Of a stretch of 64,000 nt of DNA, positions 1 through 64,000 are shown piece by piece; position 1 is the first letter of the stretch; each line of letters begins with the position of its first letter. Below the pieces are notes generated by a model that saw only the letters and a list, made by a program, of their open reading frames with translations, was not told the origin of the DNA and did not search any database. The stretch spans positions 1,984,001 through 2,048,000 of the forward strand of contig OX337240.1 in NCBI GenBank assembly GCA_946965045.2, written 5' to 3'. The translations under genes and the position numbers were made by a program. This stretch comes from Epithemia pelagica (taxonomy: Eukaryota > Protista > Bacillariophyta).

Positions 1-2
1 AA

Positions 3-920
3 CAGTGCGTCCGTTATTCTTATTTCCGCAGAATGAATACCGATCTCAAGAACTCGATACAGCTCCTCGTCTTCCTGTATCTCGGTGATGGTCTGGAAGA
101 TTGATTCAACTTCCGCTATGTATGGGATCATTTGCTGGACATAGGTACGTAAATAACCTGGCTTGCATGATATAGAAAGAACATGGACCACACGGTCCAC
201 GAGATGTTGTACCAATGGATCCAGCTGCTTCTCGTTAAAGTTGGGCATGTTCGACTTTGATGGATGGTGGCTTTGAAGCTGGCTCTTGATTCTGGAAACT
301 AGCACTGTTCGCACCAGTTTCTGTCGAACGCAATCAATGCCACCAAGGAGCTGATAGTTGGCATCATCCACATCTAAGACATAAGAGCGACCGTTTGAGT
401 TGTATTTTTGTTGTTGTTTTTGCAAAGCAGCCTCGACGGAATTTTGACGAGCTCCACTGTCCGGATACAAACGGAAAAGGCGGCCTGATACAATTAAATG
501 GGTCATAACCAGTAAAGTAACAATTCCCACAGGCGGTTTGTAGGATATGATGGTCCAGTATTGGTCGTAGAGATGCTGAAAGTATGGTTTAATCAGTGCC
601 TGTTCTTCTGCAACTGCGGCGGCGGAAGCTGCTACCGATGATGGCATTTTCCCAATGATTGGTTCCTTGGAAAAATGAGATGAGCCTGATCCATCTACAT
701 CCACTGGCACCTCCACTGTCATCATTTGTTCACCAGCAATTGCTTGTCCCTCACCATTCGACTCGACAATACCGTTTCTTCTTCTTCCAAGTGAGAGCTT
801 CCAAGCCTGGGTAGATGTGCGATCGCTGCCGTGGAGACTGCAGAGAAAACAAAGTTGGAGCAGCCAGAACCGAGGCTTCCTAATAGAAAGACTACCGAAC
901 AATGATGTCCGGACAATCAT
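3..920 (-). CDS. Hypothetical protein, 5' part; the ORF runs off the window start
   Basis: Manual translation from ATG at 920 is open to position 3 with no stop (306 codons: MIVRTSLFGSLSIRKPRFWLLQLCFLCSLHG...RVLEIGIHSAEIRITDAL). It has a hydrophobic N-terminus and a TM-like stretch (VGIVTLLVMTHLIV). Absent from the ORF track because no stop lies in the window. Confidence 0.7.
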   Translation of the reverse strand, partial: MIVRTSLFGSLSIRKPRFWLLQLCFLCSLHGSDRTSTQAWKLSLGRRRNGIVESNGEGQAIAGEQMMTVEVPVDVDGSGSSHFSKEPIIGKMPSSVAASAAAVAEEQALIKPYFQHLYDQYWTIISYKPPVGIVTLLVMTHLIVSGRLFRLYPDSGARQNSVEAALQKQQQKYNSNGRSYVLDVDDANYQLLGGIDCVRQKLVRTVLVSRIKSQLQSHHPSKSNMPNFNEKQLDPLVQHLVDRVVHVLSISCKPGYLRTYVQQMIPYIAEVESIFQTITEIQEDEELYRVLEIGIHSAEIRITDAL

Positions 921-1636
921 GCCATTCTTTTGATGAGACGTCTTCTTCAATGCTCTTGTATTCCCCATCGATGTCATCGTGGATCCATCATTTCTACTCC
1001 AACACTCCAACCACAATTACTTCCATCGTATGAGTATGACAGACACCTCGTTTGGAGCGCAAGCCCGAGGGTCTTCACTTCTGGACCTGCGCGATTTCGC
1101 TTCTCCGCTACTCGTAATTCTCAAGGGAAGCGCGATCGGATCGCATTTGGGCAGCATCCAGAGAATTCAAGGGATGCGATTTTGCTACTTCGCTATTCGG
1201 AAGCAGGATTTGTCGGTCATTGCTGTCTGTGCCCATGCCAATGACACTACAACTTATAAGTATTTCCTGGACGGTCTCCTACAATAAAGGTACCATGGGC
1301 CATGGGCCACGGGATGATGATGATGGTTATGGTTCGTGATCGTGAGGGGAGAAGTTAGGTAGGGGAGAAGTTCATGTTCATGCTTCATGCTCCTGAATCA
1401 GCCATAAACAACCGTAGGATCGACGAATATTCGTATTTTTACCTGGTTGTGTTTCGTTGATCCCTGAGCAGGGTCAATGGTCAATTTAGAGAACTGCTAT
1501 GCGAGTCTAAGCTACTGGGAACTGGGAACTGGGACATTCATGTGTTCCATTTTTTTCCTGCCATGCCTAGGCCTTATGATTATACCTAGTAGGAGTAGTA
1601 CTTTGTCTAACGTCCAGCCGACAGATGATTATCGTT

Positions 1637-1712
1637 GCCCAACGCCCAACGCCCAACGCCCAACGCCCAACGCCCAACGCCCAACGCCCAACGCCCAACG
1701 CCCAACGCCCAA
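1637..1712. repeat. Heptamer tandem repeat (GCCCAAC)x10 plus a partial unit
   Basis: Ten perfect GCCCAAC units at 1637-1706, then GCCCAA. Confidence 0.97.
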
Positions 1713-1921
1713 GGATCAGGATTGGGAAGAATTGGCTTAGAACGTGTCATAAATAAAGGCTGCTAGTAGTTGTAAGACGACCCGTGCACTGCTGTCTGCT
1801 GTCGTCTCTAATCTCTAATCCATAGAATGATAGGAGTACTACTCCTAGTAGAGAATCCATGCCTGACAGACACAGACGCGTGCAACTCGCTACCGACAAT
1901 GGGAACAATGCGATCCTTCAC

Positions 1922-1999
1922 CCCCTAGCGAGGGTGTTTTTGAGGTTGTAATTTCGTTGAAACACGAAATTAAACCCTCTTATTCACCCCCGCTAGAGG
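1922..1999. repeat. Short fold-back element with nested imperfect inverted repeats
   Basis: Outer arms 1922-1936 and 1985-1999 are complementary at 13/15; inner arms 1942-1957 and 1964-1979 at 14/16. Confidence 0.7.
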
Positions 2000-2580
2000 C
2001 TGGTAATTCTTTTTTATGATAACCTTACTCCGTAGCGTGATCTTGAGTCCTACTTGATCGTGATTCATGGTGTGTTTTTCTTTTTCATTTTTCACAGCTT
2101 GTCATTCACGAGCAAGACTCATTATTTCGCTAGGGTATATTGTAGATTTGCGTGTTGTAAGTTGTAAGTGTAAGTTGTAAGGTACAGTACTCGTACAATA
2201 CTCCTAAGGGTGTGGTGGGCGTGCGGGTATGAAGTACTCGTATCAACGCGAGCATTGATTCACCCCATGCCGGCGTCGGAAGGAAGTAATATTATAAGTG
2301 AAACACGTGCTCTCTAAGAGTTGTTGGATGAGCTCTCATTATTTATCGTTCTTTATACGACACGTGCACCATTTATGCCGAACAGCCACCGCACACTCCC
2401 CTTCAACCGTTGAATCTTAGCAAGCAAAGATTTCTGCAAGCCTTGAAAATTACACAGAAGCAACGCCCATTCTCGAACCAAAGTTCCGCCACCGACCGAC
2501 AACAACCCAAGTGATCACAATCTCATAGCCTTGGACTTGGATACCTCTGAAAGTACAACAGTGATAACTTCTTCTTCAGC

Positions 2581-5078
2581 ATGGCGGCCCAACAAAATGC
2601 GGTGGCCGAGACGCCTGATGGTATCGAGGTGGATCTTCGATGGTATGTGACTGCAATGGGACTGATCATGGCGGTTTCTTTCATGGCCGGTTTGCAGCAG
2701 TCGCCTATTCTTCTGGAGGAGAACTTGCTGTCTCCAACGACTGCGTCTCCCTCTCTGCCGCCAGTTGCAGACCGTTCCAAGGTAGTTCGAGACTCATTTT
2801 TGGTTCAAGAAGCCACCATTGGCGGCAACGTGGATCTGTCCAATTTAAAAATGGAAGAAGATTTGACCTTTGACCCGACTGCCGCGGCGGCCGGTGAACA
2901 TTTGCTTGTCGACATAGAAGGTGTCGATGCGGACTTTTTGGACAGTGAATCACGCTTGGCACAGGCCATGATTGATACAAGCAAAGAAGCTGGACTCGAA
3001 TTGTTGAGCTACCATTGTCATTCCTTGGAACCGAAGGGCGTCAGTTGCGTAGGAGTCTTGTTGGAATCGCACATGTCGTTCCATACTTGGCCCGATGAAG
3101 GTGTCATCACGCTGGATCTTTATGTTACTACCGTCAGCACTAACACGGAACAACAAGCCAAGCAGCAACCATTGGTGCCCAACGTGGTGGATAGCATTAA
3201 GCGCTTGTTTGGGGTCCGAGGTGCAGGCAACGCGCCGCGTCCTCTCAACGCTCGTTGGTCCCATGAATTCCGCGGCTTTGATACAGCTGCCTCTCAGAAG
3301 AATGATGGCATCCATTTGGCTGGAAGTGATTTGGCTCTGTGGGTTCTCAGTCCATTGGAAATGTATTCCAAGACCTTGGTCCATTCGTCATGGCCACAAC
3401 CGAACCAGCGCGTCGATATCTGGGATCTGGTAGATGTACGTTCTTGTCGGAGGTTGTTTGCTCAACTCTTTGACATATCTTGCACCTCACCTGCGATTTT
3501 GCTTATACTATTGTTCAGGTTACTGATACGCCCTCACATGCTGACATTATTAAGCATGGATTGAAAGAGGGGGATCCAAGACTGTCTACACCAGAACTGG
3601 CATCGCCGTGGCGCATTGTCTTCGTGAACGGGAAGCTCATTGTAATGATCGATGAAGAAGAAGTCTTGATGGAGACTTTGGTTCATCCAGCTTTGTTCGC
3701 TCATTCACGGCCTGAGCAGGTTACTATTCTTGGTGGACCAGCCAGTCTGGCCAACGGTGTGATCCGTGAGGTCCTCAAACATGCAACCGTCAAGAGCTTA
3801 ACTGCCTGGCAAAGCAACCCTGAATTTGTTGAACAGATAGCACCCAAGGCGGTACCTGTCCTTTCCAACTGCACTGCGCTGATTGGACGGACAAACAATT
3901 GTTTGGAAGATCCGATTGTGGACCTCAAGTATTATCTTGAGAAACCAGCCAGTTCAGTTATCACACCAGAATCTCCCAAGCAGGATGCGATGATTGTCTT
4001 GGACTACTTGTCGATTATGAATGCGGCCGAAGATATCAAGCACATGGTTAAACTCTGGATGAATTCCTTGACCGAGCAAGGTGTTTTGTTGATTGCTCTC
4101 GGACAAGCAGCTGCCATTCACGATCCTCGTCCAGATTTGGGTGTACATGCTGGCCGCGAAGAAATGATGTTGGCCTTGGAAGCATTGGATGATGTGGCGG
4201 CAATACTTGTGTTTGAAGAAGCCCATACGGGAACCCTCGAACCTGAAGGATTCCTTCTCGTTTGCAAACACGCCTCTTGTCGTGAACGCTGGTACGCCCG
4301 CAGTGATCAGGTCGAGTTCCAGATTTATGACCGTCTTGTGAAAACGGAAAAAGAGTATGTGAATGGTATCCGCATACCTACGCTTTCATACTACGACGGA
4401 ACAACTCAACGTTCTTATCAATGGCCGAAGAAAGGTTGGGAGACTGTATATTGCAAGCGTGAACCCACTCCGTGGGAATGTGCCTACACCCACTTGAATC
4501 AATACGCAGAATTCCACGAATTCAACGTGACTCATGAAGACGAGGGATCCTTCCGAATGGAACTCGAATATGAGGATGACCCCGAGGACGAAGAAGAACC
4601 CGAAATTAAGGAGTCGAGGGTGTATGCAACTACAAACATTCCCAAAGGAAGTTACATCATGGCGGAACATCTTGCCAGTAGTTTGATGGTGACAACACGC
4701 AACTTGGAAGGTTTGGCGAACAACACTCACATGAGCTCTGCAGCTCCAAAGGTTGTCACGTCCAAATCTCGTGCCGCCATTATCGAAGACTTGTTGGAAT
4801 TCATTGACGACCATGGTCACTCCTCCGTCATGGAAGGAAGCGAGCAACACTATGTGGAAGTTGGAGGTTCGGCTTTGATTCGCAGGTCAGAGAACATGAA
4901 AGAAGCAAACATTGAACCCTGGGTTCCTCGTCGTCGTTCATCCAAACCGAAGTACTCGCCTGTTTACGAACGTCATCGTATGTCGATTGATGTTTTCATT
5001 GTTGCTTCTCGTGATATTCAGGAGGGTGAAGAAGTCGTCATGTTCAAAGAAATGTGGACGACCCCCACTGTGGATTAA
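2581..5078 (+). CDS. AdoMetDC / aminopropyltransferase (spermidine-synthase-like) / SET-like fusion of the diatom long-chain polyamine synthase type; join(2581..3435,3519..5078), about 804 aa
   Basis: AdoMetDC signature GEHLLVDI...GVLLESHMSFHTWPDEG; spermidine-synthase-like METLVHPALFAHSRPEQVTILGG...IREVLKH; SET-like RVYATTNIPKGSYI...ASRDIQEGEEV; N-terminal TM segment. A phase-0 GT-AG intron at 3436-3518 joins the two track ORFs in frame (WDLVD|VTDTP). Confidence 0.9.
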
Positions 5079-5509
5079 AGCCCATGGAATGAAGTTCTAC
5101 GACTCTTGTTAAGTTATTTGTTATTTTCCAAAGCGACCAATTCACTTCATGCTTCATAGCAGCGGAAGATTGCTCCCTGACTTTTGCCTTCGGATGCCAT
5201 TGTTAGACAGATAGTGAATACTTTTATTTTACCAAACACAATTACGAGTATGATATCTCTTTCCAATTCCATTTCCCTTTTATCATGCACATGCAGGTTC
5301 TCATTCTCATGTGTGTTTGTGTCCTGTTCTCATTTTATGGTCATAGATTCGAGATTGAATCTCTGACTAACAGCCGGTTCGACTATATGGAATACAGTAC
5401 CTCGAGCAAAGGTGACAGCTGCTGGCAGTGGCCACAAATGAGAACTGAATGCGGCAAACAATAAAACACAAAACACCGCAAAGATATACCATAACTCAAG
5501 AAGTCGACC

Positions 5510-7014
5510 ATGTTCTTTTCTCCTCCCTTCCCCGGCGAGCAATATCTTCAGGTGGCGTTGCCCAACTACGGCTTGGCGCATGTTGTTGTATCCGCCTTGC
5601 TGGTTGTATCGTTTGTCTTTTGGATTTTTGTGTTTCCAGTGTGGTTCGTCAAAACCGAAGTCCAAACCGCGACAGCACCTCCTGAAGGACAGTCTCAGGC
5701 CAAGGACACGGCTTCTTCTAAAAAGGGCAAGAAATCTTCGAAAGCGTCTGAGCAGCCAGAAATTGTTTCCAAAGAAGTGCCTTTATTTGTCAGTGCATTG
5801 ACCGTATTGGGATTTGTCACAACCTCAGTGGTGGTTCTCCTTTGGTGCAGCCCTTACAACGGTTGGTTGCCCCGACGAGTGTTTCAAGCACCGCTTCTAA
5901 CACGTGAGGAATGCGACGAAATTGTGAAACGATCCATGGCGGCCGCGGAGCGTAATGTGCAACAGTCGCAAGCTCGATTGGCCGTCGTGGGTGGCTGGGA
6001 CAACTTGACCAAGGAAGAAAATCGAACCATGACGGCTTTGTTGGACTTTCCAAGTGGATGGCAAAAATCGAGACACGCGGCATATCCGACCACCGATTTG
6101 AATCTTGTTACTGATCCTTTCACCAAAGATGACCGAGAATTTATTGGTGGATTATTGCATCGACGACTATCTCCTTTGATAGTGCGTATCTTTGGCATTC
6201 CTTCCAAGAGTATTCGAAGCATTGATATCTTTGTGGTGCGCTACGATGTTGGTAAACGGACGAAACTGGCAAACCATTCAGATGAGGGAGATATTTCCTT
6301 CAATATTTTGTTAACGGATGATTTTGAGGGGGGAGGGACAAAATTTTGGGATCGCTCCAAAGAGGCACCGTTTGCTCATGTCGAACCAACAGAACCTGGG
6401 ACTGTGTTGACACATTCAGCTTTGATTCATCATGAAGGATACACCGTGTCGGAGGGTACACGAATCATCTTGGTTGGATTTACTTCCGTCGATCGAGTCG
6501 AGCCCTGGCAAAAAACGTGGACCGGACTGAGTTGGCTGGCCTCTTTTGCCAATTTGAACTTTCTCACGGTCAAGTTTAAATACAGTGTACACAACACGCA
6601 ACGTCGACTAGCGGAGAATTCATGGTTGGCCACACAATGGGATGAAAACGAATATGTTCGGTACCTGTTTAGTGATGTCTATGACATTGCCCTTGAAGTC
6701 GTCGACAGGATATCGTCACATGTCGTGGAGTCACTAGTGGCACCGAAAGACAAGGAAAATTTCATTTCTGCTCTCGAAGATGGATATCGTGCTGAACATC
6801 TTGACAAACCCAAGCCGGACGAAGCTTCATGGTTCAAGGGGCAGCAAATTCGTGTTAATCTGGTACGTGAAAGTGTCGTTCTGGCGAGTCGTATCTTTAG
6901 AAAAGATGAAGGTCAGAATCTAACTAGTTCGTGCTTGTTTTTGTGCAGGATGGAAGCATCGAATCGGAATGGCAGACGAGAGTTGACAACGTTAAGACAT
7001 TTGAGGAACTTTAA
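5510..7014 (+). CDS. Membrane-anchored 2-oxoglutarate/Fe(II) dioxygenase (prolyl/lysyl hydroxylase-like); join(5510..6862,6949..7014)
   Basis: HxD...H...R motif (LANHSDEGD...FEGGGT...IHHEG...GTRIILVGF) and two N-terminal TM helices. A GT-AG intron at 6863-6948 gives the C-terminus DGSIESEWQTRVDNVKTFEEL*. Confidence 0.85.
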
Positions 7015-7255
7015 TTTCTGCCTTCTGCTGGTGAGTGGTTTCTTTTTTTTTGTCGAAAGTTTTTGCTCGAGTAGCGGATTTCATAAAACACTTCCATGTA
7101 GTGAGTGAGGTAATCTCATGTACATTTAACACTATAGGTAACATGCATTTATGAAAGGTGGTGATTCAACGCTAGAGGTTAGCATGAGGGGGCTCAATGC
7201 AAACTCGAGAATAGGCCTACCCCCAAGAGTGTTGAATATTACGATGATGGTTCAT

Positions 7256-8077
7256 TTACTTGACCTTTTTGTCGTGTGCATCAAGTCCAGTTCTTTCCTT
7301 CTGTGCTGCTACTTGCTGTCCCTTCGTTTGGTTGGATTTTTGTGGGATGTTTGTGGATTGAAGAGAATTTGCGGATGCCGATGTCTTGCTCAACAGTTCC
7401 TTTGCAGAATGTGCATCCATTCGCAGCAAAAAGGCCACAAACACTGTACATACATTCGCTATGGTCAAACCAAGATGAGTTACTCTCCAAAGCACATCGA
7501 CCGCGATGTTAACGCCGGGACGTTTCATTAGCAAAACACCCCAACAAAACACGAGAAGATTGACAAGTAGTGGAATGAAAAAAGGTAGGGATGTCACTGC
7601 GAACTTGCTTTGGTCATCTTCACTAGCGATCTTGTATCGACAGACACGGAGGCAAGCAAAATGCAGCCATGGGCCAGCCACAGCGGCATGGATCATTGCC
7701 CACACACGCGATGGATTTTGCATGTACGTCGACAGTGCCTCGGACAAGTCAACGGATGCAGCGAGACCGTCGTCATTGTTTGTCCAATGTCGGATCAGGT
7801 CGTACTCGTGAAGCACAGCTTGGTCTACGTAGGCGGTTGCCAAGATGCTCGATATACTCACGACCACGCAAATGTACGTAAAGGTCCGAATGGTAGTGTC
7901 GTGGGTCATTTGAAACTGATTTGCCAAGGTTTCTACGAGCACTTCTGTGTCCGACGACGATGACTGCTTCTGGTTGAGGCTTTCTTGACTCGGTGAGGCG
8001 GCATTATCACTAGTTGTTGACGAATCTCCACCATTCTTGCTCTGGTTAGATGGTTTGCGTTGCCGTAGATCAGCCAT
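7256..8077 (-). CDS. Hypothetical multi-pass membrane protein
   Basis: About 273-aa ORF from ATG 8077 (MADLRQRK) with 3-4 hydrophobic helices and a Lys-rich C-terminus (DKKVK). Confidence 0.7.
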   Translation of the reverse strand: MADLRQRKPSNQSKNGGDSSTTSDNAASPSQESLNQKQSSSSDTEVLVETLANQFQMTHDTTIRTFTYICVVVSISSILATAYVDQAVLHEYDLIRHWTNNDDGLAASVDLSEALSTYMQNPSRVWAMIHAAVAGPWLHFACLRVCRYKIASEDDQSKFAVTSLPFFIPLLVNLLVFCWGVLLMKRPGVNIAVDVLWRVTHLGLTIANVCTVFVAFLLRMDAHSAKELLSKTSASANSLQSTNIPQKSNQTKGQQVAAQKERTGLDAHDKKVK

Positions 8078-8264
8078 TGTACTTTCCCCTTCTCTCGTCC
8101 CTGTTGCTGGAGACGGCACTGCGACTTCAATGTGACGATCATCTTAAAACTACTCCCCAACGCGCCACGAACCACTACAATATGCATCAAGAAGCTATGG
8201 ATGCTATGCTGCAACAGCCAGCTCAAAAAATAGACCATGGTTCACGCTGCCAAAAGCTTTTCGG

Positions 8265-9014
8265 TTAACTACTTTTGTCAGCTAACATTGCCTTTGCAAT
8301 TTCGTCGCGTTTCTCCTTACCAAACAAATTCTCTCCAAGCTGCAAGGCAAACTTCAAAGAGGTTCCTGGTCCCTGCGAAGTTGTCAAATTCTCGTTGATC
8401 ACGACGTCCTCGTTGGACTCTACTGTCGTAATTTTTTCTCGAAACACTGGGGCGGGGTAGCAGGTTGCCGAACCTTCCTCTGGTATCAGATTGTGGGTGG
8501 CCAAGACGACAGCCGGTGAGGCGCAAACAGCCCCATAGAGCTTCTTTCCAGCCATTTGCTTCTTGAGAAGATCAATGAGTGGAGCCGAATCACGTAAATG
8601 CTCCGCTCCTGGCATACCTCCTGGCAAAGCTATCAAGTCCCATTCTTCAGTGGCAGCTTGTGCAATGGTAGTGTCTGCTTGAACTTTGATACCGCGGCTC
8701 ATGGTACATAGCAAGTCTCCATTGGGTTTCACGGAGGCAATCGTGACATCCGCACCGAAGCGTACCAGAGTGTCGGTGATGCATGTGGTTTCAATTTCCT
8801 CACTTCCATCTGCGATGGGTACAAGAACTCGCTTGGACATGTCCCTTGCGGTGGACGAAGCAGGTCGGGTACCCTGGCGGTTGTGGATGTGCGAAGCAAC
8901 AAAGGACGCCGCTCTTCCGGCAACAAACAAGGACTGTGGTTGCCCTGGAGATGACCGAATCAGCGCAAACACCGTGACAAGAGTGCTGGTTCGACACACC
9001 AAATTGCGAAGCAT
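8265..9014 (-). CDS. DJ-1: DJ-1/PfpI (YajL/ThiJ-type) family protein with an N-terminal targeting extension
   Basis: KRVLVPIADGSEEIE, LPGGMPGAEHL, nucleophile elbow GAVCASPA and TTSQGPGT motifs. ATG at 9014 precedes a presequence-like region containing RAASFVA. Confidence 0.92.
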   Translation of the reverse strand: MLRNLVCRTSTLVTVFALIRSSPGQPQSLFVAGRAASFVASHIHNRQGTRPASSTARDMSKRVLVPIADGSEEIETTCITDTLVRFGADVTIASVKPNGDLLCTMSRGIKVQADTTIAQAATEEWDLIALPGGMPGAEHLRDSAPLIDLLKKQMAGKKLYGAVCASPAVVLATHNLIPEEGSATCYPAPVFREKITTVESNEDVVINENLTTSQGPGTSLKFALQLGENLFGKEKRDEIAKAMLADKSS

Positions 9015-9340
9015 CAAGACGCTAGTGAGACAGCAACACAAACCAACTACGACAAGATACGGTTGGGGTTGATGGGAATGAGGCGAGACAAAAGGGTACT
9101 CCTAATACGCGAGACAAAAAGATCCAAAGAAAAGATACTGTCACTAAAACGCCACTGAAACGCGACCCAAGACGACTTTTGATGCTGTGCGAGTGCGACA
9201 GAGCGAACCACATTCCCATTCCCATCTTCCACATTCGTTCCTGATCCTCTGATATCATGCAGCTCCGAATGAATTGACAATTGATTGATCATCTCTTATC
9301 TATTCAAGGATTGAACGTAGAAGGGATTGGACGTAGTGTC

Positions 9341-10717
9341 ATGTCGTCGTCAACTTCCTCGCAACAGGGCGAAGCAGATCGTCAGATATTGACTGTTCGA
9401 GCATTGGAAGAGGCTGTAGCCGTTCTGTTTGCCAACAACTTTGACGCGGACAGCTCGGTTTGCTTGGTGACTCTCATAAAAGTTTTGGACAATGTTTTAC
9501 ATAAGCCGGTTGACCCAATGGTTCGTCAGTTGCGATTAAGCAATGCCGCTGTTTGGCAAAAGATTGGCCAACGAAAGGGAGCAATTGAAATCTTAGAAGC
9601 CTGTGGGTTTCAAAAGGAAACGGCTCCACCACCATTGCTTTCTGGCAATACAGCGGGCAACGAAGCATCCGGAGAGTCCATACTAATACTTAAACCGGAT
9701 CGCGAAAACCAGTCGATCATTGTTACAGCTCGACGACTGTTGCAGATACGTGCTGTTCAGGACTTAAAGATGGATCCCAATCTCTTGCCACCGTATCGCG
9801 AACCCCCTCCTCCACCATCCGTGGTCATTGAAAACTCTAAAACTAACAGTGGTTTCAATGTGTTTGCTGGCCACCGATATGATGCCAAGTCGGCTGCAGT
9901 GGGAGCCAATCTGGGACCGTCCGAGGGGTACGTTAGCAAAACAGAAATCGCGTTGAATGCGCTTAAACAACAACAACAGAAATTGGAGCAGCGTTTCCAT
10001 GAACAAAACCCAGTGGAGCGAAATTGGCAGGCCTTTGAGCCTGTGCGAAACATGAGCAATGAAGGAGCTACAATATCAAGTAACAATGTCGGTGGTGGAG
10101 ATTCGAGTCTCTTGATGGCGCGAGCGCAACAGAAGGAGGCAGAACGTAAACAACGGGAAGAGGGTGGATTCACAACTGCGGCAATGAGAGAATTAGAACG
10201 ATTGAAAAAGGAAAAAGTATACAGCCATGTCACCCTCACAATACAGTTTCCATCGGGACATTCAGTACGTGGACAGTTTCTACCCAAGGAAACGGTCCAA
10301 ACTGTGGTGGAATCCTTACAAAAGGATTGCCTTATTGCAACAAGTGCACAAGTGGCAAACGAGAACACAGTATGCATCGATTTGTATGTTACACCACCAC
10401 GGCGACTTCTGGGATTGAATCAAACGTTGCAGCAGGAAGGGCTGGTACCCGCGGCCAAAGTATTTGCCAGTTGGAAGAAAGGATGTGGACCACGAGGGAA
10501 TAACGAATCATTCCTACATTCTCACTTGTTCCCTGAAAAGTCTTCTGAGCCTACCCCGTCCTTCCCCACGGGAGAAGCTGTCGCAAAACAACAAGAACAG
10601 AAGGAAGATGGGGCTAAAGTCGCAGCGACGACGTCGACAAAGAAACCAGCAAAGAAAAAGGGAGACCGAGAAGAAGATTTGCTAAAACGTATGATGGGTG
10701 GTGGCGGTAGACGATAG
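9341..10717 (+). CDS. PUB and UBX domain protein (p97/Cdc48 adaptor, UBXN6-like)
   Basis: PUB-like LIKVLDNVLHKP...RQLRLSNAAV...GAIEILEACGF and UBX-like VTLTIQFPSGHSVRGQFLPKETV...LYVTPP...GLVPAA. Confidence 0.85.
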   Translation: MSSSTSSQQGEADRQILTVRALEEAVAVLFANNFDADSSVCLVTLIKVLDNVLHKPVDPMVRQLRLSNAAVWQKIGQRKGAIEILEACGFQKETAPPPLLSGNTAGNEASGESILILKPDRENQSIIVTARRLLQIRAVQDLKMDPNLLPPYREPPPPPSVVIENSKTNSGFNVFAGHRYDAKSAAVGANLGPSEGYVSKTEIALNALKQQQQKLEQRFHEQNPVERNWQAFEPVRNMSNEGATISSNNVGGGDSSLLMARAQQKEAERKQREEGGFTTAAMRELERLKKEKVYSHVTLTIQFPSGHSVRGQFLPKETVQTVVESLQKDCLIATSAQVANENTVCIDLYVTPPRRLLGLNQTLQQEGLVPAAKVFASWKKGCGPRGNNESFLHSHLFPEKSSEPTPSFPTGEAVAKQQEQKEDGAKVAATTSTKKPAKKKGDREEDLLKRMMGGGGRR

Positions 10718-10815
10718 CGTTCCCCCTGGGAGACACGGCATTCTAGGTAGACAATTGTGCGGACAAGCTATCGATTTTGTGGGACATGGTCAAGACAAAG
10801 TAGGGATAGCTAGGA

Positions 10816-10955
10816 GTAGCTATTTACTCTACGAGTAGTAGCTCTTTGTAGTCGCACGCACAAGAAAACCAACAACCAATAGTCTCCAGCGGGGGTGAGT
10901 CCAGGTCGCAGGTGGGTCAGCATCTTCGATGCGCATCGCTCATTCGACTCATGAG
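10816..10955. repeat. Direct repeat R, copy 1, upstream of Crinkler-like gene 1
   Basis: Nearly identical to 13625-13770, which has a 6-bp insertion and about two substitutions. Confidence 0.93.
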
Positions 10956-11041
10956 CGACCTGTTTTAACACCCGCTGGGGGATACAACAACCAGCAAAGA
11001 CCCAGAGTACGGTACGATAATAGCGGGTTGGTGTTTCGACC

Positions 11042-12130
11042 ATGGCGTCCTCCTTCGACACCGCCTCTCAGAAACTCGCTCAGGGAATACCACCATTCCC
11101 CTTGCGTGACCTACCCACAACGCGGGACGAGCTGTTATGGACAGAAATTAGGAGCGAGTATAGCCTGACTTTGGCTGAATTGTCTTCGCTGAAGAACCAC
11201 GCGTGCGAAGAACAACATCGACCACAGCAACAAGAAGGTATGTTGAGGCAGCCGCAGCCGGTGTTTATGATCGGGGCCATCGTCAGAGGAGCGAAACAGT
11301 CGAACGGCGCGCGAGGGAATGTGTTCAAGTTTCTGGAAAGGCACTGCGGTCACTATTCAGAACAAGAAGGAATTCAAATCCGTTACGAGAACGATGATTT
11401 ACATATCAAAGCCTACTTTGTATCATACGAAGCGGCATGTCAACTGCAGACAGCGCTGAATGAATGGGAAATTCATAAAGAACTCGCTAATTTGAGAGGT
11501 GTTGCTCTTGATCCGCTCACACCCGCCGGAATTTCCATGCCTTCGGACTTGAAACGCATTTATTTGCAGGATTACCAACCGCAGGATAGTGAATCACCCT
11601 GTCAAACACTGGATCAACTGCATTCTTACCGTCTTTCCGTGCCCGTTACGGAGCCCGTGGAACCAAATACACCGCTCGTTCGCTATCAAAGCATCGACAA
11701 ACTCGTCCCTCATCTCAAGCACTACAAATGTCACTTGAAAGACAAGGCCAAATTTCAGCGGCTTCAAACCAACGAAAACAACATGCTCGCAGCAAGTTGG
11801 ACTTTTCATCAACAATTGGATGGCCTCAACGTGGATGAAGGGATGCCTCTAGCAGCTATCTCTGTCAAAGAAGCTTCCAGGTGCCGGATCGCGGCACATG
11901 ACGACCGATACCGTGTGACACTCTCCATTAAATTCTTCTACCCAGAACTTGCATTCTCATTTGCCGCTCTGGAAGGGGCACGCATGGTGGTAGATGATGA
12001 CGGTTCCCCCTACTGGGAGACGGTTGTCCACGTGAAAGACAAAAATTTATTTTTGGAATGTATTGAGTGGAAGTTTCAGGACACGACAAGACAGTGGCAA
12101 AATCACAGAGAATTTCTGGAGCAGGAGTAA
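11042..12130 (+). CDS. Crinkler (CRN)-like protein 1: shared 59-aa header plus HNH-like C-terminal nuclease domain
   Basis: First 59 aa identical to the 19636 ORF. The C-terminus carries KCHLKD...NENNMLAASWTFHQQLDG, matching the H...N...H-x-x-x-D pattern of HNH_2-type CRN C-termini. Intronless, 362 aa. Confidence 0.7.
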   Translation: MASSFDTASQKLAQGIPPFPLRDLPTTRDELLWTEIRSEYSLTLAELSSLKNHACEEQHRPQQQEGMLRQPQPVFMIGAIVRGAKQSNGARGNVFKFLERHCGHYSEQEGIQIRYENDDLHIKAYFVSYEAACQLQTALNEWEIHKELANLRGVALDPLTPAGISMPSDLKRIYLQDYQPQDSESPCQTLDQLHSYRLSVPVTEPVEPNTPLVRYQSIDKLVPHLKHYKCHLKDKAKFQRLQTNENNMLAASWTFHQQLDGLNVDEGMPLAAISVKEASRCRIAAHDDRYRVTLSIKFFYPELAFSFAALEGARMVVDDDGSPYWETVVHVKDKNLFLECIEWKFQDTTRQWQNHREFLEQE

Positions 12131-12856
12131 TTATTATCTTCATCTTCGTCTTTAGCCTTAGCATTGGAGCGAGGGGAAATTGCAGAATCAGGGGAAAAAG
12201 TTAAAACACAAGGAAAAACTGAAGAAGTATCAGGCCGAACTAAAGAAGGAAGAAGAAGATACCATGGCCCGGATTTTAGACGTCAGTTTTTATTGATGGA
12301 TATTGACAATGTAATACCAAGAGATTTGAGCAAACAGAAAAGCAACTGGTAGCATCACTTTAGGTATTTGTTTAGAATACAATTCCTTAGTTACCTACCA
12401 AAAGAGACTCAATTCAAACAAAATAAGAAGTATATATGTTTCTTGTTCCAATTCTAGAACTAATTGTTGAAACAAGAGTAGATACAACAATCAACAAATA
12501 CTAGAGTTGTTGTTTCCTTTTGTTCGGGCTGGTTGTTTCGTTTCTATAAACTCTACGCGGTGGACTTGTAACCACATGGGGTACTCGCGCGGTTCATGGT
12601 GCTGGAAGACTTGGTTGAAGTGTTGCTTCAGGGCTGTTTCGGTGATTCGTGGGAGAGCCGCTTCCTCCTGGTGGTTCGCCTTGTGGCGGACGACCAGGTT
12701 GAGGTGGATGGCTGCGGGTGGGTCCTTGTTTCCGCTGTGGTTCAAGGGCTTGGTGGTTGGAGACTTGTACGGGTTCCGGATTGGCGGTCGGAGAGGTGTT
12801 GTCGTAGAGGGTGTTCCGTTGGTGTTGTCGTCGTTTTCGTGGTGTTCATCTTCGTG

Positions 12857-13155
12857 TGTTGGAAATAATGAGCAAGAAAGAAAACACTGCGACTCGGGAA
12901 CGCCTGACGGAACAAGACCAAAGACAATGCAAGCAAGACCAAAAACAATGAAGAGTATTATGAAGAATAAAGCGAGCAGGACGAGCCCCGCACGCGTAAC
13001 ATACGCTGACGTAGTCAGAAAAGGAAAGGCGAACAAATCGCCAACAAATGAGTTTAGAGCTCATTCTTTGGAAACAATCAAGACAGTAAATTAGGATCAT
13101 TTTCGACTTTACAGTATAGTGGACAAAGCTGACGGCTACGACACTTTACTCAACA
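12857..13155 (+). mobile_element. Probable solo LTR of a CoDi-type copia element
   Basis: 299 bp bounded by inverted TGTTG...CAACA. It contains a frame ending TYADVVRKG...AHSLETIKTVN*, like pol tails that run into 3' LTRs. The flanks TCGTG and TTGTT match at only 3/5, so the TSD is not clean. Confidence 0.5.
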
Positions 13156-13624
13156 TTGTTTCCAAAGAAAATGATCGGTTCTCTGAATGGATACTGAGTA
13201 GTCGTGAACCTTATTAGTTTAATACAATAGAGCTTACCCTACTTTCGATAGGGCACTAGGTAATCTTAATTGTTTTTTTAATAACCGCGTCACTTAAGTG
13301 AACTCATCCGATTATGTCTAAGTATCAGTTGTCTCACAATTATTGGATGCCAATCAAACTCCGAGGCGTGCTTGTTGCATAAATAGTGTGACAGAATACT
13401 TAGATCTTCCATCCCCCACTCCTCTCGCGAACCGACCACGAGCGACACAAGACAACACATAACACAGCAGCATGCACCAACACAATGGGAACTCCTACAC
13501 AACACTAGAATAAAAAATCGAAGTACAGTAATTTTTGGGGCTTAGGTAGTGGGAGTGTGGGGAGTGACTTACTCCTCAGTGAGTGCTCAGTGAGTGGGGA
13601 AGGGTACGACGACGAGTGATAAAG

Positions 13625-13770
13625 GTAGCTATTTACTCTACGAGTAGTAGCCCTTTGTAGTCGCACGCAAAATCACAAGAAAACCAACAACCAATAGTCT
13701 CGAGCGGGGGTGAGTCCAGGTCGCAGGTGGGTCAGCATCTTCGATGCGCATCGCTCATTCGACTCATGAG
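13625..13770. repeat. Direct repeat R, copy 2
   Basis: Nearly identical to 10816-10955. Confidence 0.93.
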
Positions 13771-14513
13771 TGTGGTCGAGCCCTGGGAACGGCTGACTTG
13801 GACGCTGTGTTGGGACTTGCGACTCCATGACGGTCGGTTTGTGTTTCTCGAATGCCTTCGAAAGATCCTTCGTCGCGGAGGAGTTCGTCATGGTGGGATG
13901 TTGTTCGTGTTGGGGGGGGTTCCATTGAAATTTCAAACGAGCATGGCAGTCGAACACACGGTTTCATAGGGGGGAGGACGCGTATATCGTATTCGTGTAT
14001 ATATACATATATATTCTACGACTACGTTTGTGTTTACGAGAATTGTTCGTGAGACGGGGGGTTGGCTCGGACAAATTTTAGCGCTTTTCGATCTCAAACC
14101 TAAAATTTAACGCCAATCGTAAAGAACAGGTTTTAAGCTTATGCGAGCAGCATATAGGTGTCTCCCATAAATTTTATCGGAGTCAACGTGCTGCTCGAAG
14201 TGCTGTCTCCCTTATTAAAACAGTAAAGCAAGCTGTGTTAAGCAATGACACCTGTGTCATTTTTTCCCTCATTCATCGCGTCCAAGGTCACTCATTCATG
14301 AATGATACCAAAGCAATCTATTGTTACTTCTATTCCTTACTCGTCTACTGGCATTCCGTCCACACCGCCTCCCCACCGAAGATCATGAATGGTAAGTGCG
14401 CGGATTATTTCATACAGGAATCCAACCCATCAAGTGTTTCTTGTTTCCATTCACCCCTCTAATCTTTTCTGTGCAAAAATGCAGGTCTCATTGAGTCGAT
14501 CGAAGTTGCAGAG

Positions 14514-15041
14514 ATGCATCTTGAACCTGAAGACAACAATCAATCAAACACTGTTGTGATGGTCCCTTTCACTCTCCAGAAACCCCGAGTGCTAGTTACA
14601 GGAGAAAAGGGCAGTGTCATTGACGAGACCGCTGAAGCTACTGAGACCAGATATCTGCCCGAACAATACGCTTGTCCTGAAAGCATCAGTACAATTCTCC
14701 ACGAACTCAACCACAATACGCCTCCCTCCCAAACTCACGGATACATGCATTGGGAGAGTGTTTGCGGAGTCTGTCAACAAAATCCCTGCGTTATTGTCGA
14801 CAATCTTCCTTACCTTCATGAAATCGCAATGCATATGAAGAAAAAAGGTGAATCGAATCGCAGTATTCGATATCAATTGTATCGCCGCTTGTCGAACAAG
14901 CTTCACGGCCCCCTTGGACGCGGCCACCGTGTACAACTTCCTGATTGTTTGGTTGATTTTGTTCGCGAAAACTTCCCCAACGAGAACCCAGATGAACAGT
15001 ACGTTGGCTTTCGCGAAGGTCCTATCAATCACGACGAGTAA
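14514..15041 (+). CDS. piggyBac passenger ORF, 175 aa, with a CxxC-x3-PC cluster and a P2X7-ballast-like C-terminal motif
   Basis: Inside the TIRs and convergent with the transposase. Motifs CGVCQQNPC and RYQLYRR...HGPLGRGHRVQLPDCLVDFVRENFP...QYVGF. Confidence 0.7.
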   Translation: MHLEPEDNNQSNTVVMVPFTLQKPRVLVTGEKGSVIDETAEATETRYLPEQYACPESISTILHELNHNTPPSQTHGYMHWESVCGVCQQNPCVIVDNLPYLHEIAMHMKKKGESNRSIRYQLYRRLSNKLHGPLGRGHRVQLPDCLVDFVRENFPNENPDEQYVGFREGPINHDE

Positions 15042-15106
15042 TCAAGCACTAAGAGACTAGCGTCAAAGTGGGTAATATTCTCTTATTTAGATTATTCAAT
15101 TCTCTT

Positions 15107-18100
15107 CTACACTTCATGCATTTCTCTACTTTCGTCAGTACTTTCATTGTCACCATCATTGTTGTCATCGTCTTCGTCTGTATCATTCCGTTCCTGGTTC
15201 CTGCGCTTTCTTTTCCTTGTCCACTCTGGAGGCAACCCGTGTTTCTCGCGTAGATCCATTATGATTGGATGATTCTTCTTTGTTGTGTATTTGTATCGAG
15301 CTCCCGGAGATGACGCTGGTCGACACATGAACATTTCTCTTCCATTGGTCGAATGGAGAATCTCGAAGCATGTGAGATCAGTGAATTGAGGTAGTTGATG
15401 GATCTTCCATCCATCTTCTCTTTCGTCCTTGCATGATACCAAATGGGCAACAATCCCACACTTGGCACATTGACCCACGTTGGTAAAAATGCCTTTCATA
15501 CCGAGCTCTTTGCGTTTCCAACGATATTCCAACAAACATATGGCGCATGCAACTCGTCTGTTACCTTCCAATGGGATGGGATAGTGTCCATCTTCACACG
15601 TTCGTTCCCTTGTTGCAGTAGTCCTCCTTGCCAAAGCGTCTACTTCCTCTGTGTGGACATAGCTGCACATTGCTTGTGCAACACAGGTGTAGAATGCATG
15701 CCGCGTGAGCTTCGTGCGTCGAGCTCGGACACGGTCTCCAGCGGACATGTTCCATCCGATGTAGGCATTGAGAAGCATAACATCCATTATGCCTAAACCA
15801 GTCTTCTTGTACCACTTTTTGAAATGCCCATGGGTGGCAAAACCGCCAAAATGTTGTCGCATCTGGTCCCCTTCATCTATCCCCCCCATTGTCTCTTGAT
15901 ACCGAATGAGAACCATAGGGCAATTGAATACCTCTTTGTTGGGTCCAACTTGTCGTTCTACCTGTCCTTTGCCATTATTTTCATAACTCGATGCAAAATT
16001 TACCACTTTCGAGTCCACCCATTGCCCAATGATGATTCCATTCACTTCGTCGTGTGCCAGGTGGATTGTTCCTCGGTTAGTTTTTGTCTTCTTTAGTTGC
16101 ATCAGTCTCTTGTTCCACCCAACTCTGTTTGAACGTACTGTACCTGTCGCGAGGATTTTCAGACGATCACGAAGAATAACCAGTAATTGGGGCGCTGCAT
16201 ATCTATTGTCCATTGCCAAATGACGGAATCCGTTGGTTTCCTTATGCAACTCCAACGCATAACATGCGTTTACCACAGCCTTCATCGTTGTAGGAAGTTT
16301 CTTGGCCTCCTCTCGTATATAAGAGTTGGTAGCATTTTTTCCTTGATATACGTCAAGGTGGAGAATTGCATAGGACCTGGAAGAAGCGAGAATGAAGAAG
16401 TCTACACGAAATTTTTGCGGCTTGTCCTTGTTGTACTGCCTAACAGGGCAGTACCGGGAGCGACAGCCAATTCCACCTTCATCAAAAGCCAAATCTTGAG
16501 GAATCCGAAATGATCTCTTGGAAGCAGCGTTAACAGCTTGAATGAGTTTTCGAAGCTGGTAGCACTTGTCACCGCCCCTTGCAGCACCTTTGTTCTCAAA
16601 GTGAAAGGCTCCTCTTATCTGACGGAATCTGGCCAACCTCATGTATCTCGAAGCCCATCCTTCACTATCGAGAATCTCTACAGAGGGAAGAGCAGTTCCC
16701 AGACTGTACATACGGTTTGAGGTCTGAAAATAAGAGGCATAGCCTCCACCATCCACTGGCCGGAGTGACATCATTAGGACGATGCCGAGGAACCTCGTCA
16801 TTTCTTGTGCCGTGACATCCTTCCATTTTTGGGAATGATAATAACCTCGGCGCCCCATCAAACGCGGACGGATTTTCTGGTGAAAGTACTGATTAGTTGC
16901 CGCAGCCATATCGGAAATCAATGAATTTGACAATCCACCAATAACACGGATACAATCTAGTGGAGTATGGAACTCATCCGCTACTCCAGCTTTCAGACCG
17001 TCTTCTCCACGAAACATTGACCTGTTATGACGTTCCTTGCCAATCCACGACAACATATTGGTAGACGCATCAACCTCTTTGTAGTGAAAGTGCAAGTTGT
17101 CGATCAGTACTTTGAGATTTGTTGAATTGTTGGGGTCTTCGTCATCCGAAACCGAGTCTGTTGATTCTCCATCATCTTGTTGTGTATTGTCTTGGGCAGA
17201 ATCGTTGTCATCGCTTTGACAATAATCATCCAATGGATTCTGTGACCTTTGCACGGTATCATTGAAGTCCAGCTCAAAACCACCGTCGGCATCTTCATCT
17301 GAAGAAGATCCGTTGTCGTCAATGTCATCATTTGCTCCAGCGTTATTTTGCTGTTGTTGTTGTCGACGAGTGGTGACGGTAGGGATGGCAGCCATTTCTA
17401 TGGAGTTGTTGTTTGGTTGAAGTTGTTGAGCCGCGGTATCAGTTGTCCCTGTCGAGTCTCTTGTATTGGAAGTACCAAAAAGACGTGTGGCAACTTGGTT
17501 GATTGGAGTGTGATTGTTATCTTCATCTCCAGTTGCTGTCTCAAAGTTATTCATTGCTGGAGAGGGTTCACCTCGTGGGGCAGTCATCAAAGTGGCTCGA
17601 CCCTGTGCTCGCTCTTGAGTGGACGGTGGATTGGATCGTGTCCGACGATTGGAATGCCGCAAAGATGAATTGCTAGCATTCCTTAGGGCGTCTCTTCTTC
17701 GTGCTCGTTCTGTTGTGGGAGGAGGTGGTGGTGGTGCTCTTGCTGTGTTGCCGCGTCGAGGCGATCGTCGTAGTGCAGGTGACTGTGTGTTGCCGCGTCG
17801 AGGCGATCGTCGTAGTGCAGGTGACTGTGTGTTGCCGCGTCGAGGCGATCGTCGTAGTGCAGGTGACTGTGTGACGTTGTTGCTGCCACCATGAGCCTCG
17901 GAAACTTGACTTTGTTGTTGTTGCTGTTGTGTTGCAGATGGTTCACCATTTGGCCTGTATGCTTCAATGTACTGACGAAGCCTCTCTTTCACTGTTTTCG
18001 TTGATATGAATTGAGACTTGATCCAGTTCTGGGGGACTTGCATAGTACTAATCGTACCGTTGTCCCAGATAATGGAATAAGCATTGCCATTTTTCTTTGA

Positions 18101-18655
18101 CGGGCACTCCATGATTTTTCCGACCACACGAACAGGATTGTCAGTTTCATTTGGACGAAAGCGCCGTAGAAAATCTTGGTAGAAGTTATCATGGATCCAA
18201 AATTCGTCTGGAGCAACAAGAAAGCGCTTGGCATACGAAAAACGCGATCGCTGTTGGTTGTTGCCAGGTGGACGTCGAGGACGATCGTGTGTCTGTGTTG
18301 TTTCGGTAGCGACGCCTCCCGGACGGGCAACGTTGGAACCCGATTCTGTTCCATGTCCGCGTGTTGCTGTTGTTGTAGTAGTTATAGGTGCAACGTTGGT
18401 GGATGAATCCATTGCTTCCGGATTGCGGGGTGGAGGTGCGACAGTATTGTTGGCGATTGCTTCAAACGGTGGTGGTGGTTGGGGGGGAACACCAAAGGCT
18501 GCCTCTGTTGCTAAGGCATTGCCAACAGATTGTTCGGGAAGTTGGGCGGTATCTTCGGTGGCATGGTCAATATCTGGTTCGATGAGCGGTTGCGACAAAT
18601 TCGGTTGTCCTGACTCTTGGTCCTCGTTCTCCGCAGGTACAGCTGCAGACGACAT
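15107..18655 (-). CDS. piggyBac transposase (DDE_Tnp_1_7 type), 1182 aa
   Basis: Catalytic triad contexts AFDEG, MDNRY and MGGID; VRQYNKDKPQKF motif; Cys-rich C-terminal domain (CAIC...CAKC...H...C); long low-complexity N-terminus; no stops. Confidence 0.95.
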   Translation of the reverse strand: MSSAAVPAENEDQESGQPNLSQPLIEPDIDHATEDTAQLPEQSVGNALATEAAFGVPPQPPPPFEAIANNTVAPPPRNPEAMDSSTNVAPITTTTTATRGHGTESGSNVARPGGVATETTQTHDRPRRPPGNNQQRSRFSYAKRFLVAPDEFWIHDNFYQDFLRRFRPNETDNPVRVVGKIMECPSKKNGNAYSIIWDNGTISTMQVPQNWIKSQFISTKTVKERLRQYIEAYRPNGEPSATQQQQQQSQVSEAHGGSNNVTQSPALRRSPRRGNTQSPALRRSPRRGNTQSPALRRSPRRGNTARAPPPPPPTTERARRRDALRNASNSSLRHSNRRTRSNPPSTQERAQGRATLMTAPRGEPSPAMNNFETATGDEDNNHTPINQVATRLFGTSNTRDSTGTTDTAAQQLQPNNNSIEMAAIPTVTTRRQQQQQNNAGANDDIDDNGSSSDEDADGGFELDFNDTVQRSQNPLDDYCQSDDNDSAQDNTQQDDGESTDSVSDDEDPNNSTNLKVLIDNLHFHYKEVDASTNMLSWIGKERHNRSMFRGEDGLKAGVADEFHTPLDCIRVIGGLSNSLISDMAAATNQYFHQKIRPRLMGRRGYYHSQKWKDVTAQEMTRFLGIVLMMSLRPVDGGGYASYFQTSNRMYSLGTALPSVEILDSEGWASRYMRLARFRQIRGAFHFENKGAARGGDKCYQLRKLIQAVNAASKRSFRIPQDLAFDEGGIGCRSRYCPVRQYNKDKPQKFRVDFFILASSRSYAILHLDVYQGKNATNSYIREEAKKLPTTMKAVVNACYALELHKETNGFRHLAMDNRYAAPQLLVILRDRLKILATGTVRSNRVGWNKRLMQLKKTKTNRGTIHLAHDEVNGIIIGQWVDSKVVNFASSYENNGKGQVERQVGPNKEVFNCPMVLIRYQETMGGIDEGDQMRQHFGGFATHGHFKKWYKKTGLGIMDVMLLNAYIGWNMSAGDRVRARRTKLTRHAFYTCVAQAMCSYVHTEEVDALARRTTATRERTCEDGHYPIPLEGNRRVACAICLLEYRWKRKELGMKGIFTNVGQCAKCGIVAHLVSCKDEREDGWKIHQLPQFTDLTCFEILHSTNGREMFMCRPASSPGARYKYTTKKNHPIIMDLREKHGLPPEWTRKRKRRNQERNDTDEDDDNNDGDNESTDESREMHEV
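17744..17872. repeat. 42-bp tandem repeat x3 encoding TQSPALRRSPRRGN in the transposase
   Basis: Three perfect 42-bp units. Confidence 0.95.
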
Positions 18656-19057
18656 TGCATTTGGTGGACGTCTTCTTCACTATATGGACCGTCGGAATGG
18701 AGAATCCTGCAACGATCGGCCCAAATGGTAGATATGTATAAGAGTACAAAGTTGGGCCATGGGCGAAGGATGATCGAAATGAACAGAAATGAGGAAAATC
18801 GCCAATTTTTCAAAGCAAAATATCATGCTATTGACTGTGTATTTACTGTAGACTATCATTTATGAAGTTGTTCGGAATTCCAAGATCTTTCGAACGATGA
18901 AGTCAGATCTGCATGAAATTAAAGTTTCAGGAAGTTATACCAAGTGAAAGTTAAGGGAGTAGCGTATACGCTGCTCCCATATATGGGAGTAGCGTATACG
19001 CTGCTCGCTTACGATTGGCGTTAATGGGTTATGAGGGCACCTTTAAGTGCGTTTTTA

Positions 19058-19571
19058 GGCCGTCCCTCTATAGCATCGACAAAACCAAACCTGAAGCGTG
19101 ACACGTCACTAAAAACCCGGAAATATGACGTCAAATCCGGGTTTTCTGTCATTTCAGGTTTTGCAACGACAACAAGCTGAGCGCAGGTTTTGTAATTTTT
19201 TTAACCCTCCAAACCAATTTTTACCATTAGGGATAATCCGAAATGACATTAGGGATAGTGTTTTATCTATGCTAGTGTATGTTTTTCCCACAGAAATGAC
19301 AAATGACGGTTGCTATATGCGCGGTGCGCGTTCGACTTCAACGGTCACCCTAACCCCAATGAGGCTACATGAAACATGCGGGCTTGATGTCCTACTTTCA
19401 AAACTTTTAGTATTCAACTATTAAAAGTGAATATGAGGACTGTTGGGGGCCTTGGGGGAATGCAGCGCGGAATCGGGTTTTGGTGCTATAGGACGGCGAA
19501 ACGCGCCAAAACTGAATTTAGTGATGACGTCACGCTTCAGGTTTGGTTTTGTCAATGCTATAGGGATGGCC
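19058..19571. mobile_element. PIF/Harbinger-type (Tourist-like) MITE, 514 bp
   Basis: TTA TSD at 19055-19057 and 19572-19574; about 55-bp imperfect TIRs starting GGCC and containing GACAAAACCAAACCTGAAGCGTGAC; no coding capacity. Confidence 0.88.
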
Positions 19572-19635
19572 TTAGTTTAAGATTTCAGGTATAAGTATTG
19601 CAGTAGAGTCCCAATAGCGGGTTGGTGTTTCGACC

Positions 19636-21129
19636 ATGGCGTCCTCCTTCGACACCGCCTCTCAGAAACTCGCTCAGGGAATACCACCATTCCCCTTGCG
19701 TGACCTTCCCACAACGCGGGACGAGCTGTTATGGACAGAAATTAGGAGCGAGTATAGCCTGACTTTGGCTGAATTGTCTTCGCTGAAGAACCACGCGTGC
19801 GAAGAACAACATCAGAGACGGCCGCCTTTGTACCCAGACAGTACGTCAGACGCCAAGGAATGGAATACCAATTTTGACCGGAAGCTCGATCAGATCTTGG
19901 AAGCTACAAAACAATCCGACAAAGCTACTCCACAGTATTCGGCTGCATTTGTCGGAAACAAAGAAAAGAAGAGGTTGGTTGCCGACGGTCGTTTCTCGTT
20001 TTTCCACGAGAAAGTTGGCGAGGCAAGTGTGCTTACCGTTGACCAAGCGGAAGCATTGTCTACTATGAAAAACGAACATCAAGTGGTCGCCTACATGACA
20101 CCATACCTTGAAGAACTTGTCCGAGATACAGTCAGTTGCTCCGTTTTTAATTCGGAGGAATACAAATGGATCGAGACAAGTGCGGAAACCACCATCTACA
20201 ACGAAAAGCCTGACTTGATTATCATGCATCCTGCTTTCATCAACAGGAAACCGCCTTTCAAATGCGAGAAAGACAAAGTCTTGGAAGAAATGCGAAGGGA
20301 TGGTGATTTGTATGGAGTCCTTTCCCAATGGAAGCTTCGAGATTTTATTGGTCTCACCTGCGAGGCAAAGCAAAGCATCGACAATCAAGCTTTTGGGGAA
20401 GTGATCAATTATGGAGCACATCTTTGCTTTGGAACACATGGCTCAGTGGCAACAAGATTGATGCTGTTTGACAAGCGGGTGTTTTGGCTTGTTGATTGCG
20501 TGCAAGGAGTTGTGGCGAGCGTGGTAACATGCCGGTGGATAGATGAGGGATCGAGACAACTCTTGCGTGATTTTGTTCGCCAACCTGTATTGCCTAGGCT
20601 ACTGAATGATGCCTGCGCTCACTTTAACTTGACTGTCAAATCAGACTCTTTCTTGGGCGCGGGAGCTTACGGTTTCGTTTTCCGTGCGCAGCGTGCTGAC
20701 GGCATATTTGTCGCCCTCAAAACTGTCTTGAAACAAGATGCCGACACAAACATACAGCGACTGGAAGCAGAGAAGGAAAAAACTATCAGAGCGAAGAATG
20801 CGTGTCCAGACGAGGTTGTGGGTGTAGAAGAGGATGGGTTCCATACATTTGAAGATGGTGCCGCTTTAGTCTTGTCGGCTGTTGGTGACCACTTCTCAAC
20901 TCTATCTCCTCAGGGCATTGTCGACTCTCTGAAGAGACTGCACAAATCCGGGATCATACACGGAGATGCACGGCTTGAAAATGTGGTTGGCGTGAATGGC
21001 AAACCCTGCTGGGTCGACTTTGCTGACTCGGACTTGTTGTTGCAGGCGCCTCTTCTCATGGAGAGAGAGATGAACGGACTCATCGGATGTGTACAAGAGC
21101 GCTTCGAAGGGTACGAAGCCGATGGCTAG
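19636..21129 (+). CDS. Crinkler (CRN)-like protein 2: shared 59-aa header plus PD-(D/E)xK REase-like domain plus protein kinase
   Basis: Header identical to the 11042 ORF. NSEEYKW...KPDL...CEAK is REase-like. Kinase motifs LGAGAYG, VALK, HGDARLEN and VDF are present. The architecture resembles oomycete CRN8-type kinases. Intronless, 497 aa. Confidence 0.78.
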   Translation: MASSFDTASQKLAQGIPPFPLRDLPTTRDELLWTEIRSEYSLTLAELSSLKNHACEEQHQRRPPLYPDSTSDAKEWNTNFDRKLDQILEATKQSDKATPQYSAAFVGNKEKKRLVADGRFSFFHEKVGEASVLTVDQAEALSTMKNEHQVVAYMTPYLEELVRDTVSCSVFNSEEYKWIETSAETTIYNEKPDLIIMHPAFINRKPPFKCEKDKVLEEMRRDGDLYGVLSQWKLRDFIGLTCEAKQSIDNQAFGEVINYGAHLCFGTHGSVATRLMLFDKRVFWLVDCVQGVVASVVTCRWIDEGSRQLLRDFVRQPVLPRLLNDACAHFNLTVKSDSFLGAGAYGFVFRAQRADGIFVALKTVLKQDADTNIQRLEAEKEKTIRAKNACPDEVVGVEEDGFHTFEDGAALVLSAVGDHFSTLSPQGIVDSLKRLHKSGIIHGDARLENVVGVNGKPCWVDFADSDLLLQAPLLMEREMNGLIGCVQERFEGYEADG

Positions 21130-22189
21130 GATTCATTGTAACGGTACGGCAGTTTTGTCGCAGTAGACCTACGGCGTCTATGCTAGCGTGCAGACGCAAA
21201 CACGAACGTAAATCATTTGTCCACATGTGACACAGTCCTCGCGTCATTTGTAACAGAAAGGAAATCCAGGCATTTGCCGTCGGGGCTGTCCTGGAAATGG
21301 TAGGTGGGACGAGTCCTTTGCAAGTCAAGATTCGAAAATTTAATCCTCCCGGTACCGGAAGTCCTGCCGATTCCTCCGCCGAAGGACGCGCCACCTACAC
21401 AATAGTGAATTCACAAACAAGAAAGGAGAGGCCTGGGACGAAACTTTTGAAGCCATGTACGATGAAGGATGCTGGAAACAGGCTTTCCTTTATCAGGCAC
21501 CACTTAGGATACACCTTGTGTTGCAGTCGACCAAGGAACCAGAAGAGGTGTCTGTGAACATGGGCGCAGAGACACTACAAAAGGAATACAATGGAGAAAC
21601 TGCAACCCGTCATGCAGAAACTCTGTGAATGAAATTTGAGCTTGTCGAATATTAACTTGCAGCTTTTCGACCGCCCAAAAACAAGGAGGAGGGCGAGGAG
21701 AGGGATAGTATCGAGAAGCAATGCGACATGTATGGATTTGTGTGGCACGATGTGTGTGTATGTAGGAAGTATGAGATTGATTGGCGTTTTGCTGGTTCGA
21801 TCCATTGAAATGGAAGCAGAAATTTGAACGAAAACTGACGGCACTGGTCAACTTGTCGTTCGAAGAAGAGGACCCAACCGGAGAGGGGGCTCTCTTCAGA
21901 GTCGAAAATAGGTCGAGTCGAAAATAGGTCAACGTATCTTTCTACGGGCTGCTTGAATCATAGTCATGTCTCGTCGTCTTTGCTTGTTCCTACTGCGATA
22001 AAAAAGGATGCATATGAAAGTTCAGGTACACAAATAGTAGGAGCAGATGGTATATGTGGCCATCAATTATCCTGTAAGCAACATTCTTGGATAACAGTAG
22101 TGTTTTATATCGTACGTACTCCTAGAACTATAATGAAACTCAGACAAATAATTCTAAGAACCATTTCGATCTCCACTCTTATACCTTTC

Positions 22190-23665
22190 TTATGATGAGT
22201 GCAATTGATGCAAATGACGCATATGTGACGGTGAAATACGATGACAAAAATGGGCATGGACATCACAATAGGCGTCACCAGGACTGCTCTTGTTCTCACC
22301 TGCACCGCTAGTGGACAAGTTGGATGGTCGGTTTAAAAAGGAATTGTAATCATTTGAGTTGCGACATTGTCCTAAAAATGGACCACGTGAATTCCCCAGT
22401 GCCGCCAAATTTTGGGAGTGATTGTAGTCTTCGATGCGATTGTGAAGAGCGGTGGACCCCCAGGTTTTGTAAACTGATTGGAGTTCCGTTGCATTGTTAT
22501 GAATTGAATGCCTCGCCATGTGATAATAGTTTACCATGTATCCCCATACCCAGTCGCTGTGCAAACAAAAGAACTTGATGCCCTTTTGTGTGGCCTTTAA
22601 ATACGGAGCGGCGATGGAGTATTCATGCATCATGTCCAACAAACTCATGCCAGGACGATAAACGTCTAGCTCGCCAATCATATTTTGCTGTAGTCTCCAA
22701 CAGACCAGGGCGTCAAAGTCATCTTGGTTTGAGAAAGGTGGTGTCGCCTCGACCGGAGTTGTATCCGTTTGGTTCGTCTCATTAAAGTAACAAGTAATCG
22801 GGCGCAGCAGATTGACCAAGGTGGCCCGGGTAAAAACGGAACCGAATCCACCATGAGGAATCGTGAAAAAATCACGTTTGTGCCCAAACCGAATTAAATA
22901 TCCAGCAATAACGCGCGCTTGGTCAGAGGGATACATTTTAGGCAAGGACGATTTCAATCCACCAATGTTGATCCAAGTGTCATCGTCGCCCAAAACCAAG
23001 TAGTCTGGTAGCAAAGAGACATTGAAACGAACTGGGGAAGAATTATTTGATGAATCCTCTCGTGATTGAATTGTTGACGACTCAGAGCCTTCGTGGTAGT
23101 ATTTATGAACGGCGTTTCGGAAGGCATGAAGGGGTCGTTTCTGTGCACAGATCCAACCGGATGGATTGCTCTTGCTTTTAAGCCCCACCTCGCCAAACAA
23201 TCCTCCCAGTTTGTTCAGAAGCGGAAACTTATGCTTTGAGTTACAACGCCTGACAAGGGTTTGCACATGATCCCAAGTTAATGCTTTGGAACAGTTTTGT
23301 TCGACATCGTCGGCTTCGGTGGCGGCATAAAAATACCGGACACTTTTACCAAAGGTTGCGTATTGGGCTCGTTGCAAGTCGGCTTGTGTCACACTCCCAA
23401 TACTAACGAAATCTATCACCACCCCTGATGTGGACAGATCATCTTAACCTGTTGTCTTCTGCGACAGGGTTTTGTCGTGGTTTTCTTGGAAGACCGTCAT
23501 CATATACGAGGATTCAATTCGCGTAGAAACAAAACTGCTCCGATGCACACTGATGGAGAGACTCAGATGGGAAACAAAGGCAACAACACAGCCTAGTATG
23601 CAGACCCAGAGTGTTCTGAGCCTCGGGCGGCTTCCTGACTTTGTTGAGAGGGTGGTGCGGACCAT
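22190..23665 (-). pseudogene. Fringe/GT31-like glycosyltransferase with one premature stop
   Basis: Type II TM N-terminus from ATG 23665. TAA at 23446-23444 is in frame with the downstream 410-aa ORF (QKTTG*DDLSTSGVVIDF). Motifs LGDDDTW, PHGGFGSVF and HSDW are present. Confidence 0.72.
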
Positions 23666-24256
23666 GGCTGTGTTATTGTATTCCAACCGATACCAAGACG
23701 AAGGAGAATAGTTTTTTTGTGAACAGATTATTGGAACATGGAATTCCTGTTGTGATCTACCACAAAATTGTTGCCGGGGCGCGCTGGGGGATGGGGGGAG
23801 TATTGCTATTTTGTCCAATTTCTAAGTATCTAAGGCGGGCTCGGTAGTCAACGGACTACTACTATAAGTGAATTTTATTCCCAATAATTGCGGAATAAAA
23901 GGTTTTGGTCTTGAAAGACTCAAAATGGTAGTCAAATTCATTAGGGCATGCGTTGTGGCCGTTGAGCGAGTGAGTCGAGATACCCAGATTTTCCGTCCTC
24001 AGATTGTTTTGGTTGCGCTTCCGCAGTGGTAGGTTGTCGTGTGTGTCCTCTGCATCACAACAATAACCCCTCGGGGAAAAGTAGAACTACACTGCACCGC
24101 ACCAGTTCAAAAGATCTTAGGAGTAACCTAGTTCAGGATAGAGAATGGACTGTTCTTCGATCCTGCGTATTCGTGAATGTGAAGACCGGAATAAAACAAT
24201 CCCTGCATGTCGCCTCCCGACTTGAAATGAGGGCGTCAAAACTAATGTGCCAATGG

Positions 24257-24384
24257 CGCCACTGTCAATGAAAGGAACGTAACCGCATCGAACGTACCAC
24301 ATGGCAACATCATGTTACCGTGGTTGGCCGCCACTGTCAATGAAAGGAACGTAACCGCATCGAACGTACCACATGGCAACATCA
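24257..24384. repeat. 56-bp perfect direct repeat x2, period 72
   Basis: Copies at 24257-24312 and 24329-24384. Confidence 0.95.
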
Positions 24385-24543
24385 CGGTGACACTGCTGTA
24401 CTTGTATCAGCCACGGAAGATTTCAATTGACCTTCACATTGTTGCTTGCTTTTGATCCCAGGCATCCATGACTTGAAGGACTGTAATTTCACACTCTCTG
24501 AACTCATCGCAACTTCTGCCGGGGTTGAATGATAGCACCTGCG

Positions 24544-24775
24544 GTTGAAAGAAAGGATTTGGACGATGTGGGAATAAGGAATCATTTGGACATTATTACG
24601 TGTTCACTGAAAAGTCCTCTTCACGATGAGGAGAAGGAAGATGGGGCCAATGTCGCAGTAGCAACGTCGACAACGAAGCCAGTCAAGAAAAAGGGAGACC
24701 AAGAAGGAGACGAAGAGAAGGAAGCCTACAAAGCCGTATGATGGGTGGTGGTAGCTGATATTCACCCTCTAGAGA
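24544..24775 (+). pseudogene. Decayed duplicate of the 3' end of the PUB-UBX gene
   Basis: Collinear similarity to about 10469-10730 (GAAAGGAT.TGGAC, CTGAAAAGTC, GAAGGAAGATGGGGC, AAGAAAAAGGGAGACC, CGTATGATGGGTGGTG), with indels that break the frame. Confidence 0.8.
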
Positions 24776-25045
24776 AGGCTTAACTCAAAGTACCTAAAGT
24801 AGGGTCAACGGCCATATTTCGCTCGTACCTTTCTTGGTAGGAGTAGCTCTCTAATCTAGAGGAGTAGCTCTAGCTAGCTAGAGGAGTAGCTCCAGTTAGC
24901 CATGCGCGGATCTTCCGCGTGGAAGATATCACTAGGGGAGAATGATCGTGTCACATATCGCATGTCGCACCTCGAAGCCGAATTTTCGATTTGGATCCTC
25001 GAAGACCACGTCCATCGTCCATTGTCCATCAACAACACAATCGAG

Positions 25046-25867
25046 ATGAAGCGGACACAAACAAGAGCCATGTCAAAGATGCTTGTCTTGCCATGGTCTT
25101 TGGCCATGCTCTTGTGGCATTCTGGTGTGATGGCCACTCGCACGTTCTCTCAGGCATCGTTTGTTCCACCTGCCTCACCCACATCGGGTAGCAAGGGCCC
25201 CTTGTTCTTTGCACCAACATTGGATCCGGCGACTGGGCCCATCCGAAAAGACAAGGCAGAGTCCAAAATGAAGCTCGAAGCGCGCAAAAAGGCAGCACAA
25301 GCCGGAGGTGTAGCAGCTAATTCGAAGAAAGTCCAAGTGAAGCTACTAAAGCACGTTGCAGGTACGGGGCAAGCAGGACAAGTCGTGATGGTATCACCGG
25401 CGTTCTACAATAACAAATTACGACCGAGTAAACTGGCTGAGCAGATTAGTGATGAACAAGTGGACAAGGAGAACCAACAAAAGCAAGAAAAGGAAGAGGA
25501 GATCCAGACACAAGCGGCTTCTTTGGAATCAAAATTAAAACCAGACGGAAATCCATTTGTTCTAAAAATCTCTGCAAAGGCTGGTCCTTCCGGTCAACTG
25601 TTTGGAGGAATTGGTCCAAAGGTCATCATGGACGAATTGAAGCGACAAGTGCCAGATTCTTATTGGGACAACCCTTCTTCGCAGAAAAATAATCGTATCA
25701 AATCATTGCTATCGCTCGAAACAAATTCGGACGGGAAAATCAAAGAAACCAAGATGCGAGGCGACATCAAGCATGTTGGAGAGTTCATGGCTTCCATGTC
25801 ACTGACGTCGGATATCACAGTCAAGTTCCCCATTCGTGTCGTGTCTCAAGACAAACTATCTCCTTAG
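25046..25867 (+). CDS. rpl9: Plastid-targeted 50S ribosomal protein L9
   Basis: L9 N-domain VQVKLLKHVAGTGQAGQVVMV and C-domain AKAGPSGQLFGGI...IKHVGEF; signal peptide followed by QAS-FVP (ASAFAP-like). The true start could be 25046 or 25070. Confidence 0.88.
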   Translation: MKRTQTRAMSKMLVLPWSLAMLLWHSGVMATRTFSQASFVPPASPTSGSKGPLFFAPTLDPATGPIRKDKAESKMKLEARKKAAQAGGVAANSKKVQVKLLKHVAGTGQAGQVVMVSPAFYNNKLRPSKLAEQISDEQVDKENQQKQEKEEEIQTQAASLESKLKPDGNPFVLKISAKAGPSGQLFGGIGPKVIMDELKRQVPDSYWDNPSSQKNNRIKSLLSLETNSDGKIKETKMRGDIKHVGEFMASMSLTSDITVKFPIRVVSQDKLSP

Positions 25868-26028
25868 CTATAATAGATCCACATTTCTCAGACAGAGTGG
25901 AACTTTTTTGCAGATACAACATTGTCATTCATCACAGACGTCCAGTTTTGTTGAATATCAATGTAGGACCAATTCCCCAGCCAACGTGCCGCCCAAGAGA
26001 CGCCATTCGTCTTCGTCCACCTTTTCAT

Positions 26029-26619
26029 TCAATTGTTTGTACGAGATTCTTGAGAAAGCTGAAGGTATTCGACATAGGTATGGTCCTCCCCTTCCAGTTC
26101 TTGATCAATAATTTCGGAGATAACCTTCCAATCACCTCCCGCCAATCCAGCACCTATTTTGGGGTACGCAATCCGACGTCCCGAGTATTCTCGCTTGACG
26201 GCACTAAACACTGCTCTCAGAGCTTCGTATTCCAACAAGCACTCGTCCTTTTCTCGGTGCCAATGAAATTGCGTGTAGGCATTCACAATAACCACTTCAT
26301 GGTCGCGATGCCGTTGTCGTGATGGTGGTTTCCCTTGCCATGGGGTTATATCCGTTGATGATGATGATGATGATGATGATGACGGTGGTGGCGAATATTG
26401 AGATAGGACCAACGACACCTTGGCGGAAGTCATGGTGCCCAACTTGTCTCGTACACCTGGCACGGTCGCGCAATCCGCTTCGTAGGCTTGGGGAAACTCT
26501 TCCTTGATCGACTTTGCAATCCCTGCTCCCATCCTACAAAAACAATTACATCCATGGATAATCACATCGAATTTGCCTTCCTTGGTGAGCCGCAAAAGAT
26601 CTCCTGAAACCACCTTCAT
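26029..26619 (-). CDS. Stand-alone macro domain protein (ADP-ribose-binding/processing; bacterial/phage-like)
   Basis: GDLL, IIHGCNCFCRMGAGIAK, IVNAYTQ and YPKIGAGLAGGDW motifs; poly-Ser insertion from a (TCA)n microsatellite; intronless. Confidence 0.9.
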   Translation of the reverse strand: MKVVSGDLLRLTKEGKFDVIIHGCNCFCRMGAGIAKSIKEEFPQAYEADCATVPGVRDKLGTMTSAKVSLVLSQYSPPPSSSSSSSSSTDITPWQGKPPSRQRHRDHEVVIVNAYTQFHWHREKDECLLEYEALRAVFSAVKREYSGRRIAYPKIGAGLAGGDWKVISEIIDQELEGEDHTYVEYLQLSQESRTNN

Positions 26620-26753
26620 TGCTTTTCTTCAGTCCTTTTCTGTTGAGCTGTGGTGGATCTTCGACAGAGATATTCAGTCGCGTTTGATTCAACGCTGTCC
26701 ACGACCGTGACCTTGTTAATTTCTTCGGAGCGCAGACACGAAGTTGTGGAACC

Positions 26754-27566
26754 ATGGGATTTGTTTCACCCATAAGAACCGGATTCCTGCTTCTTGAACT
26801 CATATTCCTTCATCATCCGGCCAAGACCTTGGTGGAGAGCTTTCAGGTGCCGATTGTCATTGCAAACACGGGTGGCAACCAAATAATCGAGCCCACACTT
26901 TGCCAGCGCTGTGGTTCAACAAGATGCCGAATGGGATTGTATGACAAACCGCTCCCCCCTCGTCCTCCTCCCAGACCAGATCGCAGCAATAAGGGAAAGA
27001 ATCCAAATGAAGACGAGGAGGATGAAGAAGACGACGACGATTTTGCAGCGTCCATGATCTCGACGCCTCGTTTGTTTTCCTTTGACCCCGAAACTGGAGA
27101 AGAAGTCAATTCCCTTCTTCCACCATTGGGTAGGAGTTTGAGTTCCGGTGTGGGCTGCTATTTCGAGCCAACCGATCGGTTGGTACGGAATTTAGTCGAT
27201 AAGACAGGCTGTGCCGTGGAAGATGCCTGCTGGGCTTTAGAAGCATGCAAGGGGGATTTCACGGAAGCCTGGACAAGTATTTCAACTGCCCGACGGATGA
27301 ATCTCAACGCCAATCGTTTGCCGCAGCCATCCGCTGAAACAAGTGACCAGGACGAAATTCTCAGCGAAGATTCTTCGTTTGAGTGGGATGAAGATTCCTA
27401 CGAGATTGAAATGGAAGAAGAGTACGAGCGGCTGAAAAGCAAACGGATTAGTCAGGAACGAAAGAGAAATGTTCAAGACATGTTCAAAGGCGGCCAAGCC
27501 GATCAGGCTTGGCTTCCCAAAGCAAATCCAAGACCCATCGATGATGAACCTTGGTTCACGGGATGA
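26754..27566 (+). CDS. Hypothetical protein with a probable plastid-targeting presequence and a UBA/EF-Ts-N-like helical domain
   Basis: Signal peptide plus VES-FQVP; LVRNLVDKTGCAVEDACWALEACKGDFTEAW resembles UBA/EF-Ts N-terminal bundles. Confidence 0.65.
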   Translation: MGFVSPIRTGFLLLELIFLHHPAKTLVESFQVPIVIANTGGNQIIEPTLCQRCGSTRCRMGLYDKPLPPRPPPRPDRSNKGKNPNEDEEDEEDDDDFAASMISTPRLFSFDPETGEEVNSLLPPLGRSLSSGVGCYFEPTDRLVRNLVDKTGCAVEDACWALEACKGDFTEAWTSISTARRMNLNANRLPQPSAETSDQDEILSEDSSFEWDEDSYEIEMEEEYERLKSKRISQERKRNVQDMFKGGQADQAWLPKANPRPIDDEPWFTG

Positions 27567-28021
27567 ACAGAACTTATGTCTTAGTGCCTGTTCCCCAAAT
27601 AGAACGCCATACTTAGTGGATGATACTGATCTTGTTGTTTTCGAACATGTCAATTGCCTTGCACGACACAAAACGATTCAACAGGTAGTCTGCATGAAGT
27701 TGGAGTGCGGGAACGATAGGCGATAAACGCATGCCTAAAACGCGTACGAAATCAAGATGATCCACGCCACAGAAACCGAGAAGATATTTGGCTTGAGATG
27801 CGAAATATGAGGTGGGAAGAACGTCAATGTTGCCTAACCAATGTGACTAGGTAGAGTAGTTCCAACAAAGGAAATCTATAGTAGGGCGTCTACTGAACAA
27901 ATATTAAGAGCTCATCTGAGCTCATATCCGTACGAGTATGTTGTGTTTGACGTCCCCGAACGTGGAAGATTTCAGCACCACATTGCAACTGTTGGACGAA
28001 AAACAATATTGGCAATTGAAC

Positions 28022-30742
28022 TCAGGAAAACCGCCCGTTGATGTTTGCGTTCTTACGACGGGGAAGCCCGAACAAGCGACATGCTGCATTGCATTTGTGC
28101 GTCCTGAAGAATGCATCCATTCCTCGTTTCCCTCGATTCGTTCGTCCAGACAGCATCCGATCATGTCTGTTGCGGCTGTGGATCGCAGGATCCGTCAACA
28201 CGAACTCCCGCCGTCCATCATGTCCCACTTGTTTCGTCGAACCTTGAAGATCAACCACCATGTGTTGGCAGCTGCTGAATTCATACGTAAAATGAGAAAA
28301 GGCATCCATAAAGTCTTCGTCACGAATTTCCAGCCCGTGTCCCAATACTGGAGCGGAAGCCACACGGTTGCGTGCACCTGAGGAGAAAGCCACATCATCA
28401 GTTTTCATCGCCCATGCTTCATCTTCGTCGCCATCCTGCTCATCTTCTGTGTCCTCCGTATCTTCCACGACAGGTTCTAGTCCACCACCAACCATAGCCG
28501 GGGCGAAGGCATTGGAACGCTGTGAATGTGATGGAGGAGTTAGGAGCAGTGTGTGGAAACGCTGATCAAGGTCGGAAGCCCAATTGTTCAAATTTGATTG
28601 AGAAGAAGCATTGCGAGCGCGTTGCCCATTGTTGTTGTTGTACTTGCGATAAGAACCATGAATGTAAGGTTCCACCAAAACACTCACGGATTCTCCATTC
28701 TGAACAAGGTCAAAGATGAAGCAGTTCAGGAAGCGAACACGTGGTAGGTTAATCAATTTTTCCTTGAGTATAGGGTCCAAACATTCGCTTTCATAGGAGT
28801 CCAGTGTAGCATTGTAAATGTCAGCGTAGTTCGAAGCTTGGGATTGCGTCAAGGCAAACTGTTTATGATACTGGTGTCGGTCCTGAACCAAGTTCGGGTT
28901 GATCTGAATTCCGTACGATCCGGCTGCAAAGGGAGTGATTTGATGTTTCTCGATGAAACGCGATTCTTTCGCAACCATAAGGGGGCCAAAGAATGCGTCC
29001 TTGTCCATGAATTGAAATTTGTAAGCGATTCTCTCTGCGCCTCTACTGAAGAATCCTTTCTTCCAGGCAACATCAAATATCGGCAGGACCTTATCCCTTA
29101 CAAGGTGACCCTGTCGACGTTGGTCAGCCATGTTGAGACATTGCTCTTGGGAGTGAATTACCATACGTGATTGGTAACAATCATGACAAAAGAAAACTGC
29201 CCGACACCCTGTGCAAATGCGTCCCACACTCGTATCATCAAACTCAGACCTTCTGTCATGAACCAAAACACTGCAGTTGGCACATCGGGGATCAATGATG
29301 CGACATAAAGAGTTGTTCTTGCTGTTCCATTTCCATACCTCGGATGTGTAGCTCCCTTCGGTAACTCTTGGGCCCTTAAAAAGCCGCCAATACCTCGAAT
29401 CTGGAAAACAATCGACCCACTCATTGCCACCCTGATGTTCACGCACAAGGTCGGACCGTAATTCCATGCGCTGTTGTCCACCTCGAATGCTCATTGTGTC
29501 TGACATGCTCGAGGAGTGGGAGGAGGATAAATGACTTTCAATAATGTGGTCAAGCGAATCTGAGGTTGTAGTAGCTGGAGCCTCAAAGACAGCTCGACAA
29601 CCATGAACTTTTGCTTCATCCACCATTTCGCGCAGGACTCGAAATTCATCCGCTTTGCCTTGATGGTGCGCAATGCCAACACAAGTTAGCGTAAGGCGTT
29701 CTCCAAAACGATTGGCCAGACGGCCCATCATTTTCGGAATGTTGTGATGAGCCGGATCAGACGGCCGTCCATCGGAAAACAAGAGGAGACTTAATCCACA
29801 TGTCCACAAGGAATTCTTTTGAAGCAAACGTTCGGCCGCTTCCATTGCAGTTTTGAAGTAGCCTTGACCTCGAGGCTGAGCATTTGTCCACTCCCGCAAA
29901 TGAACTAGTTTGTTGTAGAGCACATAATCTGTTGGCTCACATTCCAACATAACCTGCGCCGTTTCACGCATCAGAACAACACTGACAAGGTCATTTGGAA
30001 TTGATCGTTCGTTGAGGTTGTTGGCACCAATTTGCTCAAAAACCTTGCGTGCCAGGGAACTCCATACAGCATCAGATCGGCACCTTGCTCCATTGACATC
30101 ATCCCGACGCATGGAACCACTCATGTCGACAACAATCACACTATGGGAATTCCAGTTCTCCTTGTTTGACAAGATACATTGTTTCAGCTCATTGTGAGCC
30201 GCCTTGGCTGCTGGTGATTCATGGTCCCGGCTCTTTTCTATCATGAGGGGACGCATAGCTTTGGTCCCGCAAACAACATTGGGCGTATTTCTCAGGTTCC
30301 AGCATGTGATTCCACGGTTTCGTTTGGGATCCCAGATAAAGACCATTCCTTTGTAAGTGATTTTCCATCGTCCAAATCGCCCCTTTTCTCGCATACCGTA
30401 CCGCCGGGCCTCTTGGAGAGCCGTTCGTCTGATTCCACGCTGCTCTCCACGACGACGAATGTGTGTGGTGCAATTCAGATCCGAATTTAGAACCGAGTTG
30501 TGCTGTGGATCGGAAGCATGATGCAGATGATGCCGTGGAGCGGACAAGGCATGGTGTAACGCTTGAAACGGACGACGGCGACCTTGTGGAAGGTTGCTGC
30601 TCACAGTTTGGATAGCAGCGGCAGACGACGACGACGACGACGACGACGAATATCTTTGACGGTGCGTTTCGTAATGAGGACGTCGCCGTACAGCTGCAGC
30701 TCTTCGATGGCCGTCATTCTGCTTTCTTGTGGATAGTCCCAT
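28022..30742 (-). CDS. Multidomain alpha-kinase: DUF4258-like / vWA / Cys-rich Zn finger / eEF2K-type alpha-kinase, 906 aa
   Basis: vWA MIDAS motif VDMSGS; CANC...CTGC...CHDC...H...C; alpha-kinase motifs GAERIAY, VAKE, EPYI, AFSHFTY, VVDLQG, LTDPAIH and HKCNAAC. Confidence 0.88.
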   Translation of the reverse strand: MGLSTRKQNDGHRRAAAVRRRPHYETHRQRYSSSSSSSSSAAAIQTVSSNLPQGRRRPFQALHHALSAPRHHLHHASDPQHNSVLNSDLNCTTHIRRRGEQRGIRRTALQEARRYGMREKGRFGRWKITYKGMVFIWDPKRNRGITCWNLRNTPNVVCGTKAMRPLMIEKSRDHESPAAKAAHNELKQCILSNKENWNSHSVIVVDMSGSMRRDDVNGARCRSDAVWSSLARKVFEQIGANNLNERSIPNDLVSVVLMRETAQVMLECEPTDYVLYNKLVHLREWTNAQPRGQGYFKTAMEAAERLLQKNSLWTCGLSLLLFSDGRPSDPAHHNIPKMMGRLANRFGERLTLTCVGIAHHQGKADEFRVLREMVDEAKVHGCRAVFEAPATTTSDSLDHIIESHLSSSHSSSMSDTMSIRGGQQRMELRSDLVREHQGGNEWVDCFPDSRYWRLFKGPRVTEGSYTSEVWKWNSKNNSLCRIIDPRCANCSVLVHDRRSEFDDTSVGRICTGCRAVFFCHDCYQSRMVIHSQEQCLNMADQRRQGHLVRDKVLPIFDVAWKKGFFSRGAERIAYKFQFMDKDAFFGPLMVAKESRFIEKHQITPFAAGSYGIQINPNLVQDRHQYHKQFALTQSQASNYADIYNATLDSYESECLDPILKEKLINLPRVRFLNCFIFDLVQNGESVSVLVEPYIHGSYRKYNNNNGQRARNASSQSNLNNWASDLDQRFHTLLLTPPSHSQRSNAFAPAMVGGGLEPVVEDTEDTEDEQDGDEDEAWAMKTDDVAFSSGARNRVASAPVLGHGLEIRDEDFMDAFSHFTYEFSSCQHMVVDLQGSTKQVGHDGRREFVLTDPAIHSRNRHDRMLSGRTNRGKRGMDAFFRTHKCNAACRLFGLPRRKNANINGRFS

Positions 30743-31773
30743 GGTTGGCTGCTCGGTCTACCTGGACACGTGTTGTCGTGTGGGGAATTCTCAAACTTTT
30801 CAGTGAAAAGAGTGAAGAGAAACTGAAGTCTATTTTGCAGGCAACGACAGTGAGGAACGGAGGTGGAGATGTACCCCCAAGCGCCGGGCGAGTATTGAGT
30901 CGCACTTAAAAAGGGCTTTCGTATACTCACCCCCATGGCGCGATCCTGAGCTCTCGGTGTTGATACAAAATGCCAAGCATCTCCCCACTGTCATCGCGGT
31001 GGTGAAGGTGTAGGGGTCCCAAATCGATCTCCATCATGTCCATGTCTTCCCACAAATGACACTGTGTCGCTCAGACCACACCAAGAGAACCTTACGGGGC
31101 GCGATGATACTCTGGAGCATCGATGGCATCCACAGGAGAGTGTTCAAGGGAGAGGTAAATCGCCAAAACTTTCACTCCTGTCTCACAGAACAATTCATCG
31201 CCCAAACCCGGTGTTTCCCTGTTTCCTTTCTCTTCTTCCGTTGCGGGTGTAACCGTACGAGAGGAGTACAACATAAATCATAAGAAGGAAGACGACTAAG
31301 ACGAAAATAGCACAACAATCAACCATATGTGGCTGCATCGACAGATGGTGAGTCAGGAGAAGTCAGAGATAAAGACAAGGACTTGATGACAATCAACCAC
31401 AGTCTGCTTCATGGCAGAAACATGGCCATGATCCTAGCAAAGACAACAGCGAAGGATATGCAACAATCAGCTAATGAAACAACATAATAATCAGCATCTG
31501 TGATCATGCAACAATCAGACAGCAAAACAACTTATTACAATTGACAATTCCAAGAGGAGCAACCGGTAGTGGCTGGGCAAAAAACAAGCAAATGGTTCAT
31601 GTTTTGTCTTATTGTTGTTTTTCTATCTTGCCTTGGTATGAAAGTGGATGCAAAACGAAGACAAAGAGTACACAATAATCAGCCACAATTTGGGATATGG
31701 TTGAGGAACCATGATTGGTCGTTTCCAGTGCCCGTACTTGTCCTCCATTGGTGGTGATCGCTTACTAGAAATT

Positions 31774-31827
31774 CTTTTCCTCTTCATTGCGACTCAAACT
31801 CTTTTCCTCTTCATTGCGACTCAAACT
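31774..31827. repeat. 27-bp tandem duplication
   Basis: CTTTTCCTCTTCATTGCGACTCAAACT occurs twice. Confidence 0.9.
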
Positions 31828-33079
31828 CTTTAATCGATCGGAAAATGCAACGGCTACGGTGGAAATCCGACACAACGTACTTGACACCAATTTGGAGCTC
31901 TTCATTGTTTTGTTGGTAGCTTCCTCTTCCTCCTTGTAGTCTTCTCCCAACAAGGTTCATACAAGTTGTTGTTCCTTCAGAGGCAAGAATAACAAATTGG
32001 CACGTGATTTCGGGGTATTGATCAAGAGTTGCAACTTTCGCCAAGCCAAATAGGGATGCAACACGAGGCCTGAGATCAAGGCCAATTGCAACAGGGGACG
32101 GTCCAAGTTAAAAACAAATGCAGATCCATCAGGATTAATACGTCGCACCCAACAGATAGGTAACGACCACATCTGGTGGATTGTTGTGATAAATTTGTTG
32201 TGGCAGAGTTGAAATGAGCCTCGTAGTGGTATGAAAGGAGGATGGCCCGTTCCCATAGCGGCAATTGGAAAGAGGGAGTGGTGGGCGAATGCGAAGAGGG
32301 TCGGTGGAGGGAAATGTGGTTGTCTTGTGGGTTTGTAGACACGTCGTTGCTTCCAGTCATGATGGTGGAAATGCTGCTTGAGTGTGGCAGTTCGGCAGAC
32401 ACAACAGCAATGTTTCGGTGGGAGTTCAATAGCCGAGGCCCTTCAGTAGTGGCTATAAAACAGACCTGCAAACAGGTGCGCTGTAGCAGCTCCAATTGCC
32501 GATGCACTGGACCTCACTCGGTTGGGTCCACGGTGGAACTGTGGAGGTGAAAATGGATTTGTATCAACCTCGAAAAATCGCCAAATTTGGAGGACGCGCC
32601 ATGGGGGTGAGAACACGAATGCATATTTTCTCCGACTCAGGCGGGATTCAAAACTCACCCGGCGCTGGGGGGTAGGTGGAGATGGAGATGGAGATGGAGA
32701 AGGGGAGGAGAGGAGGAGGAGGCGTGACTTGCGTTTTTCACGCGGGTAACCTTAAGTTAAATGACTTGCGTGGTCAATGGTTGAGCCTACTAATGACTGT
32801 ATATTGTCTGTACTGATGTGGAGTGACGTGGCCGATGCTGGCCAGAGACTCCCGACATCAGAGGTGCGACCGCTCCGCCTCCTCGTCGCGAAGCGAGCAT
32901 CCGATTTCGATCCCCTCGGTTCTACGATTTGGATGACTCCTGATTCTGGATCGTAGGATCGTGAGAAGAGCTCACTCTTCTCGGGTTCAGCATCTTTGCA
33001 ACGATACTAGACGAGGTCCAAGATCGCAAGGTGCTAGTTAGCTATCATCAAGCATTTGTAACTTCCTTTGTTGTTTACC

Positions 33080-35400
33080 ATGACTTTCACCGATTTGCCT
33101 TCCTTTTTGAAGCATCCTCAGAAGGCTTCGCCGACTGTCTCTGGTCGTTCAGGCTCTCGTTCCTCGACCCCGACTCCTGGCGACACGACCAACCCAAGCG
33201 CTTCCTCTCGTGATCCCGATCATGGTGAACTCTCCGATTCGGAGATCCAAGGTTTGGCCTTCCCGACCTCCAAGAAACCTCCGACAAAAGAGAAGACTGT
33301 GCCTTTTGATGATGGTTCGAATGCCCCTTCGGCTGATACGTTGAAGGATGATTCGACGAAACCCTCGGATACCGACCTACACGAAGAAGCATCTCGCCGT
33401 TCCGAAGATGTTCCTACCGATAGTGATGTTGATGACTTGGTGAAGACAACTGGAGATCCTTCTCCAGTGTTGCAACAGCCTCGTCGTATCGAACTTTTCT
33501 TCGGTGCCGATTTTCCGCCGTCCTCCAAGACAAAGTTCGACCTTTTGCTTGATCGTGTATCTCAAGTCAATATGGTTGATTGGTGTGACTCTTTCTCCGC
33601 CCCTTTCGATGTCTCCCTGGCTTGCGATCCATCCATGTGGCCGTCTTGCGACTCCCGAAGATTTGAACATTTGGCTATCCTCCAAGATCAAGTCTAATTC
33701 ACTTGCCTTCTTGAGCGCCAATCGTTCCGGCCGTCCTTGTTGCTTCATATGCTTTGCTCTCCTGAAGATTGTGGTACCTTTGCCAACCCGAAGTTGACCT
33801 TTTATGCCCTCTATCGGATCCCATTTGACTCTCCTTCCTTTGAGATTCTCTTAGACGACATGACGGAGATGATTCGATTTTCGATGCACCGCAACATTCC
33901 GACTTTTTCGGAAATCATTGCACATTGTGTTGTTGATTCTGAATTCCCCAATGACAGAGACCTCCCTCGTCAATTTTTCGACCCTGAAAAATTGAAGACT
34001 CTCCTCCCGGCCTCCCCATCCAAGTATGACCAAGACCATTCCTTCTCTTGTTTGGGTCTCTGTATCCTTCCCCCAGCCTTGGCCGGACTCATTCTTCAGA
34101 ACTGTTGCGAGCCTTCCGATGACGACAATCTGACATGTGGATTGATGGCGAGCTTTCTTTATAAGACCACCTTATATTATTGGTGGTCTTTTCGTGATTC
34201 TCTTTCTCCTACTGTGAAGAAGGAAGGTCTCCCCCTCGATCACCCCTTCCTTAAGATTCAAGGCTCGATGTTTCGCTTTCTTTGGTTGATTGAGCACAAA
34301 AGTTCCTCTGTTCCTGTAACTCATCCCTCCGTTCCCAAGGATCTTACCGCCGCATCTGACTGCATTCAGCACCATCTTGATCTTGTCTTCCCCTCGTCCC
34401 CTTCGGAATCCCCTACTCCGAAGCGTTCGAACACCAGTACCAAGAATTTATCCTCCTCATCAGCTCCCCCATCTTCGTTGCGCTCTTCCCCCTTTGACTC
34501 CGGTTGATTGTCTTACCAATCCATCTGGGGTACGAATGACGGACGATGATGGGAATGTCCACTTCATCTCCCCCGTGATGTTCATACTTTCCAAGTGCAT
34601 CAAAGAAGTGACTTCCAAGAAATCCTCCCACAATGATGATATCACTTCTCCCGAGTCGAAGAGCATATTTCGCGACATGCCTCTTCACGCCCAAAAACAC
34701 CTACGACTGAGCGTCGTTAACCGTTCCTTCACGAGCCTTCCCGAAGAACTTTCCGACATTGTGAAACTCGTGCGGAAGTCGAAGAACTCCTCCGCCTTCT
34801 TTGAGTCCTTCGTCTCTGAGGTTTTTGACTCTTCGGATAACGCTTGCACTATCCTCTTGGGACAATGTGCAGTGATCCAACGATTGGGTCTATGCTGGAA
34901 AAGTGAAGCCTCTCCCGGTGGCTTCAGTCCTCTTGGCTTCGACCCCTATGCCATCCCCGGCATTGACTCCAGACACACCAGAGACAAGAACATAAGCCAA
35001 CAAATTCATGATGCCTCCTTGTGTCATCTCAACGAGATGAAGCAATCCAAGGACATGCAGTTGTTGTATACGAACCATAGCCTGTTCTTCCCCTGCACTG
35101 AGGACGAGTTTGAAAAACAGCTTCACTCCTTCTGGTCCTGTGCAAAAGGACTTTGTGGCTCAACGTCGTTCATCGCCTCCCATATCCTCAAGGTCCTAAA
35201 CTTCTTTCATCAACACCGGTACCTCATCATTGCGAAAATGCAGAGTTCCGCAAACGAGTTTTTCTTCTTCCAAATTCTTTTTGCTCTTGACGAGGCAGTT
35301 CAGGAATTTGTCTCGTCTCTGAGTAAAGCCCAGCAGATTGCAGACGTCGGGTTTGACGATATGGAGAAACGCTTCTCTTCTCGGTCAAGACTGGCTTTCC
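33080..35400 (+). pseudogene. Disrupted long ORF, possibly ORF1 of a retroelement (DIRS/Ngaro-like)
   Basis: The 33068 and 33737 ORFs share a frame and are separated by TAA 33695-33697; a frameshift near 34490 leads into the 34377 frame. No pol follows. The family assignment rests on recalled resemblance only. Confidence 0.45.
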
Positions 35401-35918
35401 TCTCTTGTAGGATCGATTGTAGAGAGAAAGAGAGAGAGAGACTGTACTACATGCATACACGACGACACTCTCTGCTCTGGAGGAAGGGAGGTGAGGTGAC
35501 ATGAGTCTACCCTAAAAGAAAGGGTTGTTCTACATCACACTACAAGAGTACGAGTAGACCACTCGTACTTGTACAACTCGTACAAGACTAATACTACAAC
35601 GTCCTCCATTTGCTTTCATGCATTCGGATTACATGAAGTAAAGCGTACTAACTACTACTACTTGTCTCTCTACTCTAGAGTCTCAAAGAACAAGAGATAG
35701 ACGTGCCTGGATCTTTGGTAGTCATATCATAGGACTCTCTGTAGGTGGAGGTGATGGTTGTTGCCAAGTTGATGGTGAGGGTGGGATCTAAGTTGGGTTG
35801 GTGGGGTGCTTGATCCATTGTTTCTTGCAATCATATACCTTGGGGGGTTCAGTCTTTCTTGTCGTGGGATACCCAGAGTTCTGATGCTTAGCTTGACAAG
35901 TCCATGTACATATTTGTC

Positions 35919-38707
35919 TCAGCCATCGCTTGGGTGTATGCTAAGACATAGTCGACTTGCTTCATAGCCCATCCTTGTGCCAGGGCTACATGTACCATTC
36001 ATCTTGGTCAACCCACTCTGTTCTACTTGGCGACGAGAGGTCCGCCTGGTCTGTTCAAAATGGTATGGTGATTTCCCTTCTTGAAGTTGTGAGATATGTT
36101 CTTCGGGAATACCTGCCACTTCACGAAGCATATCCAAGCTTTGCATCCACCAAATATTTTCAGCCAACTGTGTATCAAACACCCCTTTCCCACGTTTTTG
36201 GACTGTCTTCGCATTCAACTTAACGATTTCCTTGTGGTTACTTTCTTCAGATTCAACGTCGAGTAACCTTGCAGGACCAAAATTTTGTATCTGTTCCACA
36301 ATGTGTATCAGATTATGGTACTTTGGAATCATCCAACCATTGGTCATTAATTTTCCTTTCTTGTCCAACCTTGGAGTATATCTTCTAATACCATCCATCA
36401 TGATACGAACTGATTCCAAGGAAGCTTCAGAAGTGGCTTTCGCTTCTTCACAATCTGAATCACTTTCCCAGAATGTATCCATGCGAATCCAGCTATTGAA
36501 ACACAATAGTGTTTCAAATAGAAACAGGAAATCTATGTATGGCTCTCGTTCACCAACATCCCAAACAGAAGAATAAGCCACTGGGTCATTTTCGAATACA
36601 GTCTCGGTGGTAATAGCGGAGTCTTCATTGTTGTCATCGTCATCTCCTTCTCGTTCGTATTCACTGTCTTGAGGTTCTTCGGAAGTGGCTTTGTCACCAT
36701 TATTTGTTGACACTTGCTGCCGTGCCTTCCATTCTGTCACTACCTTCTCCCATTTCTTCATCATATTTTCAGCTAAGATTAAATGACCACGGACTGTCGA
36801 ACATAAGGCAGCCGAAACGAACATGATGCCTACCCATTCATTTGCTGTGACTTTGGATATATTGCTAATCCCATTCGAAAATGATGTTCCTGGATACCCC
36901 AGTTTGGAGGAATAGGAGAATACCGTCTGTCAATTTGCCCGAAAGATTGCATTATAGATGTAATCAAACATTGCTCGTTCAGTCTTTGTCATCAACACAA
37001 AAAATCGATCATGATATATTTCATGATTCCAGATTTCAAAGTGTGGAGGACATCACAACAAGTCGCAGAGAAGATCCCATTTTGTTTATTCATCCCCTCA
37101 CCCATATAAATATGTCCGAAAGAACTATCAACAGCATACTGTCCAATTTCATGCAGTTTCTTGCTAGCAGCTGAGATTACAGCTTCAACGGTTGATGGCG
37201 AGCCATTGTCATCATCAAGTGTATCATCATGAACGTTATCCTCTCGATCACCAGGTCCAGTCAATACTGATGTACTATCGAAGTGTTGGTTCCGCATAGA
37301 AACTTCCTGTTCACGTAGTGGTTCTCCATACTTGTTGAGTCCCAGAGCCGAAAGACTCCAGGAATGAATCTTCTTGACTTCTATATATTGGCATTCATGC
37401 CATGGGTATCTAGCATCTCTTGGTTTTATATTACAACACCAAGATAATCTCCCAACGTTCTTATGATGAGATGCATACCGGCCAGTAATGTTATCTTGGG
37501 ATTTCCCATCACCTTTCAATACTACCACGGGAAGCATCAAACGAACAACTTTGACGATCCCATGAAGTCGTAATTTCATCCACAGCCCACCACGTTCATG
37601 TATTGAAATGAGTGCTTGTAGAATTACGGAAAGTTGAGCGTGGTAATTTCGACATGGGGATCCTTTATCAAGAATTTGTTTCGCTGCAGACGATTTTCGT
37701 TCCATATCGGTAATCATCCCAAGAATTATTTGACGGGAAGGTTTCCTCATCTCTTCTTCCTTGAAAAACGATGGAACCATGACAACAGGTTCGGCAGTGA
37801 ATCGTTCATCACCAGTGGCATGGGTTTTGTCCATATATGCTATCAACCCCACAACAAAGGCTTCTGGGTCATCTTTGTATTTTGCTACCGTCTGACGGAA
37901 AACATCTCCATCTTGAATGTTTTGTATTTTGGAATTCGGAACATATGGTTTGTACGGATCTTCCTTGTCAAGGATTGTATTTTCTTGTCGTGTTGCTTTC
38001 TCATCTTGTAAGACACGCTGCAATTGACTAATGAAATCAAACACAACAGTGTTGATCGTTTTTTCACTTTCTGGTACAACGATACCTCCCTTGGACGTAT
38101 ATTCCAAAGCAACTGGTTGCACGGTTGGTTTTGGAAAATCAAAACCCTTCTTGCTGAACCGTTGGATAAATGAATTTCGTTTCCGATGGTTTTGTTCAAA
38201 GAAAGATGATCCGCACCTGGAGTATGTGTCCCTGGTCCATGCAAGAATAGAATTGAACAAATATTTTGGGCAACCTGCTTTACGAAGAATGATCATCAGA
38301 GACATAAGGGCAGTTTCATCATCATCCATCTTCACGTCGCTTGTACCAACAAGGAAATTCGGAAAGTCCAAAGGACATTCCTTTGAATTTCTATCAATAA
38401 TCTTCTGTGTCTCCCCAGGAACGTAATACGGCTTCGAATGTGCTTCAGGATTGTCGTCCACATCATCCAAAAGATATTCCATGACCCCACCTACCGAATC
38501 AATGTCCATATAGCTGTCGTTCCCCATCGTGGCTGCTGTGTTTCCTTGATTTACATCGGCTGCTGTGTTTCCTTGATTTTCATCGTCTCTTACCGGCAGA
38601 CACTGGTGTAAGATACCTCGGTTCTGGCTAGACGACATTCGAATGCGAGAGATGCCTCTTGTATCGTATACCGGTCTTTCCTTTTGTACTTTCTTCACGC
38701 GTCCCAT
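35919..38707 (-). pseudogene. Plavaka/CACTA-like DDE transposase, disrupted
   Basis: LIAYMDKTH, YHAQLSVIL, LKGDGKSQDNITGRY and PKYHNLIHIVEQIQNFG...D...ESNHKEIVK motifs. Frameshifts and a TGA at 36932-36930 lie between the two track ORFs. Confidence 0.78.
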
Positions 38708-39210
38708 GGTAACAATTCCGAGTCCAGCTCATGACGTGAAGACAAACTGTGACAATCCAAATTTGTAAATTTCAATGACATGCCTTATTCTTGTGAACAA
38801 GTCTTGTTTCCTCGTTTTGCACGTACCGGCCGGCGTATTCGCGACTGAAAATCAAAAAGAATGCATTTCATTTATAGAAAACGAGGATGCCCTTCCCCAT
38901 CAACGGCTGATCATTGTTTGAACATAATGTTTACATGCCGAGCTTGTCGAAACTGCGCCTTTTTTCTAACAAGGCTTTCAAAATCTTCTGTTGTGTCGAA
39001 CAACAGAGGCGTCTTACTCATCATGGTCCTAAGCACCAGGAAAGCTAGAAAGATGGAAGCTGAACATGATTGTTCAAAATAGAAGATTATTATGCACAAG
39101 TCCATTTGAAATGGAAGATAAGTATACAGAGCTGTATGCTGGTTATATTTTACTTGTTTGAATGATCTCAGAGTGTTTTGTTGAATTGTTGTCGTCCATA
39201 ATTTCTCGAT

Positions 39211-41281
39211 ATGACAAATACAAGAGGTACCACACAGCAATGCAAACGAACGTTGCCTTCGGAGCGGAGTCAACACTATAAAGACAATCAGGAAGCCTTC
39301 GAAAGGAAGAGGAAACAACGATTGAAAGAGATTTATCGTCAAAGACAGGGTCGGAATAAAGAAAACAGAGAGAATAAAGAAAACAGAGAGAATAAAGAAA
39401 ACAGAGAGAAGAACAATCATGATAATACAGAATCAAACGAAGAGGAAGACAGAACAACGGCTGTGACTGGTGATACAAACCAGAACAAGACAAACCAGAA
39501 CAAGACGAGTGGAAAGAAACGACTTAGGGAGATCCTGGAGTCAAGTGATGAGGAGGATGAAGAGGATGACGATATCGAAACAGGACGTGTCGGGCCGGAT
39601 GCAACAGATGACAAGTTGAAGGAAGACTCAAATGCCAATTCCGAAGGCAGTGGCGATTTACTAGTCCAAACGACAGCTTCAGAAAAGACTACACATTCCA
39701 CTTCAAACGTCGGAACTGATGAAGCCCTATGGACACAACCATCTGACGACCGTGTCGAAGATATGAACGACGGAGATGAGGCAGGAGTGAGTGTCTTAAC
39801 TGGTGTGGAGAGGGAAAGGGCACTTCAAAATATAACACCTTACTATGCCAATGGAGTGGGGAGTGGTCAGCAGAATGAATTTGGTTTTGTCCAAGATGAC
39901 AGTCATTTCCCAGTTGGGACTCTGATTAGTAAGTTCAACCACCTGACAGGTGTACCACTGCTGGAGGACGACTCTAATTTGGGTACTCGTGGGGTGATTA
40001 CAATAGGTGATTGTATGGCTTCTGACGTTTCTTCAATTTTGGACATGTCGTCCACCGTTTCAGCAGGAACAGCGGACGACCGTCAGCTTATGGATGAGGC
40101 ATTTTTGAATGAAGGACAACATCAGCCCCCACCACCTCAATCAGGTACTGTGTCAGGAGAATCACAACAAGATCAATCTGGCATCAATACACAAGCAGCT
40201 ACGGTGGTGTCAGCATCGACAAAGAGTAGGAAGGTTCCCGATGTTTGTACGGAAGATTTCTTTGTCAATTTTGTGAATGATCATGGATGGCGCTACATCA
40301 AGTACTTTTCAAAAGAAGTAGACTGTTCAGTCAAGGGCATGTTATGGAAGACTCTGGGGAAGGACTATTTTAAAAAACATGTATTCGACGTGAAAAGGAT
40401 TACATCCAACGAGGCTCAAGAAAGTTGGTGGGTGGTTCATTCACCTTACATGGCAGATCGTTTCAGGCAAAAACGATCAAACGTTCTGGCTGCAATGTAT
40501 AGAAAGTTTCGGAGTAAGTTGTCACCCCACATTGTTGATGATTTGGAATGTCATTTGGCACTCAACCATTGATGTTGGCATGCTGCTATTCTTTTCAGAA
40601 CATGTTTATCTTGACCTATGGCGTTATCATGGTGATGGGATTCTTAAGCAGAACTTTCCTCGCATGATACAAGACAATGAAGGCTTTGGACCTATGCCTA
40701 CATTTGAGGAGATGGCTAAACTGAGAGGTGCTGATTGTAGAAATGAGGCGTATGATTTTCTTATCCAGGTGTTTGGTGCTGCTGTGTATGGTGAAACTAT
40801 ATTCAAGGATGTAATAGATTACAGTCCCGTCGACGGTCCTTCAGAGGAAGGGAAGAAAAAACGATGGGAAGAGGCAATGACGAGATTCACCGTCAATGAT
40901 GAGGCCTTCATCATAACAATCCTAAAGGACTGTTGGAAAGTGTGGTTAAGGAAGGCAAAGAGAGAATTCAAGCAGAAGTTATGGGAGCATAGTACGGAAG
41001 AATGGTTCTCAGACAATGATATCGAAAATCAGATCAATACATCAGCTATGGTGCAACATGTTTACTCTGGTGGTTTGAATTCGTCAAGAGGAATGAGTGA
41101 GGAAGGTCTTGATTACTTTGATTCGATCGAGGACCAAATCATCAATCATGATAGAGTTGGAGGGCGGAGTGACAAGTTCATGGAGTTTTTGTGTAGATCT
41201 TATCGATCAAGATTGAACTTGATAGGATCAAGTTCGCGACAGGGAGCTGCAAGGAAGATACGAAAGAGGAATTTCAAGTAG
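39211..41281 (+). CDS. Probable accessory protein of the Plavaka/CACTA-like element; join(39211..40513,40599..41281), 661 aa
   Basis: An 85-nt GT-AG intron at 40514-40598 joins the two ORFs in frame (FRK|HVYLDLW). The gene is divergent from the transposase, with a low-complexity N-terminus and a basic C-terminus (RKIRKRNFK). Confidence 0.62.
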
Positions 41282-41574
41282 ATTAGAGACACAAAACAAA
41301 TGATTGATTGAAAAAGGTACTTCGAATAAAAGCCATTCGTGGAATGTTCTGCCATTTAGTGAATAATATAATGCACGACTTGCAAATCATGTTGCATGCA
41401 CATGCTGCTGATTGTTATGTGTGCATTATTATATGTTGGTAATGTGCATTTCAATTTTGTGGGTGCACATACTTTTTTCTGTATGTGCCGGTGTTCTTCT
41501 GGGGGGCGCATGGACCAGACACTCATGCACATAGAGGAAGAGTCGTGCACGCGTGAAAATGTATCTCGCCCGCC

Positions 41575-41757
41575 GTGGACCATATTTGCCGCGCGAAATT
41601 ATAGCTAGACAATGTGTGGGTGCATGCACATTAGGTGTCTGTAGGTGTGCCGCGGACCATATTTGACCCGCGAATGATAGTTAGATAATGTGGGTGGTAC
41701 ATGCACCACAGGGTGCATGCTGTCCCCACTGTGGAACATATTTGACGCGCGAATTAT
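41575..41757. repeat. Three degenerate ~27-bp repeats (G.GGA.CATATTTG..CGCGAA), period about 78
   Basis: Copies at about 41575, 41652 and 41731, downstream of the accessory ORF; possibly subterminal transposon repeats. Confidence 0.75.
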
Positions 41758-42659
41758 GCCGCCCTTAGATGCAATATCTTCCAGGCCCAAGGTCATTCAC
41801 CGATTACTTATGACAATTATCTTGCTCTGCTCGGTTCTACGGCCTTCAATATTGATTCTAGGCACACGGGCAAGCCTCGTCGTCAAGCTAATACTGCCAA
41901 TCAGACTTCCTCTAGCTCTAGTTCCCATAACAAGGGGGGACATGGCAATCAAGAAAGCCAAACATAATCATAATAAGATCAAGTACATGTATGGTGTTCG
42001 TATTCCGCGCAATCCAGCTGAAGCACTCTGCTTTGATGAAGAAAATGGCAACACTAAATGGCTTGATTCTATGAAACTAGAGATACAGCAGTTAATGGAT
42101 TACCAGACCTTTATAGTCAAGGGAACCAATGTCTACATGCCTGCTGATTATACCAAGATTAGATGCCGCATAGTCTTTGCCGTCAAACATGATGGTCGCC
42201 ATAAGTCATGATTCGTGGCAGGTGGACACCTGACAGACAATCCTGGGGAAAGTGTGTACTCTGGAGTAGTATCTCTCAGAAGTATCAGACTTATCCTGAG
42301 CTCAATGGCTTACAGGCTTATCAAGCTGATGTTGGGAATGCGTACCTCGAAGCGCGTATACAAAAGAAAAGGTATACTTCGAAGCTGGTCCAGGATTTAG
42401 GGCATTTGGTCTTGAAAGGTACACTATGGTTATAAACAAGGCACTCTACGGTCTCAAGACATCTGGGAAACGTTATCATGAACGCTTTGCAGACACAATG
42501 CGCAATGACGGATTCACCCTATGTCGCGCCGATACAGACGTTTGGATGAGACGTAATGGTAATGTTTATGAATACGTTGCTGTATATGTAGATGACCTGT
42601 TGTTGATCATGAAGAACCCAAGAGAATATCTTGACAGACTTGTCAATGTCCACAAGTAT

Positions 42660-42840
42660 CACTTATTCGCGTCGTGGCAAAAAGCAAGTTCTTAAAAGAC
42701 TAAGCTTAGATCTACATGTATGGATCCGCCACTTTAGTACGATGGTATACGATAATGACCCTCCACCTCATTCATTCCCCCCAGAACTTCCCCTACATGC
42801 GGGAATGACCGATTCCCGGTCTGACCACCTGAAAGAAACA
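42660..42840 (-). repeat. 3' LTR, 181 bp
   Basis: Identical to 49048-49228. Confidence 0.97.
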
Positions 42841-42900
42841 GTCCCCGCAAGTACCACAATCAACAACATGAGTGAGGGACTTGAAACAATAATCAACGAG

Positions 42901-45900
42901 TTAGAGGTTGGCAGCATTAGCGGACGCGATCGTTGGCGGGCCAGAATGTCCGAAGGCGGACGAGTACGTGAAGCGAGAAATGAGCTCGTTCCGGCGCTCC
43001 CGTGGCAATATCTTAGTGAACAGGTCGGCCAAGTTTGTTTCGGTATCTTCCTTGCCAACACGAAGGATCCCTGCGGCGGCCGCCTCACGGACGGCGTGGT
43101 AATTGATGGCGTTGTGTCGCTTTGTCAAGACGGACGATGGGATGCTCGTGTTCTTGACGACACCCCGGTTGTCACAGAGTACGTCAGCTGGTTCAACCAC
43201 TGGCACACCGAACATTCGAAGTTTATAGCGCATGGAAACGATCATTTCCTTCGCTATCTGTAAAGCAACAAACTCGCTTCCGAAACTCGACGTTTTCACG
43301 GTATTTTGCCGCTTGGAGAACCACAAGACGGGTGCGTTCTGCATGAACAAAAGGACGCCGGTGTGGGAACGACGGGTAACAACGTTCCCTGCATGGTCTG
43401 CATCGACGAAGCAGGTGATTTTTATCGGCCTCCCCAATGGCTCTGGCATTCCGATGGGCAATTCCTCGGCGACCTCGCCGTAGAACTCCTTCCACTCATC
43501 GATGGGTATTTGTGGGAAACACGTTTCATCCAAGCGAACATCTTTGGGGTCAAACACCATTTTCAACTTCAAGTGCTTCTTGAGAAATGCAAACACGTGG
43601 TACAGCGCCTCTAGGTGTCCTTCCCTCGGACTAGCCAGGTATTGCGACATCAAGGACACCTCCAAATAGATATCTACCCGTCCCAGCTCGACGGCCCACC
43701 GGAGGATTCCCACCATTTGTTGGTACCGAGAGGTAAGCTCCGGCCCCAGTTCCGGACTTGTGTCGAGTTCCGGTTTGTAAGTCGAAACGATGGGTACCCT
43801 CGCTGTGGTTTTCAGATGTTTGCCATCTCCGTCATCCACTAACATTTGTTCAACTATCTTCACGGCGTTTGTCAAGTATTTCTCACTTGTCATCCCCCAG
43901 GCCCAACTCCCATCAGGGAGACTATGCTTGTACACTTGAGCCCCCAGGTACAAACTCGGCTCACCCACGCTTCCGGCCTTGATTTTGTAGTGGCTATCTA
44001 TCTCGTCCAATACTGGTTGCGGGTTGGCACTGACCAAGAGTATGTCGTCGACATAAACTAGAATCAACTCGTAGTATTCCTCGCCACTTTCCTTTCTCGC
44101 TTTTCTTCGTAGTACGCAAGCGTCCGCTCGCGTGTCGACGAACCCCATATCATATAATGTGCTGATCAATGTTGCCCTCCAACTAGCTCCCGAGGATTTC
44201 AAGCCATACAATGCTCTCGTCATTACACATACCTTGCCCTATCTTCACTTCCTACTTCGGACCCACCTAGGAACCAAATCTTCTCCCGACACGGCGCGTT
44301 TAGGTACGCGTTCCCGATGTCGCACGCCATTACCTCCAGGTTATTGAGCGCAGCAATCAGGAACGCCACGCGAATGGAGTCCCTACTGACCACACTGGAA
44401 TAGGTCAGGCTTGTAGGTGCATCTGTCATGTGGCCGCCAGCGACTAACCGTGCCTTGCGGGTAAGATCTAGCTTGATATCGAACACCATGTGACATTTGA
44501 TTTCCGTATACCCAATTAGTTGTCGCCCCGCGCGCACTTCCGCTAATTCTAGGTCGTCCCGCGACTCCCAGGCTACCTTCACTACCTTCAGCTCCTTGTC
44601 TATAGCTTTCCTCCAGTAATCTGTTCCTGTCTGTTCGTCGATGGCGAGTGCCTCATCAACCGAATGCGGTAGCCGGATTCCGAACTTCTGCGTCGTCTTC
44701 CAATATTTCTTCTTTACCTTATTTATCATACGACGCATATGGTTCAGTGTCTGTGGCACCCACCAGTGAAACGCCGGTTCTGATTCTATTCCTTGTGCCA
44801 CAGTGTATTCGGCCAAGTCGAGTGGATATCCATCCTTCATGATCTTGAGTGGTAACCATTGTTGTGACCCATCGACCAACTTGACGGCAATGTCCCATCC
44901 TTTCGTTGTTCGCCTCGGATGTCGATTGCCGTTCCTTCCGGTGGTAAAGCCGTCTTCCTTCGCGACCGCGTCCCCGTCTTTCCTATGTCCAACAATTTCC
45001 TTCACGAGGACAAACTCTTTTCCCTCGTTGTCCAATTTTGCAAACAGGTTCTCCGCTACCACGTTCGCCGTATATTCATGGATTATCCCGCCCGGGAATT
45101 TCACCTCGTAAGTACGGGTATCGAAGATGGGGTTCTTATTCTTTCGACCTATGGGCTTGCCGTCTAACCCCTTCTGTCTCTTCATTACGGTGCCGATGAG
45201 CTCTTCTCCGCCGATATCCATGCGGATCTGGGAACCGATGTACTCGTCGTACTCGTTCTCTATCTCATCCGCATCAGGAGCCTCCTCCTGGACCATTTGG
45301 TCATACTCTTTGTCGGTAGGGACAAGTCCCCGTCTTCTTTCCGTCGCGTCGTCATCCTCGACGACGTCCTCCAGATACCCCGGCTTTCCGTCCCCGTCGT
45401 CGGTGAAATTGGTATCATCTAATCTGTTTTCAACAATCAACCTAAAATCCCGTATCTTCTCGCGGATTTCTTCCTTCTCCTGGTCGTCCTTGGTCACGTG
45501 CTGCACGGTTGTTCGGGCGACAACCTTGCCCGATTTCGTCAACACCCAATAGCATAAGTCACTCCCGATGCGATGTGCTATGCCCAGCCAGTACCCCAAC
45601 TGGTATTGGTCTTCCGTGGCATCGGCCTTTGGGTTAGTATGATACCACACCAGGTCGTAAAATTGGAAGTCGATCCATTCGGAGATATCGGGCGTCTCCC
45701 CAGTGAGTCGTTCCAAGCCGGTACGGCCGTCTGGTCCCCGGGCGACTCGGCTGAGGAGACCGGCCTCATATACGAGGCCATAGTCCCAAAGGCGCTTAGG
45801 AACTTGTTTATCGGTCATGCGACGGCGCCACCGCTGCTTGAGGAGACCAATTTCTCGCTCGGCCTTGTGGTTTTGCTTGCTCGTGCCCTTTTCTGACCAG

Positions 45901-48900
45901 TGGAGGTCGATTCGATGGTATCGAGTGAGTTTGGTGAACATGGTGGACGCGCCTGTTTGTTCCCCCGCTAAATCCGCCGTGAGACGATCAGGGACACCCA
46001 CTTGGTCGATGAAATCGGCAAGGGCTTGGCCGGCATGTGTCTTGGTCGTCAAGGTATAGACCGCGGTAAATCCACCATCGGTAAACACTTGGGCACATTT
46101 ATTCCCGGCCAAAGACATGGTCTTGCTAAAAAGAGTATCCGTATAAATCATTGTCTGCAAGCGATTCCTGTGTAGGGCTAGATTGTCTACCCGATACCGC
46201 CGCGTGATAGGTGCAACAGCAGTCCTGATGCCTTGTTGGGTGGTCACTCGGAGGGTCTGTCGCGCGGTCTGGAGACTTACCTTCCATTTGCGACTCAATG
46301 ACTCGGCCGACACTCCCGAGTGTCTTTCAGTTTCCACTTGTTGCACGGATGCTAGTGCCCAATTGAAGGCATCTGGGTCGAGGACGCTCGAGACCCGGCC
46401 GATTTCGGCCATACTCAGCGCATATGCGTCTTCGTACGGGCTCGCACCCACGCGAGACAGGTCGACCATCTTGGGCTCCCACAATTCCTGTCGCGTGATC
46501 ACAATGTGAGGCAAACTTTCGATTTCTTGGTGGCTCGGCGCGCGTGATTCGAAGTACACGACTGTCCCTTTCACTTGAAACGGGATCATGACACCATCCG
46601 CCCAGATACCAAATCCTTCTTCTCCCTGGCGGGTCGGGTCGTCCCGGACAGTATGCCCGGCATGTCGGATCTGGTTTTGGTTTAACAGAGTTTTATCTAG
46701 CTTGGATCCAAACCACAACATCTGGTGTCCAATCACAATTGTCTCAATTCCTGTCTTGGCTTCACGGATCAAGGTGGCACAAGTCGCTACCGGGACGTGT
46801 TGTTCACCAACCTGGTTGCCAGCGAAATCATTCACTGCGCATTCCAAACCGGTAGTTTCCACAAGCGTCCAGTTGATACCGGCACAACACGTGTCCGCCA
46901 TGGTGTCCATTTCGTTGCGCCCCATGGCTGGTTCCCCCGTCTTCGATTGGTCCAACAACCAACCTTTCTCGACCTTGCCGACTTGTCGTTTGGGCCCGCA
47001 AGTGATCATCCCAACGTCTCGATCACCGCCAGCCCCATCTGCTGTGCCATACGCCCCAGGTCCGAATCGACGACCATTCGTGCCCCCTCGGTCGTTCTGT
47101 GCCGCTCCTCCGGCGTCCCGTTGCGGCTCCCGATTTTCGTCTCCTGTCTGGATCTCGGCAACCCGTCGGCCATCGTTCCCCGCTGCGCCACGTCCGGCGC
47201 CACCGCCCCGACCACGTCCCCCGCCGCGGCCACCGCGACTGCCAGGGTATCGTCCTCCCCCTTGTTGTCCCCGAATCCTGGCACGTTCCTGGAAGACGTA
47301 CTGTTGTCCAGTCGTCCCAAGCGTTGCCATTTCCTGGTCGGTGAAGCGCCGCATCACGTCGGTCACGTCCACACCATACATGGTGTAAATGCCATTCGAA
47401 TGGCTCAATCCTTGGATGTGACGCGAGCGGTTGTTGTCGTTTGTGTTCGCCTCGGAAATGAACCGATGACGAGCTTGACGATTACTCCCCCCAAGAACCG
47501 CTTGCGGGAACAATTCGGAGACTTCGGTGGATATATATGAGATGGCAGCATGAAGGTCGGACCGAAAGTTGCTTCGGACATGGCCTTTAATTACGGCGAA
47601 CTCGGCCGTAGAAATCTTGATATTATCCAACAAAATCTTTACCTGGTTGGATGGCATGCGACGATTCGGGGTTGAGTCCAGAGTGCGGAAGGCACGCAAC
47701 AGCTGAGCCGAATAGGCATCGAAGCTGAACACACGTTCATTGTTGTAGAACAGGTTGGACAAAACGTTTTCCGCCTTGATGATACGTTTCTCTTTCTGGC
47801 CTCCACCATCATAGTGGTTGACCAGTGCTAGCCACGCCCCACGGCCGTCTTGCTGGGCCTGGAACGGCTGGATCCAGGTGGCCGGCTGATCCTTGACCCG
47901 GTCACTCAGCAACCGGAACACCTGTCTGTTATCTTCGCGATAGAACGGCCCCCTCAAAGGGTAGCTGTACATTTCTTGCTCCCTCGTGGAGGCAAATACA
48001 TGCCCTGGTTCCAACTCAGGACGAATAACATAGTCTAGAGCCGCTTTCTGTTTACCTAGTACATGAGACAAGTACGTAGGAAACTCCAAGCTCCACTCCT
48101 CCCACGAGTCCTCCTTGAGGATATCGGGCTTGATGTCAGGAGACGAGTCCTTGTTGTTCTCGATCTCCATGTCATCTAAGGAGCTAGCTAGGGCCGAAGC
48201 ATCAAAATCTCCCGCATGTACTACCCGGCCTTGACGACGAGCACGTGCTGCCCAGAAGCATAGTCCTTGAATGTTGAGGACAACCCCAGTGGGAATACTC
48301 ACTGGGGGATTCCGTTTTTCAAGTCGCGACGCAAGCTGCGACACATCTTCGGAGGACATGCGTCCGAATGCTTGGAGGGTATTAAGCCTCTCCGTAACTT
48401 CAAGTGCCATGACTTCGGTTGGGTTCGCACCACAAACGGTAAGGGCAAGGCCAACGGCCGACACGGGAAGGGGAATTCCTGCTCCCGGACCTCCACCATG
48501 TCCACCACCGCCTCCACCGCCGGCACCACCGCCGGCTCCGCCTCCTCCTCCGGCGCCACCACCGCCTGCGCCGCCACCAGCGCCTCCTCCGGCGCCTCCT
48601 CCAGCGCCACCTCCGGCGCCTCCTGCGCCTCCTCCTGTGCCTCCGGTACCTCCAGTACCTCCCGCACCTCCGGTGCCTCCTGCACCTTCGCCAGCGCCTC
48701 CTGCGGCGCCCCCAGCGCCGTGTCCACCACGAGCGCTGCCGCCAGTCTCTCCGCGAGCACTGGCCACTCCGGGATTTCCCCCGGTCCAGTCACCGGCTCC
48801 TGCGCCAGGACTTCCTATCCCGTTCATACGGGCGGCCGTCCCCATGGTTGAAGCACCATCCGGAACGCCATTCCGAGGAGTTCCCTTCACGCTTCCCCCG

Positions 48901-48986
48901 GTTGAACCAGGTTCGTCGTCCTTCGGGTTCCCCTTGGCGGTACTCGCCGTACCATTCCTCGTCGTCGAACGTGTCGTCGTCGTCAT
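42901..48986 (-). CDS. Gag-Pol polyprotein (Gag, protease, integrase with chromo-like module, RT, RNaseH), split by a 1-bp frameshift at about 44238
   Basis: Protease EMDTMADTC; integrase YTDTLF...DLAGEQ...KAEREIG; RT DIGNAYL and YVDDIL; RNaseH VDADHAG. Adding one G to the GGG run at 44239-44237 fuses the two ORFs (SEDRGKVCVMTRALYG). Confidence 0.93.
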
Positions 48987-49047
48987 CGCTTCGCTTCTAC
49001 TCTCTCTTATCGTCTTTCTCGTCAGAGTCAGTTGGGTCTGATAAACT

Positions 49048-49228
49048 CACTTATTCGCGTCGTGGCAAAAAGCAAGTTCTTAAAAGACTAAGCTTAGATC
49101 TACATGTATGGATCCGCCACTTTAGTACGATGGTATACGATAATGACCCTCCACCTCATTCATTCCCCCCAGAACTTCCCCTACATGCGGGAATGACCGA
49201 TTCCCGGTCTGACCACCTGAAAGAAACA
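49048..49228 (-). repeat. 5' LTR, 181 bp
   Basis: Identical to 42660-42840. Confidence 0.97.
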
Positions 49229-51842
49229 AGTATAAGCTCAAAGGTGATGAGCCTCTCAGTTTCCACCTTGGCTGTGATTTTGGTAGAGATCCTGATGGTA
49301 CACTCTACTATAAGCCCAAGAAGTACATTCAGAAGATGGTCAGTACTTATGAAAAGATGTTTCCAGGGGAGACCTTGAAGAAACAATCATCCCCATTACA
49401 AAGTGCTGATCATCCTGAACTTGATGAAACAGGTTTCTTGGATGAAGAGGGCACGGCAAAGTACATGTCAATGGTTGGCGCTGCACAATGGTTAGTCATA
49501 CTTGGCCGAATTGATGTAGCAATCACCGTTAACACATTATCTGCCTACCGTGTTGCCCCAAGAATTGGACACATGGAACGTATGAAACATCTCTATGGAT
49601 ACGTCAAGCATTTCCAAGATGGAGCGATAAGAGTCAGGACAGGCATTCCTCATTATAGTGAACTCAAAGGAGAAGAACATAATTGATTGAATTCCATTTA
49701 TGGAAACATTGATGAAGAACTTCCTCAAGACATGCCAATGCCGTTAGGAAAAATGGTCAGGATTTCTGCATTCTTTGATGCTAATCTGTATCATGACCTG
49801 ATCACAGGACGTGCAAAGACTGGTGTGCTTATGTTTGTTAACAAGACCCCTGTAGATTGGTACTCCAAGAAACAAAGTACTGTTGCTACTGCGACGTTTA
49901 CTTCAGAGTTCATCGCAGGACATACTATGACCGATCAAGTTCTGGATCTACGATATACGCTTAGGATGTTGGGAGTCCCTCTAGATTACCACACCTATGC
50001 TTTTGGAGACAACAAATCTATCATCACTCAGTCGACTGTGCCTGAATCACAACTGACAAAACACTGGAACGCCCTAGCTTTCCATCGAGTCCGTGAAGCT
50101 GTTGCAAGTGGGGTCCTCAAGTTGTATCATATTCCAGGAGCTGAGAACCCATCTGATTTTCTTACTAAGTTCCTTGGATATCAACAAGCTTGGCCGCCGA
50201 CATTTCCTCGAAGGGGAGTAATACCTAGAACACCTATATTGGCTATATTCTCCAATAGGTAGTTCTACAGTCATGAAGAGTCGCGGAAACTACGTGGCAG
50301 ATAAATCGCATATAGCCTAGATTCTCATACGAATCTAGATTAGGTACGATTGAGTCACGAAGATCTATTCACTCCTAATTTATATACTCCACGATCGAAC
50401 TAGTCCTATGTCCCATAGGCTATGTTATATTTCTATACTTCAAGATCCGCTGGACTTAACCGTATCGCGCTAATCGCGGATTGAGGCATATCAATCGCGC
50501 GCAAAGAGTCGCAACGGATAGTCTACGGCAAACTATTACATCTAACTTACATATGCACCTCTAGGTGATATAGGCCGATGCCGATGACCCTAGACGGCGA
50601 TCTTTTCCGTCAAGAAGCCTTTTACACCTCGATCCAAGATCCAGGATCACCTCAATGGGAACCTGGGATCGAAAGGATCCAATCTAGATAATCACTTCAT
50701 GTAATCACAATATTTTATCATCAACTATATGCAAACCTATTTCCTATCGTAACTATCTCATCGTCGTATCTCTGTGTTTTGTTACACCCTATCTAACCTA
50801 CCTTCCTTCCAGCTTGTTAGCTTGTCGCGATGTGCAACGTATTGCCTGTTGTCTTCGTCGTCCATATTCATCTGTGTCCCAATACTTGCATCATCGTTCA
50901 TCCGTGGTAGGTTCATTTCTGTATCATCCTCGTCATCTTCGATCACATTTGCCTTGCTGACGATCGGTGGATCCTTTTTGTCTTCACAGACTTTGCAGCA
51001 AAAACTGTTGTAATGGTCCATTCCGGTGGCTGTTGAGAACTGCCCAACGTTTGTCTGTCATCGAGCCTTAGTTCCATTCCAGAGTGATGCTTTCATTCAT
51101 TGTGATGCATCGGGTGCCATGTGGTTTTGGTCGATGGCCTCTCGCCACTTGTGCCCAGTGTCGAGGAGATAGGAGTCAATGAGAAGCAGATGGTATATAG
51201 AACAAGGAGCCAGGTAGTACGATGCGACACACTTGGCCATCATTGTCTTCAATGTCTCCAATAGCAGCACTTGGTTTCCGATTTCACTCACCAACACGTG
51301 CCCAAATTTCCAAATGACTGCCCCGGCACACCTCAAGTTTGGCTCACGCGCAAAAATCACATATAGTAGAAAAACCCTAGAAAGAAACCCTGACAATTCC
51401 TCGATCTAAAATATTTAACTAAACGAGACTCATTTGTCACACTTCTGTCATACAAATTCCAACTGGTAACCATCATCTCTCATTCAAATCGGATGCAAAG
51501 CAATGAACCATCCGACTGCCACCAACATCAAATGCCAATGGACAAGAATGGAACCCAGCCTTTTTCCATCAGTCGATTCATCAATCCAACAACAATCTGT
51601 ACAACTCAATCTCCTCATCTACAATTGAGGAGCAACCATGCCTCCCAACAATTTCAACATGCCATTGTATGTCACCAAAATGGCAGATTATTATCGGCTG
51701 AAATCGTTTGCCCATCACACCCTACCGACCCAGGACAAGTTTACTACAACCATCGCTCGGGTCGAAAGAACAGATATTGGAGAACCTGCATTATTTTTGT
51801 TCTTCCCTCTTCTTCCCGACAAGAAACTCGAGTGCCATCCTG

Positions 51843-51972
51843 ACATTCCGAACCATGATTATGCTCCCATTGTATGTGGACTTGGTTCCGAGAACATAGA
51901 ACTCTACACATTCCAAACAATGATTATGCTCCCATTGTACATGGAATTGGTTCTGAGAACATAGAACTCTAC
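51843..51972. repeat. Imperfect 65-bp tandem duplication
   Basis: Units start at 51843 and 51908. Confidence 0.85.
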
Positions 51973-52345
51973 AAGGCTTCCGTGGTCGTGGACGGCAGTC
52001 ACCCCATCACTCGCAATACAACCTGTCGGATTCGTGTTTGCAGCAACTGGTTGGCAAAAAGGGATGCTAGATGGTATCCCAGAATCTTCCAAATGGTTCT
52101 TTGGGTAGCAATATATTGGTGGAGGCGCTCTTTTAAGTTGAGTAGGATGGCCCACGTTTGTATGATGGGCATGGCACGTCCATCGGCCATTTTTTGTTTT
52201 CCTATTTAGGATGATATCTGGATCAGACTTCTCCAGATCATCGGCATGTGCCTTGACGAGTTTGCTTGCCACGGGAGCTGCCAGGATCGTCGTCATGCAT
52301 AGTCCCTTCATGCTCCAATTCCATTGTTTTCATCGTCCACGAAAA

Positions 52346-52479
52346 GATTGTGATCTTGGTCTTCGATTTCTCGGAGGTGGTATGGCTGCATCGAGTATCT
52401 CTAGTCCATCAAAAGGATTGTGATCTTGGTCTTCGATTTCTCGGAGGTGGTATGGCTGCATCGAGTATCTCTAGTCCAT
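52346..52479. repeat. 64-bp direct repeat x2, period 70
   Basis: Copies at 52346-52409 and 52416-52479. Confidence 0.9.
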
Positions 52480-53999
52480 TGGATGCCATGGTTGCGATCA
52501 TGGTCCATTATGAATCGGTCCATCTTGCAGTTGATGCTGGAGTGGTAGCTGGTGTAGGTTCATCATAATCTAGTACTAGGACGTACAAGTAAGGAATTGT
52601 TGTCTCTAGTAAGATACAGATGAGCTGTTCGAAAATCTTGGTGAACAGCCCGAGGAGTGACCTCGGGTCTGGTTGTCACTCTTCGTCTGAGGACTCTTCT
52701 TGGGCAGGGAGGTCAGCGAGAGCGTTGGCCAGACGAAGTGCCGGGGTCGTTCCTTCATTTCCCCTAGTATCCGGATGTGCCGCATCATAGGCTTTCTTCT
52801 TGTCTCCGGTCAGGAAAGGTCTGCTGCATTTTGTGGAGGTGTGGTTCTTGTTGAGGGACCACTTCTCGTGCCACTTGCACCAGTAGTAAGTTTTCCCATT
52901 GACCTCCCTCTCTTCTGGGACTCCCTCAGACGGTCCTGTGGTCTGCCAAGTTTCCTTTTGTCTTTCCTTAGCCTTGGACTGCTTCACTTTTCCACCAGTC
53001 TTGTTGCTACCACTGCTACCTTCGTTTCCTTGTGTCAAACGTCCCTTCGCCATGCGTTTCACTTGCGCCTCGAGGGCAATAATCGTCTGGTCGTGCTCTG
53101 AAAGAGACTGCCAGTTCTTTAGTAGTGCCTGGTACTTAAGCCGTGCCCAATCCATGAATTGAGTGGGGGACAAGTTCGGAGAATCTCCTTCTTTACAGGC
53201 ATTCTTGCGGCGCCTGATCATTTCCAGAAAGTTCTCGTCATTGACCATTTCATATGCCTTGAATAAGTTGGGTAGTAGATTGAGTGTACGTTCGCTGCGT
53301 GCACTCAGGCCCTTCAAGGTTTCCTTCACGTAGGAGTTGAACTTGATAATGTCTGTATTGAAGTCGGCAATATGGATATGAAAATCCCAAAAGCGTCAGC
53401 GTAGCACCATCACAGTCGCTTCGGTGTCGCCATGAGCCAGCAAAATGATGACCTTCAGTAGCAGTGGCCCGACACCTTTGTTGTCCACAATGAATTTGTC
53501 GCGTCGAAGAATGACTTGTGCCTTCGCTTCTTTGTTCAAGGAGGCCATGAGGCACATGTAAGACGTGTAGGAGTTCTGCGTGATGCGATTCTGTCCAAGG
53601 AAGCTATCCACATAATTGCGCACTTGTTGAGGAAGCAAAACGCGTCCATAGTCTTGGGTAAGAAGATGCGTAGGAGCAGGTGGAGGAGCGGATTTTGCTG
53701 GAGGAGGGACCACGATATATGCTCGGGGATAGAGAAGGTGCTGGTCCCTGATTGTTCGATGATACGATCCTGGAACGAGTGACAAAGATCTTGAGACCTT
53801 CTGCATGGAGATCGTACAGATGATCTCCTCCGTCAAAGAGTCCTGTCGTCGCCTGCTTGTAGAGTTTCGAGCCTGCCGCGGTTGTTAAGTTGACTACAAT
53901 GTTTGCGTTGGCGTTGCCCAGAGAAATTGCAAAAGCCATGGTCGACGATCAGGAATAAAAAAAGGGAAATCTATTTTAACGCTGCCGCACGCACCCACA

Positions 54000-55255
54000 G
54001 AGCAACGCCGACCAACGCGCCCGGCTAAGGATAGTACGAAAACTATCCAAAGCGAGGACTAAAATCGGGAGGAGAGGAAACTGAAAAATCAGCCCTGTTG
54101 TGTGGGGTAGATAGAGGTGATAAGCGGGCTCCAAGTAGAAATCCATGTTCAGAGTTGGGAAGAGTTTCTTGTCGAAAGTGATCCACAAGGGAATCATAAG
54201 ACATGACACGATCTGAGTTAAGAAGAGAAGAGTGAAGAGTATAAAGATGAGCGATTTCTCGTTGTGCTTGGAGTAAGGCAGTGGATTCGCGAGAAGCCGA
54301 GTCATTGCGGTGGTAGTCTAAGTTGCGGCGCAACCAGAAATCGTGAATGTGTTGCCAGACAATTCTGGTAGTGCCAGAGGTCAAGCGGCAACTGAGCAGA
54401 GCTCGACGAAGGAGCCTTGAAGGTGAATCCATTCCCAAGTGAACCGTCCTAGAAAAAGAAACCAGCCAATCCGGGCTTGACGTTGGAGAAGTGAGGTATA
54501 AGAGGAAGGCATGGTCGGAAAGAGAGGCGGAGAGTCCACAAGCCAGGGAGAAAATGGTGGTCTGTCCAGAAGGAGTACAGGGAGTCAAAGAGTGGACCTG
54601 TCCAGTTGGAGCAATGTGGGCACCGAAGGAAGTGATCGTGATCTTCAAGGGTATTGGGGCAGTTAGGGCAATCGGACAAATAATGATGGGCAAAGTGTTG
54701 TTTGAGTTTTCCGAGGGGCAACCAGTTATGGATAAACTTGGTAAGGAAGTGTCTTGCAGAGAAATTTGCACGGAGAACAGAACCGTGTACGTCCCAACTG
54801 CAGACAAATTCAACCTCGCCGCTCGTACTACTACTTCGGAACAAAACCATAGTCAAAAGAGGTCCAATTGTTTTTCTGAGAAATAAACTCACAAAGAACT
54901 GGAGTGCTCGCAAAGCGTCTCAGAGTTGATCAATACTTGCTAGTGACAGTTCCGAAGGAACTCTGGAGATTGGTTGTATTGCCAGAGATAGGTGAAAAGA
55001 GCTCGTGGACAAGCCTGGAGGATAGGAGAATTCCCCGGCATGGCCAGCCTGAATGTTCAGTCTGGCTGGAAGTGATAGGGACGACAAAGCTTGGTGCCGA
55101 TCTCGATGGCCTTGTTGAACACAGAGAATAACCGGAGGACAATCAAACTGGCATATTGTCGACGTGATGCTCTGCTCGAGATCCCAATCCGCGGACATTG
55201 TTGAATAAGGAAATTCCACGGTCCATTCACGACGAAGGTAGCTGGTGGTCGACTA
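54000..55255 (-). mobile_element. 5'-truncated, decayed non-LTR retrotransposon (RNase H-like plus CCHC 3' region)
   Basis: ADWDLE...QGHRD...LNIQA (RNase H-like), then FLTKFIHNWLP...CPNCPNTLEDHDHFLRC; frameshifted. Boundaries approximate. Confidence 0.72.
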
Positions 55256-56063
55256 TCAGGAATGCTGTTTACAGCGCAGAGGAAGCGTGTTGTTTTTCAC
55301 TACTGTCGAGTAATGAAAAAGAGCTCTTTTGTAAAATTGTGTTTCTAGATTATTGTCGTTGTTGAAGCTACGGATCACTCTTCATGCGTTGGAGCGTTGA
55401 TTTGTAGATATGCCTTGATCGACCAAAATGGCGGCCCTAATTGTTTATGGACAAACTGGTTGCCTCTTCTGGGATTCATGGATCCCTAAGTAGAATCGCT
55501 TTACTTAGGTAGGTAGGACCCAGTACCGTTATCTCAATGGCCATGGGAGTCGTCATTAAGAGAGCCGTGATTATTAGCCATCGTCCAAATACCATTTCGA
55601 GACTCGTTGTTGGGTGTGGTGATTTGTGAGCGGCGGTTCAATGATGCGTTGGGCGTGTTGGTGTAATGGGAATTTCGTCTCTCTCCCCAGCGCCCCCCCC
55701 ACGTTATAGATATGCCCTTGCGTACAGTAGTATTTTAACAGGGATGTAGCGAGCACGAAGGTGGTGGTATTATTGTGTTTAACTGCCCGTTTGTTGGCGG
55801 TGGGATCGAAGGTAGGGGTCAATCTCGAGGCTCACGACGGAAGGAAGTTGACCGAGAGGGGAGACGAATGCCGGAGGGATTGCTTGCGAGAAGGACCAAA
55901 AGTTTCCATTGGATTGGGGAGAAAAGAGCATTAAAAACTGGATCCAAGTTGATATTGGGATCATAATCGTGGGGAGGCCCATCCAAGGCGTGTGGATCCG
56001 AGGTGCAGCTGGCCAGGTTTCCATGTAACGTGTGAAACAGATTTACCAGAGGTCCTGACGCGT

Positions 56064-56677
56064 AAGGGCTGGGGATACCGATCCATTTACATCTAAGTAG
56101 GCTCAGTACAAAAGCTACGTAGAGTACATGAAATCACATAGTACACGTCACGCCGGAAATGGTCGGAATTTCAAAAAAATGCAAAAACGCTCGACAATGA
56201 TGGCGAGATCCGGTGACGCCGTATGCATTCATTCACCCATGCATCGCCTAAACATCCAACCACCGTAAGTTCTTTGCCTTTACCTTTGAAATTGTTGTCT
56301 AAAATTACAGAAGATTTGCCAAGTTGGCTGAAAAGGTACGCTCATTTATCTGCAGTGATGAAACCGAACGACCGCCCTAACTCACTCATTTTTCAATGCT
56401 GACTCGACCGAATTGAAAGCATAGTCACTCTAGTAGTAAATAATCTTCTTGTCAAAGCGGTCGAGGCAAGCTCTATTATTGAGGAAGTTATGGCCATGGG
56501 GTGATGGCTTCCACCATTGTCGAGCGATGGCTTCCAATTTGCATTGTTTCTCGTGGCAGCAAGTTTTCAATTTGAGACCATCCGCCCCACTTGTTACACT
56601 GATGAAAATAGTACTACGTAGCTTAATGTACTGAGCCTACTTAGATAGATGTACATGGATCGGTATCCCCAGCCCTT
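56064..56677. mobile_element. MITE-like element with about 60-bp inverted termini
   Basis: AAGGGCTGGGGATACCGATCCAT...TCTAAGTAGGCTCAGTACA..AGCTACGTAG at 56064-56122 is mirrored at 56614-56677. No clean TSD. Confidence 0.75.
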
Positions 56678-59277
56678 CGAACTCATGGATGCGGCGATTC
56701 GAAGACGCCATGGTGAGAGACCGGGGTAAGGGTCGTGTCCAGGGAATGTGTTTTTGAGTTCTGAAATCGAGTTTCGAGTTTCGAGGTTGAGCCAATAGGT
56801 TATGGTCCCCTTGAAACCTCGAAAACACAACCTTGAATCCCCAAAATCTTGGCAATCCCCAACGACCTTGCCAAGATTCTGAAATCGAGTTTCGAGTTTC
56901 GAGGTCTGCAAAGAGCCCCACGCTCTCCTACAAAACCCACCTTTCAGCCGGGCTCTCTGTCTCTCGTTTCGATCTCTCGGACAACAACAACAGATGAGGC
57001 AATCTCTCTTGTCCATCATAGACAATAGTAGCACAATGATTGATATTAGATATGAGTAGGAGCTTCTAGAAAATAAGCAAGTATTATTAACCTGTCGCTG
57101 CCATGGAAGTAACGGTCACAACCACTGCCAATGGCCAAAAGCAAATATAACATCATAGTGGATTGACATGGCAGATGTCGAAGATGTGAGCTCACAGTGT
57201 GCTTGAAGCAGTAACACTGCCAATTTGCAAAGAAAATCAACACAGGCGGACGAGTAATGTGCATTTAGAATACAATGGGGGTATAGCAGAAACCATCATA
57301 CTGTTTGTCAGGGTCCTCGTTGGAGAATTTTCGACCAACTGTTCCAGTTTATCTGATCATCCCATCGTGATGACCAGTTCTTTATGAGACCATTACTGTC
57401 ATTCTCAACTGACGGGCCTCGTTGGCAAACATTCATACTCATTAATTATTTACTAATCCTACTGTTCTCTCACACAAAGTCAGCAACGCCATGAATCCGG
57501 TCATGGCCCACTCCCTACCGTCTAGATCGTTCCCGGGGCCGTCCTGCCCACTCTCCTGCCCACTCCAGTCAAGAGCATCCCTCCCGTCGCCCTCTGGTTC
57601 CTCAACTCCCGTCCCCAACTGATGTGTCTACCTCCCCAAAAGACAGGGCAACAGTACGTCTTTCAAGAGTCCGGGGACAATGGGGCAGTCGATGTCCTGC
57701 ATTGCGCACATTGATCAAATTGCATAATTTTTTCTCACAATTCCCAGAATCTTAAGTGAATCACCTCAAGAATGTTTGGCTGAGAGGGAATGAAACGGGT
57801 GACCTATGGAGACCTAACCCAACCAGCCGCACACTTTGGATCACGCACTACTTAGATATCTTAAGGAACGTTTTATATTCCCTTTTAACCTTCTCATTAA
57901 GGGAATTTTTTTTGTTCAACTAAAACTCATCATCATAGTCCAGCCCCAAGTCCATCACTCTGTTGAAAGAAGGTTTCTTTCATTTTGGAACGTTTGTTGG
58001 TAGTGCAGCCAAGTGGTTCCATTGCAGAATCGACGCATTGTAGCTTCATTCATTTCTTCTGAAACCGTTTTGGTCTTGACACGCCTAAGATTATCATGAA
58101 ACTTTAGTCATATGACAAATACTCTGCATGTGAATGCTGTTGATGCCTCTAATAACACTCAGGCCCATGAAATTTGATCTGGCCATTGGGTCAAGCTGAT
58201 GGCCAAATTTGTTGCGCTATGCAAGGCAATCTGCATACTACTTCAGTAAGTATTAGCTGAAGCACCTTTGGACAGTCAACAATCAATATCATGTCTAGCA
58301 TTTCCTATTCGGGCATTGGATCAAGGACAAGGTACGATTATTCGTCGGAAGGGCTGGGAAGATGATAGCATATTACTGTATGTCATGCCATAGGATGCTG
58401 TAGACTAAGACGACCGTGTGGTGAAGCAGTGGAACAATCACTTCCACAAACGAACGGATCTGAGCTAAATAACCAATGACATTCCTTCTAAAAACGCCAC
58501 CTCAATCAGCGCCATCCCAGCCTGTCAGATCCTTCTCGTGCTAAGCCTTCAATTAGAGCCCTTTGATGTCCAGCAAGCCGAAATGAGCCAGTGGTTAGAG
58601 CAATATCAGGAGGCTTCAACCCTTGACATATTATGACGCGGGCACCACTAAAATCGCACGTGTCCAACTCTCTCGCTGGACAGTTCATTGGCATGAAGGC
58701 TCACAATTCCAGAACCAACACCGAGGGTGATAAAAATCATCCATTGTACGGACTCCGGTCGCCAATAATTTTTACCGTAGTTGCACGTGATGCAACTGTG
58801 GAAAATCGACCAAAGCGTCAGTAACGAATATTACACCTTTCAGGTTCTATACTAATTAGTTCTTGAACTGCCAGGTTTTTTACCATTACACACTACATAA
58901 CACCACCATGGCAAACTGATGCCGGTGTGCACCTCCAACGAAAGGTGCTGGGACCCCTGCAAACATCCAGGAGTCTTCAAAGTCCAGTTTACCGTGAGGG
59001 AGTGGACGGGCGGCGATGAACTGTCGAAATCTGTGGAGCTACGGCAAGGTTTGGAAGGTCTTCCATTTTGATGAGGGAAGGTCGTGGACGAGAAGATTGA
59101 CTTTGGAGAAGGAAAGGGATGGAAAGATCAAGAGTTCGTTGGGACAATGGCAAAGAAAGATTCAAAATGGATGGATGCGGCATTGGAGAGCTGCAGAAAC
59201 CGACGCAGCAATCAGACGGATCGTTTTGACACAACAACAAAGGAACCAACCGCTTATTCAAGGAAACAACAAACAAC

Positions 59278-60010
59278 ATGAATGCCACAAGGTTATCCGC
59301 ATGTCTCGGCTCTGGCCTTCTTGTCTTCCTGTCCTACTACTACCGGTCCTACCGAACGGCAGTACCCTTCTTCTTCTTCTTCTTCTTGCAACAACCAAGC
59401 ACTTTGACTGAGAATCTGTGGCAGAAAGGATGGATACGCAATGAGAATGATGCATCATTTAATGCATCAATGAGCTCGACCAAACGAGGCAAGGAAAATT
59501 CGATGATGGATCAAGACGAGCAGTATGCCAGCGACAACGACAACTCCTCGTTTCGGCTGCAACGACAACAACAACAAATGGGACAATCCACTCCTCATTT
59601 CGGCCGCCAAACACGACAGTCCACTTCTCATTTCGGCCACGACGACGACGACAACAACAACAACAACAAACGCAACAATCCACTCCTCATTTCGGCCGAA
59701 TGACCCTAACACCATCGGAGATCAGCAATCAGCAATCAATCAAGAACTGGTCCGAAAGCACTACGAGTACGAAGATGCACATGTAAGGTACTCCTACTAG
59801 TCTAGACATCCTATGGCCTTGTTACAATTCCAACTAACATTATGATAGTTGTTTTATAGGGCACCGGCTTGAGTTTGCCATGGTGTGTGGTGTCTTATGC
59901 AGTGGGGAATGGAAAGGACATGCAAAATACCTGGCGGTTGAAGAACAAATCAGTATAGAGGCTAACGCTATGGTTGATCCTCCCCAGTTGCATCACGTGC
60001 AACTACGGTA
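59278..60010 (+). pseudogene. Decayed spliced gene fragment with short internal repeats
   Basis: CCAC(T)(C/T)CTCATTTCGGCC occurs three times at 59586-59697. The 59278 frame continues past two stops and across a GT-AG intron-like gap (about 59783-59860) into HRLEFAMVCGVLCSGEWKG. Family unknown. Confidence 0.35.
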
Positions 60011-62968
60011 AAAATTATTGGCGACCGGAGTCCGTAGTGGTAAATATTTCTGCATGCAAGCTCCACCCGAATCTTCTTTCCCATCCCTTCCCAATAATCT
60101 ACATTTACATCCAATGCTGCGACTATATACCTGTGTTTTTGGTGTCATTCCAAGCTGATATCAATGACATGGTGTCATCTGTGAAGTATGGACCTCAGTC
60201 AGATGGAATTGTGAGTTTTTGCTTACCTGACCGACATCTAAAGCTCGTATTGACCTACTGAAGGTTATAGATGGAATCAATGGTGCAAGAATGTTTTTTT
60301 TGATGAAGCATGAAGGGACAACTGGGCAAGTGCCACCTCTTGTCCTAGATTTCCCAGTTGCTTCAAGGTTCTTTTTACAGGAAACAAGCAGATGTTCAGA
60401 AAGTCAGAATATCCACTTTCTGTCTTGAGTGTCCATCGGCTAGTAGTGTCACTTGTCTTTCTGATAGTTGGTATTTATTAACTATATGTTGGTTAAGAAG
60501 GACTAACCAATCAAGCATGGAGGAATAAATGGAGAATTTATGACTCCAAACTGTTATAGCCCAATGAAGGACAGATTATATTTTTGACTTTGCCTTTATT
60601 CCACTTGTACTCAAACAACATCCAATACATTCGTCAAAAATAATGTATTGGATGCTCTCTGGTTGGTCTGTGTTTTGTGGAAACCAAAGAACTCCAACAT
60701 TATAAATAATAGAGTAACTTAAGTCATATTGACTGACGAGACGATTAAGAAGGTAGCCGAGGAAAAGGTGAAAGATCACAAAGCAGCCTTGCAATATACT
60801 ACCAAAACACAATTGACCAAATGATCAGGCTGTGATTAAACAGACTAAGGAAACCATCGAGAAGGCAATAATATCTTGCCGGTGGATCTTCGGGATTGAT
60901 ATTCTCTTCCTCAGTTTTGGTGGGTTCGTCCCCCCACATTGTCTCTTCGTTCGGAAGCAGGAACTCGGGCTCTCATTCTCATCATCACCGTCTAGAAGTG
61001 GCACCGTATCAGTTTGGGGGCTTGTGGAAGGAGGGGTGCCAACCAAGAAAGAAGGGACAGTTTCAAGCGCAGATTCAGCTCAGGCTTATCGTCTCCCTTG
61101 TTGATGGAGTTCCGCTTGCAGATTGTCCGAGGTGGCCGTTCCATCAAGATTCGATTCAGTTGTTCCAAGTCGTCGTGCCAGGCATGGAGTTTTCTTCCTT
61201 CTCTTGCGCAATCGCAGCTGGCATTGCTCATCCAAGAGCTGGAATACAGAGTCGTCCTTTGTTGTCATCGAAGGAAGACGATGACTGTGAAGCTCTGTTA
61301 GCAGGTTTTTTATTATAAGAGTGCAATGCTCAGTGACTGTTCCTTGTTTTTGCGTGTTCATGGTTTTTTATTGCAGGTTTTCTATTATAAGAGTGCAATG
61401 CTCAGTGACTGTTTCTTGTTTTTGCGTGTTCATGGTTTTTTATTGTTGTGTGTTGCTGTTGTTTGCTGTTTTTTTTTGCTTCAGATGACTGTCGAGGTGC
61501 GAGACAGTGGACCAGTGTGTGTCACACACACCATCACACCCCAATGATCAATCTGGCCTTGACAAAGGGAACTTTGTGTTCTCAAGAGACAAAGGATCTT
61601 GAGGTGAGCAAGTAAAGACTGAGGAATCACAGAAGCAGTCAAAAATGAGAGGGAGGAACTCCTCAATTTCAGACTTGGTATCCTTGATTGTTGTGGAGCT
61701 GTTGCCTTGGACAATAAAAGTTCCAACATGGATGGTGGCCTGTTTTGATACCAATTGTCAGCCATTGGTTGCTGGCATTGTTAAAGGTTACAACATGTCC
61801 ATTCCCATACAGATAGGTGAGGAATAGGTTTTTTCTGTATAGTTCAGTGCAGGGGAATCTTGGTTTATTCTGTCTGCTAGGAGGGTAGATTTTCCTTTCT
61901 GTTCTTGTTGAAGACATCAAACATTGTGAGGAGTACAGACATCAAACATTGCGAGGAGTACATGGTTGTTGTTTGCAACATCTCTTAAAGTGCTCTTGTC
62001 TGCATGTCTGCAGCCTTTTCCACCTATCAGAACAACTGGCAGGCCATTTCCATTGGCCAGCATGGCACACAGGTCGAGATGGATGGCAATGTGCCAGTGA
62101 AGTGGATGTGCCTTGACACCACAATGGTGAAAGGCATAGATGGGTTGAGATTGATGCAGTGTGGATCAGACATGATTTTGATTTGTGGCTGATAGTGAGG
62201 TGTTCTTCTCTATCCTGTGATGTTGGTCCACAGTTGGTTGTAGTGGGCTGTGTGTCGGCGGGAATGGAATGTAAGATGCCAAAAGGATGATAACTATGAA
62301 CTATGTGATTACTAGGTTCATCCCTCCGTGGAAGTTTCATCTCATTTCGTTGGTGAGTTGCTACATTGGTCCTATTTTTTGGGGGAGCCCTAGGTGGTTG
62401 TGTCCCAGACCTTTCTTTTGTTGCATACCGAATAGAATGTGGGATGTTCTCCAGGCTCCAGGTGATATAATGACCACCTCATCAAAGATGATATTGATAT
62501 AGAAGTACTTCCAGATGTCAAAATCAACACCTGCTTGGATGTGGGAGAAGCACAATGACATACAATCTGAAAACTGGAAGTTTCCCAACATCCCACACTA
62601 CTCCAATGGAGCCAGGGAAATGGTCGGCAATACAGTCCTGTGTTTGTGAATGAAACTGGGAAGGAAACAGCTTGACTTCTTCTAATTTTTGAGGTACTTC
62701 AAAAGTATGGTTTGATGAAAGATGGTAAGTGAAATGCCTTCAGAACAAATTCAAAGAAGAGAAAGATATGACATGATGAACAAAACCATAATATAACAAG
62801 GTCTCATTCTATGTGGCCAATCCTGAGGTTTTCACAATGGAAAGGAATCCCTGAACATAATAATGGCTTTTCTTTGACAGCCTTAGCCCTTGAAAAAGCA
62901 GCTCAAGAGAATCAATTTCAGAATCTCCAAATATTTCTGTTTCCAATCGAAGGCATCATAAATATTGT

Positions 62969-64000
62969 ACAATTCGCGCTCTCGCAGAAAACGAACAGGA
63001 TCAAGCGGGTACGACCGGAAACAGCCAGGAGACGAACGGAAACGACCTTAATCGGAGGGAGGAAAAGCTCCGATTGCTGGTGCAAATGCTGGCTGCCAAA
63101 GTCTCAGAACGGTTCGTCCCGGCCCCCTCGGAGGACGAACGCACCATCGATGCGATTAATGGAATCGGTGATTTCAAAACGCGGTGCCGCTGGGCCGAAT
63201 ACTGGCGGAATGAACACAAGGACCGCGTCGAAACCGAGCAAGCAGTGTGGGCAAGCTATTACCATAACAACCCGAGCTTGCTCACCCCTAGTCAATGGGA
63301 AAAGTCACTCTCCGACCCCGAGTGGCAATGGCCCGACCCGTATTCTGGCAAAAACTACGAAGAAGAACTGGAAGAGGAAAAGAAAAACCTCGCCAAATCC
63401 GGTCTCAACAGCGGAGCGAAACCAGAAAACAAAAAGAAGAGTGCTCCAGTCGGCTCCAACGAACTCGAATGCTTCTTAAAGCAAGTAGAAGAAGCAGTCC
63501 TAGCCGAGTCCCTTGCGAACAAAAAAAGCCGAAACGAAAGTAAACTTTCGTTGGAATTCAAGGACCTTCTCAAAATGCTGAAAGAGCACGATCTTGTCGT
63601 CATCCCCACAGACAAGACAAACTCCTTTGCAATGATGTCAACGAGAGAGTATGCAAAAGAAATCAACAAGCACCTCGCCAAAAATGCAGTCGCAATCGAA
63701 AGGAACCGACTCACTGAAATAGTGGACAACTGCTTCTCCTTCATCCAAGAACTAGACCCATACATCTCAACCAACGAACGAGAGTATCTCAAGGAGAAAG
63801 TCCAATCCAAAGCAATCCCCAACCCCAAAATCCTGGTTAAGGACCACAAAAAACCAGGACCAGATGGAAAATTCCCAACCCGCCTAGTAGTCCCTGCCAC
63901 CAATTTCACAGCAGGATTCCCTAAAATTGGCTACCTTGGGATCAAGAACTTGTTCAAAGAACACAATGTGGACTACGGACAAAGGAACATCGTCCAAGCG
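62969..64000 (+). mobile_element. Penelope-like element reverse transcriptase ORF, running off the window end
   Basis: Manual translation is open from about 62969 to the end: FVPAP...FKTRCRWAEYW, VIPTDKTN...Y and PNPKILVKDHKKP...PTRLVVPA, which correspond to the PLE RT motifs ADKG and PKxHK...PxRPIV. Not in the ORF track because it has no stop. Confidence 0.75.

Follow-up and report, generated by a model that had tools for sequence, protein, structure and literature searches.

Crinkler-like modular genes in diatoms: one helical header, many C-terminal modules and exchange at their junction

Bacterial polymorphic toxins place variable C-terminal toxin tips behind a constant N-terminal part that serves in trafficking. 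In Crinkler (CRN) and CR proteins, as outlined by Zhang et al. 2016 and relayed in PMC5289972, a constant N-terminal header is followed by a recombining junction and highly diverse enzymatic C-termini, about one sixth of which combine a restriction endonuclease (REase) with a kinase. [quoted passage not shown] Phytophthora CRN genes undergo fragment recombination and gene conversion (PMC3726527; Haas et al. 2009, via PMC5289972), and a Crinkler-like ADP-ribosyltransferase, AACRNL, is known from free-living animals (PMC12957317).

Here, we describe two genes, A and B, in a 64,000-nucleotide stretch of the Epithemia pelagica genome (the window). They share with CRN/CR proteins a constant header, a recombining junction and diverse enzyme-like C-termini; in its architecture, the nuclease-like plus kinase C-terminus of gene B corresponds to a common CR type (PMC5289972). 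Like Phytophthora CRN genes, they belong to a set of tandem or dispersed paralogues in a transposon-rich setting, with near-identical modules and breakpoints at the header/C-terminus boundary; in contrast to those genes, gene A carries both footprints, i.e., a header in common with one locus and a C-terminus in common with another, and in one diatom paralogue the boundary coincides with an intron. The mix-and-match logic, nuclease-type tips and recombination-driven diversification recall bacterial polymorphic toxins; however, this family is eukaryotic, and the surroundings of A and B yielded neither an immunity gene nor a partner from a secretion system. Like the Crinkler-type C-terminal toxin domain of AACRNL (PMC12957317), the C-terminal domains here are kept in a non-pathogen, behind a non-canonical N-terminus and with transposons nearby, whereas the C-terminal enzyme is another one, the header is well conserved and distinctly helical instead of degenerate ubiquitin-like, and there is no evidence of transposon-borne spread for the diatom gene copies.

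The header repeat and its two copies

The two header copies (Table 1) are identical at 200 of 201 nucleotides (blastn E=5e-99), and their sole mismatch (11113/19707, codon 24) is synonymous, since CTA and CTT both encode leucine. An earlier note on this DNA had reported the repeat with its one silent change, and this was confirmed; the 24-nt leader that it gave becomes 23 nt by position count, such that each copy consists of a 23-nt leader, 59 codons and one extra common base (in gene A, leader 11019-11041 and codons 1-59 at 11042-11218). The 60-nt flanks of the copies are 22-23% identical on either side, i.e., at random level, in keeping with the complete divergence after the header that had been noted.

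Table 1. Features of the locus, in window positions
Feature	Position	Strand	Evidence
Gene A upstream segment, first copy	10816-10955	+	94.5% identical to 13625-13770 over 146 columns
Header copy A (leader, gene A codons 1-59, extra base)	11019-11219	+	200/201 match to 19613-19813; header profile E=9e-26
Gene A, 362 aa: header, Q/P-rich linker, two-lobed C-terminal domain	11042-12130	+	ORF; homologues; AlphaFold mean pLDDT 78
Gene A C-terminal module, aa 74-362	11261-12127	+	AlphaFold; conservation across family
Gene A upstream segment, second copy, between A and B	13625-13770	+	Same alignment as first copy
PiggyBac-like transposon between A and B, outside the header system	14103-19045	-	Absent from L001
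Header copy B (leader, gene B codons 1-59, extra base)	19613-19813	+	Pairwise identity; header profile
Gene B, 497 aa: header, linker plus helix, PD-(D/E)xK-like region, minimal kinase	19636-21129	+	ORF; AlphaFold mean pLDDT 84, pTM 0.74
Candidate REase-like region, gene B aa 100-330	19933-20625	+	Motif level
Minimal (Bud32/RIO-sized) protein kinase, gene B aa 331-497	20626-21126	+	Pfam, Foldseek, PDB profile, catalytic residues

That a collapsed or chimeric assembly placed one 201-nt piece at two sites has next to no probability. Repeats carry a general risk of this kind, and nothing else speaks for it; an independent long contig (L001; ENA ERZ21939226 ctg1362l) lacks a 4.9-kb insertion between the genes and differs by nine substitutions (otherwise 99.9% identical), yet both genes are present on it, their coding sequences unchanged and gene A again called as a 362-aa gene, and it keeps the same single-base difference between the headers. 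Neither ORF is disrupted, and both align collinearly with their homologues. The duplication is thus genuine and not the misassembly that the note had named as a refutation.

A header profile run over the 64-kb window and loci L001-L003 returned only the two copies and one orthologue, and a near-identical header was found in only two genes, A and B, of the E. pelagica genome. The note had named confinement to two copies, combined with C-termini that match no profile, as a refutation; near-identical copies do number two, and the header as a protein family was found in 92 clusters.

The header family and its C-terminal modules

The header is a genuine helical domain of about 55 residues without a Pfam or PDB relative. 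Helix is predicted for it in the AlphaFold models of both genes, as the note's short helical header implied; searches of Pfam with whole A, with whole B and with just the 59 header residues gave no match at E<=10. An hhalign comparison of the header alignment (A5) with a protein bearing the Crinkler N-domain (P0058) gave a probability of 0.2%, consistent with the absence, also noted earlier, of an LxLFLAK ubiquitin-like header. On this profile and model evidence, the header of genes A and B is not the PF20147 LxLFLAK header that marks Crinkler sensu stricto, and their host is a photosynthetic diatom and not a pathogen. The header may already be among the alpha-helical header families of Zhang et al. 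2016. On inspection, its N-terminus shows no hydrophobic stretch.

Across the 92 protein clusters, the header is N-terminal in 82 of 98 cases, and the 33 long members alone carry at least 23 BLAST-distinct groups of unrelated C-termini, including HNH_2, Pkinase, P-loop/STAND NTPase and many uncharacterised tails. One header type thus precedes many unrelated C-terminal modules, as in CR proteins and as expected of the interchangeable module that the note had described. Header and C-terminus are joined by a linker of low complexity that is often rich in glutamine, and no HVLVVVP-type junction motif was seen, which sets the family apart from CRN proteins.

Gene B has at least 32 homologues, in diatoms. 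Its C-terminus is a minimal protein kinase, an assignment supported by profile, modelled fold and catalytic residues: Pfam Pkinase is found in 31 of 33 family members, Foldseek matched PDB kinases at about E=3e-7 and a PDB profile search did so at E=3e-7, with matches to the Bud32 catalytic loop. At least 31 of 33 members keep each of the glycine loop, K362, H442-x-D444, N449 and D461; the domain, of about 167 aa, ends about 35 residues past the DFA motif, as in Bud32/RIO-type minimal kinases. The preceding region is a candidate restriction-endonuclease-like domain at motif level, with an invariant E...PD...ExK pattern (E174 and P192-D193 in 33/33, E243 in 32/33, K245 in 30/33) and a modelled order of helices and strands compatible with an alpha-beta-beta-beta-alpha-beta core. 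None of the Pfam, PADLOC and NCBIfam profiles matched it, and a fold search, saturated by kinase matches, returned no REase fold; of the REase-plus-kinase reading in the note, the kinase therefore stands firmly and the REase as a motif. For the B-type module, the sharing seen was of other N-termini across families (P0042 with P0033, E=3e-28), and no Crinkler header was found among B-type module proteins.

Gene A has at least 81 homologues, and all those with a name are diatoms. Within its C-terminal module, AlphaFold confidently predicts an N-lobe (aa 74-172) and a C-lobe (aa 262-361), separated by a low-confidence stretch with invariant H231, K235, N247, W253, H256 and Q257. The module has no match in Pfam, PDB, PADLOC or NCBIfam. 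The HNH-like domain that the note had placed here found no support: neither gene A nor any of 46 relatives matches a Pfam HNH profile, a PDB profile search was empty, hhalign against HNH_2 proteins with the same header (P0129, P0208, P0195) gave 0.2-0.3% outside the header, and the H231/N247/H256 segment has a pLDDT below 50-60 and no beta-hairpin. The spacing of the invariant His, Asn and His is a possible lead toward HNH.

Foldseek matched the module to two uncharacterised proteins of Feldmannia species virus (E=6e-14 and 1e-9), a phaeovirus, i.e., a virus of brown algae; both resemble the gene A domain.

The A-type module occurs with up to 13 N-terminal groups, at least nine of them with several members. 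It is joined to several unrelated headers, the Crinkler ubiquitin-like one included: in P0058 and its Nitzschia relatives, it lies behind the Crinkler N-domain PF20147 (for P0058, 32.2 bits; cutoff 24.6), and the P0058 N-terminus matches four Nitzschia inconspicua proteins. The occurrence of the gene A domain behind a Pfam Crinkler N-domain provides a direct link to the Crinkler analogy.

Among the matches listed, the named homologues of A and B come from Nitzschia inconspicua, Amphora, Cylindrotheca, Attheya and Synedra, all of them diatoms, and the remainder are unnamed sequences. This bears out the note's probable diatom family and, since every named homologue is a diatom, identifies the organism as one.

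Exchange at the header/C-terminus junction

The A module together with 726 nt of its 3' flank (window positions 11213-12856) recurs with 99.27% identity at L002, a locus that the assembly places on another contig. There, the module comes after another first exon, and the GT...AG intron between them stops 2 nt short of the start of homology with gene A; the exon-1 peptide matches the N-terminus of another family member (P0056; E=2e-8). In gene A, the header identity stops at 11219 and the C-terminal identity with L002 starts at 11213, so that the two footprints meet within 6 nt.

A second diatom genome (ERZ25042306) encodes one protein with this header (P0035) and one with an unrelated N-terminus (P0037), the homology of which begins at the last residue of the header. 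Their C-terminal coding DNA is 99.1% identical, against 86.8% in the 3' flank, with a pN/pS of 0.27. A further protein, P0063, has a P0037-type N-terminus (58% identity) and a C-terminus only 61% identical. In uncultured relatives (P0142, P0170, P0156), headers 93-100% identical give way to total divergence at residues 50-54. Breakpoints thus fall at the header/C-terminus junction, as in CR proteins, and these comparisons support recent and recurrent exchange there. The recent header swapping of the earlier note is upheld as recurrent junction exchange in two genomes and in uncultured relatives, but not as a brand-new swap between A and B; a short fragment from another sample, P0114, shows the header joined to a B-type sequence at the same junction, with 80% identity over 112 aa, which implies that the fusion is older than the 99.5% DNA identity of the A and B headers. 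The age of the header-B fusion depends on this one sequence.

Origin of the header repeat

Taken together, A and B probably belong to a large, unannotated diatom family of Crinkler/RHS type whose modules are subject to module-limited gene conversion or recombination. In its members, a short header at the N-terminus is followed by a linker of low complexity, in many cases rich in glutamine, and then by an enzyme-like C-terminal module that can be exchanged. The 201-nt identity would be the trace of a recent DNA-level exchange limited to the header, most likely non-allelic gene conversion between adjacent genes that each had a header beforehand, which we prefer to a new fusion because P0114 shares the header-B junction; the conversion tract would stop where homology stops, in the linker. 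The same process would work on C-terminal modules, giving header and C-terminus separate histories and breakpoints clustered at the junction. The Crinkler-like reading of the note is largely supported, through the A-type domain behind a PF20147 header and the junction exchange, but without its HNH domain and its brand-new swap.

It is unlikely, by comparison, that the 5' end of gene A (a piece of promoter, the leader and the header) was copied just once, fairly recently, to the start of a nuclease-kinase gene unrelated to it, with the header then preserved by purifying selection and no ongoing exchange. Such an event would accord with there being just two near-identical headers in the genome, with the lack of the header in 31 of 32 further homologues that were retrieved for the B family, and with the 140-nt segment upstream of gene A that is repeated between the genes, as a broken-up block duplication might leave it. 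An older block duplication with subsequent purifying selection on the header is conceivable, as the header copies differ at 1 of 201 nt and the copies of the upstream repeat at 8 of 146 (rough Poisson p ~0.1). However, the P0114 junction points to a fusion that predates the DNA identity, the 63 nt separating the upstream repeat from header A have no counterpart near gene B, and C-termini in two genomes, like headers in uncultured relatives, again show identity that breaks off sharply at the limits of a module. That transposons carry or copy header genes, the shared pieces being transductions, is quite improbable, even though animal Crinkler-like genes have been proposed to spread with neighbouring transposons (PMC12957317) and the surroundings are transposon-rich: the interval between the genes holds a piggyBac-like insertion, which is polymorphic, and an inverted-repeat element of 516 nt, and paralogous loci adjoin DUF6589 protein and RVT_2 retroelement genes. 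The ends of the 201-nt repeat are protein-module limits, with neither terminal inverted repeats nor target-site duplication; L001 has both header copies without the piggyBac-like element; and the excess of coding over flanking identity in ERZ25042306 is a signature of conversion, not of transposition.

A slightly more remote explanation is that the header is an ordinary N-terminal peptide by which housekeeping signalling proteins interact or are targeted, with no link to conflict. The free-living, photosynthetic host, the lack of a signal peptide and the ordinary purifying selection seen in ERZ25042306 would suit it; by contrast, the HNH_2, nuclease-like plus kinase and P-loop/STAND NTPase tails match the CR effector repertoire (PMC5289972), the A-type module is fused to a Pfam Crinkler header, copy number is patchy and modules are reshuffled in the family, and gene A differs from L002 by eight replacement and three silent changes. 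In the modular conflict-type family that we favour, the header could act as a common handle for trafficking, partner binding or regulation, and the C-termini as nucleic-acid- or protein-targeting enzymes in conflict with viruses, parasites or competitors; function, secretion and toxicity of A and B are read here from architecture. More tentatively, and with considerable doubt, diatoms might possess a large and still-diversifying set of conflict enzymes of their own, whether intracellular or exported, that are built on a helical header specific to the lineage and diversified by module-limited conversion and exon-level shuffling at the glutamine-rich linker. An A-type module common to brown-alga phaeoviruses would point to a role in an alga-virus or alga-parasite arms race. 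If true, this repertoire would parallel the bacterial polymorphic toxins in eukaryotes that are not pathogens. As for the upstream segment, its copy between the genes may be left from an earlier tandem duplication that included both promoter and header.

A shared header domain and its partners

Genes A and B open with the same 201 nt, of which 200 positions are identical (blastn E=5e-99) and the sole mismatch (11113/19707) is a silent CTA/CTT difference in codon 24. This bears out the single synonymous difference described in the earlier note; of the make-up proposed there (24 nt of leader plus 59 codons), the 59 codons stand, whereas the leader is 23 nt long and the repeat is completed by one extra shared base. 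The 60-nt flanks on both sides fall to 22-23% identity, i.e., the random level. Misassembly, raised earlier as a possible undoing of the duplicated header, is excluded because an independent 2.9-Mb contig (L001; ENA ERZ21939226 ctg1362l), found through a look-up of the gene B product, has both genes, unchanged in coding sequence, together with the one mismatch between the header copies. This contig is 99.9% identical to the window, without the piggyBac-like element that lies between the two genes.

Window coordinates of the genes, repeats and mobile elements discussed
Feature	Coordinates	Description
PUB/UBX protein	9281-10717	Neighbour gene
Direct repeat, upstream copy	10816-10955	
Header repeat, copy A	11019-11219	201 nt
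Gene A	11042-12130	Long ORF opened by header copy A, 362 aa
Segment matching locus L002	11213-12856	
Direct repeat, second copy	13625-13770	
piggyBac-like transposon	14103-19045	4.9 kb, between genes A and B
Segment with inverted repeats	19057-19572	516 nt
Header repeat, copy B	19613-19813	201 nt
Gene B	19636-21129	Long ORF opened by header copy B, 497 aa
copia-type LTR retroelement	42659-49228	RVT_2

The header is a real domain. Its 59 residues alone, searched against 1.84 billion cluster representatives (E<=1e-3), yielded at least 92 clusters; such protein searches depend on shared words, and family counts are counts among the matches listed. By a profile built from these clusters, 82 of 98 bearers have the domain inside their first 30 residues, and in the header alignment (A5) P25, W33 and L42 are invariant and K11, L24, Y40, L44, E46, L50 and N52 nearly so. 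Conservation stops at about residue 55, where a low-complexity linker begins that is rich in Gln (10.3%, vs 4.6% in the remaining protein), with at least four Q per 25 linker residues in 22 of 73 proteins. AlphaFold models the header as three helices with modest confidence. No relative was found in Pfam, PDB, PADLOC or NCBIfam, and comparison with the Crinkler ubiquitin-like header (hhalign probability 0.2%) indicates that the two are unrelated, in keeping with the absence of the canonical header reported before.

The alignment is too variable to yield search patterns. Three apparent bearers are probable false positives: the repeat-rich, cadherin-like P0148 and P0172, and the Sel1/TPR protein P0201 (E=7e-4). 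P0226 and loci L004 and L005, considered as possible cases of the header on an exon of its own, lack the header. On a beach-sand metagenome contig (L006, 2423-2886), a header ORF precedes a palindromic stretch, after which the same header start recurs; this reflects either a loop in the assembly or a tandem header. A check for further copies in the source genome, as had been proposed, placed the near-identical header in genes A and B only (word-indexed search; proteins of 199-633 aa), and scanning the window and three loci with the header profile gave the same result.

That the header is interchangeable among different C-termini is confirmed: the 33 bearers with at least 120 post-header residues fall into 23 BLAST-distinct C-terminal groups. 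Recognisable tails include HNH_2 (P0129, P0195), protein kinase (P0130, P0200) and P-loop/STAND NTPase (P0159) domains; the majority are without recognisable identity. Conversely, the A-type C-terminal domain stands behind up to 13 unrelated N-terminal groups. Among these is P0058, in which a Pfam Crinkler N-domain precedes the A-type C-terminus (32.2 bits vs a cutoff of 24.6) and whose N-terminus directly matches four Nitzschia inconspicua proteins (E=1e-10 to 3e-8). Other header types, too, recur in both families, A and B (P0042 with P0033, 46% over 121 aa). The Crinkler-type architecture first proposed, with one header and many tails, is thus found in the family at large.

Predicted C-terminal modules of genes A and B

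The HNH-like reading of gene A found no support. No Pfam HNH match occurred in 46 relatives, a PDB profile search was empty, and hhalign against same-header HNH_2 proteins aligned the header alone and gave a probability of 0.2-0.3% once the header was removed; nor does the AlphaFold model favour it. Two lobes of the model are confident (residues 74-172 and 262-361); the stretch that joins them is poorly modelled and holds invariant H231, K235, N247, W253, H256 and Q257. The only matches of the model in PDB were weak, partial and ferredoxin-like (E>=0.02). The sole significant fold matches of the model (window 11042-12127) came from BFVD: B5LWM7 and B5LWG2 (E=6e-14 and 1e-9), uncharacterised proteins of Feldmannia species virus, which infects brown algae. 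These modelled similarities hint that genes have passed between stramenopile hosts and the large DNA viruses that infect them; when viral contigs were scanned by pattern, no further A-type relatives came up.

For gene B, the kinase half of the proposed REase-plus-kinase pair holds, since Pfam, fold and catalytic residues agree. Residues 331-497 form a kinase, with a Pfam Pkinase match in 31/33 family members, Foldseek kinase matches at about E=3e-7 and a PDB profile match at E=3e-7; the glycine loop, K362, H442-x-D444, N449 and D461 are each conserved in at least 31/33 B-family sequences. The domain is short, stopping about 35 residues past the DFA motif, and the Bud32 catalytic loop is matched. 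The REase half is a matter of conserved motifs: within residues 100-330, E174, P192-D193 and E243-x-K245 are conserved in 30-33 of 33 sequences, and the modelled helix-strand order is compatible with a PD-(D/E)xK core. This region matched nothing in Pfam, PADLOC or NCBIfam, and the fold search of the full-length model against PDB was saturated, every match being a kinase. A PD-(D/E)xK nuclease is thus plausible at the level of motifs.

Probable exchange and homogenisation at the header junction

The junction of header and B-type module is also present in P0114, a 143-aa fragment from another sample that is collinear with gene B across it (80% identity over 112 residues); the header is missing from 31-32 of the 32 other B-family homologues retrieved. 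Because P0114 shares the junction at 80%, the header-B fusion is older than the 99.5% DNA identity of the two headers. This favours gene conversion that later homogenised two neighbouring genes, both already bearing the header, over a new fusion. The recent header swapping first suggested is thus retained as exchange or homogenisation at the DNA level and given up as a new fusion of header and module.

The C-terminal module of gene A bears a complementary footprint. From codon 58 onward, its module and about 726-729 nt of 3' flank are 99.27% identical to locus L002, on another contig of the same assembly (ENA ERZ21939226 ctg1296l). Homology starts 2 nt past the AG that closes a 292-nt GT...AG interval (L002 5680-5971), and a first exon (5475-5679), examined apart from the second, would be in frame with it. 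The exon-1 peptide is unrelated to the header and matches the N-terminus of P0056 (40% over 63 aa, E=2e-8). Segments at two other loci, 99% identical, account for nearly all of the leader and coding sequence of gene A, and the switch between these falls inside a 7-13-nt stretch of linker. Gene A and L002 differ by 8 replacement and 3 silent changes, with 1 more in the flank; because one replacement sits at a nearly invariant column, the L002 copy may be under relaxed constraint. The L002 paralogue (5475-6891) adjoins a 1746-aa DUF6589 (transposase-related) gene.

A similar pattern was seen in a second diatom genome (ERZ25042306), where P0035 has the header and P0037 an unrelated 110-aa N-terminus. 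Their C-terminal coding DNA is 99.1% identical (pN/pS 0.27) from residues 78/79, the end of the header, and their 3' flanks are 86.8% identical with 11 indels. P0063, from the first genome, shares the N-terminal type of P0037 at 58% identity and its C-terminus at only 61%; header and C-terminal histories therefore disagree. Three proteins from uncultured relatives (P0142, P0170, P0156) have headers 93-100% identical over 50-54 residues, followed by complete divergence.

The best-supported reading is a modular Crinkler/RHS-style family in which exchange or homogenisation at the DNA level affects headers and C-termini independently. The breakpoints lie in the low-complexity linker, at the point where differently built paralogues cease to be homologous, and at least one paralogue has an intron there. 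Gene A is flanked by two direct copies of a segment of about 140 nt (94.5% identical, one 6-nt indel), the upstream copy ending 63 nt ahead of the header repeat; the second copy, between genes A and B, may be a remnant of an older tandem duplication of promoter and header. For the pair in the window, one block duplication with later purifying selection on the header is possible, but it leaves P0114 and the recurrent pattern elsewhere unaccounted for. By analogy with Crinkler/RHS-type proteins, the header would serve as a common handle for trafficking, partner binding or regulation, and the C-termini would be enzymes that target nucleic acids or proteins in conflict with viruses, parasites or competitors. 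Neither a signal peptide nor, near genes A and B, an immunity-like partner gene was evident.

Relation to known modular proteins and genomic surroundings

The family would work like Crinkler (CRN) effectors, Crinkler/RHS-type (CR) proteins and bacterial polymorphic toxins. It does not belong to Crinkler sensu stricto because it lacks the defining ubiquitin-like header; its architecture fits the broader CR class, to which the A-type module provides a physical tie. By the account of Zhang et al. 2016 in PMC5289972, CR proteins share the architecture of this diatom family, include alpha-helical headers, occur in free-living eukaryotes too, and carry REase+kinase as about one sixth of their C-termini. 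The header, a new domain with a clear motif and about 90 clusters, may already be among the alpha-helical header families of that study.

The literature searched contained no paper on such proteins in diatoms. Crinkler-type modular effectors have been studied almost only in pathogens, and for their role in free-living eukaryotes this family offers a concrete, well-bounded case. It also offers a catalogue of C-terminal partners, a physical link from the A-type module to true Crinkler headers, and three or four independent, dated footprints of separate exchange or homogenisation of header and C-terminal modules at one junction. Together these make the evolutionary mechanism directly testable by population and comparative genomics, and the genes are candidates for diatom-virus and diatom-parasite interactions, of weight for bloom ecology.

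The probable diatom source is confirmed, every named A or B homologue being from a diatom (Nitzschia inconspicua, Amphora coffeiformis, Cylindrotheca fusiformis, a Bacillariaceae MAG, Attheya and Synedra). Since a number of these are MMETSP transcripts, the families are expressed in cultures. Besides the PUB/UBX gene, the neighbours are DJ-1, ribosomal L9 and alpha-kinase genes, all eukaryotic.

The piggyBac-like element is an insertion polymorphism, since it is absent from the otherwise 99.9%-identical L001. It holds an uninterrupted 1182-aa minus-strand ORF with a DDE_Tnp_1_7 transposase domain (E=3.5e-50), within which lie three exact 42-nt tandem units (17744-17873), and a 175-aa ORF with a weak P2RX7_C-like match. 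Its short inverted ends adjoin TTAA at 14107-14110 and 19021-19024. In L001 the empty site departs from a clean TTAA, with about 25 further bases differing. The 516-nt segment beside it, also present in L001, is bounded by 57-nt inverted repeats (88% complementary) and stops 40 nt before header copy B; it resembles a miniature inverted-repeat element lodged in the gene B promoter region.

An Rfam search of the window gave no match. The two 182-nt terminal repeats of the copia-type element are a 100% match; its G+C content, 52-55%, is above that of its surroundings, and its long polyprotein frame is split by one break into two ORFs. Short repeats occur at 24257-24384, 51843-51973, 52335-52479, 61301-61445 and 58747-60036, several of them tandem (56-73 nt, 91-100% identical) and one an inverted pair of 75 nt, 1.1 kb apart.
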